Shown one piece after another: positions 1 to 64,000 of a DNA stretch of 64,000 nucleotides. Both the position numbers and the translations under genes were made by a program. The notes under the pieces were generated by a model. That model was not told where the DNA came from and made no database searches. It saw nothing but the letters and a program-made list of their open reading frames with translations. Source of the stretch: a virus. Its lineage: Duplodnaviria > Caudoviricetes. The DNA lies in the IMG/VR virus record IMGVR_UViG_3300021958_000041, positions 21,197 to 85,196 of that record, one strand, 5' to 3'. The number at the start of each line of letters is the position of its first letter. Positions within the stretch are counted from its first letter, which is position 1.

Positions 1-101
1 ACCGCGCGTTCCTAAGAGCATAAGAGTGAGAGCGAAGGAAATAATAGAAAACTACCCAAGTGGTTTCGATTTTGTCTTAATAGAGAAAGGGTTAAAAGAA
101 A

Positions 102-857
102 ATGGGTGATTACATAGTAGATGTGGTAAGTCCAAGCATGGGAAGAGCAGGAAAAACTATAGTTCAAGAACTAATAGCAAATGTTAAATTTGTTGTGCCC
201 GAAAAAGAGGTCGATGATTACAAAGAACATTTACCCAATAATGAAGTTTATGGATGCCCTGACTCTATAAAAGGCATAACAGCAACAAGGCAATGGATGC
301 TAGACAAGTGGGCTAATGTATTCATGGTCGATGATGATATATATCAAGTGCGCAGGCAATTTGCAGAATCACAAAAAGCAGACACAAATATTAAAGACCC
401 TCAATTTTCTTGGGAATTAATTCAGAACCTAGCAAGTATAACGAAGCAATGCGGAGGTTATCATTTTGGGTTCTCCAACGCAAGAGAGCCTGTGCAATAC
501 GAATCAGGAAAGCCTATTGTTCATACTAAGTACATTAATAATAGTTTCATGGGCTTCCTTGAGGGTCATGGATTAAAATACGATTTATCTTTTGATGAAG
601 CGGAAGATTATTATATTTGCTGTATGAATATATTTAAAAATAGATTTTCGGTTCTAGACCAAAGGTATGTATTTAAAACTAAACAAAATTTCACAAGCGA
701 TGGTGGTTGTGCATTGTACAGAACTCAAGAATCAATGATACGTAATACAGAAAGATTGAAAGCTTTGTTTGGTACTGATGTAGTTCACGACAAAGGTCAG
801 AGTAAGTTAAAAAAGAACGTAAACAAAGGTGAAAGAATATTAATATTTCCTTATTAG
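102..857 (+). CDS. GREB1-like / TET-associated glycosyltransferase (TAGT) family protein
   Basis: N-terminal SPSMGRA, TATRQWMLD, MVDDDI (DxD-type), later EDY..C and GGC..YR motifs; matches my recollection of phage TAGT GT-A proteins. Confidence 0.68.
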   Translation: MGDYIVDVVSPSMGRAGKTIVQELIANVKFVVPEKEVDDYKEHLPNNEVYGCPDSIKGITATRQWMLDKWANVFMVDDDIYQVRRQFAESQKADTNIKDPQFSWELIQNLASITKQCGGYHFGFSNAREPVQYESGKPIVHTKYINNSFMGFLEGHGLKYDLSFDEAEDYYICCMNIFKNRFSVLDQRYVFKTKQNFTSDGGCALYRTQESMIRNTERLKALFGTDVVHDKGQSKLKKNVNKGERILIFPY

Positions 858-858
858 A

Positions 859-1041
859 ATGAAAGCTAAAGATAATTTTGTTAAAATTAGTGAAGAGCTT
901 CGAAGATTAAAAAATGTAAAAAATAAAACTGAATCCGATGAATCATTAATTTTATTACTGAAATACAAAATGAAATTAATGAAACAAATTAAAAGTAAAG
1001 AGACAAAAATTGGAATACTTAAAAAAATATTCAAAATCTAA
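859..1041 (+). CDS. small basic hypothetical protein
   Basis: ATG 2 nt after upstream stop; 60 aa, Lys-rich. Confidence 0.45.
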   Translation: MKAKDNFVKISEELRRLKNVKNKTESDESLILLLKYKMKLMKQIKSKETKIGILKKIFKI

Positions 1042-1306
1042 ATTTCTTAAATCAAGTGATAAGTTGGGTAGTAGAATCTATTTTATACCTTTCAGAAAAA
1101 GCTTTAAATTATTTGGATTTAGATTGTTCTCGAAAATGCACCTAGTAGAAATCATGGCATATTCAGAATCTCACGCTGAAATTTTATTTGCTAAAAATAA
1201 CAAACAAAAACAAAAAAGGTTTTGGGAAATTGAATGTTTGCCACCCATAATTGATATTGAGTTTATCTCTTATATGGCCAACACTAACAAGTGTAACAAT
1301 ATTTAG
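1010..1306 (+). CDS. hypothetical protein
   Basis: 98-aa ORF filling the gap up to the portal start (2-nt spacing); start uncertain. Confidence 0.5.
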   Translation: MEYLKKYSKSKFLKSSDKLGSRIYFIPFRKSFKLFGFRLFSKMHLVEIMAYSESHAEILFAKNNKQKQKRFWEIECLPPIIDIEFISYMANTNKCNNI

Positions 1307-1308
1307 TC

Positions 1309-3111
1309 ATGGCATTCTTAGATTATATTCCTTTTTTAAAATCAAAAAATACAGGCATTCCTGCACCCGCTCCGCTGCCAAATTACAGCGAGAAAGAAAT
1401 GCGCTTCATTGAGAAGCTAACTAGTTTTCAACTACATGAGCTTGCTGATTATGATTCTTACTTAAAGGCTGCAACGGAAAAAGTGTGGGCTAGCTTTAAG
1501 GCTTGTGATATAACCTCTACAACAGTCTTGCAAACTCAATATGATGTTATTGGAAAAAATGGTAATGTTATAGAAAATAAGGAATTAGATAGTCTAATTG
1601 AAAACCCAAATCCTTACGACACTTTTGAGGAAATTTTATACTTAACAACATTTCACCTCAAAACTACAGGTAATGCATTTTGGTTAAAAGATGAAATGGA
1701 TAGTCTTGGAAGACCGAAATCTTTATATCCATTACTACCTCAACATATTAAGATTCGAGCGCATGAAAAAAGTAAAATTGCTGATTACGAATACAATATA
1801 AATGGAAAGAAAATAGTTTTTAAACCAGAAGAAATAATTCATTTCAAAAGACCACACGCAAATGATTCAATATTTGGTCTTGGAGACATTGGCGCAGCAG
1901 AGCCATTGTTTAATAAATTCATGAATAATGATTCATACTCGCAGTCATTTTTCAAAAATGGAGCATTCCCATCAGGAGTTCTTGTGCGAGAAGAGTACGA
2001 TGGAGATGAGGTTGATTTTCAAAGGTTTAAAAGAAAATGGGCTTCCGAATATACAGGTACAGGCTCACAAGGAAAAACAGCATGGCTCAATGGAAAATGG
2101 TCATATATCCAACTAGGATTATCAAATAAAGAGCTACAAACTATTGAGCAATCAGAACTAAATACGGAGCAAATTTTCCTAGCGCACGGAGTTCCATTAT
2201 CAGTTGCTGGAATAAAAGAAGCATCGAATTACGCAACTGCTCGTCAAGAATATATAAACTTCAGGAGACATACTGTCCTACCAATGGTGAAGCTAATATT
2301 CAGCAGAATAAACCACAATTCAGGTTTTATTAGAAATTTCAATAAAGATTGGACTTTAAGCTATAAACTTTCTGGGTTAATTGATGTAGAGCAAGCAGCT
2401 AAAGATTATGAGCTTTTAGTCAAATATGGCGCAATGACTTTAAACGAATATAGAGTTGCTTGCGGTATGGATGAATCTAATGATGAAAATCATGGCAGAT
2501 ACTATACTGAAAGCACAAGAGTACCACTTGAAATCGCAGGCGCTGAGTCAATATTAATGTCCGAGAGATTTAGACTGCCAAGCGACCAAGAACTTGATAA
2601 TGAGTTGCAAGATAACGAGATACAGCTACCTGATGACCCAGAGCTTAAAGAAGACAGGGAGGAAGAAGATAAAGGATTTGGAGGAGACCCAGACAGCGTA
2701 TACTTCGAGAATAAAAGCGTAGTAATAATAGACCCCACTAAAGAAATTTACAAAGGTTATGAGAAATCGGCTAAAAAGAATGCAAAACGAGCATTAGCTT
2801 ATAAGAAATCTGGATTCACTGGTGGCACGCTAAAAATGTGGGCTATATCAAGGAGAATTGCAGATGGTAAAGATTTGTCCTTGGAGCAAGTTAAATTAAT
2901 TGCATCTAAAGTTGGATTAATTAGGGAAAAAACAAAATCTTATGAAGATAGCAAATTTGCAGTTCATTTAGATGCTTTTGGTGGAACTTCAGGAATTAAA
3001 TGGGCTAAAAACTTAATTGATGAAATAACAAATAAATCTATAAATTGGAACAAGCTAAAAGAGAAGCAATACTACGAAGAAGTTCAAATAGATGATGATG
3101 AATTAGAATAA
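1309..3111 (+). CDS. HK97-family portal protein with C-terminal extension
   Basis: NPNPY, GNAFW, L.PL.P..I, IIHFKRP, FFKNGAFPSGVL, FGVP-like (HGVPLS) motifs; acidic linker then an extra ~90-aa domain. Confidence 0.93.
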   Translation: MAFLDYIPFLKSKNTGIPAPAPLPNYSEKEMRFIEKLTSFQLHELADYDSYLKAATEKVWASFKACDITSTTVLQTQYDVIGKNGNVIENKELDSLIENPNPYDTFEEILYLTTFHLKTTGNAFWLKDEMDSLGRPKSLYPLLPQHIKIRAHEKSKIADYEYNINGKKIVFKPEEIIHFKRPHANDSIFGLGDIGAAEPLFNKFMNNDSYSQSFFKNGAFPSGVLVREEYDGDEVDFQRFKRKWASEYTGTGSQGKTAWLNGKWSYIQLGLSNKELQTIEQSELNTEQIFLAHGVPLSVAGIKEASNYATARQEYINFRRHTVLPMVKLIFSRINHNSGFIRNFNKDWTLSYKLSGLIDVEQAAKDYELLVKYGAMTLNEYRVACGMDESNDENHGRYYTESTRVPLEIAGAESILMSERFRLPSDQELDNELQDNEIQLPDDPELKEDREEEDKGFGGDPDSVYFENKSVVIIDPTKEIYKGYEKSAKKNAKRALAYKKSGFTGGTLKMWAISRRIADGKDLSLEQVKLIASKVGLIREKTKSYEDSKFAVHLDAFGGTSGIKWAKNLIDEITNKSINWNKLKEKQYYEEVQIDDDELE

Positions 3112-3156
3112 GAAATTTATTTGACTTGTATTGTAAGTTATTGATTTTTTCAATAA

Positions 3157-3378
3157 ATGAGGAGTCATTCGCAACTCCCCGAATCTATTAGAAAAAAAAA
3201 TAACAATAAAAACGAGTCATTCGAAGATTTAAAAAAATTAATAGATGAAGGGTATGAGAGATTTTGGGCAGCCCCGCACAGGCGAGGTTTGAGACCAGAC
3301 AAATTTAATTTTGGATATATTGATTTTTCTAATCCAAAAGAAATAACAGAAGATGAATTCCCTGATGACTTGACTTGA
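3157..3378 (+). CDS. hypothetical protein inserted between portal and protease
   Basis: 73-aa ORF with A-rich leader, occupies the intergenic gap. Confidence 0.5.
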   Translation: MRSHSQLPESIRKKNNNKNESFEDLKKLIDEGYERFWAAPHRRGLRPDKFNFGYIDFSNPKEITEDEFPDDLT

Positions 3379-3418
3379 CTTAAATTGTGATATTAGAAAA
3401 TAATAAAAAGTTACTGCT

Positions 3419-5389
3419 ATGAGTATAAAAATTTCAAAAACTATAAATGTTAAGTTTGATAAGCAAAATCCAGACTTAAGGCACTCTAAATTTACTACTC
3501 CATCAATTGGTTGGGTTGACGGAATAAGAAAAAAGTTTCCCGAAATATGGGAATCTGGAGAAAGTTCTATTTCTGATGATGCTTTTTATTCATGGGTGGA
3601 ATACTCAAAAGGCATTAGAAGCGAAGCCACAGATAAATGGCTCATCAGGAGAGAGCGCTGGGCTGAGTTACATAAAAGTGATGGATTGTCATTAATTGCA
3701 TCAGAAACTTCCCCTACATTAGCAAAGCAAGTAGTTAACATGCTAAAGTGGGGTGTAGTCGGAGAAATCGGTCTAGACAACATGATAGACGTCATTAGTG
3801 ATATAATTGACGGAAAGGTGGAAAGTAAATCATTCTTTCTTGAAAAAACTTATGGAGAGTATCCAGATACAGCGGTCGAAAATGCGAAAAAAGCTTTAGT
3901 TTGGAAAGGTGAGCATTCAGAAAGAAACAAAGAATCTATTTGGGCAATAGCTGAAAAATTTGCATCTGGCGAAAAATTTAATTCTCATGAATTAAGGACT
4001 ATTGCTAAATTTGAATCACAAAAAGAACACGCAGGCAAAAAATACAAATCAATTGAACCTGTATTATATGATGCGGTAGGTGGAACCAATGGAATTATTT
4101 GGGCTAAAAGATTAGTCCAAGAAATTGATTCTTCTAAAAAAAAAGTTTATAAGCAAAGGTCTGAAAGCTTAAAGTCTTCAATTGAGCAGACTAAGCATGT
4201 ACGGAATGTCGAAGAGACCGAAGACTCTTATATAATTGAATTTGGTAAATCAGATGAAATAGACGCTAAGGATGAAGATGATTACATTGAAGCTGAAAAA
4301 ATAGATTCTGTACCATCTTATATCAAGAGAAACGCAAAGAGAGGATTAAGCTTACTTAAATTTGCAGGTGGTGGACTAACTGACGGAACTAAGAGCGAAG
4401 CTAGAGATATGGCTAGAGGTTTTATTTCTGATGGAAAAGTAAAAAGAATGAATGCATGGTTTCTCAGGCACGCAGATGATTTAAATTCTGCTGACGCTAG
4501 TGCTTATCTTAGGGGAGAAAAAGAAAACCCGACCGCTGGTCAAGTAGCTTGGTTGCTGTGGGGTGGTGATTTGTCAGCAAGTTCAAGAATGAGAGCGCAG
4601 AAGTGGGCAAAAAGTCAGGTTTCTAAATTAGAAAGAGAAACTGAATCGGAAAGTAGTTACCACAAAGAAGATGAAGAAAAGCGTTCTGTAATATCTTTCG
4701 ACCTCAAAGGCAAAAAAACTTTTGGCATACAAGTTGATTCAGATGAGGTTGAGTTATTATATGAAAGTGAATCTGGAGAGTTTTATAAAACAGGAGCAAA
4801 AATAAATATTCCTGAAGAAGAAGTATTACAGGAAGAAATTGATTGCCCAACAAAATACGTCAGAAACTGGAACGCTCAAGCACCTATCGGAGACACCAAA
4901 TCTTTTAAAGAAGTCACAAATGAAAATGGTTCAGTAGTTGATTATCTAGATGTTACTTTTAAGGGGTATGCATCTACTAATGAAAAAACAACTAAAGAAG
5001 ATAGAATTGGAGATTATTTAAAAAAAGGAGCTTTTAAGAAAACAATAAATAATTTCATGCGCAATCCAGTTATGCTAATTGACCATCAAAATAGCGTAAA
5101 AGAAATTGCAGGCACATACACCAAGATGTATGAAGATAAAAATGGATTGTATGTTGAGGGTAAAATATCAAATTCCCCAGACCTCAAGAATGTAAGGTTT
5201 CTTGTAGCTGAAGGACATCTCAAGTCAATGAGTATTGGCGGAATGTTTCTTTACGGAGAAGACGGAAAAGCCATTGAAGAAGTAAATTTATACGAGATTT
5301 CACTTGTTGCAATACCTATGAATCCAGATGCGCTATTCTCCGTCAGGGGAGTGGACGAGGAATTGTTTTTGAAAAAATTACAAAAATAG
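3419..5389 (+). CDS. HK97-type prohead maturation protease fused to a long N-terminal multi-domain region
   Basis: C-terminal ~170 aa: GYAST, GAFKKTI, MLIDH, GLYVEG, MSIGG, EISLVAIPMNPDA; lies between portal and capsid. Confidence 0.9.
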   Translation: MSIKISKTINVKFDKQNPDLRHSKFTTPSIGWVDGIRKKFPEIWESGESSISDDAFYSWVEYSKGIRSEATDKWLIRRERWAELHKSDGLSLIASETSPTLAKQVVNMLKWGVVGEIGLDNMIDVISDIIDGKVESKSFFLEKTYGEYPDTAVENAKKALVWKGEHSERNKESIWAIAEKFASGEKFNSHELRTIAKFESQKEHAGKKYKSIEPVLYDAVGGTNGIIWAKRLVQEIDSSKKKVYKQRSESLKSSIEQTKHVRNVEETEDSYIIEFGKSDEIDAKDEDDYIEAEKIDSVPSYIKRNAKRGLSLLKFAGGGLTDGTKSEARDMARGFISDGKVKRMNAWFLRHADDLNSADASAYLRGEKENPTAGQVAWLLWGGDLSASSRMRAQKWAKSQVSKLERETESESSYHKEDEEKRSVISFDLKGKKTFGIQVDSDEVELLYESESGEFYKTGAKINIPEEEVLQEEIDCPTKYVRNWNAQAPIGDTKSFKEVTNENGSVVDYLDVTFKGYASTNEKTTKEDRIGDYLKKGAFKKTINNFMRNPVMLIDHQNSVKEIAGTYTKMYEDKNGLYVEGKISNSPDLKNVRFLVAEGHLKSMSIGGMFLYGEDGKAIEEVNLYEISLVAIPMNPDALFSVRGVDEELFLKKLQK

Positions 5390-5470
5390 TTGACGCGCAT
5401 TGTTAAAACACAAGATATTTGCAAATAGATTTTCACTAATAGTTATATAAACAATCAAATACTGAAAAAT

Positions 5471-7135
5471 ATGAACGAGAAACAGAAGCAACGATTCTGG
5501 GAACTCAAGGGCAAAAAGTCCCTTACTGCTTCACAGCGTGAAGAGTTGGTTCAACTTGAGGAAAAAGCCCTTAAAAGCGGTTTAGACCTTGAGAACCTTG
5601 AACCTGTCTCTTCTGATTCCCAACTAACTGAAAATGAACTAGCAGAGATTGTCAAGTCTGCCGTAGAAGACCAAGTATTTGGTTTGCGCGAAGAAATACT
5701 TGATGAAGTCAAAAAAGCTGGTAATACTGAAGAAGTAGAAGAAATTGTAAAAAAGTACGCTACCGAAATCGACCAAGAAGAATTAATTGAAAAACTTGGC
5801 GAAAAGTTCGCTGGCAACCAAGTTAGTCAAGAAGGTCTTGTTGATGCTTTCAAGAGCGCTATTTCAGAATTTAAAACGGAGTCCAAAATGACGCACGAAG
5901 AAAAATCCTTAGACAGCACTCCATTAATTGAAATGCCATATGGTGATTCAGTTGAGACATTGACTGTTGCACAAAAACAACTTCACAACTTGCTTTGCCG
6001 TAAGCATGTGAATCAAGATATTCCTGAGTCATCACTTAAGAGTGCTGAAGCAAGAGGTCGTCAACGCATGTCTAGGCTTGAGAGCAAAGCTCTTGAAACT
6101 CAAGGTGGTCCAACTGGTACTGTTGGTACTACTGCTGGTCTTGAGTTGTCACGTGTTAATGTTGACCTTTCTAGCCAACTGCAAGAGCGCTTGTATGCAG
6201 AATCTGCTGTAGCAAATCGCTTGATTGGTTCCGAAATCAACATGCCAACAAATCCATTTAAGCTTCCAGTCGTGACTTCACGTCCTGAGTTCAAGCTTCA
6301 AAAGGAAGCAACTGCTGGTGGATATACTAACCCAGCAGATACAGGCACGCAGAATGTAGGTACTGCAAATGTAACTCTTGATACTTTCAAGCTTGTTGGA
6401 GTTTCTGAGTATTCATACGAAGTTGATGAGGATAGCGTTCTTGCAATCCTTCCTATCATCACTAATCAGCTTGCATCTGGCGCAGCAGCTTCTTTTGAGG
6501 AAGCAATTATCAATGGTGATACGTCTGTAACACACATGGATACAGCAATTGCAAACGCTGCTGGCGCACTAGTTGGACCTCCAGTTGTTCCTGCTGTTAA
6601 TAATGCAAATATTGCACAACGTGCGGTAGACGGCATGGTTCACTATGCTCTGGTTACTAACACTGCACAAGATGTTGCTGTTGGTGGCGTATTATCCGCT
6701 GCAGCAATTGGTACACTTAGGTCTGCACTTGGGCCTTATGGATTAAATCCAAGAGACCTTGCACTAATTGTCAGCATTGAGGATTACAATACTTTGTTAA
6801 TTCAAGATGAAGTAATGCATAGTGAGAAGTATGGCGCTCAAGGAACTATCCAGAATGGCGTTCTTCCACAAATCTTCGGAATTGATATTGTTCCATCTGC
6901 GGCAATGAGAACTACTTGTGATGCAACTGGTGTTGATACTGGTGCTGGAGGTAAGTCTCGTTGCTCATTAATTCATGTTCCATCATGGGTTGTTGGAGTA
7001 CGTCGTGAGTTTACCGTTGAGGTAGACCAAGACAAAATCGCTCAAGTTAATCAAGTTATTGCTTCCTTCCGCAGGGACTTCAAGCCAATTGGCTCGAATT
7101 TCCCACACACTGTGTTAGGAACTAACATCGGTTAA
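5471..7135 (+). CDS. major capsid protein (HK97 fold) with N-terminal coiled-coil scaffold/delta domain
   Basis: Acidic helical N-terminal ~200 aa, then S.E..EDS, EEAIINGD, IFGIDIVPS, R.DFK motifs; followed by a terminator. Confidence 0.92.
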   Translation: MNEKQKQRFWELKGKKSLTASQREELVQLEEKALKSGLDLENLEPVSSDSQLTENELAEIVKSAVEDQVFGLREEILDEVKKAGNTEEVEEIVKKYATEIDQEELIEKLGEKFAGNQVSQEGLVDAFKSAISEFKTESKMTHEEKSLDSTPLIEMPYGDSVETLTVAQKQLHNLLCRKHVNQDIPESSLKSAEARGRQRMSRLESKALETQGGPTGTVGTTAGLELSRVNVDLSSQLQERLYAESAVANRLIGSEINMPTNPFKLPVVTSRPEFKLQKEATAGGYTNPADTGTQNVGTANVTLDTFKLVGVSEYSYEVDEDSVLAILPIITNQLASGAAASFEEAIINGDTSVTHMDTAIANAAGALVGPPVVPAVNNANIAQRAVDGMVHYALVTNTAQDVAVGGVLSAAAIGTLRSALGPYGLNPRDLALIVSIEDYNTLLIQDEVMHSEKYGAQGTIQNGVLPQIFGIDIVPSAAMRTTCDATGVDTGAGGKSRCSLIHVPSWVVGVRREFTVEVDQDKIAQVNQVIASFRRDFKPIGSNFPHTVLGTNIG

Positions 7136-7159
7136 TAAGACTGATATTCCTTTAAAAAT

Positions 7160-7196
7160 GAGCGCGGTCTTGACAAAACAGACCGCGCTCTTTTTA
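7160..7196 (+). terminator. rho-independent terminator after capsid gene
   Basis: Perfect 11-bp stem GAGCGCGGTCT / AGACCGCGCTC, 9-nt loop, then TTTTT. Confidence 0.88.
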
Positions 7197-7207
7197 TTTA
7201 TAAAATA

Positions 7208-7708
7208 ATGAGATTAGTAAAAAATACAGAATTAAATAATAATGAATTAATTGAGTACAAAGAGTATGACATATTATTAAACTGGAAAAATAGGCATAAA
7301 GTATTAATTCAATATTGTGATTTACCAACGCCTGCCGTAAGGAAAGACACAGTTTGGTATAATAGAATTTTCGAATTAGATTGGAATAATCCAATTATAT
7401 TAAATTCGCTAGTATCGTTCCCAAGAAGAGTTAGGGATAAAGTAGTTAGAGAACTATTGCATCAATCAGGAATCAAAGATGATGGTAGCTGGAGAATCAA
7501 GAAGAAAAATAACTTAGTTGCATATATATTTGAACTAGCATACAATTTAGGCTTAATGAATGGCATGCCAATTAAACAGGCAAGAAAAACTAAAAATGTT
7601 ATCAACGATGAAGATTCCAAAAAAAATAAACAAAGTATCAGCAAGAAGGTTAGTAAAGGAGAGCGACCTAGGGCCAGAAAAAAAGAAAAACCTATTGCAT
7701 CTGATTAA
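7208..7708 (+). CDS. hypothetical protein (basic C-terminus)
   Basis: 166-aa ORF directly after capsid terminator. Confidence 0.6.
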   Translation: MRLVKNTELNNNELIEYKEYDILLNWKNRHKVLIQYCDLPTPAVRKDTVWYNRIFELDWNNPIILNSLVSFPRRVRDKVVRELLHQSGIKDDGSWRIKKKNNLVAYIFELAYNLGLMNGMPIKQARKTKNVINDEDSKKNKQSISKKVSKGERPRARKKEKPIASD

Positions 7709-7849
7709 TAACTTTAAAGGTGGAGATACCGCCAATGTATCCGATGTTTTGAGTTCACATTTTCAAGCAAATAAAAATAGAGAAAATAGTGAGTCATTCA
7801 AGCAGAAGAAAATGCTTGATACTCAAAAAATGGACAAAGCTTAATTTGT

Positions 7850-8476
7850 ATGGCTGTATACAATCCATATTGTACTACGGAAGATGTACAGCTACATATA
7901 AAAAATAACGACATTGCACCTTCCTTAGTAGAAAATTCTATATCTGAAGCATCTAGATATGTGGAGGAATACACAGGAAGATTTTTCCATAAGTATGATT
8001 ACACTACAGATGGCTATCAGGTTCCAGCTCTTGATTTTATAGAAGGTAAGCATATATATTTACCTTTTCCCGTAATAAGCGTCACTGAGCTATTCATTGA
8101 TGGAAATTTAATAACCTCCGATGTATATGATTTCCCACAGAAGCCAGTAAAATACAATCACAGAAGTGTAATAGAAATCACAGTAGAAAAAACCTCAGAT
8201 TTCTTGGGACAGGTTTCGCAAATCAAAACATCAAATGCGTTAGTAAAAGGAATTTTTGGATTTACTGCGACTTCATCCGTAGACATTCCAGACGATATAC
8301 AATTTCCCTCAGGCATAAGAAGAGCCACTACTTTAATTGCAAGTACATTTACGGAAAACAATAGGAAAGAGCAAGTCACACTAGATGGCTCTAGAACTAG
8401 CCTAGCTACTTTTACGATACCCGATGAGGCGCATAGTATACTAAATATGCACAAACGAAATGTAGTAGTCTGCTGA
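7850..8476 (+). CDS. head-tail adaptor/connector protein
   Basis: YCTTEDV, EASRYVEEYTGRFF, G.FGF, P..IRRAT pattern typical of gp15/gp6-like adaptors; position after capsid. Confidence 0.75.
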   Translation: MAVYNPYCTTEDVQLHIKNNDIAPSLVENSISEASRYVEEYTGRFFHKYDYTTDGYQVPALDFIEGKHIYLPFPVISVTELFIDGNLITSDVYDFPQKPVKYNHRSVIEITVEKTSDFLGQVSQIKTSNALVKGIFGFTATSSVDIPDDIQFPSGIRRATTLIASTFTENNRKEQVTLDGSRTSLATFTIPDEAHSILNMHKRNVVVC

Positions 8477-8985
8477 TGGCCTTAACAATAATCAGTCCAG
8501 GCAGTGCAAGGACAGAGAAACAGTTCCTTAGAGCATCAACAAAAGCTACAACTAGAAAAATTGGTTATGCTACAAAGCTAGCCATGAATGCCGCCAAGAA
8601 AGATATTAAGCAAAAAACCAAAAAAAGATACACTGGAAGCTTAAGAGAATCTTATGATGTTCAAAGAGTTGGCGAAGCTGAATATGCACTTCGGGTAGTA
8701 GGTTCAGAAAATTTAATAAAATGGATTGTTCACGAAGAAGGAAGAGGTCCAGTCAATGGAACAAAGGAAAGAAGATTGTATATACCGCTAAGAAAAAAAG
8801 GTTATGATGCGTATGTACGTGGTAGTTTCGAGGGATTGAAGTGGGGTAAAGATTATGTTTTTGCAATGAAAGCAAAATCAGTAAAAGGTCATAGGCTTCT
8901 ATATAATGCCACAAATGTTGCGAAAGCTAGATTTAAAGCAAGATTTGAACTTCTTTTTGGAACTAAAAGGTTTTTAAGGGGATAA
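8476..8985 (+). CDS. neck / tail-completion protein (HK97 gp10-like)
   Basis: Basic; TGSLRESY, VHEEGRG motifs; syntenic position. Confidence 0.55.
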   Translation: MALTIISPGSARTEKQFLRASTKATTRKIGYATKLAMNAAKKDIKQKTKKRYTGSLRESYDVQRVGEAEYALRVVGSENLIKWIVHEEGRGPVNGTKERRLYIPLRKKGYDAYVRGSFEGLKWGKDYVFAMKAKSVKGHRLLYNATNVAKARFKARFELLFGTKRFLRG

Positions 8986-8986
8986 T

Positions 8987-9508
8987 ATGCCTATTCCACA
9001 TATATCAGACCCGCTTAGGGAAATAATAAGCCGAATAAAAAGAGAAACGGGAGCTAGTGGCAAACTCTACCCGTGTACTTTTAGTAGAGTCCCATTCAAA
9101 AGAGTTGAAGGCGACCAGCAGCTACCAAACATTACTTTGCAGAATTTTTCCGATGAGGATGAGCCATTCATGGCAGGAAGCAAGCAGAACACAGCATTGT
9201 CGGCAAATGTAGTTAAAACAACACAAACTCTTACTTTTTTGCTTTGTTTTAATATGGATAATGGAATTTATTCTGAAGACGGTGATTCGCAGTTAGGTCT
9301 GATGGATTGGGTCGCTAGATTTAAGGATACGATAGAAATAAATGATGAAGGCTGTCAGGACTTAACTTTGAATGGAACTTGCTTGGAACCGCTTTATACA
9401 TCCTTACAAAATACAGAACTAGAAGAATTAAGTTGGGTTCTAGAATTTATAGTAACACTTTATCCTAAACCATTAGCTCGCGGCAGTAGAAGCTTGCCAA
9501 GCAGTTAG
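8987..9508 (+). CDS. putative tail terminator protein
   Basis: Size, acidity and position just before tail tube genes. Confidence 0.5.
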   Translation: MPIPHISDPLREIISRIKRETGASGKLYPCTFSRVPFKRVEGDQQLPNITLQNFSDEDEPFMAGSKQNTALSANVVKTTQTLTFLLCFNMDNGIYSEDGDSQLGLMDWVARFKDTIEINDEGCQDLTLNGTCLEPLYTSLQNTELEELSWVLEFIVTLYPKPLARGSRSLPSS

Positions 9509-9580
9509 TAAAATTTTCTAATAAGAGTTGACACAAATAGTGCAGACAAGAGAACATTAACAAGTAACAATTGAAAAATC

Positions 9581-10117
9581 ATGGCAACTACAAAAAATAT
9601 TACAATTACTGATTTATTCCCAAGCGCGACAGTTGACGCTACTAGTGGTAGCGAATCTATAACTATCCCGCTTGCTGATTTAAGTTCAGCTACTACTGGT
9701 GGTCTCTCCGCAGCAGAGCTAACTACAGCTAACTCTAATAATGGAGATGGTCGTAAAGTTGGATTTGCATTGATTAGAACAATGGGTAAAGCTCTTGCTG
9801 ACATTAAGTCAACATTTGATGCAATTGATAATGCAGTAAAAGCATGGGCTACGGGAACAGATTTTCTAGTAAATGACTACGTAAAAGACTCTAATAAAAT
9901 TTTTAAATGTATAACTAACCACACCGCAGGCAGTACATTTGCTTTAGATGCAGCTTATTGGCAGGAGCAAAATTTAACGCAAGAGCCTGATAATTTCACG
10001 ATTACAGAAAATGCGGCAAGATATGCGTCAGGTAGTTTTGGTACATCAACAATTACTCAAATATTTTCAGTTGGTGTTACTTACGAAGGAACTAACGATA
10101 TTAAAAACGAATCTTAA
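9581..10117 (+). CDS. virion structural protein with inserted CBM5/12-like (ChiC-type) module
   Basis: Internal AWATGTDFLVNDYVKDSNKIFKCITNHTAG...YW segment; Thr/Ser/Ala-rich remainder. Confidence 0.55.
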   Translation: MATTKNITITDLFPSATVDATSGSESITIPLADLSSATTGGLSAAELTTANSNNGDGRKVGFALIRTMGKALADIKSTFDAIDNAVKAWATGTDFLVNDYVKDSNKIFKCITNHTAGSTFALDAAYWQEQNLTQEPDNFTITENAARYASGSFGTSTITQIFSVGVTYEGTNDIKNES

Positions 10118-10137
10118 AAAAATAGAGGAAATCAATC

Positions 10138-10494
10138 ATGGCATGTACAATTAATGTAATTTCAAATTTATTCGGAAATGATGACTGGGGTATCGGTGCT
10201 GACGAAGCTGGCTTCAAGGCAATGACCTCTGTTAGTGTTACTGAAAGAGCAGAGAAAGCTGAAGGTAAAGATTCAAAAGGATGTGTGGTAGCTATAGCTT
10301 ACTACAACAAAACATCTGAAGTAAGTCTCGAAGGAATTGGAGACAATAGAAAGTCGGCAGGAGATGTTCTTTCATTAACTTCTGTTAATGTTGATAACGG
10401 AACAGTATACTGCGAAGAAAGCTCTATTGAGTACTCAAATGAGGATTGGGTAAAAACCACCCTTAAGGGAGTAGCTTACGAAAATATAGCTTAA
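10138..10494 (+). CDS. putative tail tube (major tail) protein
   Basis: 118 aa, beta-rich, AEGKD..G.VVAIAYYN motif; two genes upstream of chaperone and tape measure. Confidence 0.55.
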   Translation: MACTINVISNLFGNDDWGIGADEAGFKAMTSVSVTERAEKAEGKDSKGCVVAIAYYNKTSEVSLEGIGDNRKSAGDVLSLTSVNVDNGTVYCEESSIEYSNEDWVKTTLKGVAYENIA

Positions 10495-10540
10495 CTTTAA
10501 ATTAAACAGCACCCTTTCGTGGTGCATATGAACCTTCTTT

Positions 10541-10990
10541 ATGGAGCAAGAAAATATTTCAAATTTAGATGAAAGAGTCATTCGCAAGGGTGACTCTTTC
10601 TTTCGTACAAAGAACACAGACTTAGCGGTATTGCTTTTAACTATAGGCGTAAAGCCATTCAAGAGTAACCCAATAGTTAGGTCTGTAGATGCAGATGGTA
10701 AGGAAGACTTGTTCTTCAACCTTGAGACGCACAATAACGATGGGACAATAAATTGCCAGCAAGTATTAAGTGATTGGAAAAGAGGGACTGCATATATAGA
10801 GGAGAACCCTAATGACCCAATAGCCGTTGCAATGGCTACAATATTGAACAGGAAGCATTTCATGGAAGTCATTAAGACCAAGAAGAGAACTTTTGAATAC
10901 AAGTTAGATGATGGCCCGACAGTTTTTGTAACAGAAGGAACAAAAAAACAAAAAATATTAGAAAAAAAATACGGAAAAAATAAAAAATGA
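10541..10990 (+). CDS. hypothetical protein in tail module
   Basis: 149-aa ORF overlapping the next start by ATGA. Confidence 0.6.
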   Translation: MEQENISNLDERVIRKGDSFFRTKNTDLAVLLLTIGVKPFKSNPIVRSVDADGKEDLFFNLETHNNDGTINCQQVLSDWKRGTAYIEENPNDPIAVAMATILNRKHFMEVIKTKKRTFEYKLDDGPTVFVTEGTKKQKILEKKYGKNKK

Positions 10991-11472
10991 GCGAAGATAA
11001 AAATACAAATAGCGAAGAAGAAGAACTAGAGGAAATTCTTGAGATTGCATCAGCAGGAGCTAAAAAGAATGACAAGAATGTAAAGGATGCATTATTGGGC
11101 GGTGGCACTGTTTTTAAAGGTGTAAAACTTAGACCAGTAACGCTATCAAGTTTAGCCATATTGGAAAAACTAGGCTCATCTTTAATTACTGGAGAGGAAA
11201 ACGGTAATCATGTAATGGAAGCATTGATATTCCTTTGGGTTCAATCCGAAGACCAAGCAATTGTTAGGGCGGCTACGTTAACTTCTGAATTGGATGATAA
11301 GGCAAATGTGACAGCAAAAGCCTTAGAGCTTGGAGAGCGCCTAGGAATAAGTGATATGCAGGAGTTAGTAGACTGCATGACAACAATGATGTCAGATGCC
11401 ACATCTACTAAGGTGGAAGCTATACCAAGTGAAGAAGCAAAAAAACATAACGCTAAATCAAAAAACAAGTAG
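10987..11472 (+). CDS. tail assembly chaperone (gpG-like)
   Basis: Acidic helical protein upstream of tape measure, ends at a slippery heptamer. Confidence 0.7.
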   Translation: MSEDKNTNSEEEELEEILEIASAGAKKNDKNVKDALLGGGTVFKGVKLRPVTLSSLAILEKLGSSLITGEENGNHVMEALIFLWVQSEDQAIVRAATLTSELDDKANVTAKALELGERLGISDMQELVDCMTTMMSDATSTKVEAIPSEEAKKHNAKSKNK

Positions 11473-11693
11473 AGCCTCCATTTATGATTTCGCTACTCGG
11501 CACTGTGGCGAAAGAAAGTGGAATAAAGGCTCAGGAAATATTTTGGGAGATGCCATTAATCGTAGTTTATGCGTGGGAACATTATTCCTATCGTGTCAAC
11601 GGAATTGACACTAAATCAATATATGAAGATAATAATATGGGGATTGCAGGCTCAGGGGGAGCAATGCTAGACGCACTTTCAAAAATGGATTAA
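11457..11693 (+). CDS. gpT-like -1 frame extension of tail chaperone (internal ATG at 11484)
   Basis: Open -1 frame ending 1 nt before the tape measure ATG; IFWEMPL motif. Confidence 0.65.
   Translation: MKKQVEPPFMISLLGTVAKESGIKAQEIFWEMPLIVVYAWEHYSYRVNGIDTKSIYEDNNMGIAGSGGAMLDALSKMD
11460..11466 (+). other. -1 ribosomal frameshift slippery site A AAA AAC
   Basis: X XXY YYZ heptamer in the correct phase, two codons before the gpG stop; -1 frame open from 11457 to 11693. Confidence 0.65.
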
Positions 11694-11694
11694 A

Positions 11695-14600
11695 ATGGCA
11701 AGCACTAAACATGTAGTACAGTTCAAGGGCGAGGACGCTAACCTGAGGTCTGTATTCAGGAAGATTTCCAATGACCTTCGGGGAATAAGAAGAGATAGTG
11801 GTACATCTCTTGACCCGTGGAACAGGAAGTCTTTAATTGCCGCGCAAAATGCCAGAAGAGTATCTAGGCAATTGCAAGCCATGAGGAATAGGGCGATTTC
11901 CCTCAGGTCAACATTTAGTAGATTAGTAACCGCAATGGCTGGAGTCGGAACTACTATTGTCCTGATGAGAACTGCCGCTCATACTGTAGTAAGATTCGAA
12001 AAAGCTATGGGTGAAGTTCTGGCAATTACTAGAGCCACAACTTCTCAATTTGCAATAATGCGAGCAGAAGCTCAAAAGCTTGGTGCTACCACTATGTTTA
12101 CAGCATCACAAGCGGCTGAAGGATTGAAATTCCTTGCAATGGCAGGATTCTCTGCTGGGCAAGCAACGAAATCCTTAAGAGCAACTTTAAATTTGGCGCA
12201 AGCTGGAGCTATGGATTTAGGAACGGCTGCAGACATTGCATCTAATATTTTAACTGCATTCAGAATAAACGCAGAAGGCTTAAATGATGTAGTTGATGAT
12301 TTAGCCACAGTAGCATCTAGGTCAAATACAAGCGTTGTGCAGTTAGGCGATGCAATGAAATATGTTTCTGCATCTGCAAGTTCTTATGGAATATCCTTAC
12401 AGGAGACATCCGCTGCTATTGGTGTGCTATCTGACGCAGGCATGCAAGCAAGTATGGCTGGTACGGGATTGAGGCAAGTATTTATTAGAATTGCTGGTCA
12501 ATCAGCGGCTATGAGACAGGGAATGGCAGCCCTAGGCATAACTTTTGCGGAAATAAATCCTGAGGTTAATTCTTTACAGCAAATATTAGAGCGATTCGCA
12601 CAGACTAGCGTGACTGCCACGCAAGTAAGTGCCATGTTTGGGGCTAGAGCTGCAAATGCATTCAATATTTTGATGCAAGGCAGAGAAAAAGTAAGGTCTC
12701 TAACAAACGAGATGGCTAACAACTCAGGCAGAGCGCAGGAAATGGCTGATGTAATGGGCAATACATTGTATGGTCAATTAAAGAAAGTTCAGTCTGCGTA
12801 TGAGGATTTCTTTCAAACTTTATTTCAAACTGGAGAAGTATCAAATACAATAAGGGAAGCCCTTGAGCTAGTTTCGGGAGTTTTAAACCAAGTATCTGGA
12901 AAACTTGCAATATTTGAAGATGATTCAGTAACTGGGTGGGGTGAACAAGTATCTGAAACTTATCAAAAAGTTCAGACTTTTATAGAGTCTGCTACTAGAC
13001 TAGCAGAAACTTTAGCAAAAGTGGCTATTGCTTTCATAAGCATAAAACTCATTTCTTTTTCCGCTGGAATAATTGGAATGTTAAAGCCAATAGGAGCATT
13101 CTCACTGCAAATACTAACAGCGGTTGGTCAATTAGGTGTATTTTCGGCAAGAGCGGCAACTGCTGGTTTATCTTCAAAAAAGCTCTCAGGCTCTATAGCA
13201 GTAACTACTGCTACAATCAAAAAGAATGTTAGCGCTGTTGCTACTTCTCGTATGTCACTTCTTAAGTTAAGAATATCAAAAACTCAACTGAGAATAGCTA
13301 ACACTTTACTTGGTGGTTCATTTACAAAATTAAGAAGTAGTATCCAAAGAGGCAATATGTCTCTTGGAACGAATCGAATTCAAACTACTTTAGCTAGCTT
13401 AGGAATGAAATCATTTAGCATTGCCACCAGAGGTGCGGCAATAGCTGTCACAGGATTAAGAACAGCAATACAGGCCTTGAAGTATATTATTGGTTCAATA
13501 CTAGGCCCATTGGTAGTCCTAATGGTAATAATAGACATGATTGTATTAGCATGGGATTTCTTTGGTTCATCCGCAGAAGATGGAGCGATGGCAGCTCAAA
13601 GAGCAGTTCAGCAACTAACTGATGAAGTAGAAGCATTAAAAAGAAATCTAGATAAAGCGGAATTTGCCATAGACATAGAAAAAAATGAAAGAGGTAAATA
13701 CACAGAAAAGTCAGATGATGGAGTAAAAAGGTTTCAAGGCGTAGAAATTAAAGCAATCAAAGATGTAAGCAACTTGATGGAATATCATGCTTTGCTTGGT
13801 TTAGTTGATGAAGAGCTACATAAAGCCGCGCGTACCGCAGAAAATTTGGAAGATGCAATAAGCCTTGCTAATTCGCAAGGAGACGATGGTGCGGTATCAG
13901 CCCTACAAGCTCAAAAAGTAGAAATAAATGAAGTTATTTCAAAACTGGAGGAGAAGAAATCCACTCTAGAAGGAATGGAAGGTTACGTTAAACAACAAGT
14001 AGCTGCCGTAAAATTAAAAAGTGCAGTTGATGCTTTAGCGGAAGCAACAAGAAAATATAATTCCATAGCCGAAGGTGAAGAAACTATAAATAATTACCTT
14101 AGGCAGAAAAATATTGTAGACCAATTACGCCTATCCATAGCCGACTTAAATGACGAAGAAAGAAAAAGAGAAACTAGAGAGGCTGACCAAGAAGTAGCGA
14201 AAGCTAAATCTGATTTACGAAAAACCCTTGATGACCCAGACGCAGATGACAAAACAAAGCAAAGAGCAAGAAATGCATTAAATAGAGCAGAAGGGAAAAG
14301 GCGTTTGCTCAATTTTTCCGATAATGTAACAGGGGTGGATAGAGGAGATAGAGAAACTAGAGCTAGAGCAGAATTATCATCAGACCAACTTGGGCTATTA
14401 GCAGGAAAAAGTGAAGAGCTGCAGGAGTTAAGAATGAAAATAGCTCTAGATAAACCAGAAGATGCGATTGATGTATTAGAGCGCGTAAAGAAACTGCGAG
14501 AAGAGTTAAGCGAAGCTGGCATTACAACAATAACAAAAGAAGATACTGACACTAGTGAGGGAATGCTTAAGGCTATTAAAACAACTCAAAATTTACTAGA

Positions 14601-16722
14601 CCTTCAGGTTGAACTTAATGAAGCATTAAGGGCTGAAGAAATAGCGAGAAAGGCAAACGATGCAGCCGCTGCAGGCGAATCAACAGACAATTTTGATTCT
14701 CAACTAGAAAATATGGGTAAACAAAAAGAGTTGCGTGAACGTGCAAGGGCAAGACGTGACTTGAACTCAAATTTTGCGGAAGAGTCTAGAGTTGGGACTG
14801 ATATTCTTGGAAATAGATTGCAATCAGATAAAGGCGACCAAAGGAATATAAATGCTTTAGCTGAATTTTCTGGAGGTTTCCTAGGTGAAAATTTCTCCAT
14901 AAGCTCAGGAGGATTTGACCAAAATATAGATAAAATATCAGAAGCCTTTAAGAAAATTTCAATGGAATATACTAACCGACTTAATGAAAAGTTGGGTAAT
15001 ATTGATGCCGAAATAACAGGCTTGGAGCAAAAAAGACTTGAACTGCAAGACCAAAAAATAAACACCCAAGACCCAGAAACCATAGAAGGGCTTGAAGCTA
15101 CAATATCTGGTTTATCACGTGATATAGAAAATGCATTAGAAAGAAGAAAAGGTGTATCTGGTATAAAAGTAGGTGGTAATGCGGATGGTGAGAGCGAAAG
15201 AAGTACTGTTCGGTTATTTGCAGCATTTCAACAAATGTTTCAAGGCACTGGAATAATGAATACTGAAATCCAAGGAGAGAATAAAATAGGAGGTAGAAGA
15301 ACATTAAAGGATATTACTCCTGAGGATATAGCAAATTCTACTGACGCGCAAAGAGTACAGCTTGAAATTCAATTAATGGAAGCAGGCAAGGCAATATTTA
15401 GAAAAAGAAGAGAAGATTTAGAAGCAGATAAAAATGCTGAAGAGTTTCAGGAAACAGCAGAAAAAGCAACTGTTTCCAAAAATGCTGAACAAATTGTAAA
15501 AGAAATTGCATATCAAGTAGAACTTCAAAAAACAAATGAGCTAGAAGCTCAAAAATTAGAAATCCAAAAACAGCAAGTAGCTTTAAATCAATTAAACGAA
15601 GAGAAAGCAGACCTTATATCTGTACAACCATTTTTAACTACTGATGAGGAGAAGACTGAGAACAAAGCAAGGATAGCAGATGTAGATGCGCGAGCAGGGG
15701 TAATAAAAGGTGACATTTCCGAAATGCAAGCAAACAAAAGTGCTAGAGACGCATCTAGGGATAATAGCCTAAAGGAAATGGCGGAAAGAATTACTGACGC
15801 CATATTAGCAATTAGAGGAAAAAATATTACTGAGCAAGATAAGCAAACACAAATAAATGCAGTTATTGCACAGGAAAAAGAGACAATGCAAAACAATGCA
15901 TTGGAAGCTGGTGGTCGAGCAGAGGAAGCAAAGGAATCAGAAAATGCAGTTGCTGAAGCAAAAGCTGGTCAAAAAGGTGATAAAATGCGAAGCGACTTTG
16001 AAAAGAAGGAGAGAGACGCGCGCGCACAAGAAGCCGTAAAATTGGCAAAAGATGCCGAAAAGGATAAAACCACAGGTAAGGCAGGTGTCTCTAGTTTGGC
16101 AGCTATTGGCGGAGGCGGTGGAGTTGGAGGAGGAAGCGTGCAAGACCAGCAATTAGCTGTTCAACAAAAAACAAGAGATGTTTTAGTTAGCATGCTTAAA
16201 GTCTTAGAAACACCTGAGGGATTTGAAGGAAAAAAAGATGCTTTAGCTCAAATGGAAAAAAAGCTTACGAAGGACGAAAAGCAGGCAATGAATGCTGAGT
16301 TCACTAAGTTAGTTCAAGCCGCAAGAGCAACAAAAGACCCGCAGAAAAAAGCCGAACTCAGGCAACAAGCTCAAGGCGTATTAGATGGTTTTGGAAAAAT
16401 AGCTGAAAAAAGAAATTTTGCACCAGAAGGACAGGAAGCAGGAGGTGCTGGCGGAGCGATGGCTGGTGCAGTAGGAGTTAGAGCAAATATGTTCGGAGGT
16501 GACCCTATGGCAAAGCAAGCCATAATTGCAGCTAGAGGAAAGATTGGATTTAATCAAGGTGGAGCAATTGGAGTTGCGCCTGCTATATTAGCTCAAGCAC
16601 AGCAACAAGGTGTAAAAACTAAAACAATGGAAAAAATGCTTGATATTATAGCCACAAACACAAGCTCATTAAAAAATGCAGGAGGTGTAGTAGTAGTACC
16701 CGCAGGCGGAGGCGTAGCTTAA
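11695..16722 (+). CDS. tail tape measure protein (TP901-type core)
   Basis: 1675 aa; LGATTMFTASQAAEGLKFLAMAG, LGTAADI, AGTGLR core; long coiled-coil remainder. Confidence 0.95.
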   Translation: MASTKHVVQFKGEDANLRSVFRKISNDLRGIRRDSGTSLDPWNRKSLIAAQNARRVSRQLQAMRNRAISLRSTFSRLVTAMAGVGTTIVLMRTAAHTVVRFEKAMGEVLAITRATTSQFAIMRAEAQKLGATTMFTASQAAEGLKFLAMAGFSAGQATKSLRATLNLAQAGAMDLGTAADIASNILTAFRINAEGLNDVVDDLATVASRSNTSVVQLGDAMKYVSASASSYGISLQETSAAIGVLSDAGMQASMAGTGLRQVFIRIAGQSAAMRQGMAALGITFAEINPEVNSLQQILERFAQTSVTATQVSAMFGARAANAFNILMQGREKVRSLTNEMANNSGRAQEMADVMGNTLYGQLKKVQSAYEDFFQTLFQTGEVSNTIREALELVSGVLNQVSGKLAIFEDDSVTGWGEQVSETYQKVQTFIESATRLAETLAKVAIAFISIKLISFSAGIIGMLKPIGAFSLQILTAVGQLGVFSARAATAGLSSKKLSGSIAVTTATIKKNVSAVATSRMSLLKLRISKTQLRIANTLLGGSFTKLRSSIQRGNMSLGTNRIQTTLASLGMKSFSIATRGAAIAVTGLRTAIQALKYIIGSILGPLVVLMVIIDMIVLAWDFFGSSAEDGAMAAQRAVQQLTDEVEALKRNLDKAEFAIDIEKNERGKYTEKSDDGVKRFQGVEIKAIKDVSNLMEYHALLGLVDEELHKAARTAENLEDAISLANSQGDDGAVSALQAQKVEINEVISKLEEKKSTLEGMEGYVKQQVAAVKLKSAVDALAEATRKYNSIAEGEETINNYLRQKNIVDQLRLSIADLNDEERKRETREADQEVAKAKSDLRKTLDDPDADDKTKQRARNALNRAEGKRRLLNFSDNVTGVDRGDRETRARAELSSDQLGLLAGKSEELQELRMKIALDKPEDAIDVLERVKKLREELSEAGITTITKEDTDTSEGMLKAIKTTQNLLDLQVELNEALRAEEIARKANDAAAAGESTDNFDSQLENMGKQKELRERARARRDLNSNFAEESRVGTDILGNRLQSDKGDQRNINALAEFSGGFLGENFSISSGGFDQNIDKISEAFKKISMEYTNRLNEKLGNIDAEITGLEQKRLELQDQKINTQDPETIEGLEATISGLSRDIENALERRKGVSGIKVGGNADGESERSTVRLFAAFQQMFQGTGIMNTEIQGENKIGGRRTLKDITPEDIANSTDAQRVQLEIQLMEAGKAIFRKRREDLEADKNAEEFQETAEKATVSKNAEQIVKEIAYQVELQKTNELEAQKLEIQKQQVALNQLNEEKADLISVQPFLTTDEEKTENKARIADVDARAGVIKGDISEMQANKSARDASRDNSLKEMAERITDAILAIRGKNITEQDKQTQINAVIAQEKETMQNNALEAGGRAEEAKESENAVAEAKAGQKGDKMRSDFEKKERDARAQEAVKLAKDAEKDKTTGKAGVSSLAAIGGGGGVGGGSVQDQQLAVQQKTRDVLVSMLKVLETPEGFEGKKDALAQMEKKLTKDEKQAMNAEFTKLVQAARATKDPQKKAELRQQAQGVLDGFGKIAEKRNFAPEGQEAGGAGGAMAGAVGVRANMFGGDPMAKQAIIAARGKIGFNQGGAIGVAPAILAQAQQQGVKTKTMEKMLDIIATNTSSLKNAGGVVVVPAGGGVA

Positions 16723-16723
16723 T

Positions 16724-17455
16724 ATGACATCAGTAATAAAACATATAGGTGAAACTAATTTTGAAACTGTAGGAAGCACTACAAAGTTAAACAATACTGG
16801 TGTCATTTATGCTCAGTATAAATATTTATTATCAGGAGAATCTTATAGTATTAATGAAGCTCAAGATTGGGCAACTGGTCATTTTGGTGGAGATGACGAT
16901 AATCATTCTCACCTAAAATGCGTAAATGCTTCTTGTAATACTAACGGCCCCTTCCATGAAGTTACGCTTGTTTACCAAGGAATACCAAGAAATGCTAAAA
17001 ATAAAATAGCAAAAGTAAGCGCATCCACAACAACCGAGCCAATTGATACGCATCCAGAATTTGAAAAATTTGCAGGAGATAAAGATGAACCTAAAAACGA
17101 AGCAATATTTAATGATGATGGGACATTTAAAGCATTTAAGGTTCATCCTTCTTGCCCTAGACCAAGAAATAATAATAAAGCTGGAATTAAGTCTTATTTA
17201 GCTCCAAGTATGACATATGAACTAGTTGCAGAATTAGGCTCCCCAAGTAATAACACTGAGGAAATAGGCACAATATCAATTTCCCCAGACCCACACGCGC
17301 CAGCAGGTCTTAATAGTTTAAGACCTCCCAAAATAGGCAAAAGAAATTGGCTTGTTATTGGTGTTGATGAGCAACCATTCGGAAATGGTGTAAGAGAGAC
17401 AACAAAATGGAGACTCAGTGGTAGGCGAGAGTGGAATAAGGATATTTACGATTAA
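16724..17455 (+). CDS. putative tail-tip/distal tail protein
   Basis: Immediately after tape measure; TEPIDTHPEF motif. Confidence 0.55.
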   Translation: MTSVIKHIGETNFETVGSTTKLNNTGVIYAQYKYLLSGESYSINEAQDWATGHFGGDDDNHSHLKCVNASCNTNGPFHEVTLVYQGIPRNAKNKIAKVSASTTTEPIDTHPEFEKFAGDKDEPKNEAIFNDDGTFKAFKVHPSCPRPRNNNKAGIKSYLAPSMTYELVAELGSPSNNTEEIGTISISPDPHAPAGLNSLRPPKIGKRNWLVIGVDEQPFGNGVRETTKWRLSGRREWNKDIYD

Positions 17456-19107
17456 TGAGTGAGGAAGAAGACTATGGAGGAGGTGGAGGAGGAACTACTA
17501 CAACAACTACTACCACTACATTACCTCCATTCAATCCAGAGGATGAGTTTCCTGCGGTAATTGAGCGAACATCTGATGTAAGTCAGCCATGTACGCAGTT
17601 AGCAGAAGATTATTCTGGCCCAGAAAAATGTCACTTAATTGGAATTAGCCATTTCCAGACAACTTTTACATCAAAAACACCAAATGGTGGAACATATAAA
17701 TTAAATGGTCGGTTAGCTTATAGAAATGCATCTTGGTCAACGAAGCAGATAAGTCACTTATGGATTTATTATGATAGCCTTAGTTGCTGTTGGAGACTAA
17801 CACATAAAGGCACTATAGACTCTCCAATAGCGGAGCAAAAACAAATACAACAGTATAGTGACAATGAAGGTAATTCACTTGGTTTTTATATACCGAATTT
17901 ATTAATAGATTACACAAGAAGGGGAGTATATCTTCAGGGAGAATATGTAAACCCAAATGCAGGCTCTAGTAGCCCAGTTGGAGATTGGTTATGTAGTGCT
18001 GGTGGTAGTATTAGCGAGCAAGAAGTAAATCCCGTATTAACATGCAACGCAGGGGAAGCTCCAGATAATACATATGAGCAGATTACTGGCAGTAAAGATT
18101 TTACTAGCTTTAGTAGTGCGCAAGGTCAGTTTAAAATAGTAGGTGATGAGAACGGAGAATGCGTAATATCTTTTTTTGAGCCAACACACAATGAAGTTAC
18201 ATTTGCTAAACGCAGATATGTTAAAATAATAATAAACAAAGATAATTCAGTAATATTTGACGCAGACGGCCCTCAGAAAAAAATATTAAAAGTTGGTGAT
18301 ACAATTAAATTCAATATGGTTAACGGCAAAGATTTCTTTCTAGTTAATTTTACATATATTGAAATTGGTAGTTTTATTGCTGGTATTAGTGTAGCTGGAG
18401 GTGCAGGAGGCATACAGATTCTTGGTCAGTTAAGTAATGACAGAACTATAGGAAGTAGTTTTTCGATGTCGGACAATAAAGTACAGCCCAAGGATAAATA
18501 TATAGTAAATGCAGGCGAAGGTGTATCATTTGCTCAAGGATTCACTGGTGGCACGCACAGTCCATACGATTATTGCTTTTTTGACTCAGCGGAAGTAACA
18601 ACTCTAGAAGGAGGCTTTGAAAGTGTTAGCATTAATTATAAAGGATTTTGGAATAATGAATATTCCACTATAACAATTCAATCATCTACAAACACAGACC
18701 CGATTGACTCACATCCAGAATTTTGCGACTTTGGAGGAGATAAAGATGAACCCAAAAATGGAGCAATATTTAGAGATGATGAAACCTTTGATAAATTTGA
18801 GTTATACGTAGGAGATTTACTAAATGAATTTGCTGGTGTTAAAAGTTATCTTAGCCCAAATTATGTAGTTACGGAAAAAATAGAATATGCATTTGCTACA
18901 TTTGACGATTTAAAATCAATCGGAAAAGTGCAATCACCGCGCGGCTCAAGTGGGGGAGCGCAAAAAGCACGTAATTTAGCAAGAGGACAAAGAGATTTCC
19001 TTGTCACATCAGTATCATGGCAAGCATATGGCCAAGGTTGTATAGTAACCAAAAATTATAGATTAAGCGGTAAAAACGGCTGGGACTCAGATATATATGA
19101 GAAATGA
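17455..19107 (+). CDS. putative tail protein; N-terminal Gly6-Thr9 tract, C-terminal domain paralogous to previous gene
   Basis: TDPIDSHPEF...WDSDIY aligns with TEPIDTHPEF...WNKDIY of 16724..17455. Confidence 0.6.
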   Translation: MSEEEDYGGGGGGTTTTTTTTTLPPFNPEDEFPAVIERTSDVSQPCTQLAEDYSGPEKCHLIGISHFQTTFTSKTPNGGTYKLNGRLAYRNASWSTKQISHLWIYYDSLSCCWRLTHKGTIDSPIAEQKQIQQYSDNEGNSLGFYIPNLLIDYTRRGVYLQGEYVNPNAGSSSPVGDWLCSAGGSISEQEVNPVLTCNAGEAPDNTYEQITGSKDFTSFSSAQGQFKIVGDENGECVISFFEPTHNEVTFAKRRYVKIIINKDNSVIFDADGPQKKILKVGDTIKFNMVNGKDFFLVNFTYIEIGSFIAGISVAGGAGGIQILGQLSNDRTIGSSFSMSDNKVQPKDKYIVNAGEGVSFAQGFTGGTHSPYDYCFFDSAEVTTLEGGFESVSINYKGFWNNEYSTITIQSSTNTDPIDSHPEFCDFGGDKDEPKNGAIFRDDETFDKFELYVGDLLNEFAGVKSYLSPNYVVTEKIEYAFATFDDLKSIGKVQSPRGSSGGAQKARNLARGQRDFLVTSVSWQAYGQGCIVTKNYRLSGKNGWDSDIYEK

Positions 19108-19703
19108 AATCGAAAGGTCCTAAATTTAATATTCCAGCTTTTCCTGAAATTGGTGAAGCTATAAATTCTGTAGTTGATTGGGTTGAGTCTCTTCCGACAG
19201 TTCCTGAATTTGTCGCAGGTCCTAATGTTTTAGTTTCATCCGATGAAAACACAGTAACAATTGAGGCAGCGGCAGTTCCTGAATCCACAGAAGGAATAGG
19301 AGAATGTACATTTAAATTTGGAACTAAAGATTGTACGGATGATGATGAACCCTTATGTACATTATACGCAAAAGGTGGTTCAGTAAATGGATTATTCCCA
19401 ACAAATTTTGATAACATAGGTAAAATTAAAGCCGATGATGAAAAATTTCTTTACCTAGATATAACAACTGGAAATACAGGTATTCTAACAATGGAATATA
19501 CGTTAGCAGACAGCGTTAAGCCATTAACAGCACAATACGCAGAAGGAGCGCCCCCAACCACAGTGGAAATTTTTATAGGTCGCTTAATTGCAAAAGAAAT
19601 TAATTCCAATTACTGCGATGGTATATCAATGAGACCAGAAATTGCATACGTTGAAAGTAGTTCTGCCGATTCAAGAACCTTTTATTATTGGAGCATACAG
19701 TAG
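19104..19703 (+). CDS. hypothetical tail-module protein
   Basis: 199 aa, ATGA overlap with upstream gene. Confidence 0.6.
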   Translation: MKSKGPKFNIPAFPEIGEAINSVVDWVESLPTVPEFVAGPNVLVSSDENTVTIEAAAVPESTEGIGECTFKFGTKDCTDDDEPLCTLYAKGGSVNGLFPTNFDNIGKIKADDEKFLYLDITTGNTGILTMEYTLADSVKPLTAQYAEGAPPTTVEIFIGRLIAKEINSNYCDGISMRPEIAYVESSSADSRTFYYWSIQ

Positions 19704-22700
19704 TGGGTGTAAAATTATCATGCGTTGGTGAAAGAAACCAGACTTACACCGTCACAGCAAGTGAAACCTATTCATTCTCCTCGCATTTCGCTGAGACAAG
19801 AAACATAGACGATTGTGTTGCACAGGTGGCTAATAACTTTCTCGGCAATCCATATACATTTTGTTCATGTACAGACAAGCAAACTACTGATAATGCTGCG
19901 ACCTATAAGAGTTTCCTCACTGTGAAAGCAACTAGTACTCTTGGTGGACATCCTGACGAACATGCCGTAAGTGTTGAGAGTGAAGATAAGTATTCCGATG
20001 GATTTGGAGACCGATTTCATTCTCCGAGAAATACTGCAAACGGTTGTAAAACGTTTAAATACGAGTTAGAAGGTGGTGGTGCAGGTTCAACCACAGAATT
20101 ATGGAACATAAAAGGTCATCATAGTACAGACAAGTGGTCTGACTCATGGCATACTGTTAGTGAAGATAGTAATGGATACACGAAAGGGAAGGAAGTAAAT
20201 AATTATCCTCCTTATATTACTTATTATCCTGCCCACGAAGATAATTTCGTTCCTTGGTTTTCTAAAAGAATTACATCAAAAGCGGAAACTTTCACAGTTC
20301 CAGAAATTATATATAGCACAGATTTATCAGGAAAAGTTTCAGACTTAAGTACATTTTTAAATACATCAACAAGGCCATTCACTACATTTAATCGAATATT
20401 AACGCATGAAGAAATGTATACGAGCGTTAGTAATCATTATACAGAAATCAGTGATGATGCCCCTCGCATCTATTACAATGATACCCGAACTTTCAAGACA
20501 GCTAGATTCCCCTTCGAAAATATCCTGACCACAATAATATGTGATGATAAAGATTTTGTCATATTTAATACAGCCGCGGCTTCTTATGCAGGAAATCACT
20601 CTTTCACTAAAGCTAAAACAGTTGTAATAAATGAAATACCGCCAAGTCAGAATTGGCTTGGTAGGGCTTACCATGTACCAAATAAATCTAAAACTCTATC
20701 TTGGTCAACTTTTGGTAAAGATTACAGGTTGCCGTATAATTTTGGCGAAACTGAATACCCATTATTTAAAAAGAAAACTTTAAATGTTAAAAATTGGGAT
20801 GTTGGGAAATGGAGTGGTGCAAATTTTAAGCGCTATCAAATAATTGAACCTGTTAATCAAAAAGCCAATCTCAGTTATCTTTATCAGGAATCACAAGAAA
20901 TAGTAGAAGCTCCTTATACATTTTCTTCCGATTGGCATGCTAGATTTAGTTTGTATAAAACTAAACAAGTTACAGTTAATTGGTTAATCCCATCCCCAGC
21001 CAAAATAAATATAGGAAATTCATATGGAGCTATACAATATCCACAAGTCGAAAACCATCTTTCCTACACAAAACTTAACATAGAAGGCTGGACACCCCTT
21101 GGTGGAGGATTCAGAAATCAATCTGCGACCTATCCAGTAAATGCTGGATACACGGCATTTGAGGTAGGAAGTAAAACTACATACACAGAACTTGGAGACA
21201 AATCCAGGCGCAGCTCATTTAAGCATGGTGTTAGCGCTTCACCATCTAGGGATTGGGCGTATTATCAACCAAACGAAGTTACTGTTCTAGGTGACATTTA
21301 CTTACAAGCTACTAATATAGGTAAAGTCTTGCCTAGGAAATTTGGAAGTAATTTCATTCAAGGTTCCAATAGGGGTACAAATGCGGATTATTTTAAGGCA
21401 GTGCAAGGAGAGCGATGGCCCGTACATAATATATTTGGTGACACTAGGGTAGATAATAACATAGGAGCGCAAGCCTATAGGGACAATCAGGCTTTAGCTA
21501 TTGGAGACATTGATGTTAGTGTCCGAAATTACAAATTTGTGACAACACGCACCAAATATCTCACAATTGCTGGCAGGAGAAAAAGGACTACAGAAACCCA
21601 TCATTTACAAAGTTTTGGTTTACCAGTAGCTAATTTCACTAACCCCGAAACTGCTAAGGAATTTTGGAGTTTTTCATATACCGATATTGTCAAGACATCC
21701 GACCCTGAGGACTCCAATAAAACTAGTTATGTAAGTAGTCATAATAGAATAATTGAACATAATTTAGGACTTGATTACAATAGACCCCCAAATGCATCAA
21801 CTTATGCAATAACTGATTATGACGACTCAAATTGGAAAGAAGCCAAAAAACCTAAAGCTATAGAAGTATTAGATAGCTCTTGGTATGGCCCGTTAACACA
21901 AAATGGTGCATACCATTCTGGAAGCGGTGTAAATTCCCACGGCCATGAATCATTTAATATAGCTGATTATAGACATATTGGTAATATAAATAATTACGAT
22001 TGGAGGTATCATTCAACAAATTCTTCATCATGGCTAGAAGTTGATGATGTAGACAGAGGTGCGTATCATGGTCTAAAAGTTGCAGATTATCACTATAAAG
22101 GTATTCTTGATGCCCCCCGTGAATACCTCAAATCCCTTAAATTACAGAGAGTCGATTGGTGGGGAGGCGGAATTATTAATTATCATGCACCACCAGACCA
22201 CGGAAATTCTTTCTACTACAATAAATGGCATGATGATTATAATTATAGATTTAACGCAAAAGATGCTCTTCTAGTAGCACCTATTGGAGTTGGTGGAATT
22301 GGTTACGATGGAAGCCCTTTTTCTGGATATATAGGTAATTATTATAAAAGTGACTTAGATATTACATCTTATGTAGAAAACTCCAATGGTTCATTTGATT
22401 CCTCAAAAACAAAACTCTCCTTAGGCTTACATACGTATATTGGTACAGCCCAAACTTTTTTCGCAGCAAATCCATTTAGTTCTATAAATGAACCACTAGG
22501 CAGTACAAAATTAGGAGCTGGTACACCTTTTTCTGTAATTTATAACCCTTTCCAGAAAAAAAGAAATACCTTTACAGATTCTAATATATTATCTAATAAT
22601 CCTGAGTATTTTATAGAAGGAATGAGATTTCAAGACGGAGTAATAACAAAAAGAGGAAAGCCAGCCCAAACAGAAACAAAGGAGAATGAAGACGGAGAAA

Positions 22701-22810
22701 GAGTCACCTTTGTAGTGTCGATGGCCGAGATGCCCCAAACGGGAAATATCAGCGCTTACTATGAATCTTTATTCAATGTAGTTTCAAAAGCCACATGGAA
22801 TGGGCAATAA
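19688..22810 (+). CDS. large putative virion/tail protein (1040 aa)
   Basis: Long Thr/Ser/Tyr/Asn-rich ORF in tail module; no family recognised. Confidence 0.65.
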   Translation: MEHTVVGVKLSCVGERNQTYTVTASETYSFSSHFAETRNIDDCVAQVANNFLGNPYTFCSCTDKQTTDNAATYKSFLTVKATSTLGGHPDEHAVSVESEDKYSDGFGDRFHSPRNTANGCKTFKYELEGGGAGSTTELWNIKGHHSTDKWSDSWHTVSEDSNGYTKGKEVNNYPPYITYYPAHEDNFVPWFSKRITSKAETFTVPEIIYSTDLSGKVSDLSTFLNTSTRPFTTFNRILTHEEMYTSVSNHYTEISDDAPRIYYNDTRTFKTARFPFENILTTIICDDKDFVIFNTAAASYAGNHSFTKAKTVVINEIPPSQNWLGRAYHVPNKSKTLSWSTFGKDYRLPYNFGETEYPLFKKKTLNVKNWDVGKWSGANFKRYQIIEPVNQKANLSYLYQESQEIVEAPYTFSSDWHARFSLYKTKQVTVNWLIPSPAKINIGNSYGAIQYPQVENHLSYTKLNIEGWTPLGGGFRNQSATYPVNAGYTAFEVGSKTTYTELGDKSRRSSFKHGVSASPSRDWAYYQPNEVTVLGDIYLQATNIGKVLPRKFGSNFIQGSNRGTNADYFKAVQGERWPVHNIFGDTRVDNNIGAQAYRDNQALAIGDIDVSVRNYKFVTTRTKYLTIAGRRKRTTETHHLQSFGLPVANFTNPETAKEFWSFSYTDIVKTSDPEDSNKTSYVSSHNRIIEHNLGLDYNRPPNASTYAITDYDDSNWKEAKKPKAIEVLDSSWYGPLTQNGAYHSGSGVNSHGHESFNIADYRHIGNINNYDWRYHSTNSSSWLEVDDVDRGAYHGLKVADYHYKGILDAPREYLKSLKLQRVDWWGGGIINYHAPPDHGNSFYYNKWHDDYNYRFNAKDALLVAPIGVGGIGYDGSPFSGYIGNYYKSDLDITSYVENSNGSFDSSKTKLSLGLHTYIGTAQTFFAANPFSSINEPLGSTKLGAGTPFSVIYNPFQKKRNTFTDSNILSNNPEYFIEGMRFQDGVITKRGKPAQTETKENEDGERVTFVVSMAEMPQTGNISAYYESLFNVVSKATWNGQ

Positions 22811-23948
22811 ACACTATATAGCTACATATGCAACAGAGCGTTATACATACGCGCTCCCAAATTTCGGAAGAAGAATCGCAGCCTCTATCGTAGATTCAGG
22901 CATAAAGAAAGGTGTCTTCCTCTTTGTTTGCGATGAAGAAGAAAACACAAAAGATTGTGCGCGAAAATATATAGAAAGTGTATTACCAAAAGGATGGATT
23001 TTCAAGCTTATGCCGATTGCGGTAAATGATAAAGAAGTAAAAAATTACAAAGAAGATGCTCAATTATTAATAGCTCAACTTCAGTCATGTGCGTTTACTG
23101 AAGCAAGAAAGAATAACGCTAAATCTTTTTTTAGCGTAGAGTCAGATGTCCTAGTTCAGCCAAATTCATATAGAGTAGCTATGGACTGCATTAAATTTGA
23201 TAATGGATATTATGATATAGCAATGTGTTCTTATCCATCACAAGGAGGTGGACCGTTCTTAGGCGGAAGGGGGACAAAGCAATCTCAAATAGCAAATGAC
23301 GTATATGAAGATGAAAAAGATATACCAAAAGAACTTTTAAAGAAGAAAAAAACCTTAGACGATAAAATAAACAAAATTGAAAAAAAATGGCAAACTGACA
23401 AAGACCACATTGCGGCTCAAAAATCAAGAGATGAATTAAGGGAAGAAGAGGAAGAAATTCAAAAAAAAATCAAAGATTGTCCACCTAAAGGCAATGTGTA
23501 TGAGTTAAATGCCAAAAGATGGCGCAAGAGAGGATGGATGGAACATGCATATCCAGCAATAGGGAAAGGTGCTATAGTTCCTACCGACTGGGTCGGGTTA
23601 GGATGTACCTTGTTGTCTAGGAAAGCATTATCCTTATCTCACTTTGACGGATACATGGGCTTTGGTACGCAAGATTTATACCTAGGCTGGAATAGATGGA
23701 AGCAGGCAAATTTAAACATGTGCGTAACAACGCATAGTATATGTGACCATGTAATTAGAAAAAGGGGAGAAAATGGAGACCAGATTTGGGAAGATTTTGT
23801 TATTGTTAACAGCTTCCACGAGGAAGACGGAGAATACGAAGGACATCTTAGGCAAAATCATTCCAAAATGTACAATTTTACAGCAGGAGAAAAACCAAAA
23901 ATCTTTCAAGATGAGAAACCTGAAAAAACCGAAGATGAAAAAGGTTAA
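22800..23948 (+). CDS. GT-A fold (GT2-like) glycosyltransferase with coiled-coil insertion
   Basis: FSVESDVLV, DWVGLGCTLLSR, TQDLYL, CDH motifs; Lys/Glu-rich insert. Confidence 0.65.
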   Translation: MGNKHYIATYATERYTYALPNFGRRIAASIVDSGIKKGVFLFVCDEEENTKDCARKYIESVLPKGWIFKLMPIAVNDKEVKNYKEDAQLLIAQLQSCAFTEARKNNAKSFFSVESDVLVQPNSYRVAMDCIKFDNGYYDIAMCSYPSQGGGPFLGGRGTKQSQIANDVYEDEKDIPKELLKKKKTLDDKINKIEKKWQTDKDHIAAQKSRDELREEEEEIQKKIKDCPPKGNVYELNAKRWRKRGWMEHAYPAIGKGAIVPTDWVGLGCTLLSRKALSLSHFDGYMGFGTQDLYLGWNRWKQANLNMCVTTHSICDHVIRKRGENGDQIWEDFVIVNSFHEEDGEYEGHLRQNHSKMYNFTAGEKPKIFQDEKPEKTEDEKG

Positions 23949-23992
23949 ATATACAAATTGACTATTGCGTCAATATGTTATGATTTATATGT

Positions 23993-26900
23993 ATGGCTTT
24001 GCAGGACCGTACATTACACTTCAATCTTTCAGAACAGCTTCATAAGACATTAATTAAGTCACCAATAAACATTGCTAGACTCTCTACGGCAATGTTTGTG
24101 CAAGGTGATAAAACTCCAATTACTCTAAAATTTTACGAATTTAGTATTAATGGTTTAGTTGACACCTTTATAGATGAGGAAATTATAGAAGTCTGTGCGA
24201 GATGGGAATCAACAAACGCTGAGTTATTTACGCCAGCAGCCGTCACAGTCAATATTAATGGCATAGGATTAAGTGAAGATGGTGAGCTGCAAGGAGGAGT
24301 AGACTTTACTGGAAACCCCAAAGGTGGAAATTTCACCAAAGGTCAAGTTTACCCAATAACTCAAAAAGGTATAGATTTAGGCGGCAAAATAACAGCAACT
24401 AATGTTGATAGTTCAGGTAAATTAATTACAGGCATTATAACAAGTGCTGGAACTGGATATGAACAAGCCGAGACTATTACAATTGAAAATCCTATTGGTG
24501 ACCCTAAGCCAGAAAATGGGCAAACATTAACAAATACATTTTCCGCAGGCTCTAATATTGGGCATTCTGATGTAGATACGAGTGAATCTGCTTTATTTGC
24601 CATAGATTTAAATATTCAAAGTAACGCAGATGGACTAATTGCATTCACGGGTCAAGGGACGGCACAAATTGCTGCAGGCAATGAACTAGGTGACTATAAT
24701 AATTACGAAAAGAAATACTATGTAGCTAATAACATTCTTGCTTGGCAACAGACGACACTTCCTAGTTCAGGAAGTACAATAGATTCTTTAAATGGGTGGT
24801 CCATCCCTAGCGGACAGCCAACTACGCCTAGAGTAGGTACTACTACTTCTTGGGGTGGTAATGGAGTTCTTATATATGCGGATGATACCTCTTCTGGGCT
24901 TGACTCTCTGATAAATACACTAAGTGAACCATTAACCCCAGGCGTATATGATATAGATTTTGGCCTTTTTGATTATTACGACGTGGGGAGCGGTTATCCG
25001 TCTCTAGATATTAGTGGAAGTACTGATGGAATTAATTTTAATAGTTTAGTTTCAGTGGACTTGACATTCAATATGTACTCCACATCCCCATCCAAAAAAG
25101 AGAGATTTGAAGTTCCTCATACATCCGATGCAATAACACACATTAAAATAGCATATAACCCATCAGCGACTCCTCCAGACCAATATGACTATGTGGATTT
25201 CGAAAAGTTTTCAATTACCAAAAGAGAACCTTCTACGGGATGGAATCAAGAAAGATATGTGCTTAGAAATCCAAAATTCGAACATACCGCAGCTAGCATA
25301 CTTACAACTACCACAAACGCACGAGTTTACAACAATGTAACTTTATCTGATGAGGGTAATTATCATTTCAAAATTACAGCAAAGGCATTATCACATGATA
25401 GGCTAAAAGCTTCGTCTTTGGATTTTCCAAAATTACAGATACACATTAGTTCTCCGCTACTGAACTCAAATCCTATTCTTGATGCACAAATTGATATGGA
25501 AGATGGAGCGGTAGATATTCAAAGTGGTACTGCGTCTACTACTGCTACAAAAAATACATACGAAGAAGTTGAAATAGAAATAATTATTCCAGTATCTAGC
25601 TCAAATACAGGGGATTACTATTTTATAACAAAAAGTATTAATGATTCATCTCTTCAATCTGATAATAAAATAACCTTAAGGAATGCTTCAGTAAAAAAAG
25701 ACAACTTAGGTGCGGAATTATTATCAAATAATAACTCTATAGAAAATTGGTCTACTGCTAGTCCAACTGATGTAGAAGTTGCAGCACACCCAATAAATTG
25801 GGAAATCAAAGCTGGAGCAATTGATGAGTCCAGCTTGAATAATGGAATAATAAAAGCACAAAGTGCTAACACAAGATTAGTTCAACAATCATACATGGAT
25901 AGTTATGATAGAACATTTAACCCTTTTATAAAATCAACACAAGTCTACAAGGTTTGTATAAGTTTTGGTACATTAAGTAGTTCAAACACAGACGAAGTAA
26001 GTATATTAATTTACGGAGGAAGCACTGTAACATGGGCAGACGGCAACCAGAATAACACCTTTACAATAAATACCGCAGATATACCATCATCTGGATATTT
26101 TGAAACGTATGTTAAAACAGGTAGCTCAATGCCTGACATTGTTGAATTAAAACTTATAAATACGGATGTAGAGGTAAAAGATTTCCAAATAAAAGAAGTT
26201 TACGATACATCAATTGGATTTTCTACGCATATGGAGGAGACGCTTGGAGTGCCTGACCCAATGTATGAGGAAAGCCTAACAGATAATACCTTAAGAATAA
26301 TTAATGATTCAGCCTTTCAGGCATCCATTACGCAAGATTTAAGCTTATTAAAGAATAATCAGTATCGTATTAGAGCAAAAACAAATTCAATATATAATAC
26401 AGCGTATAGTACTTCACCATATGAAAAAGCCAATATTTATGGTTATTCCGAGATTCACGGTTGGAAGAAACTTGGGAACATGGAAATTGGTCAACAGATT
26501 ACATTTAATGATACTAGTACGGGATTTATGGGGCATAAATTTGATATTGTTCCAGAAGTAGATTTCACCGCATTATCTATAAGTTTCCCGCAAAGTCATA
26601 TAAGACTTGATGAAATGTCGGTCGATGGCAACAGGAATGCTATGGCTTTAGAATTTCAGGCAGGCAGCTTATTACTGCGAGTTGGAAATCAATATAGTAC
26701 ATCAAGTGCATATATTAACGTACCTATATCATCCAAGCCAGTACTCAATGGTGATGTTACGCTGTCAGTATTAATAGATAATGTAGCTAATAAAATTGAA
26801 CTATATTGCAACAGTACATTACTTGCAGAACAAGTCATTCCATCTGGATTCTCAAATAACTCATGGTCCGCAACAGGTGGTAAAATTACAGAATTATCAC

Positions 26901-27244
26901 TTGATTCAGGATTGCATGCTTCAACATCAGTATTTAATGGTCAATTAAACTCTGGATTGAGATACTATAAAAATCCACAATCTTTATCTCTATCTGATGA
27001 CGACATAGAAGAAATAGAGTTGGAGTCAGATTATGTAGCACCTAATTATGAAGTCCTCATCAACTTAGATGGCCCAGAAGTCCACGCATTATTTGACCTT
27101 GGATTTGGTGACGCACTTGCTAAATTTGATGTCCAGTGTAGAGATACAGCTAATACAAAAATACGGACATTAGCTAGGTTTGATGGCTTAATATTCCGTG
27201 ATGTCAATTTCAATGGTAGTAGTGGAACACCATTCACTCCTTAA
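23993..27244 (+). CDS. large virion protein with multiple beta-rich (carbohydrate-binding-like) modules
   Basis: 1083 aa, Ser/Thr/Asn-rich; N-terminal FVQGD..ITLKFY adaptor-like segment. Confidence 0.6.
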   Translation: MALQDRTLHFNLSEQLHKTLIKSPINIARLSTAMFVQGDKTPITLKFYEFSINGLVDTFIDEEIIEVCARWESTNAELFTPAAVTVNINGIGLSEDGELQGGVDFTGNPKGGNFTKGQVYPITQKGIDLGGKITATNVDSSGKLITGIITSAGTGYEQAETITIENPIGDPKPENGQTLTNTFSAGSNIGHSDVDTSESALFAIDLNIQSNADGLIAFTGQGTAQIAAGNELGDYNNYEKKYYVANNILAWQQTTLPSSGSTIDSLNGWSIPSGQPTTPRVGTTTSWGGNGVLIYADDTSSGLDSLINTLSEPLTPGVYDIDFGLFDYYDVGSGYPSLDISGSTDGINFNSLVSVDLTFNMYSTSPSKKERFEVPHTSDAITHIKIAYNPSATPPDQYDYVDFEKFSITKREPSTGWNQERYVLRNPKFEHTAASILTTTTNARVYNNVTLSDEGNYHFKITAKALSHDRLKASSLDFPKLQIHISSPLLNSNPILDAQIDMEDGAVDIQSGTASTTATKNTYEEVEIEIIIPVSSSNTGDYYFITKSINDSSLQSDNKITLRNASVKKDNLGAELLSNNNSIENWSTASPTDVEVAAHPINWEIKAGAIDESSLNNGIIKAQSANTRLVQQSYMDSYDRTFNPFIKSTQVYKVCISFGTLSSSNTDEVSILIYGGSTVTWADGNQNNTFTINTADIPSSGYFETYVKTGSSMPDIVELKLINTDVEVKDFQIKEVYDTSIGFSTHMEETLGVPDPMYEESLTDNTLRIINDSAFQASITQDLSLLKNNQYRIRAKTNSIYNTAYSTSPYEKANIYGYSEIHGWKKLGNMEIGQQITFNDTSTGFMGHKFDIVPEVDFTALSISFPQSHIRLDEMSVDGNRNAMALEFQAGSLLLRVGNQYSTSSAYINVPISSKPVLNGDVTLSVLIDNVANKIELYCNSTLLAEQVIPSGFSNNSWSATGGKITELSLDSGLHASTSVFNGQLNSGLRYYKNPQSLSLSDDDIEEIELESDYVAPNYEVLINLDGPEVHALFDLGFGDALAKFDVQCRDTANTKIRTLARFDGLIFRDVNFNGSSGTPFTP

Positions 27245-27284
27245 TTTTGTTGTAAATATTTCAAGTTAAACAAATAATAATATT

Positions 27285-27566
27285 ATGAGAAAAGCAGTAT
27301 CAGTAACCAACAGTATTGTAGAAATTTGCCCCGCATCAGAAATGAGAGGCGATTTTAAGGCAAAAATTAACAATTTAGTAATAAAAAATACTTCAGCAAC
27401 TGTAGTCTATCTGCAATGGACGGTTGAACCTGACATTCTCACTATCTCAAATGGATACCCATTGGGTCAAAATGAGGTAGCGATTATCGAAAGAACGAAA
27501 ACAAGTGCCCCAGTCCTAGGAATAACTAATGGTGGTACTGCGAACCTTAGAGTAAGCGGAGACTAA
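27285..27566 (+). CDS. small virion-associated hypothetical protein
   Basis: 93 aa, beta-rich, directly before fibre gene. Confidence 0.55.
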   Translation: MRKAVSVTNSIVEICPASEMRGDFKAKINNLVIKNTSATVVYLQWTVEPDILTISNGYPLGQNEVAIIERTKTSAPVLGITNGGTANLRVSGD

Positions 27567-27568
27567 AG

Positions 27569-30500
27569 ATGAGTTATTTAATATTCCCCTCTGGAGGTGG
27601 TGGTACAGGCGCAACAGGTGCGGCAGGAGCTGATGGTGACACTATAGAAGCAGGAGCATCCGCTCCTAACACCGCAGGAGGAGCAGTAGGCAACAGGAGA
27701 TACTGGCTTGATACATCCACAAATGAATTTTATTTCCTAGCGGCTAATGTTAGCCCTTCTCCTATTGGTAATTGGACAAAAATCGCAGACTTTAGTGGAC
27801 CAACTGGAGCCGCAGGCTCTAATGGGCTAAACGGAATTGACGGCGCTAGCGGAGACCAATGGACACATGCTCAATTGAACAATATAGCACCAAGTGATAA
27901 GGGTACTGCGGATGTTTTTGATGAGTATCAATTAGATACAGATACTGGGAAGGTTTACCATTGTGCCGCTAACGGAAAAACATGGGCTTTGGTTGCTAAT
28001 TTCACAGGCCCTCAAGGTATACAAGGAACACAAGGTATTACTGGAAATGTTGGGCCAACTGGTTCGGCTGGAGCATCTGGAAGTCAATGGTCATCTGGAA
28101 CAAATGCTCCAAGTAACTCAAATGGTAACCATAATGATTTTTATTTTAAATCAGATGATAGGGGGATATATAAGAAAACTGATATATATGCTACCATAGC
28201 TGTAACAATACCTACTTTTGCCGTAGGTGATGTAGTTGAATTTAATTATTTTGATGGAACATCTCAGCAAACAGCTACAATAACTATAGGCACTTCTGTA
28301 GTGTCAACAAATACAACATTTACCGCAGGAGCAGCTACAATTGCTCGCTCAGGCTCACAAAATACAGATGCCGCTGCAATAGTTGTACTTATTAATACTA
28401 TATCTGGGTATTCCGCTACTAGAAATAATGCAGATATTACAATAACCGCAGATACCGCAGGAAATGCATATAATTCATTACTAGATATTACGTTATCAGG
28501 AACTACTACGTCCACAAATGGCGTAGGCTCAATTTCTTGGGATTTACTAGCAACTATTAGTGATGGGCCTCAAGGAGCACAAGGCTTGACAGGAAATACT
28601 GGATTAACTGGAGCTACTGGAGCTACTGGAAATACTGGAAATGACGGGGAAGACGGCTCATTATGGACTTCAGGCGTTACAGATAAATTGCCAAGCGAGG
28701 GAAAATTAGGTGATTTTCATTTCAATACCCTAACATTTGACCTTTTTGAAAAAAGAGAAGTTCCACACATAAGTAAAATCACTATATCAAATCAAGAAGA
28801 TGGCGTACTAGGTGTAGATTTTGATGCAAATGGAGAAATGCTTTTCGACTCTTTCGATGCAAATGAAAAAGCAACATACAAAAGAGATGTAAGTCCAGAC
28901 CCAGATTACATAGTTGTTTTCAATGATGATGATTCGCAATGGGAACTAAGATTGGATGATAAAGATGTAGATGGAAATTATCAATCATCTCATTTTGCAT
29001 TTAACCCTCTTAGCTCTTCGGACGATGGGTATTACCCAAACCCCTTGACATGGCTAGTAAACGCAACAAATTGGCCATCCTCTTCCGCTGCAGTTGGATT
29101 ATTTGAAAATACCACTGCATCTTCTCAAAAAACAAATTGGTATACTGTTGTTAACCTAGAAGTTGGTGGAGCTGCAGGAGAAGGTGTTCCATCAGGTGGT
29201 ACTGCTGGTCAGGTATTATCTAAAGCAACGGCAACTGACTTTGACACTACATGGGTAGATGCTGGTGGCGCTGGTACTAAATTAGAAGGATGGGAAACTG
29301 ACACTGACGGGAATTTAGTTCCTGAGAATGACCAAGCGCAAAATATTGGAAGTCCAACAAGACAGCTTCATAGCTTGTATGTCTCAGGCAAAAGTATTTA
29401 TATAGATAATAAAAAATTAAGTGTAGACTCAGATAGTAATCTTTTTTACCAAACTGACGGAGGGTCAAAAGTATTACTAACTCAAGCCAATGGTACGGAG
29501 AGTAAAAGTGGAACTGCAAACATAACTGTAGGAACAGTTACCACAGGCGCTGCAGGAACGGATGCATCGGTATCGAATTCAGGGAATGCAACTGATGCAG
29601 TTTTTGATTTTACCATACCAAAAGGTGATGTCGGCCCAGCAGGCCCACAGGGAACGGCAGGATACAACGGTTCAATAAGCATAGAAGCAAGCGTATCAAA
29701 TGCAAGCGCACTTCCGTCATCATTAGGTGCGGGGGACGCAGGAAAAGGATACATAACACAGAACGATGGAGCTTTACACTTATGGGATGGAACTAAATTC
29801 GTTAATTTAGGAGCTGTTAGGGGAGAAAAAGGAGACACTGGTGACACAGGAGCTAGTTCTACTTTCATTCAGGGCACTACTGACCCTCAGGCATCGGATG
29901 GTAATGATGGTGATTTATACATAAACACCAATTCTGGTGATTTATTCGGCCCAAAGAATACAACTTGGGGTAGTGCAATATCAAACTTGAAAGGTCCTGC
30001 GGGAACGCGCGGAACTGATGGATTGAAGGGAAACGATGGAACCGCTGGTCAAGTAACAATTGGTACAGTAGCACATGGGTCTACTGCGGCAGTCACCAAT
30101 ACAGGAACTTCTTCGGTAGCTGTTTTAGATTTCGTATTACCCAAAGGTGATAAAGGAGAAAAGGGTGACCAAGGAAATACAAATGCTGTTACTATTACAG
30201 GAAATGTAGCATCAAGCGCTAACCTACCATCAGGGTTAGGACTATCAGATACAGGTAATGGATATATTAGTAATGATACTAAAGAATTGCATGTATGGGT
30301 AGGTACAGAATTTATAAATGTGGGAGGTGTACACGGCCCTGCTGGTGAAGACGGGAAAGGATGGACTTCAGGAGCATACGACCCATCTACTGGAATAACT
30401 TCATTTGAGTCAGATGATGGATTAGGTTTTCAAACCACCGACATAAGAGGTTCAGGATGGACAAGCTCCAATCAAGCTCCTACGGGAGGAAAAAATGGAG

Positions 30501-31282
30501 ACTTTCATTTTAATACTGCTACTAATAAATTCTACAAAAAAGTTTCTAATGTTTGGGAAGTTATAACAGATTTGCCTAAAAATTCAGGTACACCCGTAAC
30601 AGCAATCCTTCCTTTTGCGTTAGGCAAAATTACTGGCTCAATAGCAAATAGCCAAGTTGCATGTACTATAACGCAAAGCAGTAGTGGTGTATATGATGTC
30701 GCTTTTGCCACAGAGCAAGCTAATACTAACTACACCATATTTACTGACTCAGAGGGAATAAGCGTAGGTAGGGAGAAAATTTCAAATAAAACAACTAATG
30801 GATTCAGAATAGAGCATCTTGATAGTAGTAATGCTGTAATAAATGAAGATTGTTCTTTCATTTGCTTTGGCGAAAGTCCCCAAACGCATATTGGAACAAC
30901 TGTAGAAGAAAACATTATTCTTGAACTGACAGAAGAATTTGGTCAGCCTCAAGCGGGAACAGTGATAAATGTAAAATCATTAAGACTACCTTATAACTTC
31001 AGAATAACTGGCATGACTGCATGGTGTAATGCACCATTTGAGGACGCCCCTCAGGTCACGCTTTCAAATGAAATTAATGAAGATATTTTAACTCAGAACT
31101 TAACTCTTCCAAGTAGTCATTTATCTTCAAATACCGCAGGCTCAAGCAATCAAGCAGTTGTTGATACTAGTAAAAGAGATATAGATGCATATAGCTTGAT
31201 TCAAGTTGGAACAATTTGGTCTGATGGAAAATCTGGTCATGGCTTGAAAGTGGTTATCCAAGGAATAAGAACTTCTTTCTAA
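27569..31282 (+). CDS. collagen-like tail fibre protein
   Basis: Many Gly-X-Y runs (GPQGIQGTQGITG, GDKGEKGDQG), G.dGD.Y..T knob motifs, duplicated ~100-aa module. Confidence 0.82.
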   Translation: MSYLIFPSGGGGTGATGAAGADGDTIEAGASAPNTAGGAVGNRRYWLDTSTNEFYFLAANVSPSPIGNWTKIADFSGPTGAAGSNGLNGIDGASGDQWTHAQLNNIAPSDKGTADVFDEYQLDTDTGKVYHCAANGKTWALVANFTGPQGIQGTQGITGNVGPTGSAGASGSQWSSGTNAPSNSNGNHNDFYFKSDDRGIYKKTDIYATIAVTIPTFAVGDVVEFNYFDGTSQQTATITIGTSVVSTNTTFTAGAATIARSGSQNTDAAAIVVLINTISGYSATRNNADITITADTAGNAYNSLLDITLSGTTTSTNGVGSISWDLLATISDGPQGAQGLTGNTGLTGATGATGNTGNDGEDGSLWTSGVTDKLPSEGKLGDFHFNTLTFDLFEKREVPHISKITISNQEDGVLGVDFDANGEMLFDSFDANEKATYKRDVSPDPDYIVVFNDDDSQWELRLDDKDVDGNYQSSHFAFNPLSSSDDGYYPNPLTWLVNATNWPSSSAAVGLFENTTASSQKTNWYTVVNLEVGGAAGEGVPSGGTAGQVLSKATATDFDTTWVDAGGAGTKLEGWETDTDGNLVPENDQAQNIGSPTRQLHSLYVSGKSIYIDNKKLSVDSDSNLFYQTDGGSKVLLTQANGTESKSGTANITVGTVTTGAAGTDASVSNSGNATDAVFDFTIPKGDVGPAGPQGTAGYNGSISIEASVSNASALPSSLGAGDAGKGYITQNDGALHLWDGTKFVNLGAVRGEKGDTGDTGASSTFIQGTTDPQASDGNDGDLYINTNSGDLFGPKNTTWGSAISNLKGPAGTRGTDGLKGNDGTAGQVTIGTVAHGSTAAVTNTGTSSVAVLDFVLPKGDKGEKGDQGNTNAVTITGNVASSANLPSGLGLSDTGNGYISNDTKELHVWVGTEFINVGGVHGPAGEDGKGWTSGAYDPSTGITSFESDDGLGFQTTDIRGSGWTSSNQAPTGGKNGDFHFNTATNKFYKKVSNVWEVITDLPKNSGTPVTAILPFALGKITGSIANSQVACTITQSSSGVYDVAFATEQANTNYTIFTDSEGISVGREKISNKTTNGFRIEHLDSSNAVINEDCSFICFGESPQTHIGTTVEENIILELTEEFGQPQAGTVINVKSLRLPYNFRITGMTAWCNAPFEDAPQVTLSNEINEDILTQNLTLPSSHLSSNTAGSSNQAVVDTSKRDIDAYSLIQVGTIWSDGKSGHGLKVVIQGIRTSF

Positions 31283-31283
31283 A

Positions 31284-34200
31284 ATGAGTACAAATTACCT
31301 CCAAGCACCACCTACGTCGGATGGTACTGTTTTAAGTACAACAACCCCTCTAGTATTCGGTAAGGAAAACTGCTTTCCTTATATAAAACTTTTTGCTACT
31401 GACTGGAGTGGATTAAAAGAAGAAGAAGTAGAAGCGTTAGGTGGACACCTTATGCAAATGAATCGTTTTGTAACAAAACATACGCAGGGTTTATCAAAAG
31501 AACATTGGTCTCCAGAATGCATTAAAACTGTAAATAAGTTTTGGTATGACTCCAACCAATGGATGTATAATGTCCCAGAGGAATATAGAAAAATACTAGA
31601 CCGAAGATATGAAAACTACGGACAGTATATAGGAAACTGGGAAAAAATTAATTTCACAACACCCGAAGAGCGAGTTGCGTGGGAAAATATAAATAATGCT
31701 GGCTTCCTAGACCCTGATGTTAATTTTAGTGCATTACCTCCGTGGGAAGACAATTCCTTGGAAGCAGTACTAGATAGAGGTGAGCTTCAAATTCAATCGG
31801 ATAGAACTCAAAATAATTCTATTACTGGTAGTTTTTATCATGGTTTTGGGGATAATAAAAGGTTTGACTCAATGCTTATTGCATCCGCCAACAAGCCCGA
31901 ATTAACTGAGTTTGTCAGGCAGATTTCCTTTCACTTCAAGCACCATACTGATAAGTGGAATAAAGAGGGTCATAAATTTGACCCTAATAATTTACCTTAT
32001 TATTCATCCTTTGCACATCAAATGAGTAGTGCGAGCGGTGGGGCTGAAAAAATATCTCATAATTTACTTGGTGATTTTGAGTGGGATGGAGTAGAGACAG
32101 AAGATTTTGTGGAATCGGAAGGACTATTAAATGTAGCATTTGAACCCAAGAAAGTATTTAGAAACACATCAACAACTGGTGATTATAAGGATTATAGAAT
32201 AGTTTGGCATTCACAAGGAATACCTGATTCAAATAATGCCCCAACTTGGGTTATAGCTACTGATAAAGTTGAAAGTAAGACTCATACTCTAGCAGGAGAT
32301 ATGGTTGTGGAGTTTCTTTCTGGAACACACAACATTAATGCAAGAAATTTGGGTTATCCAAGTGATGCTATTTCTTCAATAAAGGTAACACAGAATGGAA
32401 TAACTCATACCTATAGCTATACACAAGGGCCAAGAAGATTGGATAAAGATGGAAATCTACCAACAAAAGGTTTTCAAACAGACGAATACTTCTTTGCATC
32501 TAGCGTATATGACCAAGGTAACCTTACAGAAGTAGTTTATGACAACAATAAGGCCCCATCCAATAATTACCAAGGTAATTATTTGTACACCATTTGGCGA
32601 GAAGAAAGATTACAAATTATTCATAAAGATGGAGTTTTCCAAGGTATAGTCATTTCATACCTGAAAGATATGGAGACAACCTCTATTCAATTTAACAATA
32701 AAACAAACCCTGACCCCTTAGACCCAAATAATCAAACTTGGTACAAGGAGTCATATACTTTTGATAATAATTCATTAATATCACGTGGTGATAAGTATAT
32801 TTTAACCTCCGACTATACTACGAAAACTCAACATACTGTTATTGATGACTTTTCGGGTGGCGTAGATAACTTAACAAACGGAAGCTCAAAGCATCCACCA
32901 AGTGTTTTTACTTACCAAGCAACAAGAACTCCTGCTTATTTTTACAACCAAAAAGAGCTTTATGACCCAAGTTGGTCTATATGTGCCGAACTACCTGATG
33001 TACTAGAAACTAAAGAATACTGCTTAATAGATACATATGACTATCACACTGAAGCTGGAGGTAGTCATACATGGAGAGGTATAAAGATTAGCTACTATCA
33101 TGATACTGTCACATCTGGTAATTGTAATTTTTCAGTTCAAACTACCGATGTGAGCGGAGGGACAGCAACTAGACCAGCATTTACACAAGAAATTAAACAT
33201 CAAATAGATTTCAGTAATACAACTGCTCAAGGCGTAAGCATGAAAAGGTTCATTGCTTGCGTAAAATGCGATGGAGCCAACTCGCAGGTGGATTTGGTTT
33301 ACAATAGAGGAAGTGAAACAATAACAGGTACACTTGACTTCAATAAGACCGACCAACTGAAAGGCATAGTTGTCGGTATGCCTACAGACACAAGCCTAAA
33401 TTACTTACAAGGTGGATGGGAAGGCAAAATAGCAGAGCTATTTAATTCTGCAGCCACCTCAGGTGAAGATATTGATTCTATTGTTGGGTATTTATCGCAT
33501 AAAAATGGAATAGAACTTCCAGACACCCATCCATATTATGATTCCTGCCCATCAGGGTGTAAAATAATATGTGACCCATGTATGTATATAGATGAAGAAA
33601 CATGCATAAGTATACCAGATGTGAATCCTACAATTAGGTATAGTGTAGACCAACCTTTTTTTAATCAAATAAACAAAAGTGGTGATTTTGGATTTGGGGT
33701 AACATCAATTCCTTATTCTTCAAGGGAAGATGAAATCTATGATGGTGTTGCTGGCGAACGTATTGAGCAAAATGATGACAGGGTTGTTAGAGATAAACCT
33801 TACACTGGCGAGAAAACAGTTGAAATAAAAAATTTAACACTAGACGGAAGACCCTGTGATATAACACATATATTAAGTTTATCAGGAATGATATATAGGA
33901 GTGACGAGGATTGTCCAACTGGTTCTCCTACATTTTCCGCAAAGAAAGCAGTATGCTGTGAAGTTGATGATGTTGGTACAACTAAATTGATGGATTTTAA
34001 TCAAGACTTCGACCAGACCCCTGGCGACTTCATGACAGATGAGGAAAAAACTAAGCTAGAAGAGCGTTGTAAAGCGTTAGGTAAGTCAGAGCAATATGAC
34101 CATATAGTTAATGGCGGAATAAGTGTTTTAAGCACAGGCGAGGTACCAATAAATGCAACTTATAACCCTGCAACAAAGAGGGTGATTCACTATATTAGTA

Positions 34201-34862
34201 GCCACAATCCTGCATATCATAATCCAGAGCGTTACGATTTTGATAAAGAAGCTATGAATGAGCAATTTGATTGGCATACTGAAGCTAATTTTGGGGAATG
34301 CTTAGGTGAAGCATGCTGCCCAACAACTACAACTACCACGACTCGCCCGCCAATTCACCCAGTAGAATGCTTCGTAGACCCGAAGAAGGATGCAAATTGC
34401 AGACCCTATCTTCAGGTAAAAGTAAAAATGACAGCACAAGGATTAGCTTCAGTAGGTCTAGCGAGTGATGGATGGGCTAGAGGTTTAGCAATATATGCAA
34501 ACACTACAGGTGATTGTGAGCTTGACCCTGACCCTAGTCCTTCTGGGAATAACGTTGAAGAATCTTTTACTAAATCTACATCCACTGAAGAAGAATTAGA
34601 ACAAGGAAGTTCTAATTCAGTTATATCTGGAGGTATGGTAAGTAATTCAAGAACTTTCACAGTAGCTGCATCGTGTGGATGTAATACTCGATGGGTAGTA
34701 AAGTCATTAGGGTTGAACCCAGATGGTGCTAATCAACAACAAATACTATCAGGAAATGTCATTTGCGGTGGTGATTACTTTGTTTCAGAAGAAGAATGCG
34801 ATGCGCTAGAATGCGAAACGACCACGACAACATCTACTACAACTCCTATTTATGGAGCATAG
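31284..34862 (+). CDS. large virion protein with LamG/ConA-like segment, Cys-rich regions and two poly-Thr tracts
   Basis: WEGKIAEL...IVGYLSHKNGIELPDTHPY pattern; CCPTTTTTTTRPP and C-terminal ETTTTTSTTTP. Confidence 0.6.
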   Translation: MSTNYLQAPPTSDGTVLSTTTPLVFGKENCFPYIKLFATDWSGLKEEEVEALGGHLMQMNRFVTKHTQGLSKEHWSPECIKTVNKFWYDSNQWMYNVPEEYRKILDRRYENYGQYIGNWEKINFTTPEERVAWENINNAGFLDPDVNFSALPPWEDNSLEAVLDRGELQIQSDRTQNNSITGSFYHGFGDNKRFDSMLIASANKPELTEFVRQISFHFKHHTDKWNKEGHKFDPNNLPYYSSFAHQMSSASGGAEKISHNLLGDFEWDGVETEDFVESEGLLNVAFEPKKVFRNTSTTGDYKDYRIVWHSQGIPDSNNAPTWVIATDKVESKTHTLAGDMVVEFLSGTHNINARNLGYPSDAISSIKVTQNGITHTYSYTQGPRRLDKDGNLPTKGFQTDEYFFASSVYDQGNLTEVVYDNNKAPSNNYQGNYLYTIWREERLQIIHKDGVFQGIVISYLKDMETTSIQFNNKTNPDPLDPNNQTWYKESYTFDNNSLISRGDKYILTSDYTTKTQHTVIDDFSGGVDNLTNGSSKHPPSVFTYQATRTPAYFYNQKELYDPSWSICAELPDVLETKEYCLIDTYDYHTEAGGSHTWRGIKISYYHDTVTSGNCNFSVQTTDVSGGTATRPAFTQEIKHQIDFSNTTAQGVSMKRFIACVKCDGANSQVDLVYNRGSETITGTLDFNKTDQLKGIVVGMPTDTSLNYLQGGWEGKIAELFNSAATSGEDIDSIVGYLSHKNGIELPDTHPYYDSCPSGCKIICDPCMYIDEETCISIPDVNPTIRYSVDQPFFNQINKSGDFGFGVTSIPYSSREDEIYDGVAGERIEQNDDRVVRDKPYTGEKTVEIKNLTLDGRPCDITHILSLSGMIYRSDEDCPTGSPTFSAKKAVCCEVDDVGTTKLMDFNQDFDQTPGDFMTDEEKTKLEERCKALGKSEQYDHIVNGGISVLSTGEVPINATYNPATKRVIHYISSHNPAYHNPERYDFDKEAMNEQFDWHTEANFGECLGEACCPTTTTTTTRPPIHPVECFVDPKKDANCRPYLQVKVKMTAQGLASVGLASDGWARGLAIYANTTGDCELDPDPSPSGNNVEESFTKSTSTEEELEQGSSNSVISGGMVSNSRTFTVAASCGCNTRWVVKSLGLNPDGANQQQILSGNVICGGDYFVSEEECDALECETTTTTSTTTPIYGA

Positions 34863-34864
34863 TT

Positions 34865-35674
34865 ATGTCACTGAATTCATTTTGTGCTGTCGCAAATAGT
34901 AAGTACAAAAAAGAAGCTGCTTTTTTAATATATTCAATACGAGCATTTTACGAACACCCGATACTGCTGTATTGCGATGTTGACACGAGACAATATTTAA
35001 AAGGTTTTGGATTTAAGAATATATTCTATCGTGACCATTTAAATCAGACAAAACTTGGTGAGATAAACCAAAAAGTAGTTCACGTAAAACGTCACAATGA
35101 GTTCCATTCTCCTGAGTATATATACTTAAAGATGGACGCTATGGAGGAAGCCATATCAAACTTTGGAAATACATTGTTTGTTGATTCTGATATATGCATA
35201 GTAAGACCAATTGCTAATGAAATGCCAATTGATGATTTGGGACTATCGCCCCATTATAGCGAGCGTAATTATGTTAAGAGTACAATTGCGTTTGGAATCT
35301 TTAATGCAGGCTATGTATACGCACAGAACAAAGAAGTACCACAAGAATGGAAGCATATATATTTAAATGAATCTAAGTTTTACGAGCAAGAAGGTATGTA
35401 TAAACTTATGAATAAATTTAAATTTTCTATTTTTGATAAAACACACAATGTAGGATTTTGGAGATTCAATCAGCAATGGACGAATGGCAGTTTAGTTAAG
35501 TCAAGCTTGCAAGGTGTAGATAAATCCAATGTAAAATCTTGGCATTTTCACATAGATATGGACACATACAAAAGTGCTGATAAAGTGTTAAGAGATGGAT
35601 ATAAACAAATATACGATGAAATTATATTATCTTTGCCACAACATATGAAATGGTTTTTAAAGAAACTGACATGA
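34865..35674 (+). CDS. nucleotide-diphospho-sugar transferase (GT8/GT77-like)
   Basis: LFVDSDI (DxD), FNAGY, FYEQ motifs; start chosen at ATG 3 nt after upstream stop (ORF track starts at 34796). Confidence 0.72.
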   Translation: MSLNSFCAVANSKYKKEAAFLIYSIRAFYEHPILLYCDVDTRQYLKGFGFKNIFYRDHLNQTKLGEINQKVVHVKRHNEFHSPEYIYLKMDAMEEAISNFGNTLFVDSDICIVRPIANEMPIDDLGLSPHYSERNYVKSTIAFGIFNAGYVYAQNKEVPQEWKHIYLNESKFYEQEGMYKLMNKFKFSIFDKTHNVGFWRFNQQWTNGSLVKSSLQGVDKSNVKSWHFHIDMDTYKSADKVLRDGYKQIYDEIILSLPQHMKWFLKKLT

Positions 35675-37239
35675 TTAATTATGTTTATTGCAGTACTAAT
35701 CCCGACCAAAAGAAATTAGCACAAGGTATAATTAATTATTCATTTGTAAGTGGATGTCCTATATATGACCAATATTCATCAGGAGATTACGGGGCAGAAA
35801 TTGTAAGCAAATTAACAGGTAAAATTTTTGTGCAATGGATGATTGCAATTTCAGATTTAGAGAAAATAGCTAAACCAGATTGGTACTTTTGGGTTGGTGT
35901 AGATTATTTAAATTATTTAAAAAGCGGAAAACAGCCAGCTAATGTTAAGTACATAGCAAATTGTTACCATGTACAGCAGAAATTACTCGAAGATTATGGA
36001 ATAAAATCGCGCGTAATATCAAGAATTGGTAAAGCTGTAGAGATTAAGAAAACTTTTCTCGATTTTAAAAAAATAAGAATCGGTATACTCGATGTATGGC
36101 ATGAATCATATAAACATAAAGAAATATATGATAATTTAAATACTTCCTTAATAAAAGACTTTGAGCTTTTTGGCACAGGGCAAGGAGAATATAAATTACA
36201 CGACAACACTTTATTAGATTCAGAAATTAAAGAAAAATGTCCATATATAAGATTATGCGAATTTAATACACTTGATATGGATGTGTTACTCGTAAGTAAT
36301 TTTGGTAATGAAAGTAATATTAATAAATGTTTAAATGATGGAGTTCCAGTTGTTTCTGTACCAAGCATATATGCGCTAGATTTAGAAAAGAAATACAGTT
36401 GCATAAGTATTGCACGAGGTGGTAACTGGGGGGATGCGGTAATTAAGTCCTTAAGCCCACAAATAGTAAACGGGAGAAAGCAAATAGCTAGTCTAACATC
36501 AGATGAGCAGATGCAAAATATTTTTCATAGCTATAGCGCGAAGCTCGATTTAAGGCATAGAAAATTAAATAAAATAAATATCTTTGGTATGTTTAGAAAT
36601 AATGAAGATACTATTGGCAAAACGCTTTCATATCTTAAAATAAATGAGAGAAAAATAAACGTGCCATGCTCTTACTATCTATATGAAAATGATAGTGATG
36701 ATGATACTCCCGAACAAATTAAGGAATTTTATAGACATACGAACGGAAAATATAAAAGTGAAATACTTGGGAATAAAATGCATGCAGGAACCTCACGCCC
36801 TGAAAGATTGAGAGACTTAGCAATATATAGAAATAAGATGAAAGAGCTATGCGATGATTGGTCAAGTGAGTATAGTTTCATAATTGACAGTGAGATAGAC
36901 TTTCCTTCTGATATATTTATAAAAATGATTACAACCTTAGAGTCTCATAAGGATTGTGTTATGGTAACACCTTTCGGGACTCATGAATATAACAATGAAT
37001 ATTATGATATTTTTGCATACCTTAATAAGCAAGGGGAGAAGACGCCCCCTTCACCCCAGCGTATATCGGAAGCTAATTCCGCTTTTTCAGGGTTTGCGTG
37101 CATTAAAACCAGCGTATTTGAGAAGTGTCATTGGAACGCTCTTGCTGATGTTAGCGAACATATCTTCTTTTGCGATATGGTGCGTCAGTACGGAAAAATA
37201 ATCATAGACCCATCAATTAAGGTAACTTGGAAAAAGTGA
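35671..37239 (+). CDS. two-domain glycosyltransferase (C-terminal GT-A domain)
   Basis: C-terminal YENDSDDDT, LAIYRN, IIDSEI, YYDIFA, SAFSGF, SEH motifs; N-terminal half weakly GT-B-like. Confidence 0.65.
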   Translation: MINYVYCSTNPDQKKLAQGIINYSFVSGCPIYDQYSSGDYGAEIVSKLTGKIFVQWMIAISDLEKIAKPDWYFWVGVDYLNYLKSGKQPANVKYIANCYHVQQKLLEDYGIKSRVISRIGKAVEIKKTFLDFKKIRIGILDVWHESYKHKEIYDNLNTSLIKDFELFGTGQGEYKLHDNTLLDSEIKEKCPYIRLCEFNTLDMDVLLVSNFGNESNINKCLNDGVPVVSVPSIYALDLEKKYSCISIARGGNWGDAVIKSLSPQIVNGRKQIASLTSDEQMQNIFHSYSAKLDLRHRKLNKINIFGMFRNNEDTIGKTLSYLKINERKINVPCSYYLYENDSDDDTPEQIKEFYRHTNGKYKSEILGNKMHAGTSRPERLRDLAIYRNKMKELCDDWSSEYSFIIDSEIDFPSDIFIKMITTLESHKDCVMVTPFGTHEYNNEYYDIFAYLNKQGEKTPPSPQRISEANSAFSGFACIKTSVFEKCHWNALADVSEHIFFCDMVRQYGKIIIDPSIKVTWKK

Positions 37240-37764
37240 ATGAAAGAAAGGATAATACAAGCAAGTCCTGGCCACACAGGAAGTACTATTCTAGTAAATT
37301 TACTATATGGTTTATTAGAACCAAATTCCGATGTGAACTTTCAAGGTAAAACTGAGAACCTTGGAAAAAAATTTATTACCAAAACGCATAAACTGAACCT
37401 TGATTCCATCATCAATAATTTAAAAGATAATGAAATATATTTTGTAATGTCAGAAAGGAACGACAAGAAAGTAAAAAAACTGATAAATCAAAAATACAGA
37501 AACTATAAAAATGTATTAATATTCAATTTTTTTGAATTACTTGAAACTGAAAATAATACTATCTCCCAGATATGCATAAATGCAGAAAAGAAGCTAAGAA
37601 AGTTTTTACCTACGACAGCATTGAAATATGCAAAAGGTGATTTGCAAACAATGAAAAATAGAATAATTGCCATGAATGCGACTTATGAAAAAATTAAAAA
37701 CGAACCTTTTTCATATGTAAATAAGTTTTATCATATTCATGGCTCACATAGAAACAGGAAGTAA
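37240..37764 (+). CDS. sulfotransferase-like protein
   Basis: QASPGHTGSTILVNLL resembles the 5'-PSB loop; TKTH motif; short. Confidence 0.5.
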   Translation: MKERIIQASPGHTGSTILVNLLYGLLEPNSDVNFQGKTENLGKKFITKTHKLNLDSIINNLKDNEIYFVMSERNDKKVKKLINQKYRNYKNVLIFNFFELLETENNTISQICINAEKKLRKFLPTTALKYAKGDLQTMKNRIIAMNATYEKIKNEPFSYVNKFYHIHGSHRNRK

Positions 37765-37768
37765 AGCT

Positions 37769-38440
37769 ATGATAGACACTAAAAATAAAATAATTTTCAT
37801 TCACATACCTAGAACTGGAGGTTCTCAATTTAGTAATCATTATTATAATGATGTTCTCTCAGAGCATTTGCCCGTTGAAATATATAGCAATTATTGCAGT
37901 TACGGAGACTTTGACGCAAAGCATTTTAGGTATAAAGATTACAAGCATTTTATTGGTCCTAAAATAAATGAATATAAGATTGTTACTGTTGTAAGAAATT
38001 CATATGACCTAGCAGTATCTAATTGGATGATGCATTACAATTCGCTAGAAACAAAGAGTGAGGCGTCAAAAGAATTTTGTAAAGATTTTACTTCTTTTGT
38101 TGGGTGGTTAGAGCATCAGAAAAAAGCAGGGAATAAGCACCCCAACTGGACTTTTCTAAGTCCTTATAATTCAATGAAGCAATTAGAATACATAGAGGGT
38201 GCAGAGAATTGCGAAATCATTAGATACGAAAATTACAACCAAGACGTTCGTAAGTTTTTCCTCAACAATTTTGGTATAGAAACTAAATTAAAAAGATACA
38301 CCAATGATGAGTTGAGGAAAAGAGAATCTTATAAAAACAGAAAAATGAACTATTCAATTTATTATGATTCTGACTTAAAAAAAAGAATAGAAAATTTGTA
38401 TAGAAAAGAAATAGATTATTTTGATTATAAAATAGAGTGA
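37769..38440 (+). CDS. sulfotransferase (Sulfotransfer_2 family)
   Basis: FIHIPRTGGS (5'-PSB), TVVRNSYDLAVS (3'-PB), IIRYEN. Confidence 0.8.
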   Translation: MIDTKNKIIFIHIPRTGGSQFSNHYYNDVLSEHLPVEIYSNYCSYGDFDAKHFRYKDYKHFIGPKINEYKIVTVVRNSYDLAVSNWMMHYNSLETKSEASKEFCKDFTSFVGWLEHQKKAGNKHPNWTFLSPYNSMKQLEYIEGAENCEIIRYENYNQDVRKFFLNNFGIETKLKRYTNDELRKRESYKNRKMNYSIYYDSDLKKRIENLYRKEIDYFDYKIE

Positions 38441-39258
38441 TGAAGAATTATATTTTATATAGACTAGGAGATGACGGAATAGGTTGTACTTTATTAAGGT
38501 TTGCATATTTGAATAAGGTATTTCCAGACAAGAAAATAATAATCAGTCCTGAAAGTTGGTGTTATTTTGACAATAATTATGATTATGATGAAATTGCAAA
38601 AGTATTTAATTTCCACCCTAAAGCAATTTTAGCACCGCAAGTAATAAGCAAAATTAAAAAGGAACAAATTTTAAATCCAAGAGCAAAAACAAAAAAGGAT
38701 TCATATTATGAATTAATTCAAAGCTATAATACAAAAGGATTAACAGCTATAGAAATCATTAATTCTACTGAGATTAATGAAGGTAATTTATTATTTTCAC
38801 TTAAAGAACAGCCATCAATGCCATTAAATGCTTCTAATTTAGTAGGTGTACATGCAAGACTTGGTAATGGTGAACTCAGAGTGGATGGAACTTTGATTCC
38901 GAGAATGAATGTATTAATGGAAACTTTCATAAAAAACATGAAAAAGTTTGAAACAAATAATTTTTATGTATGCTCAGATACAGAAAGTTTTATTGATTTG
39001 TGTAAAAAAGAATTTGGCAAAAGAATTATAACGCAATCAAGATTTTATGCGCCAAGAGGTCAAGGGCCAGGACATAAACGTAAATTAAGGAAACAACACA
39101 TGAATCCAGTTGAGCAAATAAAGGAAGCCTTAATAGACATAACTCTATTATCAAAATGCACACATTTAATATGCAACGGAAGCGCCTTTGTTAAATTTGC
39201 TAAAAGTAAAATTAAAAAAGAAAATATTAAAGATGTCAGATGTAAAAAATTTTTATAA
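38437..39258 (+). CDS. NodZ/GT23-like fucosyltransferase
   Basis: DGIG, VGVHARLG, FYVCSDT, ALIDITLLSKCTHLI motifs of alpha-fucosyltransferase-like GT-B enzymes. Confidence 0.7.
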   Translation: MMKNYILYRLGDDGIGCTLLRFAYLNKVFPDKKIIISPESWCYFDNNYDYDEIAKVFNFHPKAILAPQVISKIKKEQILNPRAKTKKDSYYELIQSYNTKGLTAIEIINSTEINEGNLLFSLKEQPSMPLNASNLVGVHARLGNGELRVDGTLIPRMNVLMETFIKNMKKFETNNFYVCSDTESFIDLCKKEFGKRIITQSRFYAPRGQGPGHKRKLRKQHMNPVEQIKEALIDITLLSKCTHLICNGSAFVKFAKSKIKKENIKDVRCKKFL

Positions 39259-40147
39259 AATAAAAAAGCACTTTGAAAGGTGCGAACACCCTGAAAAGTT
39301 TTTCCAAAAAAGGAAAAAACAGTTCAATAGTATAGATGTATCAGAAAGTAGAAACATACAGGGTGGAAGCTTTATAATAGATAATATAGTATATATTAAT
39401 TTAGATTCAGCAGTAGAGCGCAGAAAAGAAACAGAAAAAGCTTTCAAGTCAGCAAACATTAAAAGCTTCGATAGATTTTCTGCGATAGCGGGAATAGATT
39501 ACCCTACGATGAGCGCACTAACTCTTGTCGCAGAAAATAAAACCACAAATTTATTGGATGTAGGTGACAGACTAACTTGGGACAATGCAACAATATGGGA
39601 TGAGGGGAAAACAGAACGTATCCTAAATAGATTAAAGTTCAGAAATAAGGCAGCTGCTGTTATTTCCCATTCAAAGTTATTGGATTTGTGTGTAAATAAA
39701 TATAATAATTGGGTACTAGCATTTGAGGATGATTTTACTTTGAACTATAATTTTGAAGAATTTTTAGAAAAAGTAAGACCATTAACGGAAAAATATGACT
39801 TCATAGTAACAGAGTCACGACAAGGTCTATCACAAAGAAACGGAACAGGAATTGGAGCTTGCGGATATATGTATAATTGCTCGAAAATTCCAAAAGATTT
39901 CAAAAAATATTATTGTGTATCAGATTCAAAATATTTTTCAGATTACACGGCAAAGCCAGTATATATGACAATGAGTGCGGACTTACGTCTCCATAATTCG
40001 TTAAGGCGCGCAAATATCAGAGTCACACATATGGAGGAGCCATTTGTAAATAGTTATGGACTGCATGGATTTTCGCAGTCTGATAGTAGTTACCGAGCAA
40101 GCACAATAGCGGTAAATCCAAAGCTGAATTGTTTCAATGAAGGGTAA
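39233..40147 (+). CDS. GT25-like glycosyltransferase
   Basis: VYINLDSAVERR, RFSAI, SH, LAFEDD motifs; start could be 39188. Confidence 0.72.
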   Translation: MSDVKNFYKIKKHFERCEHPEKFFQKRKKQFNSIDVSESRNIQGGSFIIDNIVYINLDSAVERRKETEKAFKSANIKSFDRFSAIAGIDYPTMSALTLVAENKTTNLLDVGDRLTWDNATIWDEGKTERILNRLKFRNKAAAVISHSKLLDLCVNKYNNWVLAFEDDFTLNYNFEEFLEKVRPLTEKYDFIVTESRQGLSQRNGTGIGACGYMYNCSKIPKDFKKYYCVSDSKYFSDYTAKPVYMTMSADLRLHNSLRRANIRVTHMEEPFVNSYGLHGFSQSDSSYRASTIAVNPKLNCFNEG

Positions 40148-40161
40148 GTAGAGCGGTAGCT

Positions 40162-40662
40162 ATGGAGAAAACATTAATAAATCACGTATGCTCTTTAGGC
40201 TTTAATTGCATGCCATCCTTTTTCCTACAAGCACAATCTTTAAAAATAAAAAGCTACCCAATTGATTGGTGTTTTAGTAGTCAGAAAGCAATAAGATATT
40301 GTATAAAAAATAAGTTCAAGGATTTTTTAAATACAGATTTGCATAAACGTTATCCGAAAAACAAAAACTATATATATAATATTAAAACTAAAATAATTTA
40401 CCCACATGGTCGTCATCCACTCAACGATATGCCATATTATGAAAGGTGCGTTGCGAGATTTAATAAAATGATTGAAAGTGGGGAGCCAATCCTTTTCGTT
40501 ACAAGTTTCAAAAAAAGAAATCTACTCGAAGCTGAACTCAGGAAATTGAATGAAAACATTTATTTTATTGAAATTCATGGAAGGAGAAAAGAAGTTGAAA
40601 GCTTGCATTTGATTAACAAAGAATACGATTTAAGAAAAAAATACGAAATAAAATTAAAATGA
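40162..40662 (+). CDS. DUF1796-like putative papain-type peptidase
   Basis: SLGFNC, SYPIDW, YERCVARF motifs. Confidence 0.65.
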   Translation: MEKTLINHVCSLGFNCMPSFFLQAQSLKIKSYPIDWCFSSQKAIRYCIKNKFKDFLNTDLHKRYPKNKNYIYNIKTKIIYPHGRHPLNDMPYYERCVARFNKMIESGEPILFVTSFKKRNLLEAELRKLNENIYFIEIHGRRKEVESLHLINKEYDLRKKYEIKLK

Positions 40663-41930
40663 AAAAATTAACAATAGGTTCCGCAGTATACGATGACCCT
40701 GAAGGTGTGTGGTACACATATCAATCATTGCGATTGAATAATAAAGATATATTAGACCAAATAGATTTTATAGTAGTCGATAACCACCCAACAGGATTGC
40801 CATCTAAAGATACAAGAGCAATATGTAGAGACTTATCAATAAATTACATCCCTAGTGGAGAGCGCAGGACAACGGCTATAAGGAATAAGATATTTGAAAA
40901 TTCTAAAACTCCTTGGACTATGTGCATTGATAGCCATGTATTATTCGAACCTGAAACAATTAAAAACCTAATAAACTGGTTGGATAAAAATCCTGATTGT
41001 GAAGACTTAATACAAGGTCCACTCCTATATGATTTTTTCGATAAAGAAAAATCCATATCAACTCACATGAACCCGACTTGGCGCTCATATATGTATGGAA
41101 TTTGGGCAAGAGATGAAAGAGGAGAAGATATTAATGGTGAGCCTTTTGAGATACCAATGCAAGGATTAGGTGTATTTGCCTGTAAGACAGACAAATGGCT
41201 ACCATTTCACCCCTTATTTAAAGGATTTGGTGGCGAGGAAGGATATATACATGAGAAGTTCAGGAAAGCAGGAAGAAAAACATTATGCCTACCTTTCTTG
41301 AGGTGGTTGCATAAATTCAGGAAATCTGAGCCAGTACCTTATCCAAATATAGTAGAGGAAAGAATTCACAATTATACAATTGGTCATTTGGATAATGGAA
41401 AGAATTTAGACTCAATGAGAAAACATTTTGAAGAAAATTTAGGAGCGTTGAAAACAAGAAACTCAATTGAGTCAGCGGAAGAAATATTTAAAGCTCACAA
41501 AGAAGACCCAGAGATGATAGAGCAGATGTTTTTTGAGAACGACAGCATAGAGGTAGCGCCCAAGCCTCCAAAAGAAGATGTCGAACCTAGAGATTTAGCT
41601 TGGTCAGGAGTTATTATTACCCGACCAAAGAATGCAGACAAAATTAAGAAAGTCCGTGTAATACCTAAAAAATCGTTATTAGATAAAGTCTACCTAACTC
41701 CCTTAAGTGTATATAATAAAGAGAAAGGCAAGTACCAACCCAAAGCGAATAAGGAGTTTACAAAAGAAGGATTCGTACTTGATGTAGGAGAAGCTATAGA
41801 TTTTGAATTTGACGAAAAATTCGAGACTAATTCATTTGAAATATATCCCGCCAAAGACCCTTTACATATAAGGCATATGGAGGTCTTTTACACTCTAGAT
41901 AATAAAGAGTGGACTCAATTCGTATTTTAG
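40659..41930 (+). CDS. GT-A glycosyltransferase with DSH motif (GT2/GT27/GT60-like)
   Basis: VVDN, CIDSHVLF, GLGVFAC, FKGFGGEE, WLH motifs; extra C-terminal domain. Confidence 0.72.
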   Translation: MKKLTIGSAVYDDPEGVWYTYQSLRLNNKDILDQIDFIVVDNHPTGLPSKDTRAICRDLSINYIPSGERRTTAIRNKIFENSKTPWTMCIDSHVLFEPETIKNLINWLDKNPDCEDLIQGPLLYDFFDKEKSISTHMNPTWRSYMYGIWARDERGEDINGEPFEIPMQGLGVFACKTDKWLPFHPLFKGFGGEEGYIHEKFRKAGRKTLCLPFLRWLHKFRKSEPVPYPNIVEERIHNYTIGHLDNGKNLDSMRKHFEENLGALKTRNSIESAEEIFKAHKEDPEMIEQMFFENDSIEVAPKPPKEDVEPRDLAWSGVIITRPKNADKIKKVRVIPKKSLLDKVYLTPLSVYNKEKGKYQPKANKEFTKEGFVLDVGEAIDFEFDEKFETNSFEIYPAKDPLHIRHMEVFYTLDNKEWTQFVF

Positions 41931-41933
41931 TTA

Positions 41934-43349
41934 ATGGATAACGAATTAGCTCATGAAGGCAGGCTAGCGCTAACAAAGCAGGCTCGCTCAGATTTAATGG
42001 CTTATGTATTAGCCAATGACCCTCTGTATATACCCTCAAAAGTTCATGTATATTTATGTGATAAGTTGCAAAAGCTAATCGAATCTAAAGGTGAACGTAG
42101 GCTCATTATAAATATGCCCCCACAGCATGGTAAGAGTAGACTTGTTGCTGAAGAGTTTGCTTCCTATCTACTTGGAATAGACCCGTCTCAAAATATTGTA
42201 ATTGCTGGATACAACACTGAGCTGCCATTAAAAAACTCAAAATCTATTCGCAGGCGCTTTGATAGTGATACATACAGAGCTATTTTCCCAAAATCAAAAA
42301 TGTCTGCTGACACTAGAACTGCAAACAATTGGATGACTACCGAATTAGGTGGAATTAGAGCAGTTGGTCTAGGCGCAGGATTGACGGGAAATCGAGCGTC
42401 ATGTCTTATTATTGATGACCCGCACAAGGATAGAGCCGCAGCGGAATCTCTTACATCCAGAGAACATGTTTGGGATTGGTATCAATCAGTTGCTATGACA
42501 CGACTAACTCCTGATAGTATAGTTATAATAATTATGACTAGATGGCATGAAGATGATTTAGTAGGAAGATTGAGTGATGAAAAATACATCGAGCAATTAA
42601 CATCTCAAGGTTTTGAAAATCAAGTATATGAAATCATTAACTTTCCAGCAATTTGCGAAGACGAAGATAATGATATGCTAGGCAGGAAAAATGGTGAAGC
42701 ATTATGGCCTGAAAATAAAGATACAAACTTTATAGAAGCGAGAAAAGTTATGCTTACTCCGTATGAATATAATGCACTATACAGAGGTAATCCAGTATCC
42801 AAAGGTGGTAACATAGTAGACATTAATATGCTCAACTTTATAGATGCGCATGAAGTACCCCCCAATATAGAAAAAGTCAGAGCTTGGGATTTAGCTATAA
42901 CGACAAAACAAACATCTGATTTTACCGCATCTGCATTATGCGCATATGACAAGCAGCAAGATATATTTTACATAACAAATGTATTTAAAAAAAGAATGAA
43001 TTGGCATGAAATAAAAAGAACTGTCAATAGATACGCAGACTTAGAGGTTAATAGAATTGGAGTCGAAGCCGTTTCTGGATTCATAGCAGCGTATGAGGAG
43101 ATAAAAGAGGAAAGAATGGGCAAGAATATAGTAACAGCACTAACTCCGAAAGGAGATAAGCTAACTAAAGCTAACCCTTGGTTAGCGAAAGTAGAAGCTG
43201 GCAGAGTGATGGTAGTAAAAGGAAATTGGAATTATGACTTTATTGAAGAATTAAGAACTTTTCCAGACGGAAAGCATGACGACCAAATAGATGCAGTTAC
43301 ACTATGTTGGAATATGATAAATAAAGCTTCGAGATTATTACTAGCATGA
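41934..43349 (+). CDS. terL: terminase large subunit
   Basis: Walker A NMPPQHGKS, Walker B LIIDDPHK, MTRWHEDD, nuclease RAWDLA and HDDQIDA. Confidence 0.95.
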   Translation: MDNELAHEGRLALTKQARSDLMAYVLANDPLYIPSKVHVYLCDKLQKLIESKGERRLIINMPPQHGKSRLVAEEFASYLLGIDPSQNIVIAGYNTELPLKNSKSIRRRFDSDTYRAIFPKSKMSADTRTANNWMTTELGGIRAVGLGAGLTGNRASCLIIDDPHKDRAAAESLTSREHVWDWYQSVAMTRLTPDSIVIIIMTRWHEDDLVGRLSDEKYIEQLTSQGFENQVYEIINFPAICEDEDNDMLGRKNGEALWPENKDTNFIEARKVMLTPYEYNALYRGNPVSKGGNIVDINMLNFIDAHEVPPNIEKVRAWDLAITTKQTSDFTASALCAYDKQQDIFYITNVFKKRMNWHEIKRTVNRYADLEVNRIGVEAVSGFIAAYEEIKEERMGKNIVTALTPKGDKLTKANPWLAKVEAGRVMVVKGNWNYDFIEELRTFPDGKHDDQIDAVTLCWNMINKASRLLLA

Positions 43350-43390
43350 AAGTTGACGTATTTTGCCTATTATATAAGTATTATATGTAA

Positions 43391-43555
43391 ATGAATGATA
43401 ATTTCTTTATGGGAACTATAGGCGCTAGCGGAACGGCTGGCACTTTCTTATTAAACGATGTAAATCCAGTTTTGGGTTTTATATGTGGTGTTCTTACCAT
43501 CATTCACTTAGGGATATGTATTTACAAAAAATCAAAAGATGGAAAAGATAAATAA
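43391..43555 (+). CDS. small membrane protein, holin-like (54 aa, absent from ORF track)
   Basis: MNDNFFMGTIGASGTAGTFLLNDVNPVLGFICGVLTIIHLGICIYKKSKDGKDK: hydrophobic segments and a basic tail. Confidence 0.55.
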   Translation: MNDNFFMGTIGASGTAGTFLLNDVNPVLGFICGVLTIIHLGICIYKKSKDGKDK

Positions 43556-43733
43556 AATACAAAAAGCCCAGCAAATTCGCATGCAGAATATAACTAGTGC
43601 GAAGAAAGATTTGGCTAATATAGTTACGAAAGTAGATAACACAATAGGTAGAAATAAGATTACTGTGACGGAGGCATGCCGTTCAAATAATATATCAACT
43701 GAAAGATATTATAGGTTTAAAAGGAATAGCTAA
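43539..43733 (+). CDS. hypothetical protein (possible HTH-like C-terminus)
   Basis: 64 aa; TVTEACRSNNISTERYYR. Confidence 0.45.
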   Translation: MEKINKIQKAQQIRMQNITSAKKDLANIVTKVDNTIGRNKITVTEACRSNNISTERYYRFKRNS

Positions 43734-43963
43734 TGAACTTTGACGGCTATGTTCTAATAGGTATAGGCGTAGCAGTCAGCGTACTTGGATTCTTCCTTAA
43801 ACGATTAAAAGAAGAAGTTGATAGTTTTGACAGAATAAATACAAGGACTCAAATAGAGTTAGCTAAATGCGGCGAGCGAATAAAAGTTCTCGAAAAACTA
43901 TCAGAAGACAGAAGAGAAGATGTTCGTAAATTATACGACATATTATCATCAAAAGGTAAGTAA
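43733..43963 (+). CDS. N-terminal TM plus coiled-coil protein
   Basis: Hydrophobic residues 5-23 followed by charged heptads; TAATG coupling. Confidence 0.6.
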   Translation: MNFDGYVLIGIGVAVSVLGFFLKRLKEEVDSFDRINTRTQIELAKCGERIKVLEKLSEDRREDVRKLYDILSSKGK

Positions 43964-44283
43964 TGAAAAAAGAGCTTAATGAGAATATGCAAGTTAAAGC
44001 AAATCTTGCATTTATGGCTAAGACTATAGCTTTAGTGGGAACTTGTGTTTGGGGTTATTCCGAAATATGGAATAAGATTAGTACTATTGAAAATGAATTA
44101 ATACGCATGAATCATACGATGGAGCTTAATAGTGAGTTTCGTATTAAATGGCCCCGTGGAGAAATTGGAGCATTACCAGCAGATGCAACTCAGAATATGA
44201 ATATTGAGCATCTAAAGAATCGCGTAGATAAACTTGACGAGCATGTAGATAGCCTACGATATAAAGGAACTGATAAGCCATAA
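43963..44283 (+). CDS. membrane-anchored coiled-coil hypothetical protein
   Basis: 106 aa; TAATG coupling on both sides. Confidence 0.6.
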   Translation: MKKELNENMQVKANLAFMAKTIALVGTCVWGYSEIWNKISTIENELIRMNHTMELNSEFRIKWPRGEIGALPADATQNMNIEHLKNRVDKLDEHVDSLRYKGTDKP

Positions 44284-44747
44284 TGTTTGAATTACTCACA
44301 ATGTTCCTTACTGGAGGAGGTTCCGCTGCACTCGGAGCTATACTAAAAGGAGTGTTTGGAGCAATTAATGATAGCCGCGTACAAAAATATGAGCTAGAGT
44401 TAGCTAGAGAATGTAGAGGAAATGAATTTGCACTTAAATTTCAGGAACAAATGTCAAGCGGTGAAGGTGGCGCTTTTACTCGCGCCACTCGTAGGCTTCT
44501 TGCTCTTATCCTCATGTCTACACTCTCAGCGGTCGTCATCCTCTGTACCCTCTTCCCGTCAGCAGAAATCATCACACTCACCAACCCAAGCGGAGAAGGA
44601 AGCACATCCTTCCTCTTTGGACTCATCGAATTCCCTTCTAAACAGTCGCCCGTTATGGTTACAACTGGACATTTAAGTGCTTATTTTGTTGTAATTCTAG
44701 CCCCTATGGTGACGGGATTTTACTTTACGCCAGGCGGTAGAAAATAA
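44283..44747 (+). CDS. holin-like multi-TM protein
   Basis: Three hydrophobic segments; RR before TM2, GFYF near C-terminus. Confidence 0.55.
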   Translation: MFELLTMFLTGGGSAALGAILKGVFGAINDSRVQKYELELARECRGNEFALKFQEQMSSGEGGAFTRATRRLLALILMSTLSAVVILCTLFPSAEIITLTNPSGEGSTSFLFGLIEFPSKQSPVMVTTGHLSAYFVVILAPMVTGFYFTPGGRK

Positions 44748-44759
44748 TACAATACAATT

Positions 44760-45059
44760 ATGAACTTAGACAGAATTAAAGAAAAACTTTCAAATTTAGC
44801 TAAAGATGATGCAATGCTTAGTCGTTGGATGCAGAAATTAAAGAATAACCCACAATCGGTTAAGGCTGTAGCAAAATGGGCATCTGATAAAAAAGATAAA
44901 AAGAACATTATAGCTCAATTTCATAACACATTGAACTCCGTTAAGAAAGCAGCACAATTTCCTCATCCGAAAGCTAAAGCACCTGAACAACCTCAGGAGC
45001 GTGTATTATCTAGGTTTGAGAGACGCAGATTAATGCAAGAAGCTAGAGAAAGCGAGTAG
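44760..45059 (+). CDS. hypothetical protein
   Basis: 99-aa basic ORF. Confidence 0.55.
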   Translation: MNLDRIKEKLSNLAKDDAMLSRWMQKLKNNPQSVKAVAKWASDKKDKKNIIAQFHNTLNSVKKAAQFPHPKAKAPEQPQERVLSRFERRRLMQEARESE

Positions 45060-45073
45060 CTCCCGCAATTAAG

Positions 45074-45105
45074 GTATTGACAAGTCAATACTTTAATTAT
45101 AGTTT
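45074..45105 (+). promoter_or_regulatory. sigma70-like promoter overlapped by a palindromic operator
   Basis: TTGACA(45077)-N17-TAGTTT; perfect inverted repeat GTATTGAC-AA-GTCAATAC at 45074-45091. Confidence 0.65.
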
Positions 45106-45113
45106 AGTTCCAT

Positions 45114-45326
45114 ATGCAAAATAATATGGAAGTAAAAAAGGGAAGAAAAGCATTGCCCGCACATGAGCGTAAGCAGATGTATTCCTTTCGGATAGACCCA
45201 TATCTTAGAAAGAAGTTACAACATGTATCAGTAACTACAGGAAGACCTATGTCTTACTTGATTGAAGTATCTCTAAAGGATTTTCTTAATAAAATAAAAT
45301 TACCAAATCAAGATAACAATCAATGA
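45114..45326 (+). CDS. ribbon-helix-helix (CopG/Arc-like) DNA-binding protein
   Basis: MYSFRIDPYLRKKLQHVSVTTGRPMSYLIEVSL strand-helix-helix pattern. Confidence 0.7.
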   Translation: MQNNMEVKKGRKALPAHERKQMYSFRIDPYLRKKLQHVSVTTGRPMSYLIEVSLKDFLNKIKLPNQDNNQ

Positions 45327-45730
45327 AAGTATTTGTTTACGGAACACTAAAAAGAGGTGAAGGTAATAATGGATTATTACTAGGGTGCGGTGCAGATTTT
45401 CTTGTGGATGCAAGAACTAAAGAACCTAGAAAACTAGTAGTTAATGGTCTGCCATACTTAAACCGCCCAGAAATCGAAGGTGGAGTTCATGTCAAGGGTG
45501 AGATATGGGAAGTACCAGACGCAATGATTTGGAGGCTTGACCAACTTGAGGGTCACCCTGATTGGTATAAGCGTCAAGAAGATGAGTTTTTAGATGAAAG
45601 CGGAGGAGTTTGGAAAGCTTGGGTGTATTACATTCAATCCACTCAAGAAGGAAGAGCGGTAGAAAACTATGGAGAACCTAGCTACTCCATAGAAAATGAT
45701 GTTTTCTCGCCAAATTATACTGATTACTAA
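45323..45730 (+). CDS. gamma-glutamylcyclotransferase (AIG2-like)
   Basis: VFVYGTLKRG, V.GE.W.V, LDQLEGHP..Y.R, AWVY. Confidence 0.88.
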   Translation: MKVFVYGTLKRGEGNNGLLLGCGADFLVDARTKEPRKLVVNGLPYLNRPEIEGGVHVKGEIWEVPDAMIWRLDQLEGHPDWYKRQEDEFLDESGGVWKAWVYYIQSTQEGRAVENYGEPSYSIENDVFSPNYTDY

Positions 45731-47559
45731 TGAGAAAATGTTCATTGGAAGCAGGAAAGCTTTCTCTGTCATTTTCTTATTCTCCTGATTTGGTTAATGG
45801 CATTAAGGAATTACCTCCTTATTGCAGAAAGTGGAACCCAAAAGAAAAAAAGTGGATTTTAAATTTACAAGTTTCTAATCCAAAGTTTGTAGCACATCAG
45901 CTACACATTTTCCTAGACGAAAATCAGTTCACTATTGAGGAAAATGCTAAAGCTGAAATTGCAAAATATTTACCTAAAGAATTGATGGTAAGTGAGGACG
46001 ATGAGTCATTAAAAGACTCATTGAGTGTTGATGCCGAAATTGACTTAGATGTCATGCTTGAGCCAAGACCATTTCAAAAAGCGGGTGTGAGCTATTTATT
46101 GAAACACCCTAAGAGTTTCTTGGCTGACGAAATGGGTTTAGGTAAAACTGGTCAAGCAATTAGCGTAATGCATCACACGCAAGCTTTCCCATGCCTAATT
46201 GCCTGCCCAGCATCTTTGCAAATAAACTGGAAGAGAGAGATTTTTAAATGGGTAGGAGACTTAACAAGCGTATCTACTACCCCCAATAGAGATAGCGAAT
46301 GGAATATAATTCCATATACGCAATTAAAGAAATATAAAGATGTTATAGATACTATTCCATATAAAGGATTAGTTTGTGATGAGAGCCACTACCTAAAGAG
46401 TGGTAAAGCACAAAGAACAAAGCAAGTTAAGAAGCTTGCTAAGAGAATACCCAGAGTCCACTTATTAAGCGGTACACCTATTGTTAATAGACCCTCAGAG
46501 CTAATATCCCAACTGGAAATCATTGGAATGCTTGAGGAGCTTGGAGGATGGAAGAATTTCGTATCTGATTATTGCGCAGCTTATAGGGATAAATTTGGTC
46601 TTAATATATCAGGAGCAAAAAACTTAAAAACTTTAAATACAGAATTAAGAAAGCGTTGTTATATAAGGCGTATGAAAAAAGATGTCTTAAAGGAGTTACC
46701 TGACAAGCAAAGAATAATAGTTGATGTAGAAATAGCAGACTGGAAAGAATATAATAAATCTGAATCCATAGTTTTAGCAAAAATAGAAGCGTTATCTGAG
46801 GAGTATGAGCAAAATGCTTACAATGTTTATACTGTTATAGATGAATATAATCTTGCAGACGCTAAACAATATGTAATTAAGGAATTAAATAAACCATCGG
46901 ACGATTATTTATTAATAATAAACAATTGTAAAAGCATCAAAGAGCTTAAGCAAAAGTCCACAGAATTATTTATGCGTAAGTCTGACAATGTAGTCAACGC
47001 GCAGGCTCTAATGTTGCTCAATGAATTAAAGAAAGTTTGCGCCCAACAAAAAATGGAATCTGTTCTTGAATGGGTAGAAAGCTTTATGGAAAATGACCAA
47101 AAATTAGTGCTTTTTGCCGACCATATTGAGATTCAAAAAATGCTTATTAATAGATTAGCTAAACATAAACCTTGTTCAGTCCTAGGAGAGATGCAAGTAG
47201 AGGAAAGACAGCAGAATGTAGATTTATTTCAAAATGACGACTCCCGCAAAATAATAGTGTGTTCACTACAGGCAGCAGGAGTTGGACTTACACTCACTGC
47301 ATCAAGTAATGTCGCCTTCGTTCAGTGCGGATGGACTCCTGCGCTACATGACCAAGCAGAAGACAGAACACATAGAATTGGCCAAGAGAACGCAGTGAGT
47401 TGCTTTTATTTATTATGCCCTAAAAGTATAGATGAAGATATATGGAATATAATAGAAGAGAAGAGAAAAGTTGTTAATAAAGCAAGTGATGGAAGATTCT
47501 CAGGAAAATCCGACATAGCGAGTTTAGTTAACAAAGTTAAGAATAGAGTTAATCAATAA
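45730..47559 (+). CDS. SNF2-family helicase (HARP/SMARCAL1-like)
   Basis: ADEMGLGKT, CDESH, LSGTPI, RRMKKDVL, AAGVGLTLT, QAEDRTHRIGQ; N-terminal HARP-like segment. Confidence 0.92.
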   Translation: MRKCSLEAGKLSLSFSYSPDLVNGIKELPPYCRKWNPKEKKWILNLQVSNPKFVAHQLHIFLDENQFTIEENAKAEIAKYLPKELMVSEDDESLKDSLSVDAEIDLDVMLEPRPFQKAGVSYLLKHPKSFLADEMGLGKTGQAISVMHHTQAFPCLIACPASLQINWKREIFKWVGDLTSVSTTPNRDSEWNIIPYTQLKKYKDVIDTIPYKGLVCDESHYLKSGKAQRTKQVKKLAKRIPRVHLLSGTPIVNRPSELISQLEIIGMLEELGGWKNFVSDYCAAYRDKFGLNISGAKNLKTLNTELRKRCYIRRMKKDVLKELPDKQRIIVDVEIADWKEYNKSESIVLAKIEALSEEYEQNAYNVYTVIDEYNLADAKQYVIKELNKPSDDYLLIINNCKSIKELKQKSTELFMRKSDNVVNAQALMLLNELKKVCAQQKMESVLEWVESFMENDQKLVLFADHIEIQKMLINRLAKHKPCSVLGEMQVEERQQNVDLFQNDDSRKIIVCSLQAAGVGLTLTASSNVAFVQCGWTPALHDQAEDRTHRIGQENAVSCFYLLCPKSIDEDIWNIIEEKRKVVNKASDGRFSGKSDIASLVNKVKNRVNQ

Positions 47560-47599
47560 AATGTATTGACATTATTATAAAATAGGGGAATATATAAAT

Positions 47600-47785
47600 A
47601 TGAATGAATGTGAGAAATTAGTAAAAATATTAGATAACGAAAAAGTAATTGAATGCTTAGATTTAAGAGATGGAGATGGTAAGCCTGTGAATGACCCGCA
47701 ATTAGTTGAATTTTTAAGCAATATTTATAATCAAGCTGTCGATAACTGCAAAAAAGCAATTGAAGAATATTATCAAAATGAATAA
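47600..47785 (+). CDS. hypothetical protein
   Basis: 61-aa ORF with A-rich leader. Confidence 0.5.
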   Translation: MNECEKLVKILDNEKVIECLDLRDGDGKPVNDPQLVEFLSNIYNQAVDNCKKAIEEYYQNE

Positions 47786-48377
47786 AAATGAGCCAAGAAT
47801 AACAAAGATGAAAATAAGTGATATTTTTGTCGATGAAGAATCTAACGCAAGAGATTTAGATGATGAAAGATTCAAGAAGCTTAGAGAAAGTTTAAATACT
47901 TTTGGCAACTTGCAGCCTATAGTTGTTAATGAAGCCACAAATAAGCTAGTTGGTGGTCATCAAAGATTAAAGATTTTATCAGAAACCTCAGATGAGGTTG
48001 ATGTATGGCTTGTGAACTTAGATGAATTTCAGGAACAATCAGCTAGTTTAGCCTTAAATAACGAAGTTGGAGAATTTGATGATAATGCTCTTAGTGAAAT
48101 AATTAAAGGATTTGATTCAGAGCAAGTCTACTTAACAGGATTTGACGACAATTTAATAGAGCAGATAACTACTGAATTAGATGATAGCTTAGAGCAAGGA
48201 ACAGAAGAGCTTTCAGAAAAGATGGAGATATATAAAATCACATTAGATTTTGAGAGTTTAGAGAGTAAATTTAGATTTGAGTCATTTATAGAGCAATGTA
48301 AGTTGCATGCTGGTCACAATAGACCAATAACTGACCACATGTTTGAATTAATAGATAACGATAAAAATAACGAATAA
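47778..48377 (+). CDS. ParB/Srx-like N-terminal domain protein
   Basis: NAR, FGNLQPIVVN, GGHQRL, ALNN..GEFD. Confidence 0.82.
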   Translation: MNKNEPRITKMKISDIFVDEESNARDLDDERFKKLRESLNTFGNLQPIVVNEATNKLVGGHQRLKILSETSDEVDVWLVNLDEFQEQSASLALNNEVGEFDDNALSEIIKGFDSEQVYLTGFDDNLIEQITTELDDSLEQGTEELSEKMEIYKITLDFESLESKFRFESFIEQCKLHAGHNRPITDHMFELIDNDKNNE

Positions 48378-48378
48378 A

Positions 48379-48558
48379 ATGAATATAGACTCAATAGCAT
48401 ACGAACACTCAATTGCTTACTACTCAAGTGATTGGTGTTATTATAATAAAGAGCTTTCTGCCATAGAGCATGGAGCAATACTCGCAGGAGCAAAGCTTCG
48501 AGCAAAAGATAGAGAGAAGCGTAAGAATAGAATTAAAAGAAAGCCAAAAGCGAAATGA
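48379..48558 (+). CDS. small hypothetical protein (59 aa, absent from ORF track)
   Basis: MNIDSIAYEHS...KRKPKAK; fills gap and overlaps the methyltransferase start by ATGA. Confidence 0.5.
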   Translation: MNIDSIAYEHSIAYYSSDWCYYNKELSAIEHGAILAGAKLRAKDREKRKNRIKRKPKAK

Positions 48559-50192
48559 GTAAACCAACATTCATTAGTTTATTTGCGGGAGTTGGAGGTC
48601 TAGATACTGGCTTTGAGAGAGCAGGATGGAAATGTGTAGCAAATGTAGAACTAGATAAAAACGCTGCAGGCGTACTTAGATACCATAGACCAGACATACC
48701 AGTTTTTACGGATATAACTAAAGTAGAACCAGAAGATTTACCAGATGCTGATGCCATCCTATACGGCTTCCCTTGCCAAGATGTCAGTGTTGCGGGTCAA
48801 AGAAAAGGGATGAACAACGAAACTAGAACAGGATTATTTTATCATGCAGCAAGACTTATTCACGGAAAAAGAAATAAAGGACTTAGGTTTGCCTTGGCTG
48901 AGAATGTCTTCGGCCTCCTCAGCGCAGATGATTCTCTTGCACTTCCTAGGGTCATCAGAGAGCTTACCGACATCGGGAGTAATGCAGTCGGATGGACGGT
49001 ATTGGACAGCCAACACGTGGGATGGTGTTCCTCCGAAAAGAGGGTCAAGTCCGTCCCCCAGCGACGTAGACGAGTCTTTATACTCTCGACTTTCGGAGAT
49101 ATTGGAGGAGAATCCATCGCAGAAATATTTGCTCTCAGCGAACGCATGTCAGGGAATATTAGACAGAACGGAAAGAAGAGGAAAGTTGGACAAGCTCCCC
49201 CCGATGCTACGAAAAGCACTGGAGTGGATGTCTACAACGGACAAGAAACTGGAGAAACCGCAGCCACCCTCACAACAGCCGCAGGAATAAGTAATGCAAG
49301 TGGTCCAAAGATTATGGGAGTAGATTTCTATAATAATTCTTTAAATGATGAAACATCCCAGACTTTATCATCAGCAGCAGCAGATAAAAATCACACAGGT
49401 GGAGTTCTAGAAGTAAAAAACTCAGAAGCCATCAGCTTGCAAGGAAGTATGATTGGAAGAGACCACAAGAATGGCCCCCAAGGAGACGGAGTAAATGAAG
49501 ATATTTGCTTCACATTGACATCAGCAGACCAACACGGAGTTGTACATCCAATACAGAATGCAACCCGTGGAAAAGACCAAAATGGTTTAGGAGTCGGAGA
49601 GAAAGAAGACCCTATGTATACATTAGACCACGGAAGTCAGCATGCGATTGCATTTGAGCCTCGCTCTCAAGATGGAATACCGAGAGTTACAGGAAACCCC
49701 GATGAATGCGTAAGCCCTACATTAAATACAATGTCTGGTGGTCAAAGACAGCCAGCAATTGCATGGAGTCAAAGAGGTAGAGATGGAGAGACAATGATTG
49801 AAGATGAAAAAGATGAAGTTAGTCCAGCTTTAAGAACTGCCCCTCAAAGTCAAATGGGAGTTTGTTCGTTGATTGCAGATACAACACCAAAAGGAAAAGA
49901 AGACATAAGTATGGCGTTGAGAGCAACCAAAGAAATGCTCACAAGTACACCTGAATTTGCAATACGTAGACTTACTCCAATTGAATGTGAGAGACTTCAA
50001 GGATTTGATGACAACCATACCGAATACAAGTATGAATGTGAATCAATAGATAATAAATGGGAGATTAAAGAAAAAGACGGAAAACCCATAGAGAAACGAC
50101 AAGCAGATGGCCCTAGATATAAGCAAATGGGAAATGCCGTAAGTGTTACTACTGCTCAATGGATAGCGGAAGGAATGATAAAGCATACATGA
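48555..50192 (+). CDS. C5 cytosine DNA methyltransferase
   Basis: Motif I FAGVGG, IV GFPCQD, VI ENV, VIII QRRRR, IX RRLTPIECERLQGF, X YKQMGNAV; long variable region. Confidence 0.95.
   Translation: MSKPTFISLFAGVGGLDTGFERAGWKCVANVELDKNAAGVLRYHRPDIPVFTDITKVEPEDLPDADAILYGFPCQDVSVAGQRKGMNNETRTGLFYHAARLIHGKRNKGLRFALAENVFGLLSADDSLALPRVIRELTDIGSNAVGWTVLDSQHVGWCSSEKRVKSVPQRRRRVFILSTFGDIGGESIAEIFALSERMSGNIRQNGKKRKVGQAPPDATKSTGVDVYNGQETGETAATLTTAAGISNASGPKIMGVDFYNNSLNDETSQTLSSAAADKNHTGGVLEVKNSEAISLQGSMIGRDHKNGPQGDGVNEDICFTLTSADQHGVVHPIQNATRGKDQNGLGVGEKEDPMYTLDHGSQHAIAFEPRSQDGIPRVTGNPDECVSPTLNTMSGGQRQPAIAWSQRGRDGETMIEDEKDEVSPALRTAPQSQMGVCSLIADTTPKGKEDISMALRATKEMLTSTPEFAIRRLTPIECERLQGFDDNHTEYKYECESIDNKWEIKEKDGKPIEKRQADGPRYKQMGNAVSVTTAQWIAEGMIKHT
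48844..49290 (+). CDS. overlapping +1-frame ORF inside the methyltransferase (M.EcoHK31I beta-like, lacking motif IX)
   Basis: 148 stop-free codons; peptide LSEILEENPSQKYLLSANACQGILDRTERRGK..LPPMLRKALE. Confidence 0.62.
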   Translation: MQQDLFTEKEIKDLGLPWLRMSSASSAQMILLHFLGSSESLPTSGVMQSDGRYWTANTWDGVPPKRGSSPSPSDVDESLYSRLSEILEENPSQKYLLSANACQGILDRTERRGKLDKLPPMLRKALEWMSTTDKKLEKPQPPSQQPQE

Positions 50193-50845
50193 AGTACGAC
50201 AAATTGCTTAAAGATAATTGGAACTTCTTCGCTGAACGAGATGCAATTAAAGCAATTATTACTAATTTCACAGGAACAAAAAAAGATTTTTTTCAACGTG
50301 GAATAGATGAAGTAAACCACATAATAGAGAAAAAAGTATCAATTGATACCATAAATAAATATGAGAAAAGTTTCGCTGTTGATTTTGGTTGCGGTATTGG
50401 GAGATTAACAAAGCCTCTAGCGAAGCATTTCGATGTTGCAGTAGGAATTGATATATCAGAAAAAATGCTAGAAGTAGCGAGACATGAAGCAAGCGCGAGA
50501 AATGCTCAATACTTGGAGTGTCAAAATTCAGATAAACTTCCCATTGCAAGCAATTGCGTAGATTTTATATTAAGCCTCCAAGTTCTGCAACATATACCAA
50601 GAGTTTATAAAATTAATATATTTAAAGAGTTTTACAGAATGTTAAGAAAAAAAGGTAAAGTATATTTCGAGCATCCATATTCAGGTAAAGAAGCAATTCA
50701 TGATAACCATGTGATGCATATGGATGTTTGGGGAATTAATAAATTAGGAGACACATTGACAGATATTGGATTCAAAGTTTTGAATATAGAGTCGCTTGGA
50801 GACAAAGATTTATGGCCAAGAGCCGCCTACACATTAGTAAAATGA
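50189..50845 (+). CDS. class I SAM-dependent methyltransferase
   Basis: VDFGCGIGRL, GIDISEKML, VLQHIP; start taken at the ATGA overlap. Confidence 0.85.
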   Translation: MKYDKLLKDNWNFFAERDAIKAIITNFTGTKKDFFQRGIDEVNHIIEKKVSIDTINKYEKSFAVDFGCGIGRLTKPLAKHFDVAVGIDISEKMLEVARHEASARNAQYLECQNSDKLPIASNCVDFILSLQVLQHIPRVYKINIFKEFYRMLRKKGKVYFEHPYSGKEAIHDNHVMHMDVWGINKLGDTLTDIGFKVLNIESLGDKDLWPRAAYTLVK

Positions 50846-51027
50846 CAAAAACAGAAAAAGAAATGCATATGGAAATCGCTGAATTACAGCGAAAGATACA
50901 AGATTTGAAAGTAGTCCTTGATACAGCACAAGCAGCAATAAGAAGAGCAGAAAGCGTACTTGAGGGAGATAATAAGAGACATGTAATTAATCAATCCGCA
51001 AAATGGGTATTAAAATATAAACTATAA
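50842..51027 (+). CDS. small coiled-coil hypothetical protein
   Basis: ATGA-coupled start; heptad pattern. Confidence 0.5.
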   Translation: MTKTEKEMHMEIAELQRKIQDLKVVLDTAQAAIRRAESVLEGDNKRHVINQSAKWVLKYKL

Positions 51028-51028
51028 A

Positions 51029-51295
51029 ATGAAAAACAGAATAGCTAACTACTTTTGGAGTACAGATTATCCAGAAGTTAACAAAACAACTCACGAACCA
51101 GTAGAGTGGAAAACAATGAATAATCCATTTATCGCAGATGAAGGTTATTTTAAGACGGAGAAGAAGAAAGCAGACAATAAGTCAAAGCTTGAATTAAGTA
51201 AGCCGAGATTAATTTTAGGAATTTATATCATAACTTGTACGTTATATTGTACATATTCTATTTTTAGCTACTTACTAAGCCTGATATTTTCGTAA
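51029..51295 (+). CDS. hypothetical protein with C-terminal TM
   Basis: LILGIYIITCTLYCTYSIFSYLLSLIFS. Confidence 0.55.
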   Translation: MKNRIANYFWSTDYPEVNKTTHEPVEWKTMNNPFIADEGYFKTEKKKADNKSKLELSKPRLILGIYIITCTLYCTYSIFSYLLSLIFS

Positions 51296-51789
51296 TGTAT
51301 AACGAAACTGGAAACGAAACAAAAGTATCCACGCATGATTTAGTGGAAGAAGTATCAAAGAATCTAGATAAGAAAGATTGGAATGGTTGCGTAGGATGTG
51401 CAGATTGCTGTACAATGTTTGCTGTAACCGCACCACTAGCCAAGCAAATGGAAGAGTTTGCCACAGCACATTTTGGTCAGCCTACAGATAAGATACAAAT
51501 AAAGAATCATCATATATGTTCTAAACTCGACCCGAAAACGAGAAAGTGTACTATATATGACTCAAGACCAGAGATATGCAGAACATTTTTTTGCGATGCA
51601 TCAAAAACAAGAGCGAAGACGCATAAATTAATAACCGAGGAAATAGAGAAAAATGACAACAAGACTGACCCAAGAACTATCGACATCTACCCATACCTAT
51701 CCAAGATTAGAAAGGGTCAGGGTCTCTCAGGTCAAGGAAGCGGAGTGGAATCCGAGAAAAGTAACAAGAAAATCTCTAAATCTACTTGA
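51295..51789 (+). CDS. YkgJ family Cys-cluster protein
   Basis: CVGCADCC, C..L....KCTIYDSRPEICRTFFC. Confidence 0.85.
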   Translation: MYNETGNETKVSTHDLVEEVSKNLDKKDWNGCVGCADCCTMFAVTAPLAKQMEEFATAHFGQPTDKIQIKNHHICSKLDPKTRKCTIYDSRPEICRTFFCDASKTRAKTHKLITEEIEKNDNKTDPRTIDIYPYLSKIRKGQGLSGQGSGVESEKSNKKISKST

Positions 51790-52345
51790 GAAAAGCTACG
51801 AAGAATTTGGCAACCTCCAGCCAATAGTAATAAATAAGAGAACAAATAGATTACTAGCAGGCCACCAAAGATTAAAGATACTTAGAAGAAAGAAAGTAGT
51901 AGAAACAGATGCGTGGGTAGTAGACCAAAGTATTGAGAGTGAGAAAGTCATAGCAATTGCACTTAATAATCACGCAGCAGATTTTGATTTAAAAGGGCTT
52001 GGTTCAATCTTGGCTGACTTGCAAGCCATGAAAGATGACCTAGACCATACCCTATTTACCGAAGAGCAAATAGACCGCATTGTACAACAATCATTGCCAC
52101 AATTAGTTGACATAGACCTAGATAACAATAATACTAATAGTACAGATATTGAAAATAGCGAACCTGAGAGCAAATCCACACCTGACACTAACAAAGACGT
52201 AAGCAATGTATTCAAATACGACCTATACTTCGAGAACGCTACAGATAAGTTAAAGTTCCTAGCATATATAAAGAAGCAAGAAAGAAAACGTACAGACATA
52301 AAGCTCAACGGAGAAAATTTACTAATAGCATTTAAAATACCATGA
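51653..52345 (+). CDS. second ParB/Srx-like domain protein
   Basis: WNPRK, FGNLQPIVIN, AGHQRL, ALNN. Confidence 0.82.
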   Translation: MTTRLTQELSTSTHTYPRLERVRVSQVKEAEWNPRKVTRKSLNLLEKSYEEFGNLQPIVINKRTNRLLAGHQRLKILRRKKVVETDAWVVDQSIESEKVIAIALNNHAADFDLKGLGSILADLQAMKDDLDHTLFTEEQIDRIVQQSLPQLVDIDLDNNNTNSTDIENSEPESKSTPDTNKDVSNVFKYDLYFENATDKLKFLAYIKKQERKRTDIKLNGENLLIAFKIP

Positions 52346-52818
52346 ACACTATAACCAGTAAAGTAGGCAGAAAAGATAAGAGACTAGACGAGAAATTTGT
52401 CCTAAACCTTTGTACAGCATTGAAATCGGGAAATACTAAGAAGAATGCTTGCCTACTAGCTGGATGTTCAGAGACTCAACTTTACAAATGGTTAAGAGAC
52501 CCAAACTGCGAAGTAGAAGATACCCTCGCTTGGCAATTTGCGTCTTCCATAAAAAGGAGCATAGCAGAAGCGCAAAATCGAAATATCGTTTTAATCCAGA
52601 AAGCCGCCCAGAATAATTGGCAGGCAAGTGCTTGGTATTTAGAGAGAAGTGACCCACAGAACTGGGGTAAGAGAGAGCGTCACGAGATAAGTGGCCCAGA
52701 TGGAAACCCTATAGAGACTGTAGCAATTACAGAGCAGGCCCTAGATAATGCCAGCTTAGATACTGTACTTAGTAAGTATAATAAAGCGCAAGAATACAAG
52801 TCCCAGCTAAGAAACTAA
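52342..52818 (+). CDS. terS: terminase small subunit
   Basis: N-terminal HTH (ACLLAGCSETQLYKW), WQASAWYLER, EISGPDGNPI. Confidence 0.75.
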   Translation: MNTITSKVGRKDKRLDEKFVLNLCTALKSGNTKKNACLLAGCSETQLYKWLRDPNCEVEDTLAWQFASSIKRSIAEAQNRNIVLIQKAAQNNWQASAWYLERSDPQNWGKRERHEISGPDGNPIETVAITEQALDNASLDTVLSKYNKAQEYKSQLRN

Positions 52819-52841
52819 CCATAGGCGAGCCTAAAACGGCT

Positions 52842-52979
52842 CTGGGAACCCAAGCAAGGCGGTGCATCAAGATTTTTGCATAAACGCTTTCTAGTAGCCT
52901 TCTACCCCGCTTAAAATAAATTTTTAGAGCCACAGGCTCAGGTAGCTGGGAACCTAGTCGGGGCGGTGCATCAAGATTT
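52842..52979 (+). repeat. 34-bp imperfect direct repeat, two copies 104 bp apart
   Basis: CTGGGAACC-N7-GGCGGTGCATCAAGATTT at 52842-52875 and 52946-52979. Confidence 0.85.
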
Positions 52980-53165
52980 GGCAATATACTGCAGTATAGA
53001 AAATACCCTAGGCTCTGGTGGTGGTTTGGGCTGTACCAGCCCGTGGCAAAAGTACACCTTGGCTTGGGTTGGTTGGTTGGCCTAACCACCTGGAGCGCAG
53101 CGAGATAAACCCCCTAGGCACAGATATATAATAATATAGAAAATATATTTTTTTATACAAAATAC

Positions 53166-53194
53166 TTGACATATAGCTACTTATGCAGTACTTT
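53166..53194 (+). promoter_or_regulatory. sigma70-like early promoter
   Basis: TTGACA-N17-TACTTT with upstream A/T tract. Confidence 0.75.
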
Positions 53195-53317
53195 AGTTTA
53201 TAAATAACAATAACCAAATAACAATTAACATAATGAAATATGGATTTAATTAATATAATAGTATTTAGCTTAGTTGCATATTGCGTAATTAAGCTAATCC
53301 AAACCCTATCAGGCTCT

Positions 53318-53416
53318 ATGGGTAATCAGTGTGACTCTTGCGGTCGCCACCTTACGCCCCTAGTAGATAAAAAAATAGTTGTCTGTCAAAAATGCGTGGA
53401 CAATGAACCCCATTAA
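53318..53416 (+). CDS. 32-aa zinc-ribbon-like peptide (absent from ORF track)
   Basis: MGNQCDSCGRHLTPLVDKKIVVCQKCVDNEPH: two CxxC pairs. Confidence 0.4.
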   Translation: MGNQCDSCGRHLTPLVDKKIVVCQKCVDNEPH

Positions 53417-53421
53417 TAAAA

Positions 53422-53637
53422 ATGAATATAATTAGAGATAAAGACGAAGTAACAATTAACCCCTCGGCTAAACACATAGTCATTAACGGAGATTTAGAAT
53501 CAGGACATAAGTTCTATGGACCTTTTGATAATCTAGAAAAAGCAAACGAATTCATGAACGAGTATTTCCCTAACTTCTGGGCATCTTGTAATGCGTTCGA
53601 AGTATCTAACCCACCAACCAAATCAGAAAATGAGTAA
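53422..53637 (+). CDS. hypothetical protein
   Basis: 71 aa; FYGPFDN motif; A-rich leader. Confidence 0.55.
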   Translation: MNIIRDKDEVTINPSAKHIVINGDLESGHKFYGPFDNLEKANEFMNEYFPNFWASCNAFEVSNPPTKSENE

Positions 53638-53857
53638 CGGATATAGTAACGAGGCAACCTATAATGTAGCAATTTGGATTCTCAATGATGAGGGTCTATA
53701 TAGCATGGCGCGAAGATTTAGAAATAAATTAAAGCCTTATGTTGAATTTTGTGAGTCATTACGTGAGTGTGGCACACTAGAGACACCCGATAAGGTAGCC
53801 TATAATGATTCATCCTTAGATGTGGATGAACTCAACCAATTAATCGAGGAGCTATAA
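53630..53857 (+). CDS. conserved-looking small phage protein
   Basis: NGYSNEATYNVAIWILNDEGLY motif that I recognise from other phage early genes. Confidence 0.6.
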   Translation: MSNGYSNEATYNVAIWILNDEGLYSMARRFRNKLKPYVEFCESLRECGTLETPDKVAYNDSSLDVDELNQLIEEL

Positions 53858-53858
53858 A

Positions 53859-54470
53859 ATGCCTAGATTTAACGCAAATTTAGTCTGGGTAGATGAGCAA
53901 GTTACCCCCCCAGCTATTCCAGCGTACCTATTAAAAGGTAACCCGTGGGTGCTTAATGTTAAGTTCTTGCGAAAGAAGCACGCTTACATGAAGTCTAGAT
54001 TTAAGTATCTAAAGAAGTATAATGGGCTATTCCCTCTAAAGGCGTACCCTGAGCTTCCTGCGGATAGTAACTTCATTAGGTGTGTGCTTAATGCTATGCG
54101 TGCAAATTGGAATAACTTCGTTCATCTAGTTGACAAAGATGGCGAGAGCCACGATTTAAGAAACCACACTGCACCTAAATTATTCGAGCCACCCATTGTA
54201 TCAAACAAGATACCAAGACTTGAAGTAACCGCTACCTACCCAAATCAGAGAACCACAGTCACAAGGGTATCCCCGCTGCGAAAATGGGAAAACGGGTCAT
54301 CACTTCGTCCTTGGACACTTACCGCATATGATTTAAATAAGGGCTTGGTTAAAGCTATATCGGATTATCCAGTAATTGAGGAGCGAGCCAGAGAAGGTAG
54401 TGGGCATGGTTATATCGGAAATATAATTTGCCAATATGCTTTATTTGGAAAGCAAATTTTTTCTCCATAA
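53859..54470 (+). CDS. hypothetical protein
   Basis: 203-aa ORF 1 nt after previous stop. Confidence 0.6.
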   Translation: MPRFNANLVWVDEQVTPPAIPAYLLKGNPWVLNVKFLRKKHAYMKSRFKYLKKYNGLFPLKAYPELPADSNFIRCVLNAMRANWNNFVHLVDKDGESHDLRNHTAPKLFEPPIVSNKIPRLEVTATYPNQRTTVTRVSPLRKWENGSSLRPWTLTAYDLNKGLVKAISDYPVIEERAREGSGHGYIGNIICQYALFGKQIFSP

Positions 54471-54474
54471 TTAC

Positions 54475-54507
54475 TTGACATTTAAATGTAATGACATTAT
54501 ATATAAT
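54475..54507 (+). promoter_or_regulatory. sigma70-like promoter
   Basis: TTGACA then TATATA at spacer 17 (TATAAT a few nt later); ATG follows at 54511. Confidence 0.5.
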
Positions 54508-54510
54508 ACT

Positions 54511-55365
54511 ATGAGTTTTAGAGATAAGATAAAAACAATTATATCATCAGAGATAAATTACTTTAACAGAGACCACCACGGCTTAACCTTAAAGTTAGAT
54601 TCTGTCACCGCGCCATCAGTCGCAAATGTTCAAGCAAGGCATACTATGACTGAGGCAAAAGCTAATCGTCTAATAAGAACAAACCGCGCGCATAGATTTA
54701 AGTTTAGCGGAAAGTTAGTTTACGAAGGCCCAAGATACGAGTGGTACAATAGATGTATAGCATGGAAGCGTGTTAATTGGCATGATGAAGTTGAAGCTGT
54801 AACTGAAATGGTTGAAGCGGTGGCAGAGTATGACGCCATTAGATGTTCATGCGAACTAAGTGCAATTGGTGATGATAGAGTTCAATGGCTATCCCAAGAA
54901 AACCTCAAGCATAGCGCTGGCGTAGATATAGAATACAAGTTTGAGTTTAATATGACTCAAGTTATAGACAGAGATTATATGCATTGTGGCGCAGAATATG
55001 AAAATGAATTTCGGAGTTACGCAATAGAGTTATTCCGTAAACCACGCAGTAGAGCAAGGAGCGTACATCGCTCACTTAGTTGGATTCCAAACGAGATTGC
55101 ACAACGTGAGCATGATACTGCACGTGGTAGACCGAGTAATAGAAACCTATATCAATATATTATGGATAACCTTCCATATCACAGACCTACGGCATGCTAT
55201 ATCACAGGTAAAGCAGTTCCTGAAAATGATACCCATGTAGATGAAGAAGCAAAGTTTGGCGAGCACGGACAAGAATATCCAGAATACGAAACCGAAGGCT
55301 CTCCAAATACAACAATGGAAGAAATATTACATTCAACAACACTAGAACAACTACTTGCCCCCTAG
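54511..55365 (+). CDS. hypothetical protein
   Basis: Long ORF; start placed downstream of the promoter (track start 54436). Confidence 0.65.
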   Translation: MSFRDKIKTIISSEINYFNRDHHGLTLKLDSVTAPSVANVQARHTMTEAKANRLIRTNRAHRFKFSGKLVYEGPRYEWYNRCIAWKRVNWHDEVEAVTEMVEAVAEYDAIRCSCELSAIGDDRVQWLSQENLKHSAGVDIEYKFEFNMTQVIDRDYMHCGAEYENEFRSYAIELFRKPRSRARSVHRSLSWIPNEIAQREHDTARGRPSNRNLYQYIMDNLPYHRPTACYITGKAVPENDTHVDEEAKFGEHGQEYPEYETEGSPNTTMEEILHSTTLEQLLAP

Positions 55366-55395
55366 TCAGGGCGGTACATACACGAAAGGAAAATA

Positions 55396-55542
55396 ATGAG
55401 AATTAACTACATGCAGGACAGCCTATACAACTACAAGGTGGCACTATGGCGAAGGGCACTAATCCACTTTGGCTTTGGCATCCACCCCGCTGTGGGCGAG
55501 AAATTACTATGGAAACTAGCTCCCTATTCCCTAGTAGGATAA
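55396..55542 (+). CDS. small hypothetical protein (48 aa, absent from ORF track)
   Basis: MRINYMQDSLYNYKVALWRRAL...; GAAAGGA upstream. Confidence 0.4.
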   Translation: MRINYMQDSLYNYKVALWRRALIHFGFGIHPAVGEKLLWKLAPYSLVG

Positions 55543-55572
55543 AATAAAAGTGAAAAAAAGTTAAAAATTTAT

Positions 55573-55601
55573 TTGACATATAGCAAAGTATGATGTACTT
55601 T
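55573..55601 (+). promoter_or_regulatory. sigma70-like early promoter
   Basis: TTGACA-N17-TACTTT; first part nearly identical to the 53166 promoter. Confidence 0.78.
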
Positions 55602-55643
55602 GTTTATATTCACCAATAATAATAACCAAATAAAATAAAAATT

Positions 55644-56558
55644 ATGGACATAGATAAGCAATTAGAATTATTTGACGGACAGAAAACGCGCGGAGAAAAT
55701 TGGACATTTGGCGTAGAGTTAGAATGCCTACTCCCACGTGATTATGCCGAGGGCATTGACATCGGAGATTATCATTGCGGTGAACCCGTGTATGAAGCCC
55801 CTAAATTCAACGGCAGACGTTGGCTAGTAGAGCATGACTCTTCCGTTTCTAGTCGGAGTTACGACAGATATGGATGCGAGTTTGTATCACCTATCTTGAA
55901 AGGCAATGACGGAGTTCAAAATGTACTCGATTTTACAGATTGGCTCAAGTCTCATAACACTAGAGTTAATACATCATGTGGCTTACATATTCACATCGGC
56001 ATCGACTCAGTGTTAGGCAGAAATCCATCATCGGCAAAGATTGTACAATTCGTAACACGAGTTGCTCACCTTAGCTATCGTTGGCAAGATGCCCTATACT
56101 CACAGACTGGCACTCGACGTGACAGAAATCATTATTGCCAACGCATTAATGATGCATCTGGCTGGGTACTCAGTGTTCAAAATGAGCATGAAAGAGCGCC
56201 ATCAGAAAAGTGCCGTCACGATACTAGGCTTCGTAGCTTGGAGAGATACGCTCCTGTAAATCTTCAAAATATGAACGGCAAGGGTACGATAGAATTTAGA
56301 GCATTCGCTGGCACTCTGAATAAGAGTAAGATTCTACACCACCTTTGGACAGCCTTTTGTATCGTACATAACGCAAAACGTAATATCTCGCTTAAACAAA
56401 TGAAGTGGGAGCAAAAATCACTGAAAGGTAAAGATTCACTAAAATGGTTTCACCACCATCTTGGCAGAAATTTCTTTCTCCCGATTTTTAAAGAAAACTT
56501 TGCTACCATGCGTAGGAAAGCTGAGACGTTATCCGAGCAATACGATAATCGAATTTAA
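55644..56558 (+). CDS. putative amidoligase (COOH-NH2 ligase type 2, Amidoligase_2)
   Basis: TFGVELE, DSS, EFVSPIL, SCGLHIHIG, TIEFRAF. Confidence 0.88.
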   Translation: MDIDKQLELFDGQKTRGENWTFGVELECLLPRDYAEGIDIGDYHCGEPVYEAPKFNGRRWLVEHDSSVSSRSYDRYGCEFVSPILKGNDGVQNVLDFTDWLKSHNTRVNTSCGLHIHIGIDSVLGRNPSSAKIVQFVTRVAHLSYRWQDALYSQTGTRRDRNHYCQRINDASGWVLSVQNEHERAPSEKCRHDTRLRSLERYAPVNLQNMNGKGTIEFRAFAGTLNKSKILHHLWTAFCIVHNAKRNISLKQMKWEQKSLKGKDSLKWFHHHLGRNFFLPIFKENFATMRRKAETLSEQYDNRI

Positions 56559-56574
56559 TTGCTTGTCCTAGCAA

Positions 56575-56617
56575 GTGGGGCAAGCGGGCATAAACACTCG
56601 CTTGTTCCACATTATTT
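56575..56617 (+). terminator. RNA hairpin / probable terminator after amidoligase
   Basis: 14-bp stem GTGGGGCAAGCGGG / CTCGCTTGTTCCAC with three G-U pairs, 8-nt loop, then ATTATTT. Confidence 0.6.
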
Positions 56618-56637
56618 AAAAATAAACAAAAATATAC

Positions 56638-56666
56638 TTGACTTTATACAACTTTAAGTGTACATT
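56638..56666 (+). promoter_or_regulatory. sigma70-like early promoter
   Basis: TTGACT-N17-TACATT. Confidence 0.75.
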
Positions 56667-56722
56667 GTTTATATAAGATAAAACACCACTAACAAATAAA
56701 AATAAATAGAAAGATAAAAATT

Positions 56723-57622
56723 ATGTGCTTAGCAATTTTCAAACCTGCAAACAAGGAAGTCTTAAAGTATCAAATGGAAAACGCATTTGATAGCAATGAT
56801 GACGGAGCTGGCTTCGCTTACCCTCTTAATGGTAAAGTAGTTATCGAAAAAGGTTTTTTCAAATTTGAAGATTTTTGGAAAGCAATCGTTCCCCATATGG
56901 ATAAGCCTATGGCAATCCACTTCCGATGGTCAACTCACGGCAAAGTTGATGAATCAAATTGTCACCCTTTTCAAATCAATGACGAATTGGCAATGATTCA
57001 CAACGGCGTCATCAGTGGCATCGACATTGTAGACGAAGACAAATCCGACACTAGGACTTTTGTCGATGACTATGTAAAGCCTATCAATAAAGGTAATCCA
57101 CGTTTCATCTACACAGAGTATGGCAAGCGTACCCTCAAAGCGTGTATCGGCGCGAGTAAACTTGTCTTTATCAATAAAAAAGGTAAAGCAGTTATCGTTA
57201 ACGAGAGTGCGGGACATTGGAACGGAGACATTTGGTACTCTAATGACTCTTACAAGCAAGTAAAAGTCCGTTATAGTCAATTCACCTCCCCTTATTATGG
57301 AGCAGGGACTTACTATAACACTGGAGGCTCTTGTGCATCTTCTGATGATGTTCTTGGAAAGACGAAAAAAACCAAGAAGCAAAAGAAGCAGAAGAAGGCA
57401 AAAAAAAACACTTGGCTTCCAAAAAGCGAGCGGGTAGTGGAGCAGAAACGTCTAGCGGAAGCTCAGATAGAGTATCTGAATTCTACGAGAGATACGCATC
57501 TAGACGATACCCCTAGGAGTGACTTCGACCTCACGCCAAATATGGATGCGGTCGAAGACTCCAATGGCACATTTTGCCCACTAGTAACTGATGAATTCGA
57601 TAAACTAAATAGAGGAGAATAA
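56723..57622 (+). CDS. class II (Ntn) glutamine amidotransferase
   Basis: Met-Cys start, NDDGAG, HFRWSTHG, NCHPF, HNG, SDT. Confidence 0.9.
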   Translation: MCLAIFKPANKEVLKYQMENAFDSNDDGAGFAYPLNGKVVIEKGFFKFEDFWKAIVPHMDKPMAIHFRWSTHGKVDESNCHPFQINDELAMIHNGVISGIDIVDEDKSDTRTFVDDYVKPINKGNPRFIYTEYGKRTLKACIGASKLVFINKKGKAVIVNESAGHWNGDIWYSNDSYKQVKVRYSQFTSPYYGAGTYYNTGGSCASSDDVLGKTKKTKKQKKQKKAKKNTWLPKSERVVEQKRLAEAQIEYLNSTRDTHLDDTPRSDFDLTPNMDAVEDSNGTFCPLVTDEFDKLNRGE

Positions 57623-57624
57623 TA

Positions 57625-57957
57625 ATGATGAATAAACCTAACTACCATTGGCAGAAAAAAGCATATCTATTAAGTTCGGACTCAAGTACAGTACTCAGGC
57701 ACTTAACTCATGCTAAAACAATTTTCTTAGACATAAACGTGGTGTGTAACTTAACCCACCTCCCTCGGCAAGATACTCTAGACCTCATAACTGAGTTAGA
57801 AGAGGGAGGGTGGGTGACTTACGCTCGTAAAGTTGCTGAGAAAGATAAGACAACTTGTAGCTCAACCTTGTATATCGGATTAAGCGAGCGTGTAGCTAGA
57901 CGTCAACTAGTCGCACGTAAGTTTAACGCTACGAAATATGAAACAAGCAATATTTAA
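57625..57957 (+). CDS. possible winged-helix protein
   Basis: LTHLPRQDTLDLITELEEGGWV pattern. Confidence 0.5.
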   Translation: MMNKPNYHWQKKAYLLSSDSSTVLRHLTHAKTIFLDINVVCNLTHLPRQDTLDLITELEEGGWVTYARKVAEKDKTTCSSTLYIGLSERVARRQLVARKFNATKYETSNI

Positions 57958-58279
57958 ATTCATAAAGGACCTCACACTTGGCGGTACACACGAGGCAAGA
58001 AAGGAAACTCAAATGCAAACAATTCAAGAACCATTTAATGAAATTTGGCACCTTGATAAGGCGCGCAGCGAACGCTGGGAAAAGCCAATCTTGGTCACCA
58101 CTGTCGGAAAACTAGAGCGAGAAGGCTTATATGACCCTTGGTACTCAGATATTCCAAACTCTCCAACCTTTTGGTATGATAGTGCCAAGCGGGATAAGGT
58201 GAGTTGCATTACACATAAATCTAAATCACCCACTGGCATCCCTGTCGGATTAGTAGTGATGAATAAAGTGGAGTTTTAA
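57938..58279 (+). CDS. hypothetical protein
   Basis: 113-aa ORF, coupled overlap. Confidence 0.55.
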   Translation: MKQAIFKFIKDLTLGGTHEARKETQMQTIQEPFNEIWHLDKARSERWEKPILVTTVGKLEREGLYDPWYSDIPNSPTFWYDSAKRDKVSCITHKSKSPTGIPVGLVVMNKVEF

Positions 58280-58281
58280 TA

Positions 58282-58374
58282 ATGATAGAATTAATTGAGA
58301 CTTGCCTACTATTTACACCTTGGGTAGCAACAATTGGATTTTTAATTCACCTAGAAACATTAAAAAAAGATTAA
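58282..58374 (+). CDS. 30-aa hydrophobic peptide (absent from ORF track)
   Basis: MIELIETCLLFTPWVATIGFLIHLETLKKD; fills gap to next promoter. Confidence 0.35.
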   Translation: MIELIETCLLFTPWVATIGFLIHLETLKKD

Positions 58375-58381
58375 ATAATCC

Positions 58382-58410
58382 TTGACTTATGTAGCCCTAG
58401 CGTGTACATT
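58382..58410 (+). promoter_or_regulatory. sigma70-like early promoter
   Basis: TTGACT-N17-TACATT. Confidence 0.75.
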
Positions 58411-58444
58411 GTACTTATAAGATTAATAATAACCTATAAAATAC

Positions 58445-58723
58445 ATGAATAACACTATTACAAGAGACCGCGCGAAGATTAAAATTCACGACACAAACGG
58501 AAAAATTTTCCGCGCTAAATTCACAAAGAAAGACGGAACCTTGCGCGAAATGGTTTGTCGTCTCGGAGTTAAAAAGTACGTTAAAGGAGTTGGACGCAAT
58601 TTCAACCCTAGTGACTATGAGCTAGTTGGCGTGTTTGATATGCAAAAAGACGCACATCGCATGATTAACATCAAGACCCTTGAGGCTCTTACTATTAACG
58701 GAACAACCTACGAGGTGGCATAA
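58445..58723 (+). CDS. SH3-like / WYL_2 (DUF2693)-like phage protein
   Basis: F.A.FTKKDGTLREM.C.LG, VFDM....HRMIN. Confidence 0.7.
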   Translation: MNNTITRDRAKIKIHDTNGKIFRAKFTKKDGTLREMVCRLGVKKYVKGVGRNFNPSDYELVGVFDMQKDAHRMINIKTLEALTINGTTYEVA

Positions 58724-58929
58724 TGAAACTAGCAAAAACATTCCCAAAAATGTCCAACAATGATTGGAGGAAATTACAAATTTCCACCGATGCCAAAAAC
58801 CAAAGGGATTGGGCAGAGAGAAAAATGCACGACATGGAGAACGACCCTGATTCTTTTACCCTCAGGGACTACCTGAAAGTACGCGCAGGCTATAATACAG
58901 CAATAGAAACACTAAAGGAGTTACAATAA
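58723..58929 (+). CDS. hypothetical protein
   Basis: TAATG coupling. Confidence 0.55.
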   Translation: MKLAKTFPKMSNNDWRKLQISTDAKNQRDWAERKMHDMENDPDSFTLRDYLKVRAGYNTAIETLKELQ

Positions 58930-59216
58930 TGAATATAGTAGATTTAAGAGACCAGATGACACGAAAGGCAATCGAGTGGGAAGAAGAACTAGAGGGCAAG
59001 GGTGTCGGTGAAGATATAGGAATAATGGTACGGGCTTGGGTCAGTATGATAGAAAGGCTAACTACTAAATTAGTTAACCCTCGGAAAGACCAAGAAGCTA
59101 TTACTAAGCAAATCGTATCCTATGGAGACAAAATCCTCGAAGAAATGGAAAAGACTCAGAAGAATCAAAACAGAATCCACCCCGATGAAGACCCAAACAC
59201 AAGGAGGAACTACTAA
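58929..59216 (+). CDS. hypothetical protein
   Basis: TAATG coupling; helical. Confidence 0.55.
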   Translation: MNIVDLRDQMTRKAIEWEEELEGKGVGEDIGIMVRAWVSMIERLTTKLVNPRKDQEAITKQIVSYGDKILEEMEKTQKNQNRIHPDEDPNTRRNY

Positions 59217-59908
59217 TGCCTAGAATTAGAACCAAAAACGATTTCGACTTTTTTGAAGTAAGTTCAGCCTACCAGAAGACAGTAAGGCGCGGACACATGA
59301 ATGCACTCCATTGGGCATACGAATTATATATTAGCGGATATGCCGAATATTTCTGGAAACGTACGCATATCATTGCTATGGAAGATGTCGGATTAGCTGA
59401 CCCTGACGCAATAACTCGTATAGTTGCCCTTAAACAAGCATTTGACTACCTACATAAGAAGAAAGACCCGCATGAAAGACTTTGTATCTTCCAAGCAGTC
59501 ATGTATTTAGTGAGAGCTAAGAAGTCGCGCCTAATAGACTGGACTAAGATGAAAGTCGTCAATAGACATAAGTTAGTATGCGAAGGAGGAATAGACCCCG
59601 TAACAAAAACGGCTCAACCACCTCTGGAGATACCCGAATATGCGCTAGATTGTCATACCAGAAGAGGAAAGCAGGCAGGCAAGACGGTAATGGACTTCTT
59701 CACGGAAGGCTCAGAACTAAATAATCATGAAGAGCTTCCCTACGAGAGAGACTTTAGAGATTGGTCACTAAAACTGCACCAGCTTCCGAAAGCAACGCAA
59801 GAAGCCATGCGTCCACCAGTCGGTGAAAAGCATGACCTAATGCCAGACAAACCAGCAGAAGAAGTATCTGTAGCAGTAAAGAAAGACCCACAAGCAACGC
59901 TTTTTTAA
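59216..59908 (+). CDS. MgsA/RarA C-terminal-domain-like protein without AAA+ module
   Basis: SAYQK.VRRG, A..WA, RT.IIAMEDVGLADP, YL..A.KSR; no Walker motifs. Confidence 0.68.
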   Translation: MPRIRTKNDFDFFEVSSAYQKTVRRGHMNALHWAYELYISGYAEYFWKRTHIIAMEDVGLADPDAITRIVALKQAFDYLHKKKDPHERLCIFQAVMYLVRAKKSRLIDWTKMKVVNRHKLVCEGGIDPVTKTAQPPLEIPEYALDCHTRRGKQAGKTVMDFFTEGSELNNHEELPYERDFRDWSLKLHQLPKATQEAMRPPVGEKHDLMPDKPAEEVSVAVKKDPQATLF

Positions 59909-59929
59909 TTTCTGTATTAGTGTTATTAG

Positions 59930-59961
59930 CCCGTTCCCTTTAATCAGGGAGCGGGATTTTT
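59930..59961 (+). terminator. rho-independent terminator
   Basis: Stem CCCGTTCCCT / AGGGAGCGGG, 6-nt loop, then ATTTTT. Confidence 0.8.
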
Positions 59962-60152
59962 GCGTAGGCGGTGCTGATAGATACCTATGAAAGGCGGTGC
60001 GTACGCGTGCGTATTTGGCAGCCAGTTTTCCATCAGGCTGGAACCACCCTCAGGCGGAGGGCATGGGAATAGACCTTGGCTTGGGCTTAGGCTTGGAGAT
60101 GGCAAAAGGCTTTGGGCTTACAGCAACCCGCTCGAAGAAGGTAAGGCTTGGT

Positions 60153-60323
60153 ATGAAAGAAAAAGAATTTAAGCAAAAAAGTATAGCTTGGAGCTACTCA
60201 GTCATCGAAGGCATGATTAGACAGAGTCAAAATATCCCGCTAACAAAAGAAGAAAAAAATGACTTTATAAAAGACTGCAAATCAAAGACTTATGAAACAA
60301 ATAAAAAAAAGATAAAAAAATAG
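60153..60323 (+). CDS. small basic hypothetical protein
   Basis: MKEKEFKQKSIAWSYSVIEGM...; the upstream extension in the ORF track runs through a GC-rich island and is doubtful. Confidence 0.4.
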   Translation: MKEKEFKQKSIAWSYSVIEGMIRQSQNIPLTKEEKNDFIKDCKSKTYETNKKKIKK

Positions 60324-60351
60324 TTGACTTACTAGCTCAATATGTTACTTT
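60324..60351 (+). promoter_or_regulatory. sigma70-like early promoter
   Basis: TTGACT-N16-TACTTT with upstream A tracts. Confidence 0.68.
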
Positions 60352-60391
60352 GTAGTTATCAATAACGATAAACCATTAAATAAAAATAACA

Positions 60392-60580
60392 ATGAGCAGT
60401 AAAAGTGCAAAATGTGCGAGGCAATCGCAAATCGCTAGAAACGTAGAGAACGGAGTTTATATCCGTAAGGCTCTCACTAAACTTGACGGAAAGTTTACCA
60501 CCAAGCGTGGCAATGTTCGTAGAGTTAAAGCTGAGATGCAAGAAAAGTATGACTGGGATAAGTTTTTCGGACGTCGATAG
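60392..60580 (+). CDS. small basic hypothetical protein
   Basis: First gene after promoter. Confidence 0.55.
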   Translation: MSSKSAKCARQSQIARNVENGVYIRKALTKLDGKFTTKRGNVRRVKAEMQEKYDWDKFFGRR

Positions 60581-60594
60581 AAAGGAATTATAAA

Positions 60595-60915
60595 ATGTAC
60601 ACCATAAACGATATAGAAATAACAATTCCAAGCGGAAAATTATTCATGTGCTCTGGCGAGTTAGAGTTTGAGTATGAGCCAGGCGAACCCGATGAGCCGT
60701 GGGGACATTGGGGAGCAACACCAGGCTATGGACCCCAAGCCACATCAATCGAGGTAACTGAATTAGAGTGTGACTACGAAGATGAAGATGGCAATCTACA
60801 CCAACCAACCAAGGAAGAGCTAAAAGCCGTCAAAGAAGCAATCGTTCAGTACTACGAGGACAACAATGAGTTAATCACTGAATCATACGAGGAGAGCGCA
60901 TATGACCACATCTAA
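60595..60915 (+). CDS. acidic hypothetical protein
   Basis: 106 aa, very Glu/Asp-rich; GAAAGGA upstream. Confidence 0.6.
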   Translation: MYTINDIEITIPSGKLFMCSGELEFEYEPGEPDEPWGHWGATPGYGPQATSIEVTELECDYEDEDGNLHQPTKEELKAVKEAIVQYYEDNNELITESYEESAYDHI

Positions 60916-61243
60916 AATTTATGTAAACCACGAAGCGAGCAAAGTGGATGGAACACATCTGCAAGGCTATGTACACACCACCAAGCGAGACCTAAAAAGT
61001 CTCCTTGGCAAGCCACTATTTGAAGACTTCATGGCGTATGATAAAGTTTTAACCGAGTGGGTATTAGAATTTAAAGATGGCTTGGTCGCAACTATTTACG
61101 ATTGGAAACTTGATGAAGCCTTAAAAATGGATGACAATTACGAATGGCACATCGGTGGACATAAAAAAGAAGTCGTGGAGAGAGTCCAAGACTTAATCAC
61201 AGGAGATACAGAATATGAAATTAAAAACGAGAAGCGCCGTTAA
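60902..61243 (+). CDS. conserved-looking phage protein of unknown function
   Basis: GTHLQGY, DKV..EW, ATIYDWK, WHIGG motifs. Confidence 0.68.
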   Translation: MTTSKIYVNHEASKVDGTHLQGYVHTTKRDLKSLLGKPLFEDFMAYDKVLTEWVLEFKDGLVATIYDWKLDEALKMDDNYEWHIGGHKKEVVERVQDLITGDTEYEIKNEKRR

Positions 61244-61284
61244 GGCTCCATACACAAGAATATTTAAAGATAGAAAGAAAGAAC

Positions 61285-61509
61285 ATGAGAGACGTAAATG
61301 TAGGGCAAGGGTCAGATTCGGAACTAAATAATCATTTAGTTGAAGTAGCAGAGAAGCTTGGCTTTGAAACGAGTAAGCAGAAATTGTTCTGCGACATCAT
61401 GGCAAGATTCCAAGAGATAGAAATGCCATTTTGGAATGCAGTAAATATAAGCCTTCACTTACTAGTCATGGAGGGAACCCATATCCATAATAAAAATACA
61501 GAAAAGTAA
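61285..61509 (+). CDS. hypothetical protein
   Basis: 74-aa ORF. Confidence 0.5.
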   Translation: MRDVNVGQGSDSELNNHLVEVAEKLGFETSKQKLFCDIMARFQEIEMPFWNAVNISLHLLVMEGTHIHNKNTEK

Positions 61510-61528
61510 AAAAAAGTTTTAGTTTTAC

Positions 61529-61557
61529 TTGACATTTGTCAATATAGCTAGTATATT
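61529..61557 (+). promoter_or_regulatory. sigma70-like early promoter with palindromic -35
   Basis: TTGACA-N17-TATATT; TTGACA-TT-TGTCAA palindrome at 61529-61542. Confidence 0.75.
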
Positions 61558-61596
61558 GTCTTTATAAGATTAAATAATCCTTAAATAACACTAAAA

Positions 61597-61785
61597 ATGA
61601 TAAAAATAATACAGAATCCTAATTTTCAAAATTGGTTTACCTTAGTAAACAACAAAACTAACGAGACCGAAGAGATAGCAGGCAGAGCAAAAGCCGTCCG
61701 AGTGGCGCTTAAAATTGCCAAGCGAATCGGTGAAAACCAAGTCATAGTAGAAGACACACGGGGATGGAAGGCGGTGGAGGTGTAA
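61597..61785 (+). CDS. hypothetical protein
   Basis: First gene after promoter. Confidence 0.55.
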   Translation: MIKIIQNPNFQNWFTLVNNKTNETEEIAGRAKAVRVALKIAKRIGENQVIVEDTRGWKAVEV

Positions 61786-61922
61786 TGGAAATCATAGCAG
61801 TTAGCGAACATCACTACGGCTTTACCACCAAATACTACGTAGAATACGCCAATGGCACATCAGAGTGGTCGTATATCTGCCTCAAATCATTTGAACCATA
61901 CTTGGCATGCAAGACATCATAA
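61785..61922 (+). CDS. small hypothetical protein (45 aa, absent from ORF track)
   Basis: TAATG coupling; MEIIAVSEHHYGFTTKYYVEY... Confidence 0.4.
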   Translation: MEIIAVSEHHYGFTTKYYVEYANGTSEWSYICLKSFEPYLACKTS

Positions 61923-62116
61923 AAGACATCCTACACACACCCACGTCCATCAGAGAGAAGCAACAAGAAGCTGTGGACTCAGACACAATTTACGTGAACA
62001 TCGCCACTGGCAAGACAGAGCGTCAGGCTGGCAAGATGTCTCGCGCAGTATACAAACTAACCAAGCGCAGTAACTACGGCACTTGCCTAAGCAGAATTAG
62101 CCCCTACCGCGCATAG
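61907..62116 (+). CDS. hypothetical protein
   Basis: 69-aa ORF before terminator. Confidence 0.45.
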   Translation: MQDIIKDILHTPTSIREKQQEAVDSDTIYVNIATGKTERQAGKMSRAVYKLTKRSNYGTCLSRISPYRA

Positions 62117-62218
62117 AAAGACCCAAATACATATGAATACACTATAAAGCCCCATGTAAGAGCGTTAGTATGGCTTAAAACACCACCAACACGCTCATAA
62201 GCATTGTTATTTAAGAAG

Positions 62219-62252
62219 CGGAGTCGTTCCCAGTGAGCGGCTCCGTTTTTTT
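62219..62252 (+). terminator. rho-independent terminator
   Basis: Stem CGGAGTCGTT / AGCGGCTCCG (G-U pairs), 7-nt loop, T7 tract. Confidence 0.8.
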
Positions 62253-62883
62253 GTGTCTGGATTCCAAGCAAGGCGGTGCGTATAGCAGGGCAGGGAGGTA
62301 GGGGAGCAATAAATTGCGTCTTGGCTTGGGCTTGGCATGGAGGAAGCAGCTGTCCAGCCGCACCAGAAGGGCATGGTTTAAGTAAAGGCAAGGGCACTGC
62401 AGCCTGATTACACGGTTATACAAGGGCAAGGGTGAAGGGAAAAGAAGGCAAAAGGGTCAGGGAACAGCAGCCGCAGCTGCCAGATTGACCTCAGGCGAAG
62501 GGACAAGGAAGGGTGACCAGCCTGATTTACCAGTTAACCAGAAGGGCAAGGGCTTGGTTATGCTGCCAGTAAGCCGCAAGGATGCAGCCGCAACCAGTAA
62601 GAAAATTACCCTAGGCACGGCAAAAAAACGGTAAATCAGGCCAAATTTAACGGTGTGGAGAGGCAAATCGGGCATAAATACCTGAAAAACAGCATGGAAT
62701 AAGGCTTTTACCTGGAAAAAATCACGAAATAAGGCTCTGGCAACCTGGTCCAGCCAGTACCGTGCGAGCAGCGAGGGCTTGGAGGGAGGGGGAAGACGGT
62801 ACTCCAGACAAAAAAACTGATATTTATCCAGAAAAAAACCAGAAAAACACGGAAAAACCTGAATACTTACCCTTTATATAAGT

Positions 62884-63138
62884 ATGAACATAGAGAAATA
62901 TATCCAAAACGAACGTAAGAAAAACGCAGAATACATGGCATTAGTGCTTAAGATAAGGCCTAACCTGTCATTCAAAGAGTATATTGAAGAGAAAACCCAG
63001 TTAAATGCTGAATTAGGGAGAGCAGTAGACCTAGGCTACATAGAAGACCAGTACTATGAAGACCACCAGCCCGAAATATTAAGAGAAAGAGAACTGGAAA
63101 ACATGGCAAGCGAAGTTGAGGCAACCCTTACCAGTTAG
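62884..63138 (+). CDS. isolated acidic hypothetical protein
   Basis: 84 aa with genome-typical AT-rich codon usage between two GC-rich islands. Confidence 0.55.
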   Translation: MNIEKYIQNERKKNAEYMALVLKIRPNLSFKEYIEEKTQLNAELGRAVDLGYIEDQYYEDHQPEILRERELENMASEVEATLTS

Positions 63139-63553
63139 TAAGTGTTATGTTCCAGTGTGTATTAAGTACTATCCAGTACTATATCGGCCTAAAAGCGTGC
63201 GTGGAAGCGTGCATACCCAGTGTAATAACGGTTATAACCTAGTAAATACGGACTTGGATACCTGATTTACCAGCCGTACCGTCCAGTTTTTTATATGCAG
63301 GCAATGGTTTAAGCGCTAGATATACAGCTCACCCTGCTCCAGATACCTAAAGAAGGCGGTGCGCAGCGAGTACCTAGCAAAGGCGGTGCCCAGAGAAACG
63401 GTAGGGTAGGAGGCGGGCGGGTGGTCGGTTGGCTGTGGGCGAACAGCATGGTTCGGTCGGTCAGCTTGGGTCGGTCAAGCCAAGGGTGCAAAGGGTATGG
63501 GAAGAGGCTCTGGACTAGGGCGGTATACAATTCAGGGTAACCCCGTGGCATCG

Positions 63554-63597
63554 AAAAATTGCACGCACAATAAAAATTGCACGCACAATAAAAAATT
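63554..63597. repeat. 18-bp perfect tandem repeat (2 copies plus partial)
   Basis: AAAAATTGCACGCACAAT at 63554-63571 and 63572-63589, then AAAAAATT. Confidence 0.9.
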
Positions 63598-63633
63598 AAC
63601 CGCTTAATAAAAATCGTTGGGTACAATTGTGAA

Positions 63634-63651
63634 TTAGTGTAAATACACTAA
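63634..63651. repeat. perfect inverted repeat
   Basis: TTAGTGTA-AA-TACACTAA. Confidence 0.8.
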
Positions 63652-63959
63652 ATGGATATATACTCTATGTGAATAACTAAAACATAGCAAGTTGCATGCC
63701 AACTTTTTACCTATTTTCACCTCGGGTAATTATCCTACTTAAAAATTGACTTATTCTCCTATAGTAAAAAAGTAAATTATTCTGTTATTTTATTGCCTTA
63801 TTATATAACTTTAAAATAATCAATAAATTTGCTTGACATTGCCACGAACAGCCTGAAACCCGCATAAACACTGGCATTGTGGATTTTTGAATCGATAAAA
63901 TATTTCATAAGTCGCTGTAAAAGAAGACTTTACGAAAAACTTTTTTGCTTTAACTTTTT

Positions 63960-63982
63960 TTATTGCAAATTACTTGCAATAA
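63960..63982. repeat. perfect inverted repeat
   Basis: TTATTGCAA-ATTAC-TTGCAATAA. Confidence 0.8.
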
Positions 63983-64000
63983 GAGCGAATTTTTTTTCTT

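Follow-up and report, generated by a model that had tools for sequence, protein, structure and literature searches.

To our knowledge, mucin-type O-glycosylation started by GT27 enzymes has been treated as a eukaryotic invention, and phage virion glycosylation has been documented only for a few actinobacteriophages. Freeman and colleagues reportedly described, in 2023, mycobacteriophage virion glycosylation by phage-encoded glycosyltransferases, a system of which, as far as we know, neither poly-Thr tracts nor sulfotransferases are a part. According to work cited in PMC11256854, mycobacteriophage-encoded glycosyltransferases modify capsid and tail proteins. In the GT-A phylogeny, GT60 is placed next to GT27, the DxH variant is confined to these two families, and the xED motif provides the Asp that acts as catalytic base in inverting GT-A enzymes (PMC7185993); the Mn ligands of GalNAc-T2 are D224, H226 and H359 (PMC4432651).

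Here we analyse a glycosyltransferase gene of an uncultured phage and propose, with a probability of roughly 55%, that it encodes a soluble, cytoplasmic, metal-dependent GT-A enzyme which, late in infection, transfers a sugar from a UDP-sugar onto Thr hydroxyls of the phage’s own tail proteins, thereby starting their glycans.

The enzyme gene and its glycan island

Coordinates refer to the window, the whole stretch of 64,000 nt that was analysed from the 85-kb genome of this phage. The enzyme gene ends a sugar-building island located 3' of the tail-fibre genes:

40659..41930, + strand: soluble GT-A glycosyltransferase gene, 423 aa, ATG start
34865..40662, + strand: rest of the glycan island, seven ORFs/genes upstream of the enzyme gene
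40659..41543, + strand: GT-A-fold catalytic domain, residues 1-295, with its nearest structural matches among those of GT27
41544..41594, + strand: disordered Pro/Lys/Glu-rich linker (residues 296-312), pLDDT below 50
41610..41927, + strand: C-terminal beta-sandwich (residues 318-423), probably a reduced form of the F5/8 type C (discoidin, CBM32-like) module that many relatives carry

The gene lies in the late operon, after the fibre genes and before the terminase gene, and is translationally coupled: in an ATGA, its start codon overlaps that of the stop of the upstream DUF1796-like gene, and the terminase large subunit gene begins 4 nt past its own stop. Counting the enzyme gene, which comes last, there are about eight glycan genes; the rest of the island comprises an unassigned 269-aa ORF, a gene whose 529-aa product weakly matches a CAP59-type glycosyltransferase, two sulfotransferase-like genes, a NodZ-like (fucosyltransferase-type) gene, a GT25 gene and the DUF1796-like gene. 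The same island make-up (an enzyme homologue, GT25, a sulfotransferase and methyltransferases) was found behind a 19%-Thr protein of 808 aa in unrelated phage contigs of ~79 and ~195 kb, and a looser arrangement, in which a Thr-tract fibre is followed by an island ending in the enzyme, is shared by the window with contigs L002 and L003.

The encoded protein scored above the gathering score of Pfam Glycos_transf_2 (PF00535), with a Rossmann-like GT-A fold, and searches of NCBIfam, PHROGs and BFVD gave only generic "glycosyltransferase" labels or no match. It contains no hydrophobic or transmembrane segments (maximum KD19 of 0.47) and, having neither a transmembrane anchor nor a stem, is predicted to be cytoplasmic.

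Predicted active site and C-terminal domain

Two motifs, CIDSHVLF and FKGFGGEE, had been read by the first-pass annotation at about 40923-40946 and 41217-41240, and translation places them exactly there, at residues 89-96 and 187-194. In an alignment of 48 homologous sequences (37-70% identity), D91, H93, F187, G189-F190-G191-G192-E193-E194-G195-Y196-I197-H198, W216, H218 and F220 are invariant, so the motifs are not due to chance. The predicted active-site elements are:

40929..40937, + strand: D91-S-H93, DxH motif (predicted metal-binding), D and H invariant, paired with GalNAc-T2 D224-S-H226
41229..41240, + strand: G191-G192-E193-E194, xED-type motif, invariant, paired with GalNAc-T2 G332-G-E334-N335
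41310..41312, + strand: H218, candidate C-terminal His metal ligand, invariant

The pairing of D91-S-H93 with D224-S-H226 comes from a co-linear hhalign alignment that is itself non-significant. Residues 190-230, which span the GGE...H.FR region, aligned without gaps to GalNAc-T2 331-371 by BLASTP (13/41 identities, E 1e-5), pairing E193 with E334, H218 with H359 and F220 with F361, and H218 lies 25 residues past E193, just as far as H359 lies past E334. The GT27-like motif assignment stood for the DxH, the GGE and the C-terminal His, while the WGGEN of GT27 reads FGGEE in the phage enzyme (F190 for W331, E194 for N335). In the alignment, E194 sits at the catalytic-base Asp position of inverting GT-A enzymes; with regard to the anomeric outcome, this invariant Glu (GEE versus GEN in GT27) may be compatible with either retaining or inverting chemistry.

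Fold comparison with polypeptide GalNAc-transferases, which the first-pass annotation had suggested as a check, placed the AlphaFold2 model of the catalytic domain (mean pLDDT of 89 for the whole enzyme) structurally closest to the GT27 enzymes, namely mouse GalNAc-T1 (8v9q), human GalNAc-T2 (4d0t/2ffu) and Toxoplasma GalNAc-T3 (8uhv). The DxH, the His spacing of the predicted third Mn ligand and the proximity of the catalytic fold match GT27 at the level of sequence and model. Profile searches gave a different picture: the 48-sequence family profile aligned to 14 GT27 sequences co-linearly but non-significantly (hhalign probability 0.3%, E 0.21), Pfam Glyco_transf_7C (PF02709) had no match in the enzyme at E<=0.1 and was absent from the precomputed domains of 120 homologues, and searches of the PDB with the protein (phmmer) and the family profile (hmmsearch) returned no GT27 chain and nothing for the catalytic domain. 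On the hhalign and PF02709 results, GT27 membership by sequence is not supported, and the enzyme is therefore not filed as GT27.

The first-pass annotation had also noted an extra C-terminal beta-rich domain of ~130 aa and likened it to the lectin domain of GT27 enzymes. The domain is real in the AlphaFold2 model, in which residues 318-423 are all-beta and follow the linker. Many relatives carry PF00754 (discoidin) there, and the family C-terminal profile matches solved CBM32 modules at E 1e-4 to 7e-3, among them those of the Clostridium perfringens mucin-glycan hydrolases GH31 (4lks), NagJ (2v5d), GH89 (4a41) and NagH (2j1a). The window copy differs from these in being ~40 residues shorter than the full module; it falls under the Pfam cut-off for PF00754, with only weak, non-significant matches, and structure searches with it gave no significant match. 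A ricin-type (beta-trefoil) lectin is ruled out by the beta-sandwich fold. What survives of the lectin parallel is that the discoidin/CBM32 modules of the relatives are a fair functional analogue, although the domain is not ricin-type and the window copy is reduced. By analogy rather than homology with the GT27 lectin, the beta-sandwich may keep the enzyme bound to substrate that already carries sugars.

Thr-rich proteins as candidate acceptors

The poly-Thr tracts that the first-pass annotation had named as targets of an initiating enzyme of O-glycosylation do exist in this phage, at 17494-17520 (T9), 34323-34343 (T7) and 34818-34844 (T5-S-T3), within the following genes:

17455..19107, + strand: tail-module protein, candidate acceptor, 550 aa, with an N-terminal G6-T9 at 17494-17520
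31284..34862, + strand: last large tail-module protein/fibre gene, candidate acceptor, 1192 aa, with CCP-T7-RPP at 34323-34343 and a C-terminal T5-S-T3 at 34818-34844

Thr runs of at least five residues are in large excess (three observed versus 0.02 expected, with 0/2000 proteome shuffles reaching three), are encoded by mixed codons, and all fall in large tail-module proteins of the 85-kb genome. The gene before the second candidate acceptor (27569-31282) matches tail-fibre PHROGs, and the C-terminal T5-S-T3 tract directly precedes the glycan island. The enzyme gene itself lies between the DUF1796-like gene and the terminase gene with no Thr-rich gene adjacent, the nearest Thr tract (34818-34844) being 5.8 kb upstream with the island in between. 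A lineage comparison, asking whether fibre relatives without the tract also go without the enzyme, failed, as a search of IMG/VR found no relatives of the fibre C-terminus and the sole close relative, contig L001, begins inside the island.

The strongest evidence for the acceptor reading comes from the gene neighbourhood across the enzyme family, which numbers 1592 representatives (50% identity) at E<=1e-3 and occurs on at least 385 viral contigs. We examined 80 IMG/VR loci, defining a gene as hyper-Thr if any 30-aa stretch of its product contains 12 or more Thr, and found the gene directly upstream of the phage homologue to be hyper-Thr in 52/71 loci, against a background of 19/974 (2%) among genes more than two positions away. 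Examples of these phage neighbours contain 22-41% Thr and are located after tail or tail-fibre genes. Since no glycosyltransferase is among the ten commonest neighbour families of the 80 loci, and the other glycan genes of the window have no homologues there, a Thr-rich protein and the enzyme appear to form a minimal module; of this module, the window contains the homologous catalytic domain with the invariant DxH, GGEE and C-terminal His, and the adjacent Thr-rich protein is absent. In 80 bacterial loci, the homologous domain (43-51% identity) lies within multidomain proteins and is adjoined by PqqD (RiPP-recognition) proteins in 33 and, in 29, by small proteins in which a poly-Thr tail follows a conserved RR...PAHA leader; some homologues are fused to PqqD, GT25, sulfotransferase or FucT domains.

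Because relatives adjoin Thr-rich proteins in both phages and bacteria, the enzyme probably sugar-coats the Thr runs of the phage tail proteins. The earlier claim of an initiating role is backed by the family’s link to poly-Thr proteins, the GT27-like fold and the DxH; it fits the gene’s own position less well, and with the gene last in its island and not next to a Thr-rich gene, we infer this role from the relatives. During late infection, the enzyme would draw on a UDP-sugar, plausibly HexNAc, and its acceptors would be G6-T9 in ORF 17455-19107 and both CCP-T7-RPP and the C-terminal T5-S-T3 in ORF 31284-34862. The island’s GT25, NodZ-like fucosyltransferase, further glycosyltransferase and two sulfotransferases could then extend and decorate this first sugar, and the product would be mucin-like tail patches, possibly fucosylated and sulfated.

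A rather unlikely alternative is that the enzyme extends or caps tail-protein glycans, with the first sugar added by another glycosyltransferase of the island or tail module (e.g. ORF 35650-37239, 34865-35671 or 22800-23948) and the C-terminal domain binding the growing glycan. Such a role sits poorly with the T4-like phage loci, where the catalytic domain alone is paired with hyper-Thr proteins and no other recognisable glycosyltransferase is nearby, with the pairing of the bacterial domain with PqqD peptide-binding domains and poly-Thr peptides, and with a DxH that is the GT27/GT60 variant (PMC7185993). We regard as improbable that the island serves host conversion or another auxiliary purpose unrelated to the virion, with the enzyme helping to remodel a polysaccharide of the host surface (LPS, capsule or S-layer glycan): the enzyme has no membrane anchor, no flippase, polymerase or lipid-carrier gene was seen in the window, the island forms part of the late structural operon, with the fibres before it and the terminase after it, and the family-wide association with Thr-rich proteins would be unexpected of a polysaccharide enzyme. 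Less probable still is glycosylation of a non-virion protein or peptide, for instance a small product that is secreted or directed at the host. The bacterial systems offer a precedent, with homologues in RiPP-like clusters that combine PqqD, an NTP_transf_5 nucleotidyltransferase and leader-bearing poly-Thr peptides, and the Atlas neighbours include GT-LanC-like fusions; in the phage, however, the scanned island genes showed no PqqD domain, no small leader-type ORF of the 85-kb genome carries a poly-Thr tract, and the only Thr runs are in large tail-module proteins. DNA glycosylation was dropped, as the gene context is structural and none of the searches showed a resemblance to phage DNA glucosyltransferases.

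Glycosylation of the phage’s own tail proteins remains our preferred reading. A wider proposal, which we consider possible but doubtful, is a large, undescribed prokaryotic family of cytoplasmic systems for mucin-type O-glycosylation. Its starter enzyme would belong to the GT27/GT60 clade, acting, under guidance by PqqD, on leader-bearing and seemingly exported poly-Thr peptides in bacteria and on fibre-associated mucin-like targets in phages, with lectin-like reading by the C-terminal domain and sulfated, fucosylated tail patches in the phage studied here, and the family would be a sister or the source of the eukaryotic initiators.

Relation to known glycosylation systems

A widespread phage and bacterial family with a GT27/GT60-type active site and a poly-Thr pairing would change the eukaryote-only picture and could represent a prokaryotic relative of the initiators of animal mucin synthesis. 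If the reading is true, viruses of prokaryotes produce mucin-like glycoproteins of their own, probably on their tail appendages, which bears on how they recognise hosts, adhere to particles or mucus, and are protected from proteases in the sea; the sulfotransferases and fucosyltransferase-like gene in the window suggest glycans unusually complex for a phage. The candidate is directly testable with a small soluble enzyme and short Thr peptides. A literature search found no paper describing this enzyme family, its pairing with poly-Thr proteins, or phage or bacterial enzymes that resemble GT27.

Mycobacteriophage virion glycosylation resembles the present system in that phage-encoded glycosyltransferases lie near structural genes and have the phage’s own virion proteins as presumed O-glycosylation targets. 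It differs in having no known homology to the window enzyme: when 50,697 deposited phage genomes, among them mycobacteriophages, were searched by tblastn with this enzyme and a T4-like homologue, there was no match, compared with 2380 matches for a terminase used as control query, so no cultured phage is available as a model.

Among the closest known systems are also the GT7 beta4-Gal/GalNAc-transferases and the GT2 chondroitin-polymerase domain (K4CP, 2z86). With GT60, a family of cytoplasmic or protist polypeptide alpha-GlcNAc-transferases (Dictyostelium Gnt1, acting on Skp1, and Trypanosoma cruzi OGNT), the enzyme shares a DxH in place of DxD, and fold searches returned no GT60 structure. 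Gnt1 is soluble and cytoplasmic, as predicted for the window enzyme.

Relative to GT27, the differences extend beyond the non-significant sequence similarity and the GEE in place of GEN. GT27 enzymes are eukaryotic Golgi proteins with type II membrane topology and a ricin-B beta-trefoil lectin, whereas the present family is found in phages and bacteria, and the enzyme has no anchor or stem and ends in a beta-sandwich, probably of the discoidin/CBM32 lineage. The likenesses comprise the catalytic-domain fold, the DxH and the GGE with a C-terminal His 25 residues on, a two-domain architecture of catalytic domain and C-terminal sugar-binding-type module, and an association with Thr-rich, mucin-like acceptors, which for the enzyme family is seen in gene neighbourhood. 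The best explanation, within the reading favoured above, is that the enzyme lies in the evolutionary neighbourhood of the polypeptide O-glycosyltransferases, in the clade of GT27, GT60, GT7 and the chondroitin-type GT2 domains.

The glycan island and the threonine tracts of the tail module

The enzyme, a predicted glycosyltransferase, is encoded by the last gene of a glycan island on C1, the 85,196-bp contig of which the window covers 64 kb. Since bases 1-30 of C1 recur at 85069-85098, 127 bases before the contig end, this is probably a circular assembly and a complete genome of ~85.07 kb. All large ORFs of the window lie on the plus strand, with very large tail-module genes upstream of the island, and the terminase large subunit is at most 33% identical to that of any deposited phage, thus representing an uncultured lineage. 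The relevant features are as follows.

17494-17520, plus strand: G6-T9 tract in a tail-module protein; candidate acceptor
27569-31282, plus strand: ORF matching tail-fibre PHROGs
34323-34343, plus strand: CCP-T7-RPP tract in a tail-module protein (coordinates by translation); candidate acceptor
34818-34844, plus strand: T5-S-T3 tract in a tail-module protein, six residues from its C-terminus; candidate acceptor
34865-41930, plus strand: glycan island of tightly packed genes, comprising one ORF without a family, a protein with a weak CAP59-type glycosyltransferase match, two sulfotransferase-like genes, a NodZ-like gene, a GT25 gene, a DUF1796-like gene and the enzyme gene
40659-41930, plus strand: enzyme gene, 423 aa
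41934-43349, plus strand: terminase large subunit gene (Pfam Terminase_6N and 6C)

The three tracts are the only runs of at least five Thr in the whole genome, are written in mixed Thr codons, and exceed expectation from composition (0.02), with none of 2000 shuffles giving three; the T5-S-T3 tract ends ~20 nt ahead of the island. We put the probability that these poly-Thr tracts in the phage's own tail proteins are O-glycosylated by the enzyme at roughly 55%; no published description of such a pairing was found in the literature searched.

The enzyme ATG overlaps the upstream stop codon (ATGA), and the terminase gene begins 4 nt past the enzyme stop. The Kyte-Doolittle mean of the product over 19 residues does not exceed 0.47; it thus has no hydrophobic segment and is soluble. 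Of the IMG/VR loci, only L001 (268-4899, against window 39233-43349) is closely related to this phage. Its GT25, DUF1796-like and terminase proteins are 95%, 73% and 84% identical to those of the window, against only 44% for the glycosyltransferase encoded between them, which suggests that this single gene was replaced as a cassette or has diverged very fast. ORFs 22800-23948 and 34865-35671 matched no Pfam family at E<=0.01 in a sequence-profile search; on such profiles, there would be no basis for labelling either a glycosyltransferase.

Threonine-rich neighbours in phages and bacteria

A word-indexed search returned 3788 homologues (E<=1e-3), nearly all unnamed and metagenomic, several from Tara ocean samples, and an exhaustive search returned 1592 cluster representatives (1034 at E<=1e-30). 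Homologues are encoded by at least 385 IMG/VR contigs and, in a GTDB scan with one genome per species, at 361 loci. None occurred in 50,697 deposited phage genomes (tblastn, E 1e-5; queries window 40659-41930 and L030 10001-10789, from another IMG/VR locus), and cultured phage collections are thus entirely without this family.

For the 80 best of at least 385 IMG/VR loci, ORFs were called and each gene was scored by its richest 30-residue Thr window. The gene directly upstream of the enzyme reached at least 12 Thr per window in 52 of 71 loci, as did 19 of 974 genes (2%) more than two positions away. The 52 adjacency loci are not independent events: with enzymes clustered at 70% identity, adjacency occurred in 11 of 23 clusters, and one T4-like phage clade (gp32 nearby) accounts for 50 loci. 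Example upstream proteins are small and 22-41% Thr. They contain Thr/Pro repeats, have a Cys-rich motif in the centre and finish in a conserved ...C..NKLGF sequence. Their genes are separated from the enzyme gene by 12 nt, and the genes preceding them match Mtd_N or tail-protein PHROGs. Hyper-Thr proteins of T4-like uncultured phages at L030 9297-9989, L068 9513-9989, L023 9470-9988, L034 10809-11291 (minus strand) and L057 9125-9988 share a central CC/CxxC motif and a C..C.KLGF-type ending, and therefore form a real family rather than mere low-complexity ORFs. In the window, the CCP-T7-RPP tract is similar to this central motif.

Glycosyltransferases are absent from the ten most frequent neighbour families in the phage loci, where the window's other island genes also have no homologues. 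The module in these phages consists of nothing but a Thr-rich protein and the enzyme, for which reason we call the enzyme initiating. The starting role on poly-Thr proposed by the first-pass annotation is thus backed by a two-gene module in other phages but not by adjacency in the window; that the enzyme extends rather than starts the glycan seems unlikely. The enzyme adjacent to a Thr-rich gene is usually the short form; no direct adjacency is seen for the long form that bears a discoidin domain (window, L001, L002). At L002 (195-kb contig) and L003 (79-kb contig), the enzyme ends an island with GT2-FkbM methyltransferase, sulfotransferase, GT25 and methyltransferase genes, preceded by a large Thr-rich protein (808 aa, 19% Thr and 535 aa, 12% Thr, respectively), which is the window's layout.

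The best 80 of the 361 bacterial loci came from Hyphomicrobiales, Arenicellales, Desulfobulbales, Acidobacteriota and others, with a catalytic domain 43-51% identical and mostly inside proteins of 450-1300 aa, where it is fused to, among others, PqqD, GT25, Sulfotransfer_2, FucT_N, methyltransferase and HPr-kinase-like domains. PqqD proteins (E 1e-14 to 1e-16) occurred in 33 of the 80, NTP_transf_5 nucleotidyltransferases in 27, and small leader plus poly-Thr proteins in 29, with Thr tails of up to ~30 residues and a conserved N-terminal leader (RR..LK, a hydrophobic stretch, P.KW.KPVV.SV.LPAHA). PqqD-type domains are peptide-recognition elements of RiPP pathways (PMC7470986), and this context is independent evidence for a catalytic domain acting on peptides with poly-Thr cores. 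Clusters among the bacterial loci L081-L160 (for example L089 6951-7866, L114 6106-6600, L138 6535-6906, L160 6763-8837) combine a multidomain enzyme protein, PqqD, NTP_transf_5 and one or two small proteins with a twin-arginine-like leader ending in PAHA and a poly-Thr tail of 10-30 residues; they resemble a system, so far undescribed, of RiPP-like or exported mucin-peptide type.

Placement among GT-A enzymes

On translation, CIDSHVLF and FKGFGGEE fall at nt 40923-40946 and 41217-41240, where the first-pass annotation had placed them. Among 48 aligned homologues, invariant residues include D41, N42, D91, H93, G189-H198 (GFGGEEGYIH), W216, H218 and F220, so these motifs are under strong constraint. 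Pfam assigns Glycos_transf_2 to residues 22-113 (E 2e-8). An AlphaFold2 model from this alignment (pLDDT 89) comprises a GT-A domain (1-295), a disordered linker (296-312) and a beta domain (318-423). The structural comparison with GalNAc-transferases proposed earlier bore out the expected likeness: Foldseek against the PDB ranked chains of human GalNAc-T2 (GT27) first (E 1.3e-13), with RmlT and TarP not far behind. The structural-match gap amounts to 3-4 Z units and, though moderate, is consistent in both methods. That GT27 and then K4CP, a chondroitin polymerase, were the best matches fits the single clade of GT27, GT60, GT7 and chondroitin-type GT2 domains (Taujale et al., PMC7185993). Atlas neighbours, taken for window 40659-41543, include one structurally similar bacterial cluster in which the GT domain is fused to a LanC-like domain (36% of members) and several bacterial clusters with Pfam Glyco_transf_7C (47-82% of members), a hint of peptide-modifying relatives and of a tie to the GT7/GT27 motif region.

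BLASTP aligned enzyme residues 190-231 with GalNAc-T2 331-372 (identical to the PDB chains) without gaps (13/41 identities; E 1e-5 for this pair alone), pairing G191-G192-E193/G332-G333-E334, P212/P353, R215/R356, H218/H359, F220/F361, R221/R362 and K222/K363. In GalNAc-T2, D224, H226 and H359 bind Mn2+, and E334, R362 and K363 contact the peptide (PMC4432651); H218 and F220 are conserved in the enzyme family (48-homologue alignment), R221 and K222 are not. The change from DxD to DxH is confined to GT27 and GT60 (PMC7185993). The family profile is co-linear with 14 GT27 sequences over 187 columns (VDN/VDD, DSH/DSH, GGEE/GGEN, H/H), with a similarity that does not reach significance (probability 0.3%, E 0.21). 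The GT27-like reading therefore holds for fold, DSH, GGE and C-terminal His, but not for profile similarity or for GEN, replaced here by GEE. The last xED residue is the catalytic base in inverting GT-A enzymes (PMC7185993). Since the enzyme family has an invariant Glu (E194) there, whereas GT27 has Asn (GalNAc-T2 sequence), we assign no anomeric outcome. GT7 differs too, with Asp instead of Glu.

In many relatives 410-450 aa long, the C-terminus is a PF00754 discoidin domain; others, at ~275 aa, consist of the catalytic domain only. In the enzyme, F5/8 type C matches residues 378-421 below threshold. Among glycoside hydrolases of Clostridium perfringens, the family profile matches the CBM32 modules of GH31 4lks (E 1e-4), NagJ, GH89 and NagH; mucin-type glycans are the substrates of several of these hydrolases. 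The window's domain, like those of its closest relatives (P0002, P0005-P0007), lacks ~40 residues of the CBM32 module, and sugar binding by it is a guess. The parallel drawn earlier with the GT27 lectin survives as a C-terminal beta domain, but the GT27 lectin is a ricin-type beta-trefoil and the window's domain, probably of CBM32 lineage, is analogous at best. The enzyme stands outside GT27 by sequence, lectin domain and topology, and belongs to a branch of phage and bacterial proteins, so far undescribed, in the GT27/GT60/GT7 neighbourhood of GT-A enzymes.

Follow-up and report, generated by a model that had tools for sequence, protein, structure and literature searches.

A conserved reading frame overprinted on a phage C5 cytosine methyltransferase gene may encode an accessory subunit of the enzyme

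The window analysed here is a stretch of 64,000 nucleotides from the Caudoviricetes record IMGVR_UViG_3300021958_000041. On its plus strand, positions 48555..50192 encode a C5 cytosine DNA methyltransferase (MTase) of 545 amino acids, which matches the PF00145 profile with an E value of 1.4e-48 and a score of 166.5 bits against a cut-off of 22. A single open reading frame (frame 0) carries all ten motifs, I-X, unsplit. Within it we located motif I (48582-48599), motif IV with its PCQ (48768-48782), motif VI (ENV, 48900-48908), motif VIII (QRRRR, 49059-49073), motif IX (RRLTPIECERLQGF, 49965-50006) and motif X (50130-50141). A full-length frame-0 enzyme with all ten motifs might need no helper, a counterpoint to any such role for another product of the locus. 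Immediately 5' of motif VIII the MTase frame holds a clade-specific insertion of ten residues, WCSSEKRVKS (49023..49052), and insertions of similar length occur at the same site in three related MTases (L005-L007).

Inside this gene lies a second open reading frame on the same strand, here called alt. The first-pass annotation of the window had singled out 148 stop-free +1 codons wholly within the C5 MTase, and our ORF list and coordinates agree: alt (48844..49290, plus strand) starts with ATG, comprises 148 codons and a stop, and lies entirely in the MTase ORF in the +1 frame, as (48844-48555) mod 3 = 1. The +1 peptide quoted in that annotation was also correct, as was its mention of an insertion of about 10 residues before VPQRRRR through which both frames stay open. 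Alt begins in the helix of motif V, crosses ENV and QRRRR, and continues for 72 codons past QRRRR.

Translation of alt is likely to start at 48822..48846, where the A/T-rich leader acaggattattttatc is followed by the ATG; leader and ATG are identical in three relatives (L004-L006). Such a leader had been likened to those of other starts here, and it does resemble most gene starts in the window, where Shine-Dalgarno sequences are infrequent. No clear ribosome-binding site precedes the alt start in the window, and most other genes of this phage lack one too. Suppression of synonymous change in the MTase frame sets in about 5 codons 5' of the alt ATG. Our literature search found no detection of an alt product by Ribo-seq, mass spectrometry or tagged protein.

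An open frame of this length is not expected from the MTase coding sequence. With the MTase protein held constant and its codons redrawn from the usage of the window or of the gene itself, 9-11 stops were expected in the +1 frame over the 150 codons of alt, and that frame was stop-free in none of 20,000 synonymous redraws. When the whole gene was redrawn 3,000 times, +1 runs reached 131 codons at most, compared with the 158 observed. GC content is 0.50 in the alt ORF, against 0.40 in the rest of the MTase gene and 0.37 in the window, and an antisense ORF of 119 amino acids is likewise open across the region. Raised GC favours open frames, yet composition alone does not explain alt. We considered a horizontal origin for this GC-rich island but do not favour it: its position matches that of the overlap, and we attribute it to dual-coding constraint.

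Closely related MTase genes bear the marks of this constraint. Alt and the same ATG are kept in relatives whose MTases are 83% (L005) and 69% (L006) identical to that of the window. Differences at MTase third positions amount to 0.06-0.14 per codon in the overlap versus 0.42-0.51 outside it, and first-position differences climb to 0.20-0.46 over the three-helix module described below. Among MTase codons with a conserved amino acid, 18 of 98 vary synonymously inside the overlap and 149 of 240 outside (p=1.5e-13). The first-pass annotation had proposed a check of synonymous-site constraint, which thus found suppression confined to the overlap, and had named a lack of homologs and +1 stops in close relatives as evidence against a gene; homologs were found, and the frame is open in both L005 and L006.

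We then reached more distant loci from two sides. A profile search with alt matched 5,474 clusters, and alt recurs, unannotated, in thousands of phage MTase genes. A profile was needed for this: queried with the window peptide by itself, a word-indexed protein search returned only 3 proteins, and blastn of the MTase gene against phage records gave no match. Independently of alt, 75 loci were chosen through the MTase frame alone, blind to the embedded ORF. Their +1 runs had a median of 157 codons (minimum 109) and their +2 runs a median of 30; the core motif of alt lay in the +1 frame in 68 of the 75 and never in frame 0 or +2. A set of 35 non-redundant loci contained 11 stops in the +1 frame versus 121 in +2. 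At codons 30-40 past motif VIII in these loci, amino acid identity reached 0.77 in +1 and 0.28 in frame 0, and nucleotide entropy was 1.44, 0.81 and 0.53 at frame-0 positions 1, 2 and 3, which is the periodicity of the +1 frame.

In nearly all loci the +1 frame is open for 54-149 codons 5' of motif VIII, and for 269 in one. An ATG or GTG follows the upstream stop within 0-10 codons in nearly all alt ORFs, and across the family most have AGGAG or GAGG 5-11 nt 5' of the start codon. The ORF is retained across loci of 31% to 67% GC and was present in every locus examined of this MTase family, which occurs in phages of Bacteroidota-like, Firmicutes, Proteobacteria, Actinobacteria and Verrucomicrobia hosts; it is contained in mycobacteriophage Omega gp127 and in phage P1 dmt, where it spans L091:2363-2851. 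No stand-alone copy was seen outside MTase genes. The two NCBI/ENA candidates examined (L087, L089) proved to be embedded, the gene caller having preferred alt over the MTase ORF.

These data show that alt is under purifying selection as a protein and is universal in this MTase clade. The earlier proposal of a second, overprinted protein retained for a role of its own is borne out by the conserved ORF and ATG, the synonymous suppression, the +1 periodicity and the higher amino acid conservation in +1. It is extremely improbable that there is no gene here and that openness and conservation are side effects of GC-rich composition, of MTase motifs read out of frame, or of RNA structure. Such an explanation could draw on the local GC content, on antisense frames open for 104-147 codons in the window clade, and on an alt N-terminus made up partly of out-of-frame MTase motifs (ENVPG, for example, is read as SGKTSPE). 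It conflicts with the lower conservation of the MTase frame over the module and the +1 codon periodicity there, with the persistence of alt over so wide a range of GC content, and with redraws that never stayed open.

The alt product would consist of two unlike halves. Residues 77-136 (49072..49251, plus strand; LSEILE..KYLLSANACQGILDRTERRGK..LPPMLRKALE) form a conserved module for which AlphaFold2 (AF2) predicts three helices, at 77-89, 99-111 and 120-136, with a pLDDT of 88-98 over residues 90-130. Its alignment has 16 invariant columns among 45 sequences. This module is the best conserved element of the locus, and the MTase frame beneath it is a poorly conserved linker. Residues 7-76 (48862..49071, plus strand) are overprinted on MTase motifs V-VIII and predicted with low confidence; pLDDT is 43-70 across residues 1-80, and the N-terminal half is probably disordered according to the model. 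Much of this half is an out-of-frame reading of conserved MTase motifs, and the MTase frame therefore accounts for part of its conservation among distant phages.

Relatives in which the module is joined to other MTase parts offer a hint to its function. The long matches to the alt profile consisted of alt, the TRD and the C-terminal part of PF00145. When 87 loci were sorted, 67 had alt embedded as in the window, 6 had it fused and 14 were otherwise arranged. In the fused relatives (P0008, P0014, L020 and others) alt continues into the TRD and motifs IX-X, making up the beta half of a split MTase, and the alpha and beta genes overlap by some 140 codons. These loci show that fused and unfused forms of the module both exist. 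In one clade of close relatives the TRD and motifs IX-X lie either in frame 0 (L013, L044, L075, L030) or in the alt frame (L020, L022, L024), switched by a G7/G8 tract, and two further loci are frameshifted at another poly-G tract. Among the roles suggested for alt by the first-pass annotation (activator, structural subunit or regulator), that of structural subunit fits best on this comparative evidence, because some relatives have alt joined to the TRD and motifs IX-X.

The same poly-G toggling among close relatives, and the two loci frameshifted elsewhere, might suggest that alt is a stand-by frame, useful only as the N-terminus of the split-form beta and kept open in fused forms because lineages flip between the two by slippage, while the free 148-residue product stays idle. 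The window and its clade make this decidedly improbable. A homopolymer scan of the window's MTase gene found nothing comparable to the poly-G toggle of the gut-phage relatives; its lone homopolymer of at least 6 G/C (or at least 7 A/T) is a C6 tract inside the LPP codons of alt (49197..49202, plus strand), and no such toggle follows the module. The window, L005 and L006 have only the MTase form fused in frame 0, and it is in this clade that synonymous suppression is strongest, the start region and N-terminal half included. The embedded form, moreover, accounts for 67 of the 87 sorted loci.

Joining of the two frames during translation is another way in which the module could be made. By programmed ribosomal frameshifting from the MTase frame, an N-terminal MTase fragment would acquire the module as a tail, with no internal ATG start. 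A +1 shift just past motif VIII would restore a canonical order, motif VIII followed by an L.DILE..KYYLS segment, and some annotated coding sequences do join the MTase N-terminus and the module in a single frame (in Toutatis, L002, and in L067, P0118 and P0030). We explain these in-frame cases by indels in poly-G tracts, and no conserved slippery site was seen. Such a product, furthermore, would have no need of the long open +1 frame 5' of motif VIII or of a start codon by the upstream stop. We therefore regard frameshifting as very improbable.

Searches for homologs and folds outside the family placed the module in no known group. Alt proteins had no match in Pfam. In PHROGs they gave only weak matches, to phrog_16143 ('DNA methyltransferase', 139 amino acids) and phrog_13478, both of them probably gene-finder calls of these very ORFs. 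PDB sequences searched with the profile and with the module alone returned chance-level rows (adenovirus IIIa, E 0.4; a Hen1-type MTase, E 0.4); Foldseek and VIA-align yielded nothing better than a helical hairpin (Z 5.1), which is not a convincing match, and all matches in the ESM Atlas were viral clusters labelled 'hypothetical protein'. Aligned by hhalign, the module fell on E. coli Dcm residues 289-338, directly past motif VIII of Dcm, at a level that is not significant (E 0.03, probability 1.7%). The AF2 model of the fused beta form P0008 had a pLDDT of 52, too low to reveal the packing of the module.

These searches also bear on a regulatory role, in which alt would control the expression or activity of the MTase as a small DNA-binding protein, like controller (C) proteins, or as a timing factor. 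The module is indeed small and helical, with a basic loop (RRAERRGK), and a gene embedded in its own target is guaranteed to be inherited with it. Neither Pfam, PDB sequences nor the fold search, however, yielded a helix-turn-helix or other DNA-binding family, and one expects fusion to the TRD and motifs IX-X from a component of the enzyme rather than from a transcription factor. A regulator thus appears quite unlikely.

The extreme N-terminus of alt points in a further direction. Bacterial proteins bind the beta sliding clamp through motifs with the consensus QL[SD]LF, and clamp-binding motifs usually sit at the ends of disordered segments. Residues 2-6 of alt (48847..48861, plus strand) read QQDLF, which departs from this pentapeptide at position 2 only; L006 has QLDLF at the same site. 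Among 46 non-redundant alt proteins, the pattern Q.[SDTEN][LIMFVW][FWL] locates a clamp-like motif near the N-terminus (residues 1-30) in 27 and at another position only once, against 0.74 on average and 5 at most after shuffling; the 46 are related, and the counts are accordingly not independent. Depending on the subfamily, the motif overlies at least four positions of the MTase frame (the motif V helix, before ENV, before PCQ and, in Omega, farther upstream), and therefore it is no simple mirror of one MTase motif read out of frame. The virus record itself contains no dnaN.

Conceivably, then, alt is a sliding-clamp binder whose main job, perhaps coupling something to replication forks or blocking the host clamp, is independent of MTase catalysis, with the MTase gene as its carrier. 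The frequency of the motif, its varied placement over the MTase frame and its position at the end of a probably disordered segment would all suit such a protein. Some 40% of alt proteins, that of P1 among them, nevertheless lack the motif, what is invariant across the family is the C-terminal module and not this motif, and no free-standing copy of alt was seen outside an MTase gene. On balance we consider this reading unlikely.

We favour, with a probability of about 0.55, the reading that alt is a genuine overprinted gene with its own ATG, whose module most likely acts in trans as an accessory subunit of the MTase. Translation from this ATG would yield a 148-residue product with a disordered N-terminal half and a compact three-helix module, and the same module heads the beta protein (module, TRD and motifs IX-X) of a split C5 MTase in some related phages. 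The enzyme of the window is fused in frame 0, its stretch past motif VIII a mere linker with a sequence dictated by the +1 frame; if that stretch is only a linker, the module would therefore be made separately. QQDLF at the N-terminus could possibly tether the MTase to the sliding clamp. The evolutionary route may have led from a canonical MTase, through a frameshift behind its motif VIII, to a later re-fusion, and the conserved part of alt may be the older frame, not the newer. Separate translation, MTase binding, any clamp binding and this route are what we infer. Doubtful, in our view, is a bolder version, in which a hidden and better conserved gene throughout the clade, P1 dmt included, supplies a clamp-armed detachable module that tethers methylation to the replication fork, a bacterial counterpart of DNMT1-PCNA, with a poly-G tract in some lineages switching the module from a free protein to the head of the C-terminal half of the enzyme and back.

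To our knowledge, well-supported cases of long genes overlapping on the same strand are uncommon in dsDNA phages and bacteria, and such genes are dropped by annotation pipelines. In the family described here, the hidden +1 frame is the more strongly conserved of the two, ahead of the annotated MTase frame for about 50 codons. The annotation of these MTases should change. The family's 'EILFE' signature largely mirrors KYYLS in the other frame, and the overlap explains why gene callers split or mis-call them. With alt present in P1 dmt and Omega gp127, a tractable test system is at hand. If an accessory subunit or a clamp tether is indeed encoded, alt bears on how phages time and target their self-methylation to evade restriction.

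Overprinting in small viruses (for a review, see PMC8227390), such as phiX174 E within D, shares with alt a new frame over an old gene, suppressed synonymous change and partial predicted disorder. Unlike those cases, alt is found in large dsDNA phages, whose genome size is under no evident pressure, and it is tied to one enzyme family across phages of many host phyla. A different parallel would hold if QQDLF binds the beta clamp. DNMT1 is tethered to PCNA through a PIP box, and by analogy a C5 MTase would be linked to the clamp by a short motif at the tip of a disordered arm, with the difference that this motif would be carried by a separate small protein and not by the enzyme.

Among C5 MTases there is precedent for complementation between fragments (PMC3404938). 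M.AquI is split in the variable region, its alpha carrying motifs I-VIII and its beta the distal variable region and motifs IX-X (PMC3404938). Our fused relatives share this alpha/beta division, but their two genes overlap, and their beta opens with an overprinted, probably disordered extension that is not known in M.AquI. The MTase of the window, in contrast, is unsplit; the split is confined to some relatives, namely the six fused loci of 87 and matches such as P0008 and P0014.

The gene for M.EcoHK31I, a C5 MTase of E. coli HK31, contains in another frame the entire coding sequence of a second polypeptide, which works with the main-frame product (PMC2836561; PMC3404938). The first-pass annotation had drawn this parallel, and it is apt for the gene layout (PMC2836561), alt too being encoded wholly inside another frame of such a gene. 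The M.EcoHK31I beta, however, carries motif IX, which its alpha lacks, and both are needed for activity. As the same annotation recognised, motif IX is already in the main frame here, so that the embedded product is a different piece: alt ends at 49290 without motif IX and comprises the three-helix module and the disordered N-terminus. The arrangement described here turns the curiosity of M.EcoHK31I and M.AquI into a widespread design. The alt system is closest to the M.EcoHK31I beta and to M.AquI, but the piece that it carries is a different one.

An ORF search placed a 148-codon, ATG-initiated ORF (48844-49290, + strand) in the +1 frame of the C5-methyltransferase (MTase) ORF at 48555-50192 (545 aa; PF00145 match, E 1.4e-48) and wholly within it, as the first-pass annotation had claimed. 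Motifs I, IV, VI, VIII, IX and X all lie in the single frame of the MTase ORF, and motif IX was thus rightly assigned to the main frame. The virus record that contains the window is complete at 85 kb, has terminal repeats and lacks a clamp gene. The MTase stands in a gene block (45730-52345) comprising an SNF2 helicase, a ParB_N protein, a 59-aa ORF, the C5 MTase with its alternative ORF, a class I SAM methyltransferase, a CxxCxxCC protein and a second ParB_N protein; the gene order in a relative, L004, resembles this block.

Of three close relatives fetched, L004 was uninformative, being a nanopore assembly whose frames are broken at scattered points, and codons were compared among the window, L005 and L006. 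The alternative ORF, its ATG and its leader are kept in L005 (83% MTase identity) and L006 (69%). Third-position differences in the MTase frame, which amount to 0.42-0.51 per codon outside the overlap, fell to only 0.06-0.14 over the N-terminal half of the alternative ORF. Over residues 77-136, its conserved module, they were 0.07-0.11, and differences at first positions, the wobble positions of the +1 frame, rose to 0.20-0.46. Where the MTase residue is conserved, synonymous variation occurred in 18 of 98 codons inside the overlap versus 149 of 240 outside (Fisher p=1.5e-13). The suppression sets in about 5 codons upstream of the alternative ATG and fades past the module, as would be expected of an ORF that has its own initiation site and a tail free of constraint.

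The GC content of the alternative ORF is 0.50, against 0.40 in the rest of the MTase gene and 0.37 in the window. An antisense ORF of 119 aa (48860-49219, - strand) is also open within the same stretch, so that composition does help to keep frames open. In the window, L005 and L006, antisense frames run open over 104-147 codons; in other relatives their length varies widely. The antisense ORF is probably a side effect of high GC and of constraint on both sense frames. When the MTase protein was held fixed and codons were resampled from the usage of either the window or the gene itself, 9-11 stops were expected in the 150 codons of the +1 frame, and 0 of 20,000 redraws left that frame free of stops. 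The openness of the alternative ORF is not accounted for by composition.

A tblastn search with the alternative peptide matched 69 phage records, the annotated matches falling inside C5-MTase or hypothetical-protein genes, and a pattern scan derived from the peptide alignment extended this to at least 574 viral contigs. All 87 loci analysed carry the motif LS.ILE..KY.LS.KAC.GILRRAERRGK.LP..L..AL in the +1 frame, and its KY.LS core follows the QRRRR of motif VIII (49059-49073 in the window) by 55-73 nt. Across 35 non-redundant loci of identical spacing, mean pairwise identity at codons 30-40 past motif VIII was 0.28 in the MTase frame versus 0.77 in +1. Nucleotide entropy was 1.44, 0.81 and 0.53 at positions 1, 2 and 3 of the MTase codons, which is +1 periodicity, and the zone past motif VIII contained 11 stops in +1, where the ORF ends, versus 121 in +2. 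The 'EILFE' signature of the MTase frame is largely imposed by KY[YF]LS in the other frame.

As these loci had been found through the alternative peptide, a second, less biased sample was drawn on MTase-frame motifs alone, and its 75 loci with a recognisable motif VIII were counted. The median +1 run was 157 codons (minimum 109) and the median +2 run 30; in the 19 loci below 45% GC the +1 median was still 139. The core motif lay in +1 in 68 loci and in frame 0 or +2 in none. We put the probability that the alternative ORF is a real protein-coding overlapping gene at about 90%. The overprinted second protein of the first-pass annotation is thus backed by the retained ORF and ATG, synonymous suppression, and +1 periodicity and identity; stops in the +1 frame of close relatives, which that annotation had named as counter-evidence, were not seen. 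Short 'QNRER'-type C5 MTases (L124, L138, L141, L164, L169, L172) have a long +1 ORF too (109-190 codons; 154 codons at 31% GC in L141), ending in SLSDILE..VDEKYYLS.. shortly past motif VIII. The overlapping frame may reach well past the clade studied here.

Nearly all alternative ORFs have an ATG or GTG 0-10 codons past the upstream stop, with AGGAG or GAGG 5-11 nt upstream of the start in SD-using lineages. Most genes of this phage start behind an A/T-rich leader without an SD. The same is true of the alternative ATG, whose leader had been described as A/T-rich. Upstream of motif VIII, 54-149 codons of the +1 frame are stop-free in nearly all loci; frameshifting into +1 would call for no such stretch. 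These features suggest expression from its own start.

Many database matches were 300-620 aa long. In those inspected, the alternative sequence is N-terminal and continues in frame into the TRD and the C-terminal part of PF00145 (motifs IX-X), and in their genomes the MTase frame stops shortly past the overlap. The enzyme is therefore split into alpha (to motif VIII) and beta (alternative sequence, TRD and motifs IX-X), whose genes overlap by ~140 codons. The ORF is embedded as in the window in 67 of the 87 loci; 6 loci are of this fused kind and 14 are otherwise split or cut. In one gut-phage clade, a single G in a G7/G8 tract ~190 nt past motif VIII separates the fused-enzyme form from the split form (alignment of L013/L044/L075/L030 with L020/L022/L024). 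Depending on the length of this tract, the TRD and motifs IX-X continue either the frame of the MTase N-terminus or that of the alternative ORF, and the tract looks like a slippage-prone switch between fused and split enzyme. In L057 and L080 the split form arises from a 70-nt insertion instead. Circular permutation is common among the members (P0014, P0050, L002, L087 and many gut-phage loci): the gene starts near motif IV and has motifs I-III after motif X, at the C-terminus; permutation combined with a split puts the SAM-binding motifs and the catalytic cysteine on different polypeptides. In one fused protein, P0127 (605 aa), motif IX is interrupted by an HNH_3 endonuclease and a winged-helix domain, apparently a mobile insertion in the MTase gene.

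The MTase N-terminus is in frame with the alternative ORF in 3 loci. In our reading these loci reflect mutations, slippage or assembly errors and do not speak for programmed frameshifting. In two of them, L002 (Faecalibacterium phage FP_Toutatis, about 1950-2000) and L067, the module shares its frame with the MTase N-terminus (motifs I/IV-VI), and motif VIII onward lies in -1. The junction falls in a GGG-coding stretch and would fit a poly-G indel and, between ENV and motif VIII, a second poly-G tract; either locus may be misassembled, a pseudogene or a case of slippage.

Searching 1.84 billion representatives with the profile returned 5,474 clusters, 4,051 of them at E<=1e-10, and a second database holds at least 3,552, unnamed or called 'hypothetical protein'. 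Public gene calls sometimes take the alternative ORF (L087:3001-3456, L089:3001-3420, L004:4001-4492) and truncate or omit the MTase ORF, although the latter is intact and much longer, and such calls may be the source of the family's thousands of 'hypothetical proteins'. Pfam, PDB sequences and a fold search gave no match; two small PHROGs families matched and seem to be these same ORFs. An AF2 model built with 45 sequences had low confidence over residues 1-75 and predicted a confident three-helix module (helices 77-89, 99-111 and 120-136; pLDDT 88-98 over residues 90-130).

The clamp-binding pentapeptide has the consensus QL[SD]LF. Similar N-terminal motifs are QQDLF in the window, QLDLF in L006, L008 and Omega, QLSLF in L015, L045 and L069, QMSLF in L029 and QLTFW in the proteobacterial type. 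Such a motif fell within the first 30 residues in 27 of 46 non-redundant, though related, proteins and elsewhere once (shuffle mean 0.74). It overlies different MTase-frame positions in different subfamilies and is thus no simple mirror of one out-of-frame MTase motif. It is missing in ~40% of the proteins, that of phage P1 included. Tethering to a clamp is a doubtful reading, worth keeping as a lead.

The fusion of the module to the TRD argues that it belongs physically to the enzyme. By hhalign the module fell on E. coli Dcm residues 289-338, directly past Dcm motif VIII, in a weak match (E 0.03, probability 1.7%). That the product is an accessory, trans-acting module of the methyltransferase is, from sequence, an evenly balanced proposition. 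A three-step scenario would fit these observations: a frameshifting change past motif VIII would have split a canonical MTase gene, the downstream half would have gained an upstream start in its new frame, and a second shift would have re-fused the enzyme through a linker in most lineages, after which the module would have been produced on its own.

The alternative ORF was not described in the literature searched, and it is unannotated in phage P1 (dmt), mycobacteriophages Omega and Phoebus and Caulobacter phage DMCA. In P1 (AF234172.1, L091:2363-2851) it spans 163 codons from stop to stop in the +1 frame of the N-terminal C5-MTase domain of the bifunctional dmt, with the conserved module present; P7, RCS47 and SJ46 match it as well. 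P1 dmt offers a convenient test system.

Split C5 MTases have precedents. In M.EcoHK31I, a beta polypeptide encoded within another frame of alpha supplies motif IX (PMC2836561); M.AquI is split in the variable region, and fragments of monomeric C5 MTases can complement one another (PMC3404938). The likeness to M.EcoHK31I drawn by the first-pass annotation holds for the embedded second-frame layout but not for its defining feature, since motif IX of the window is in the main frame and the embedded product does not supply it. Unlike M.AquI, the window gene is unsplit, although some relatives are split. The alternative ORF is thus a variant of that kind rather than a member of it.
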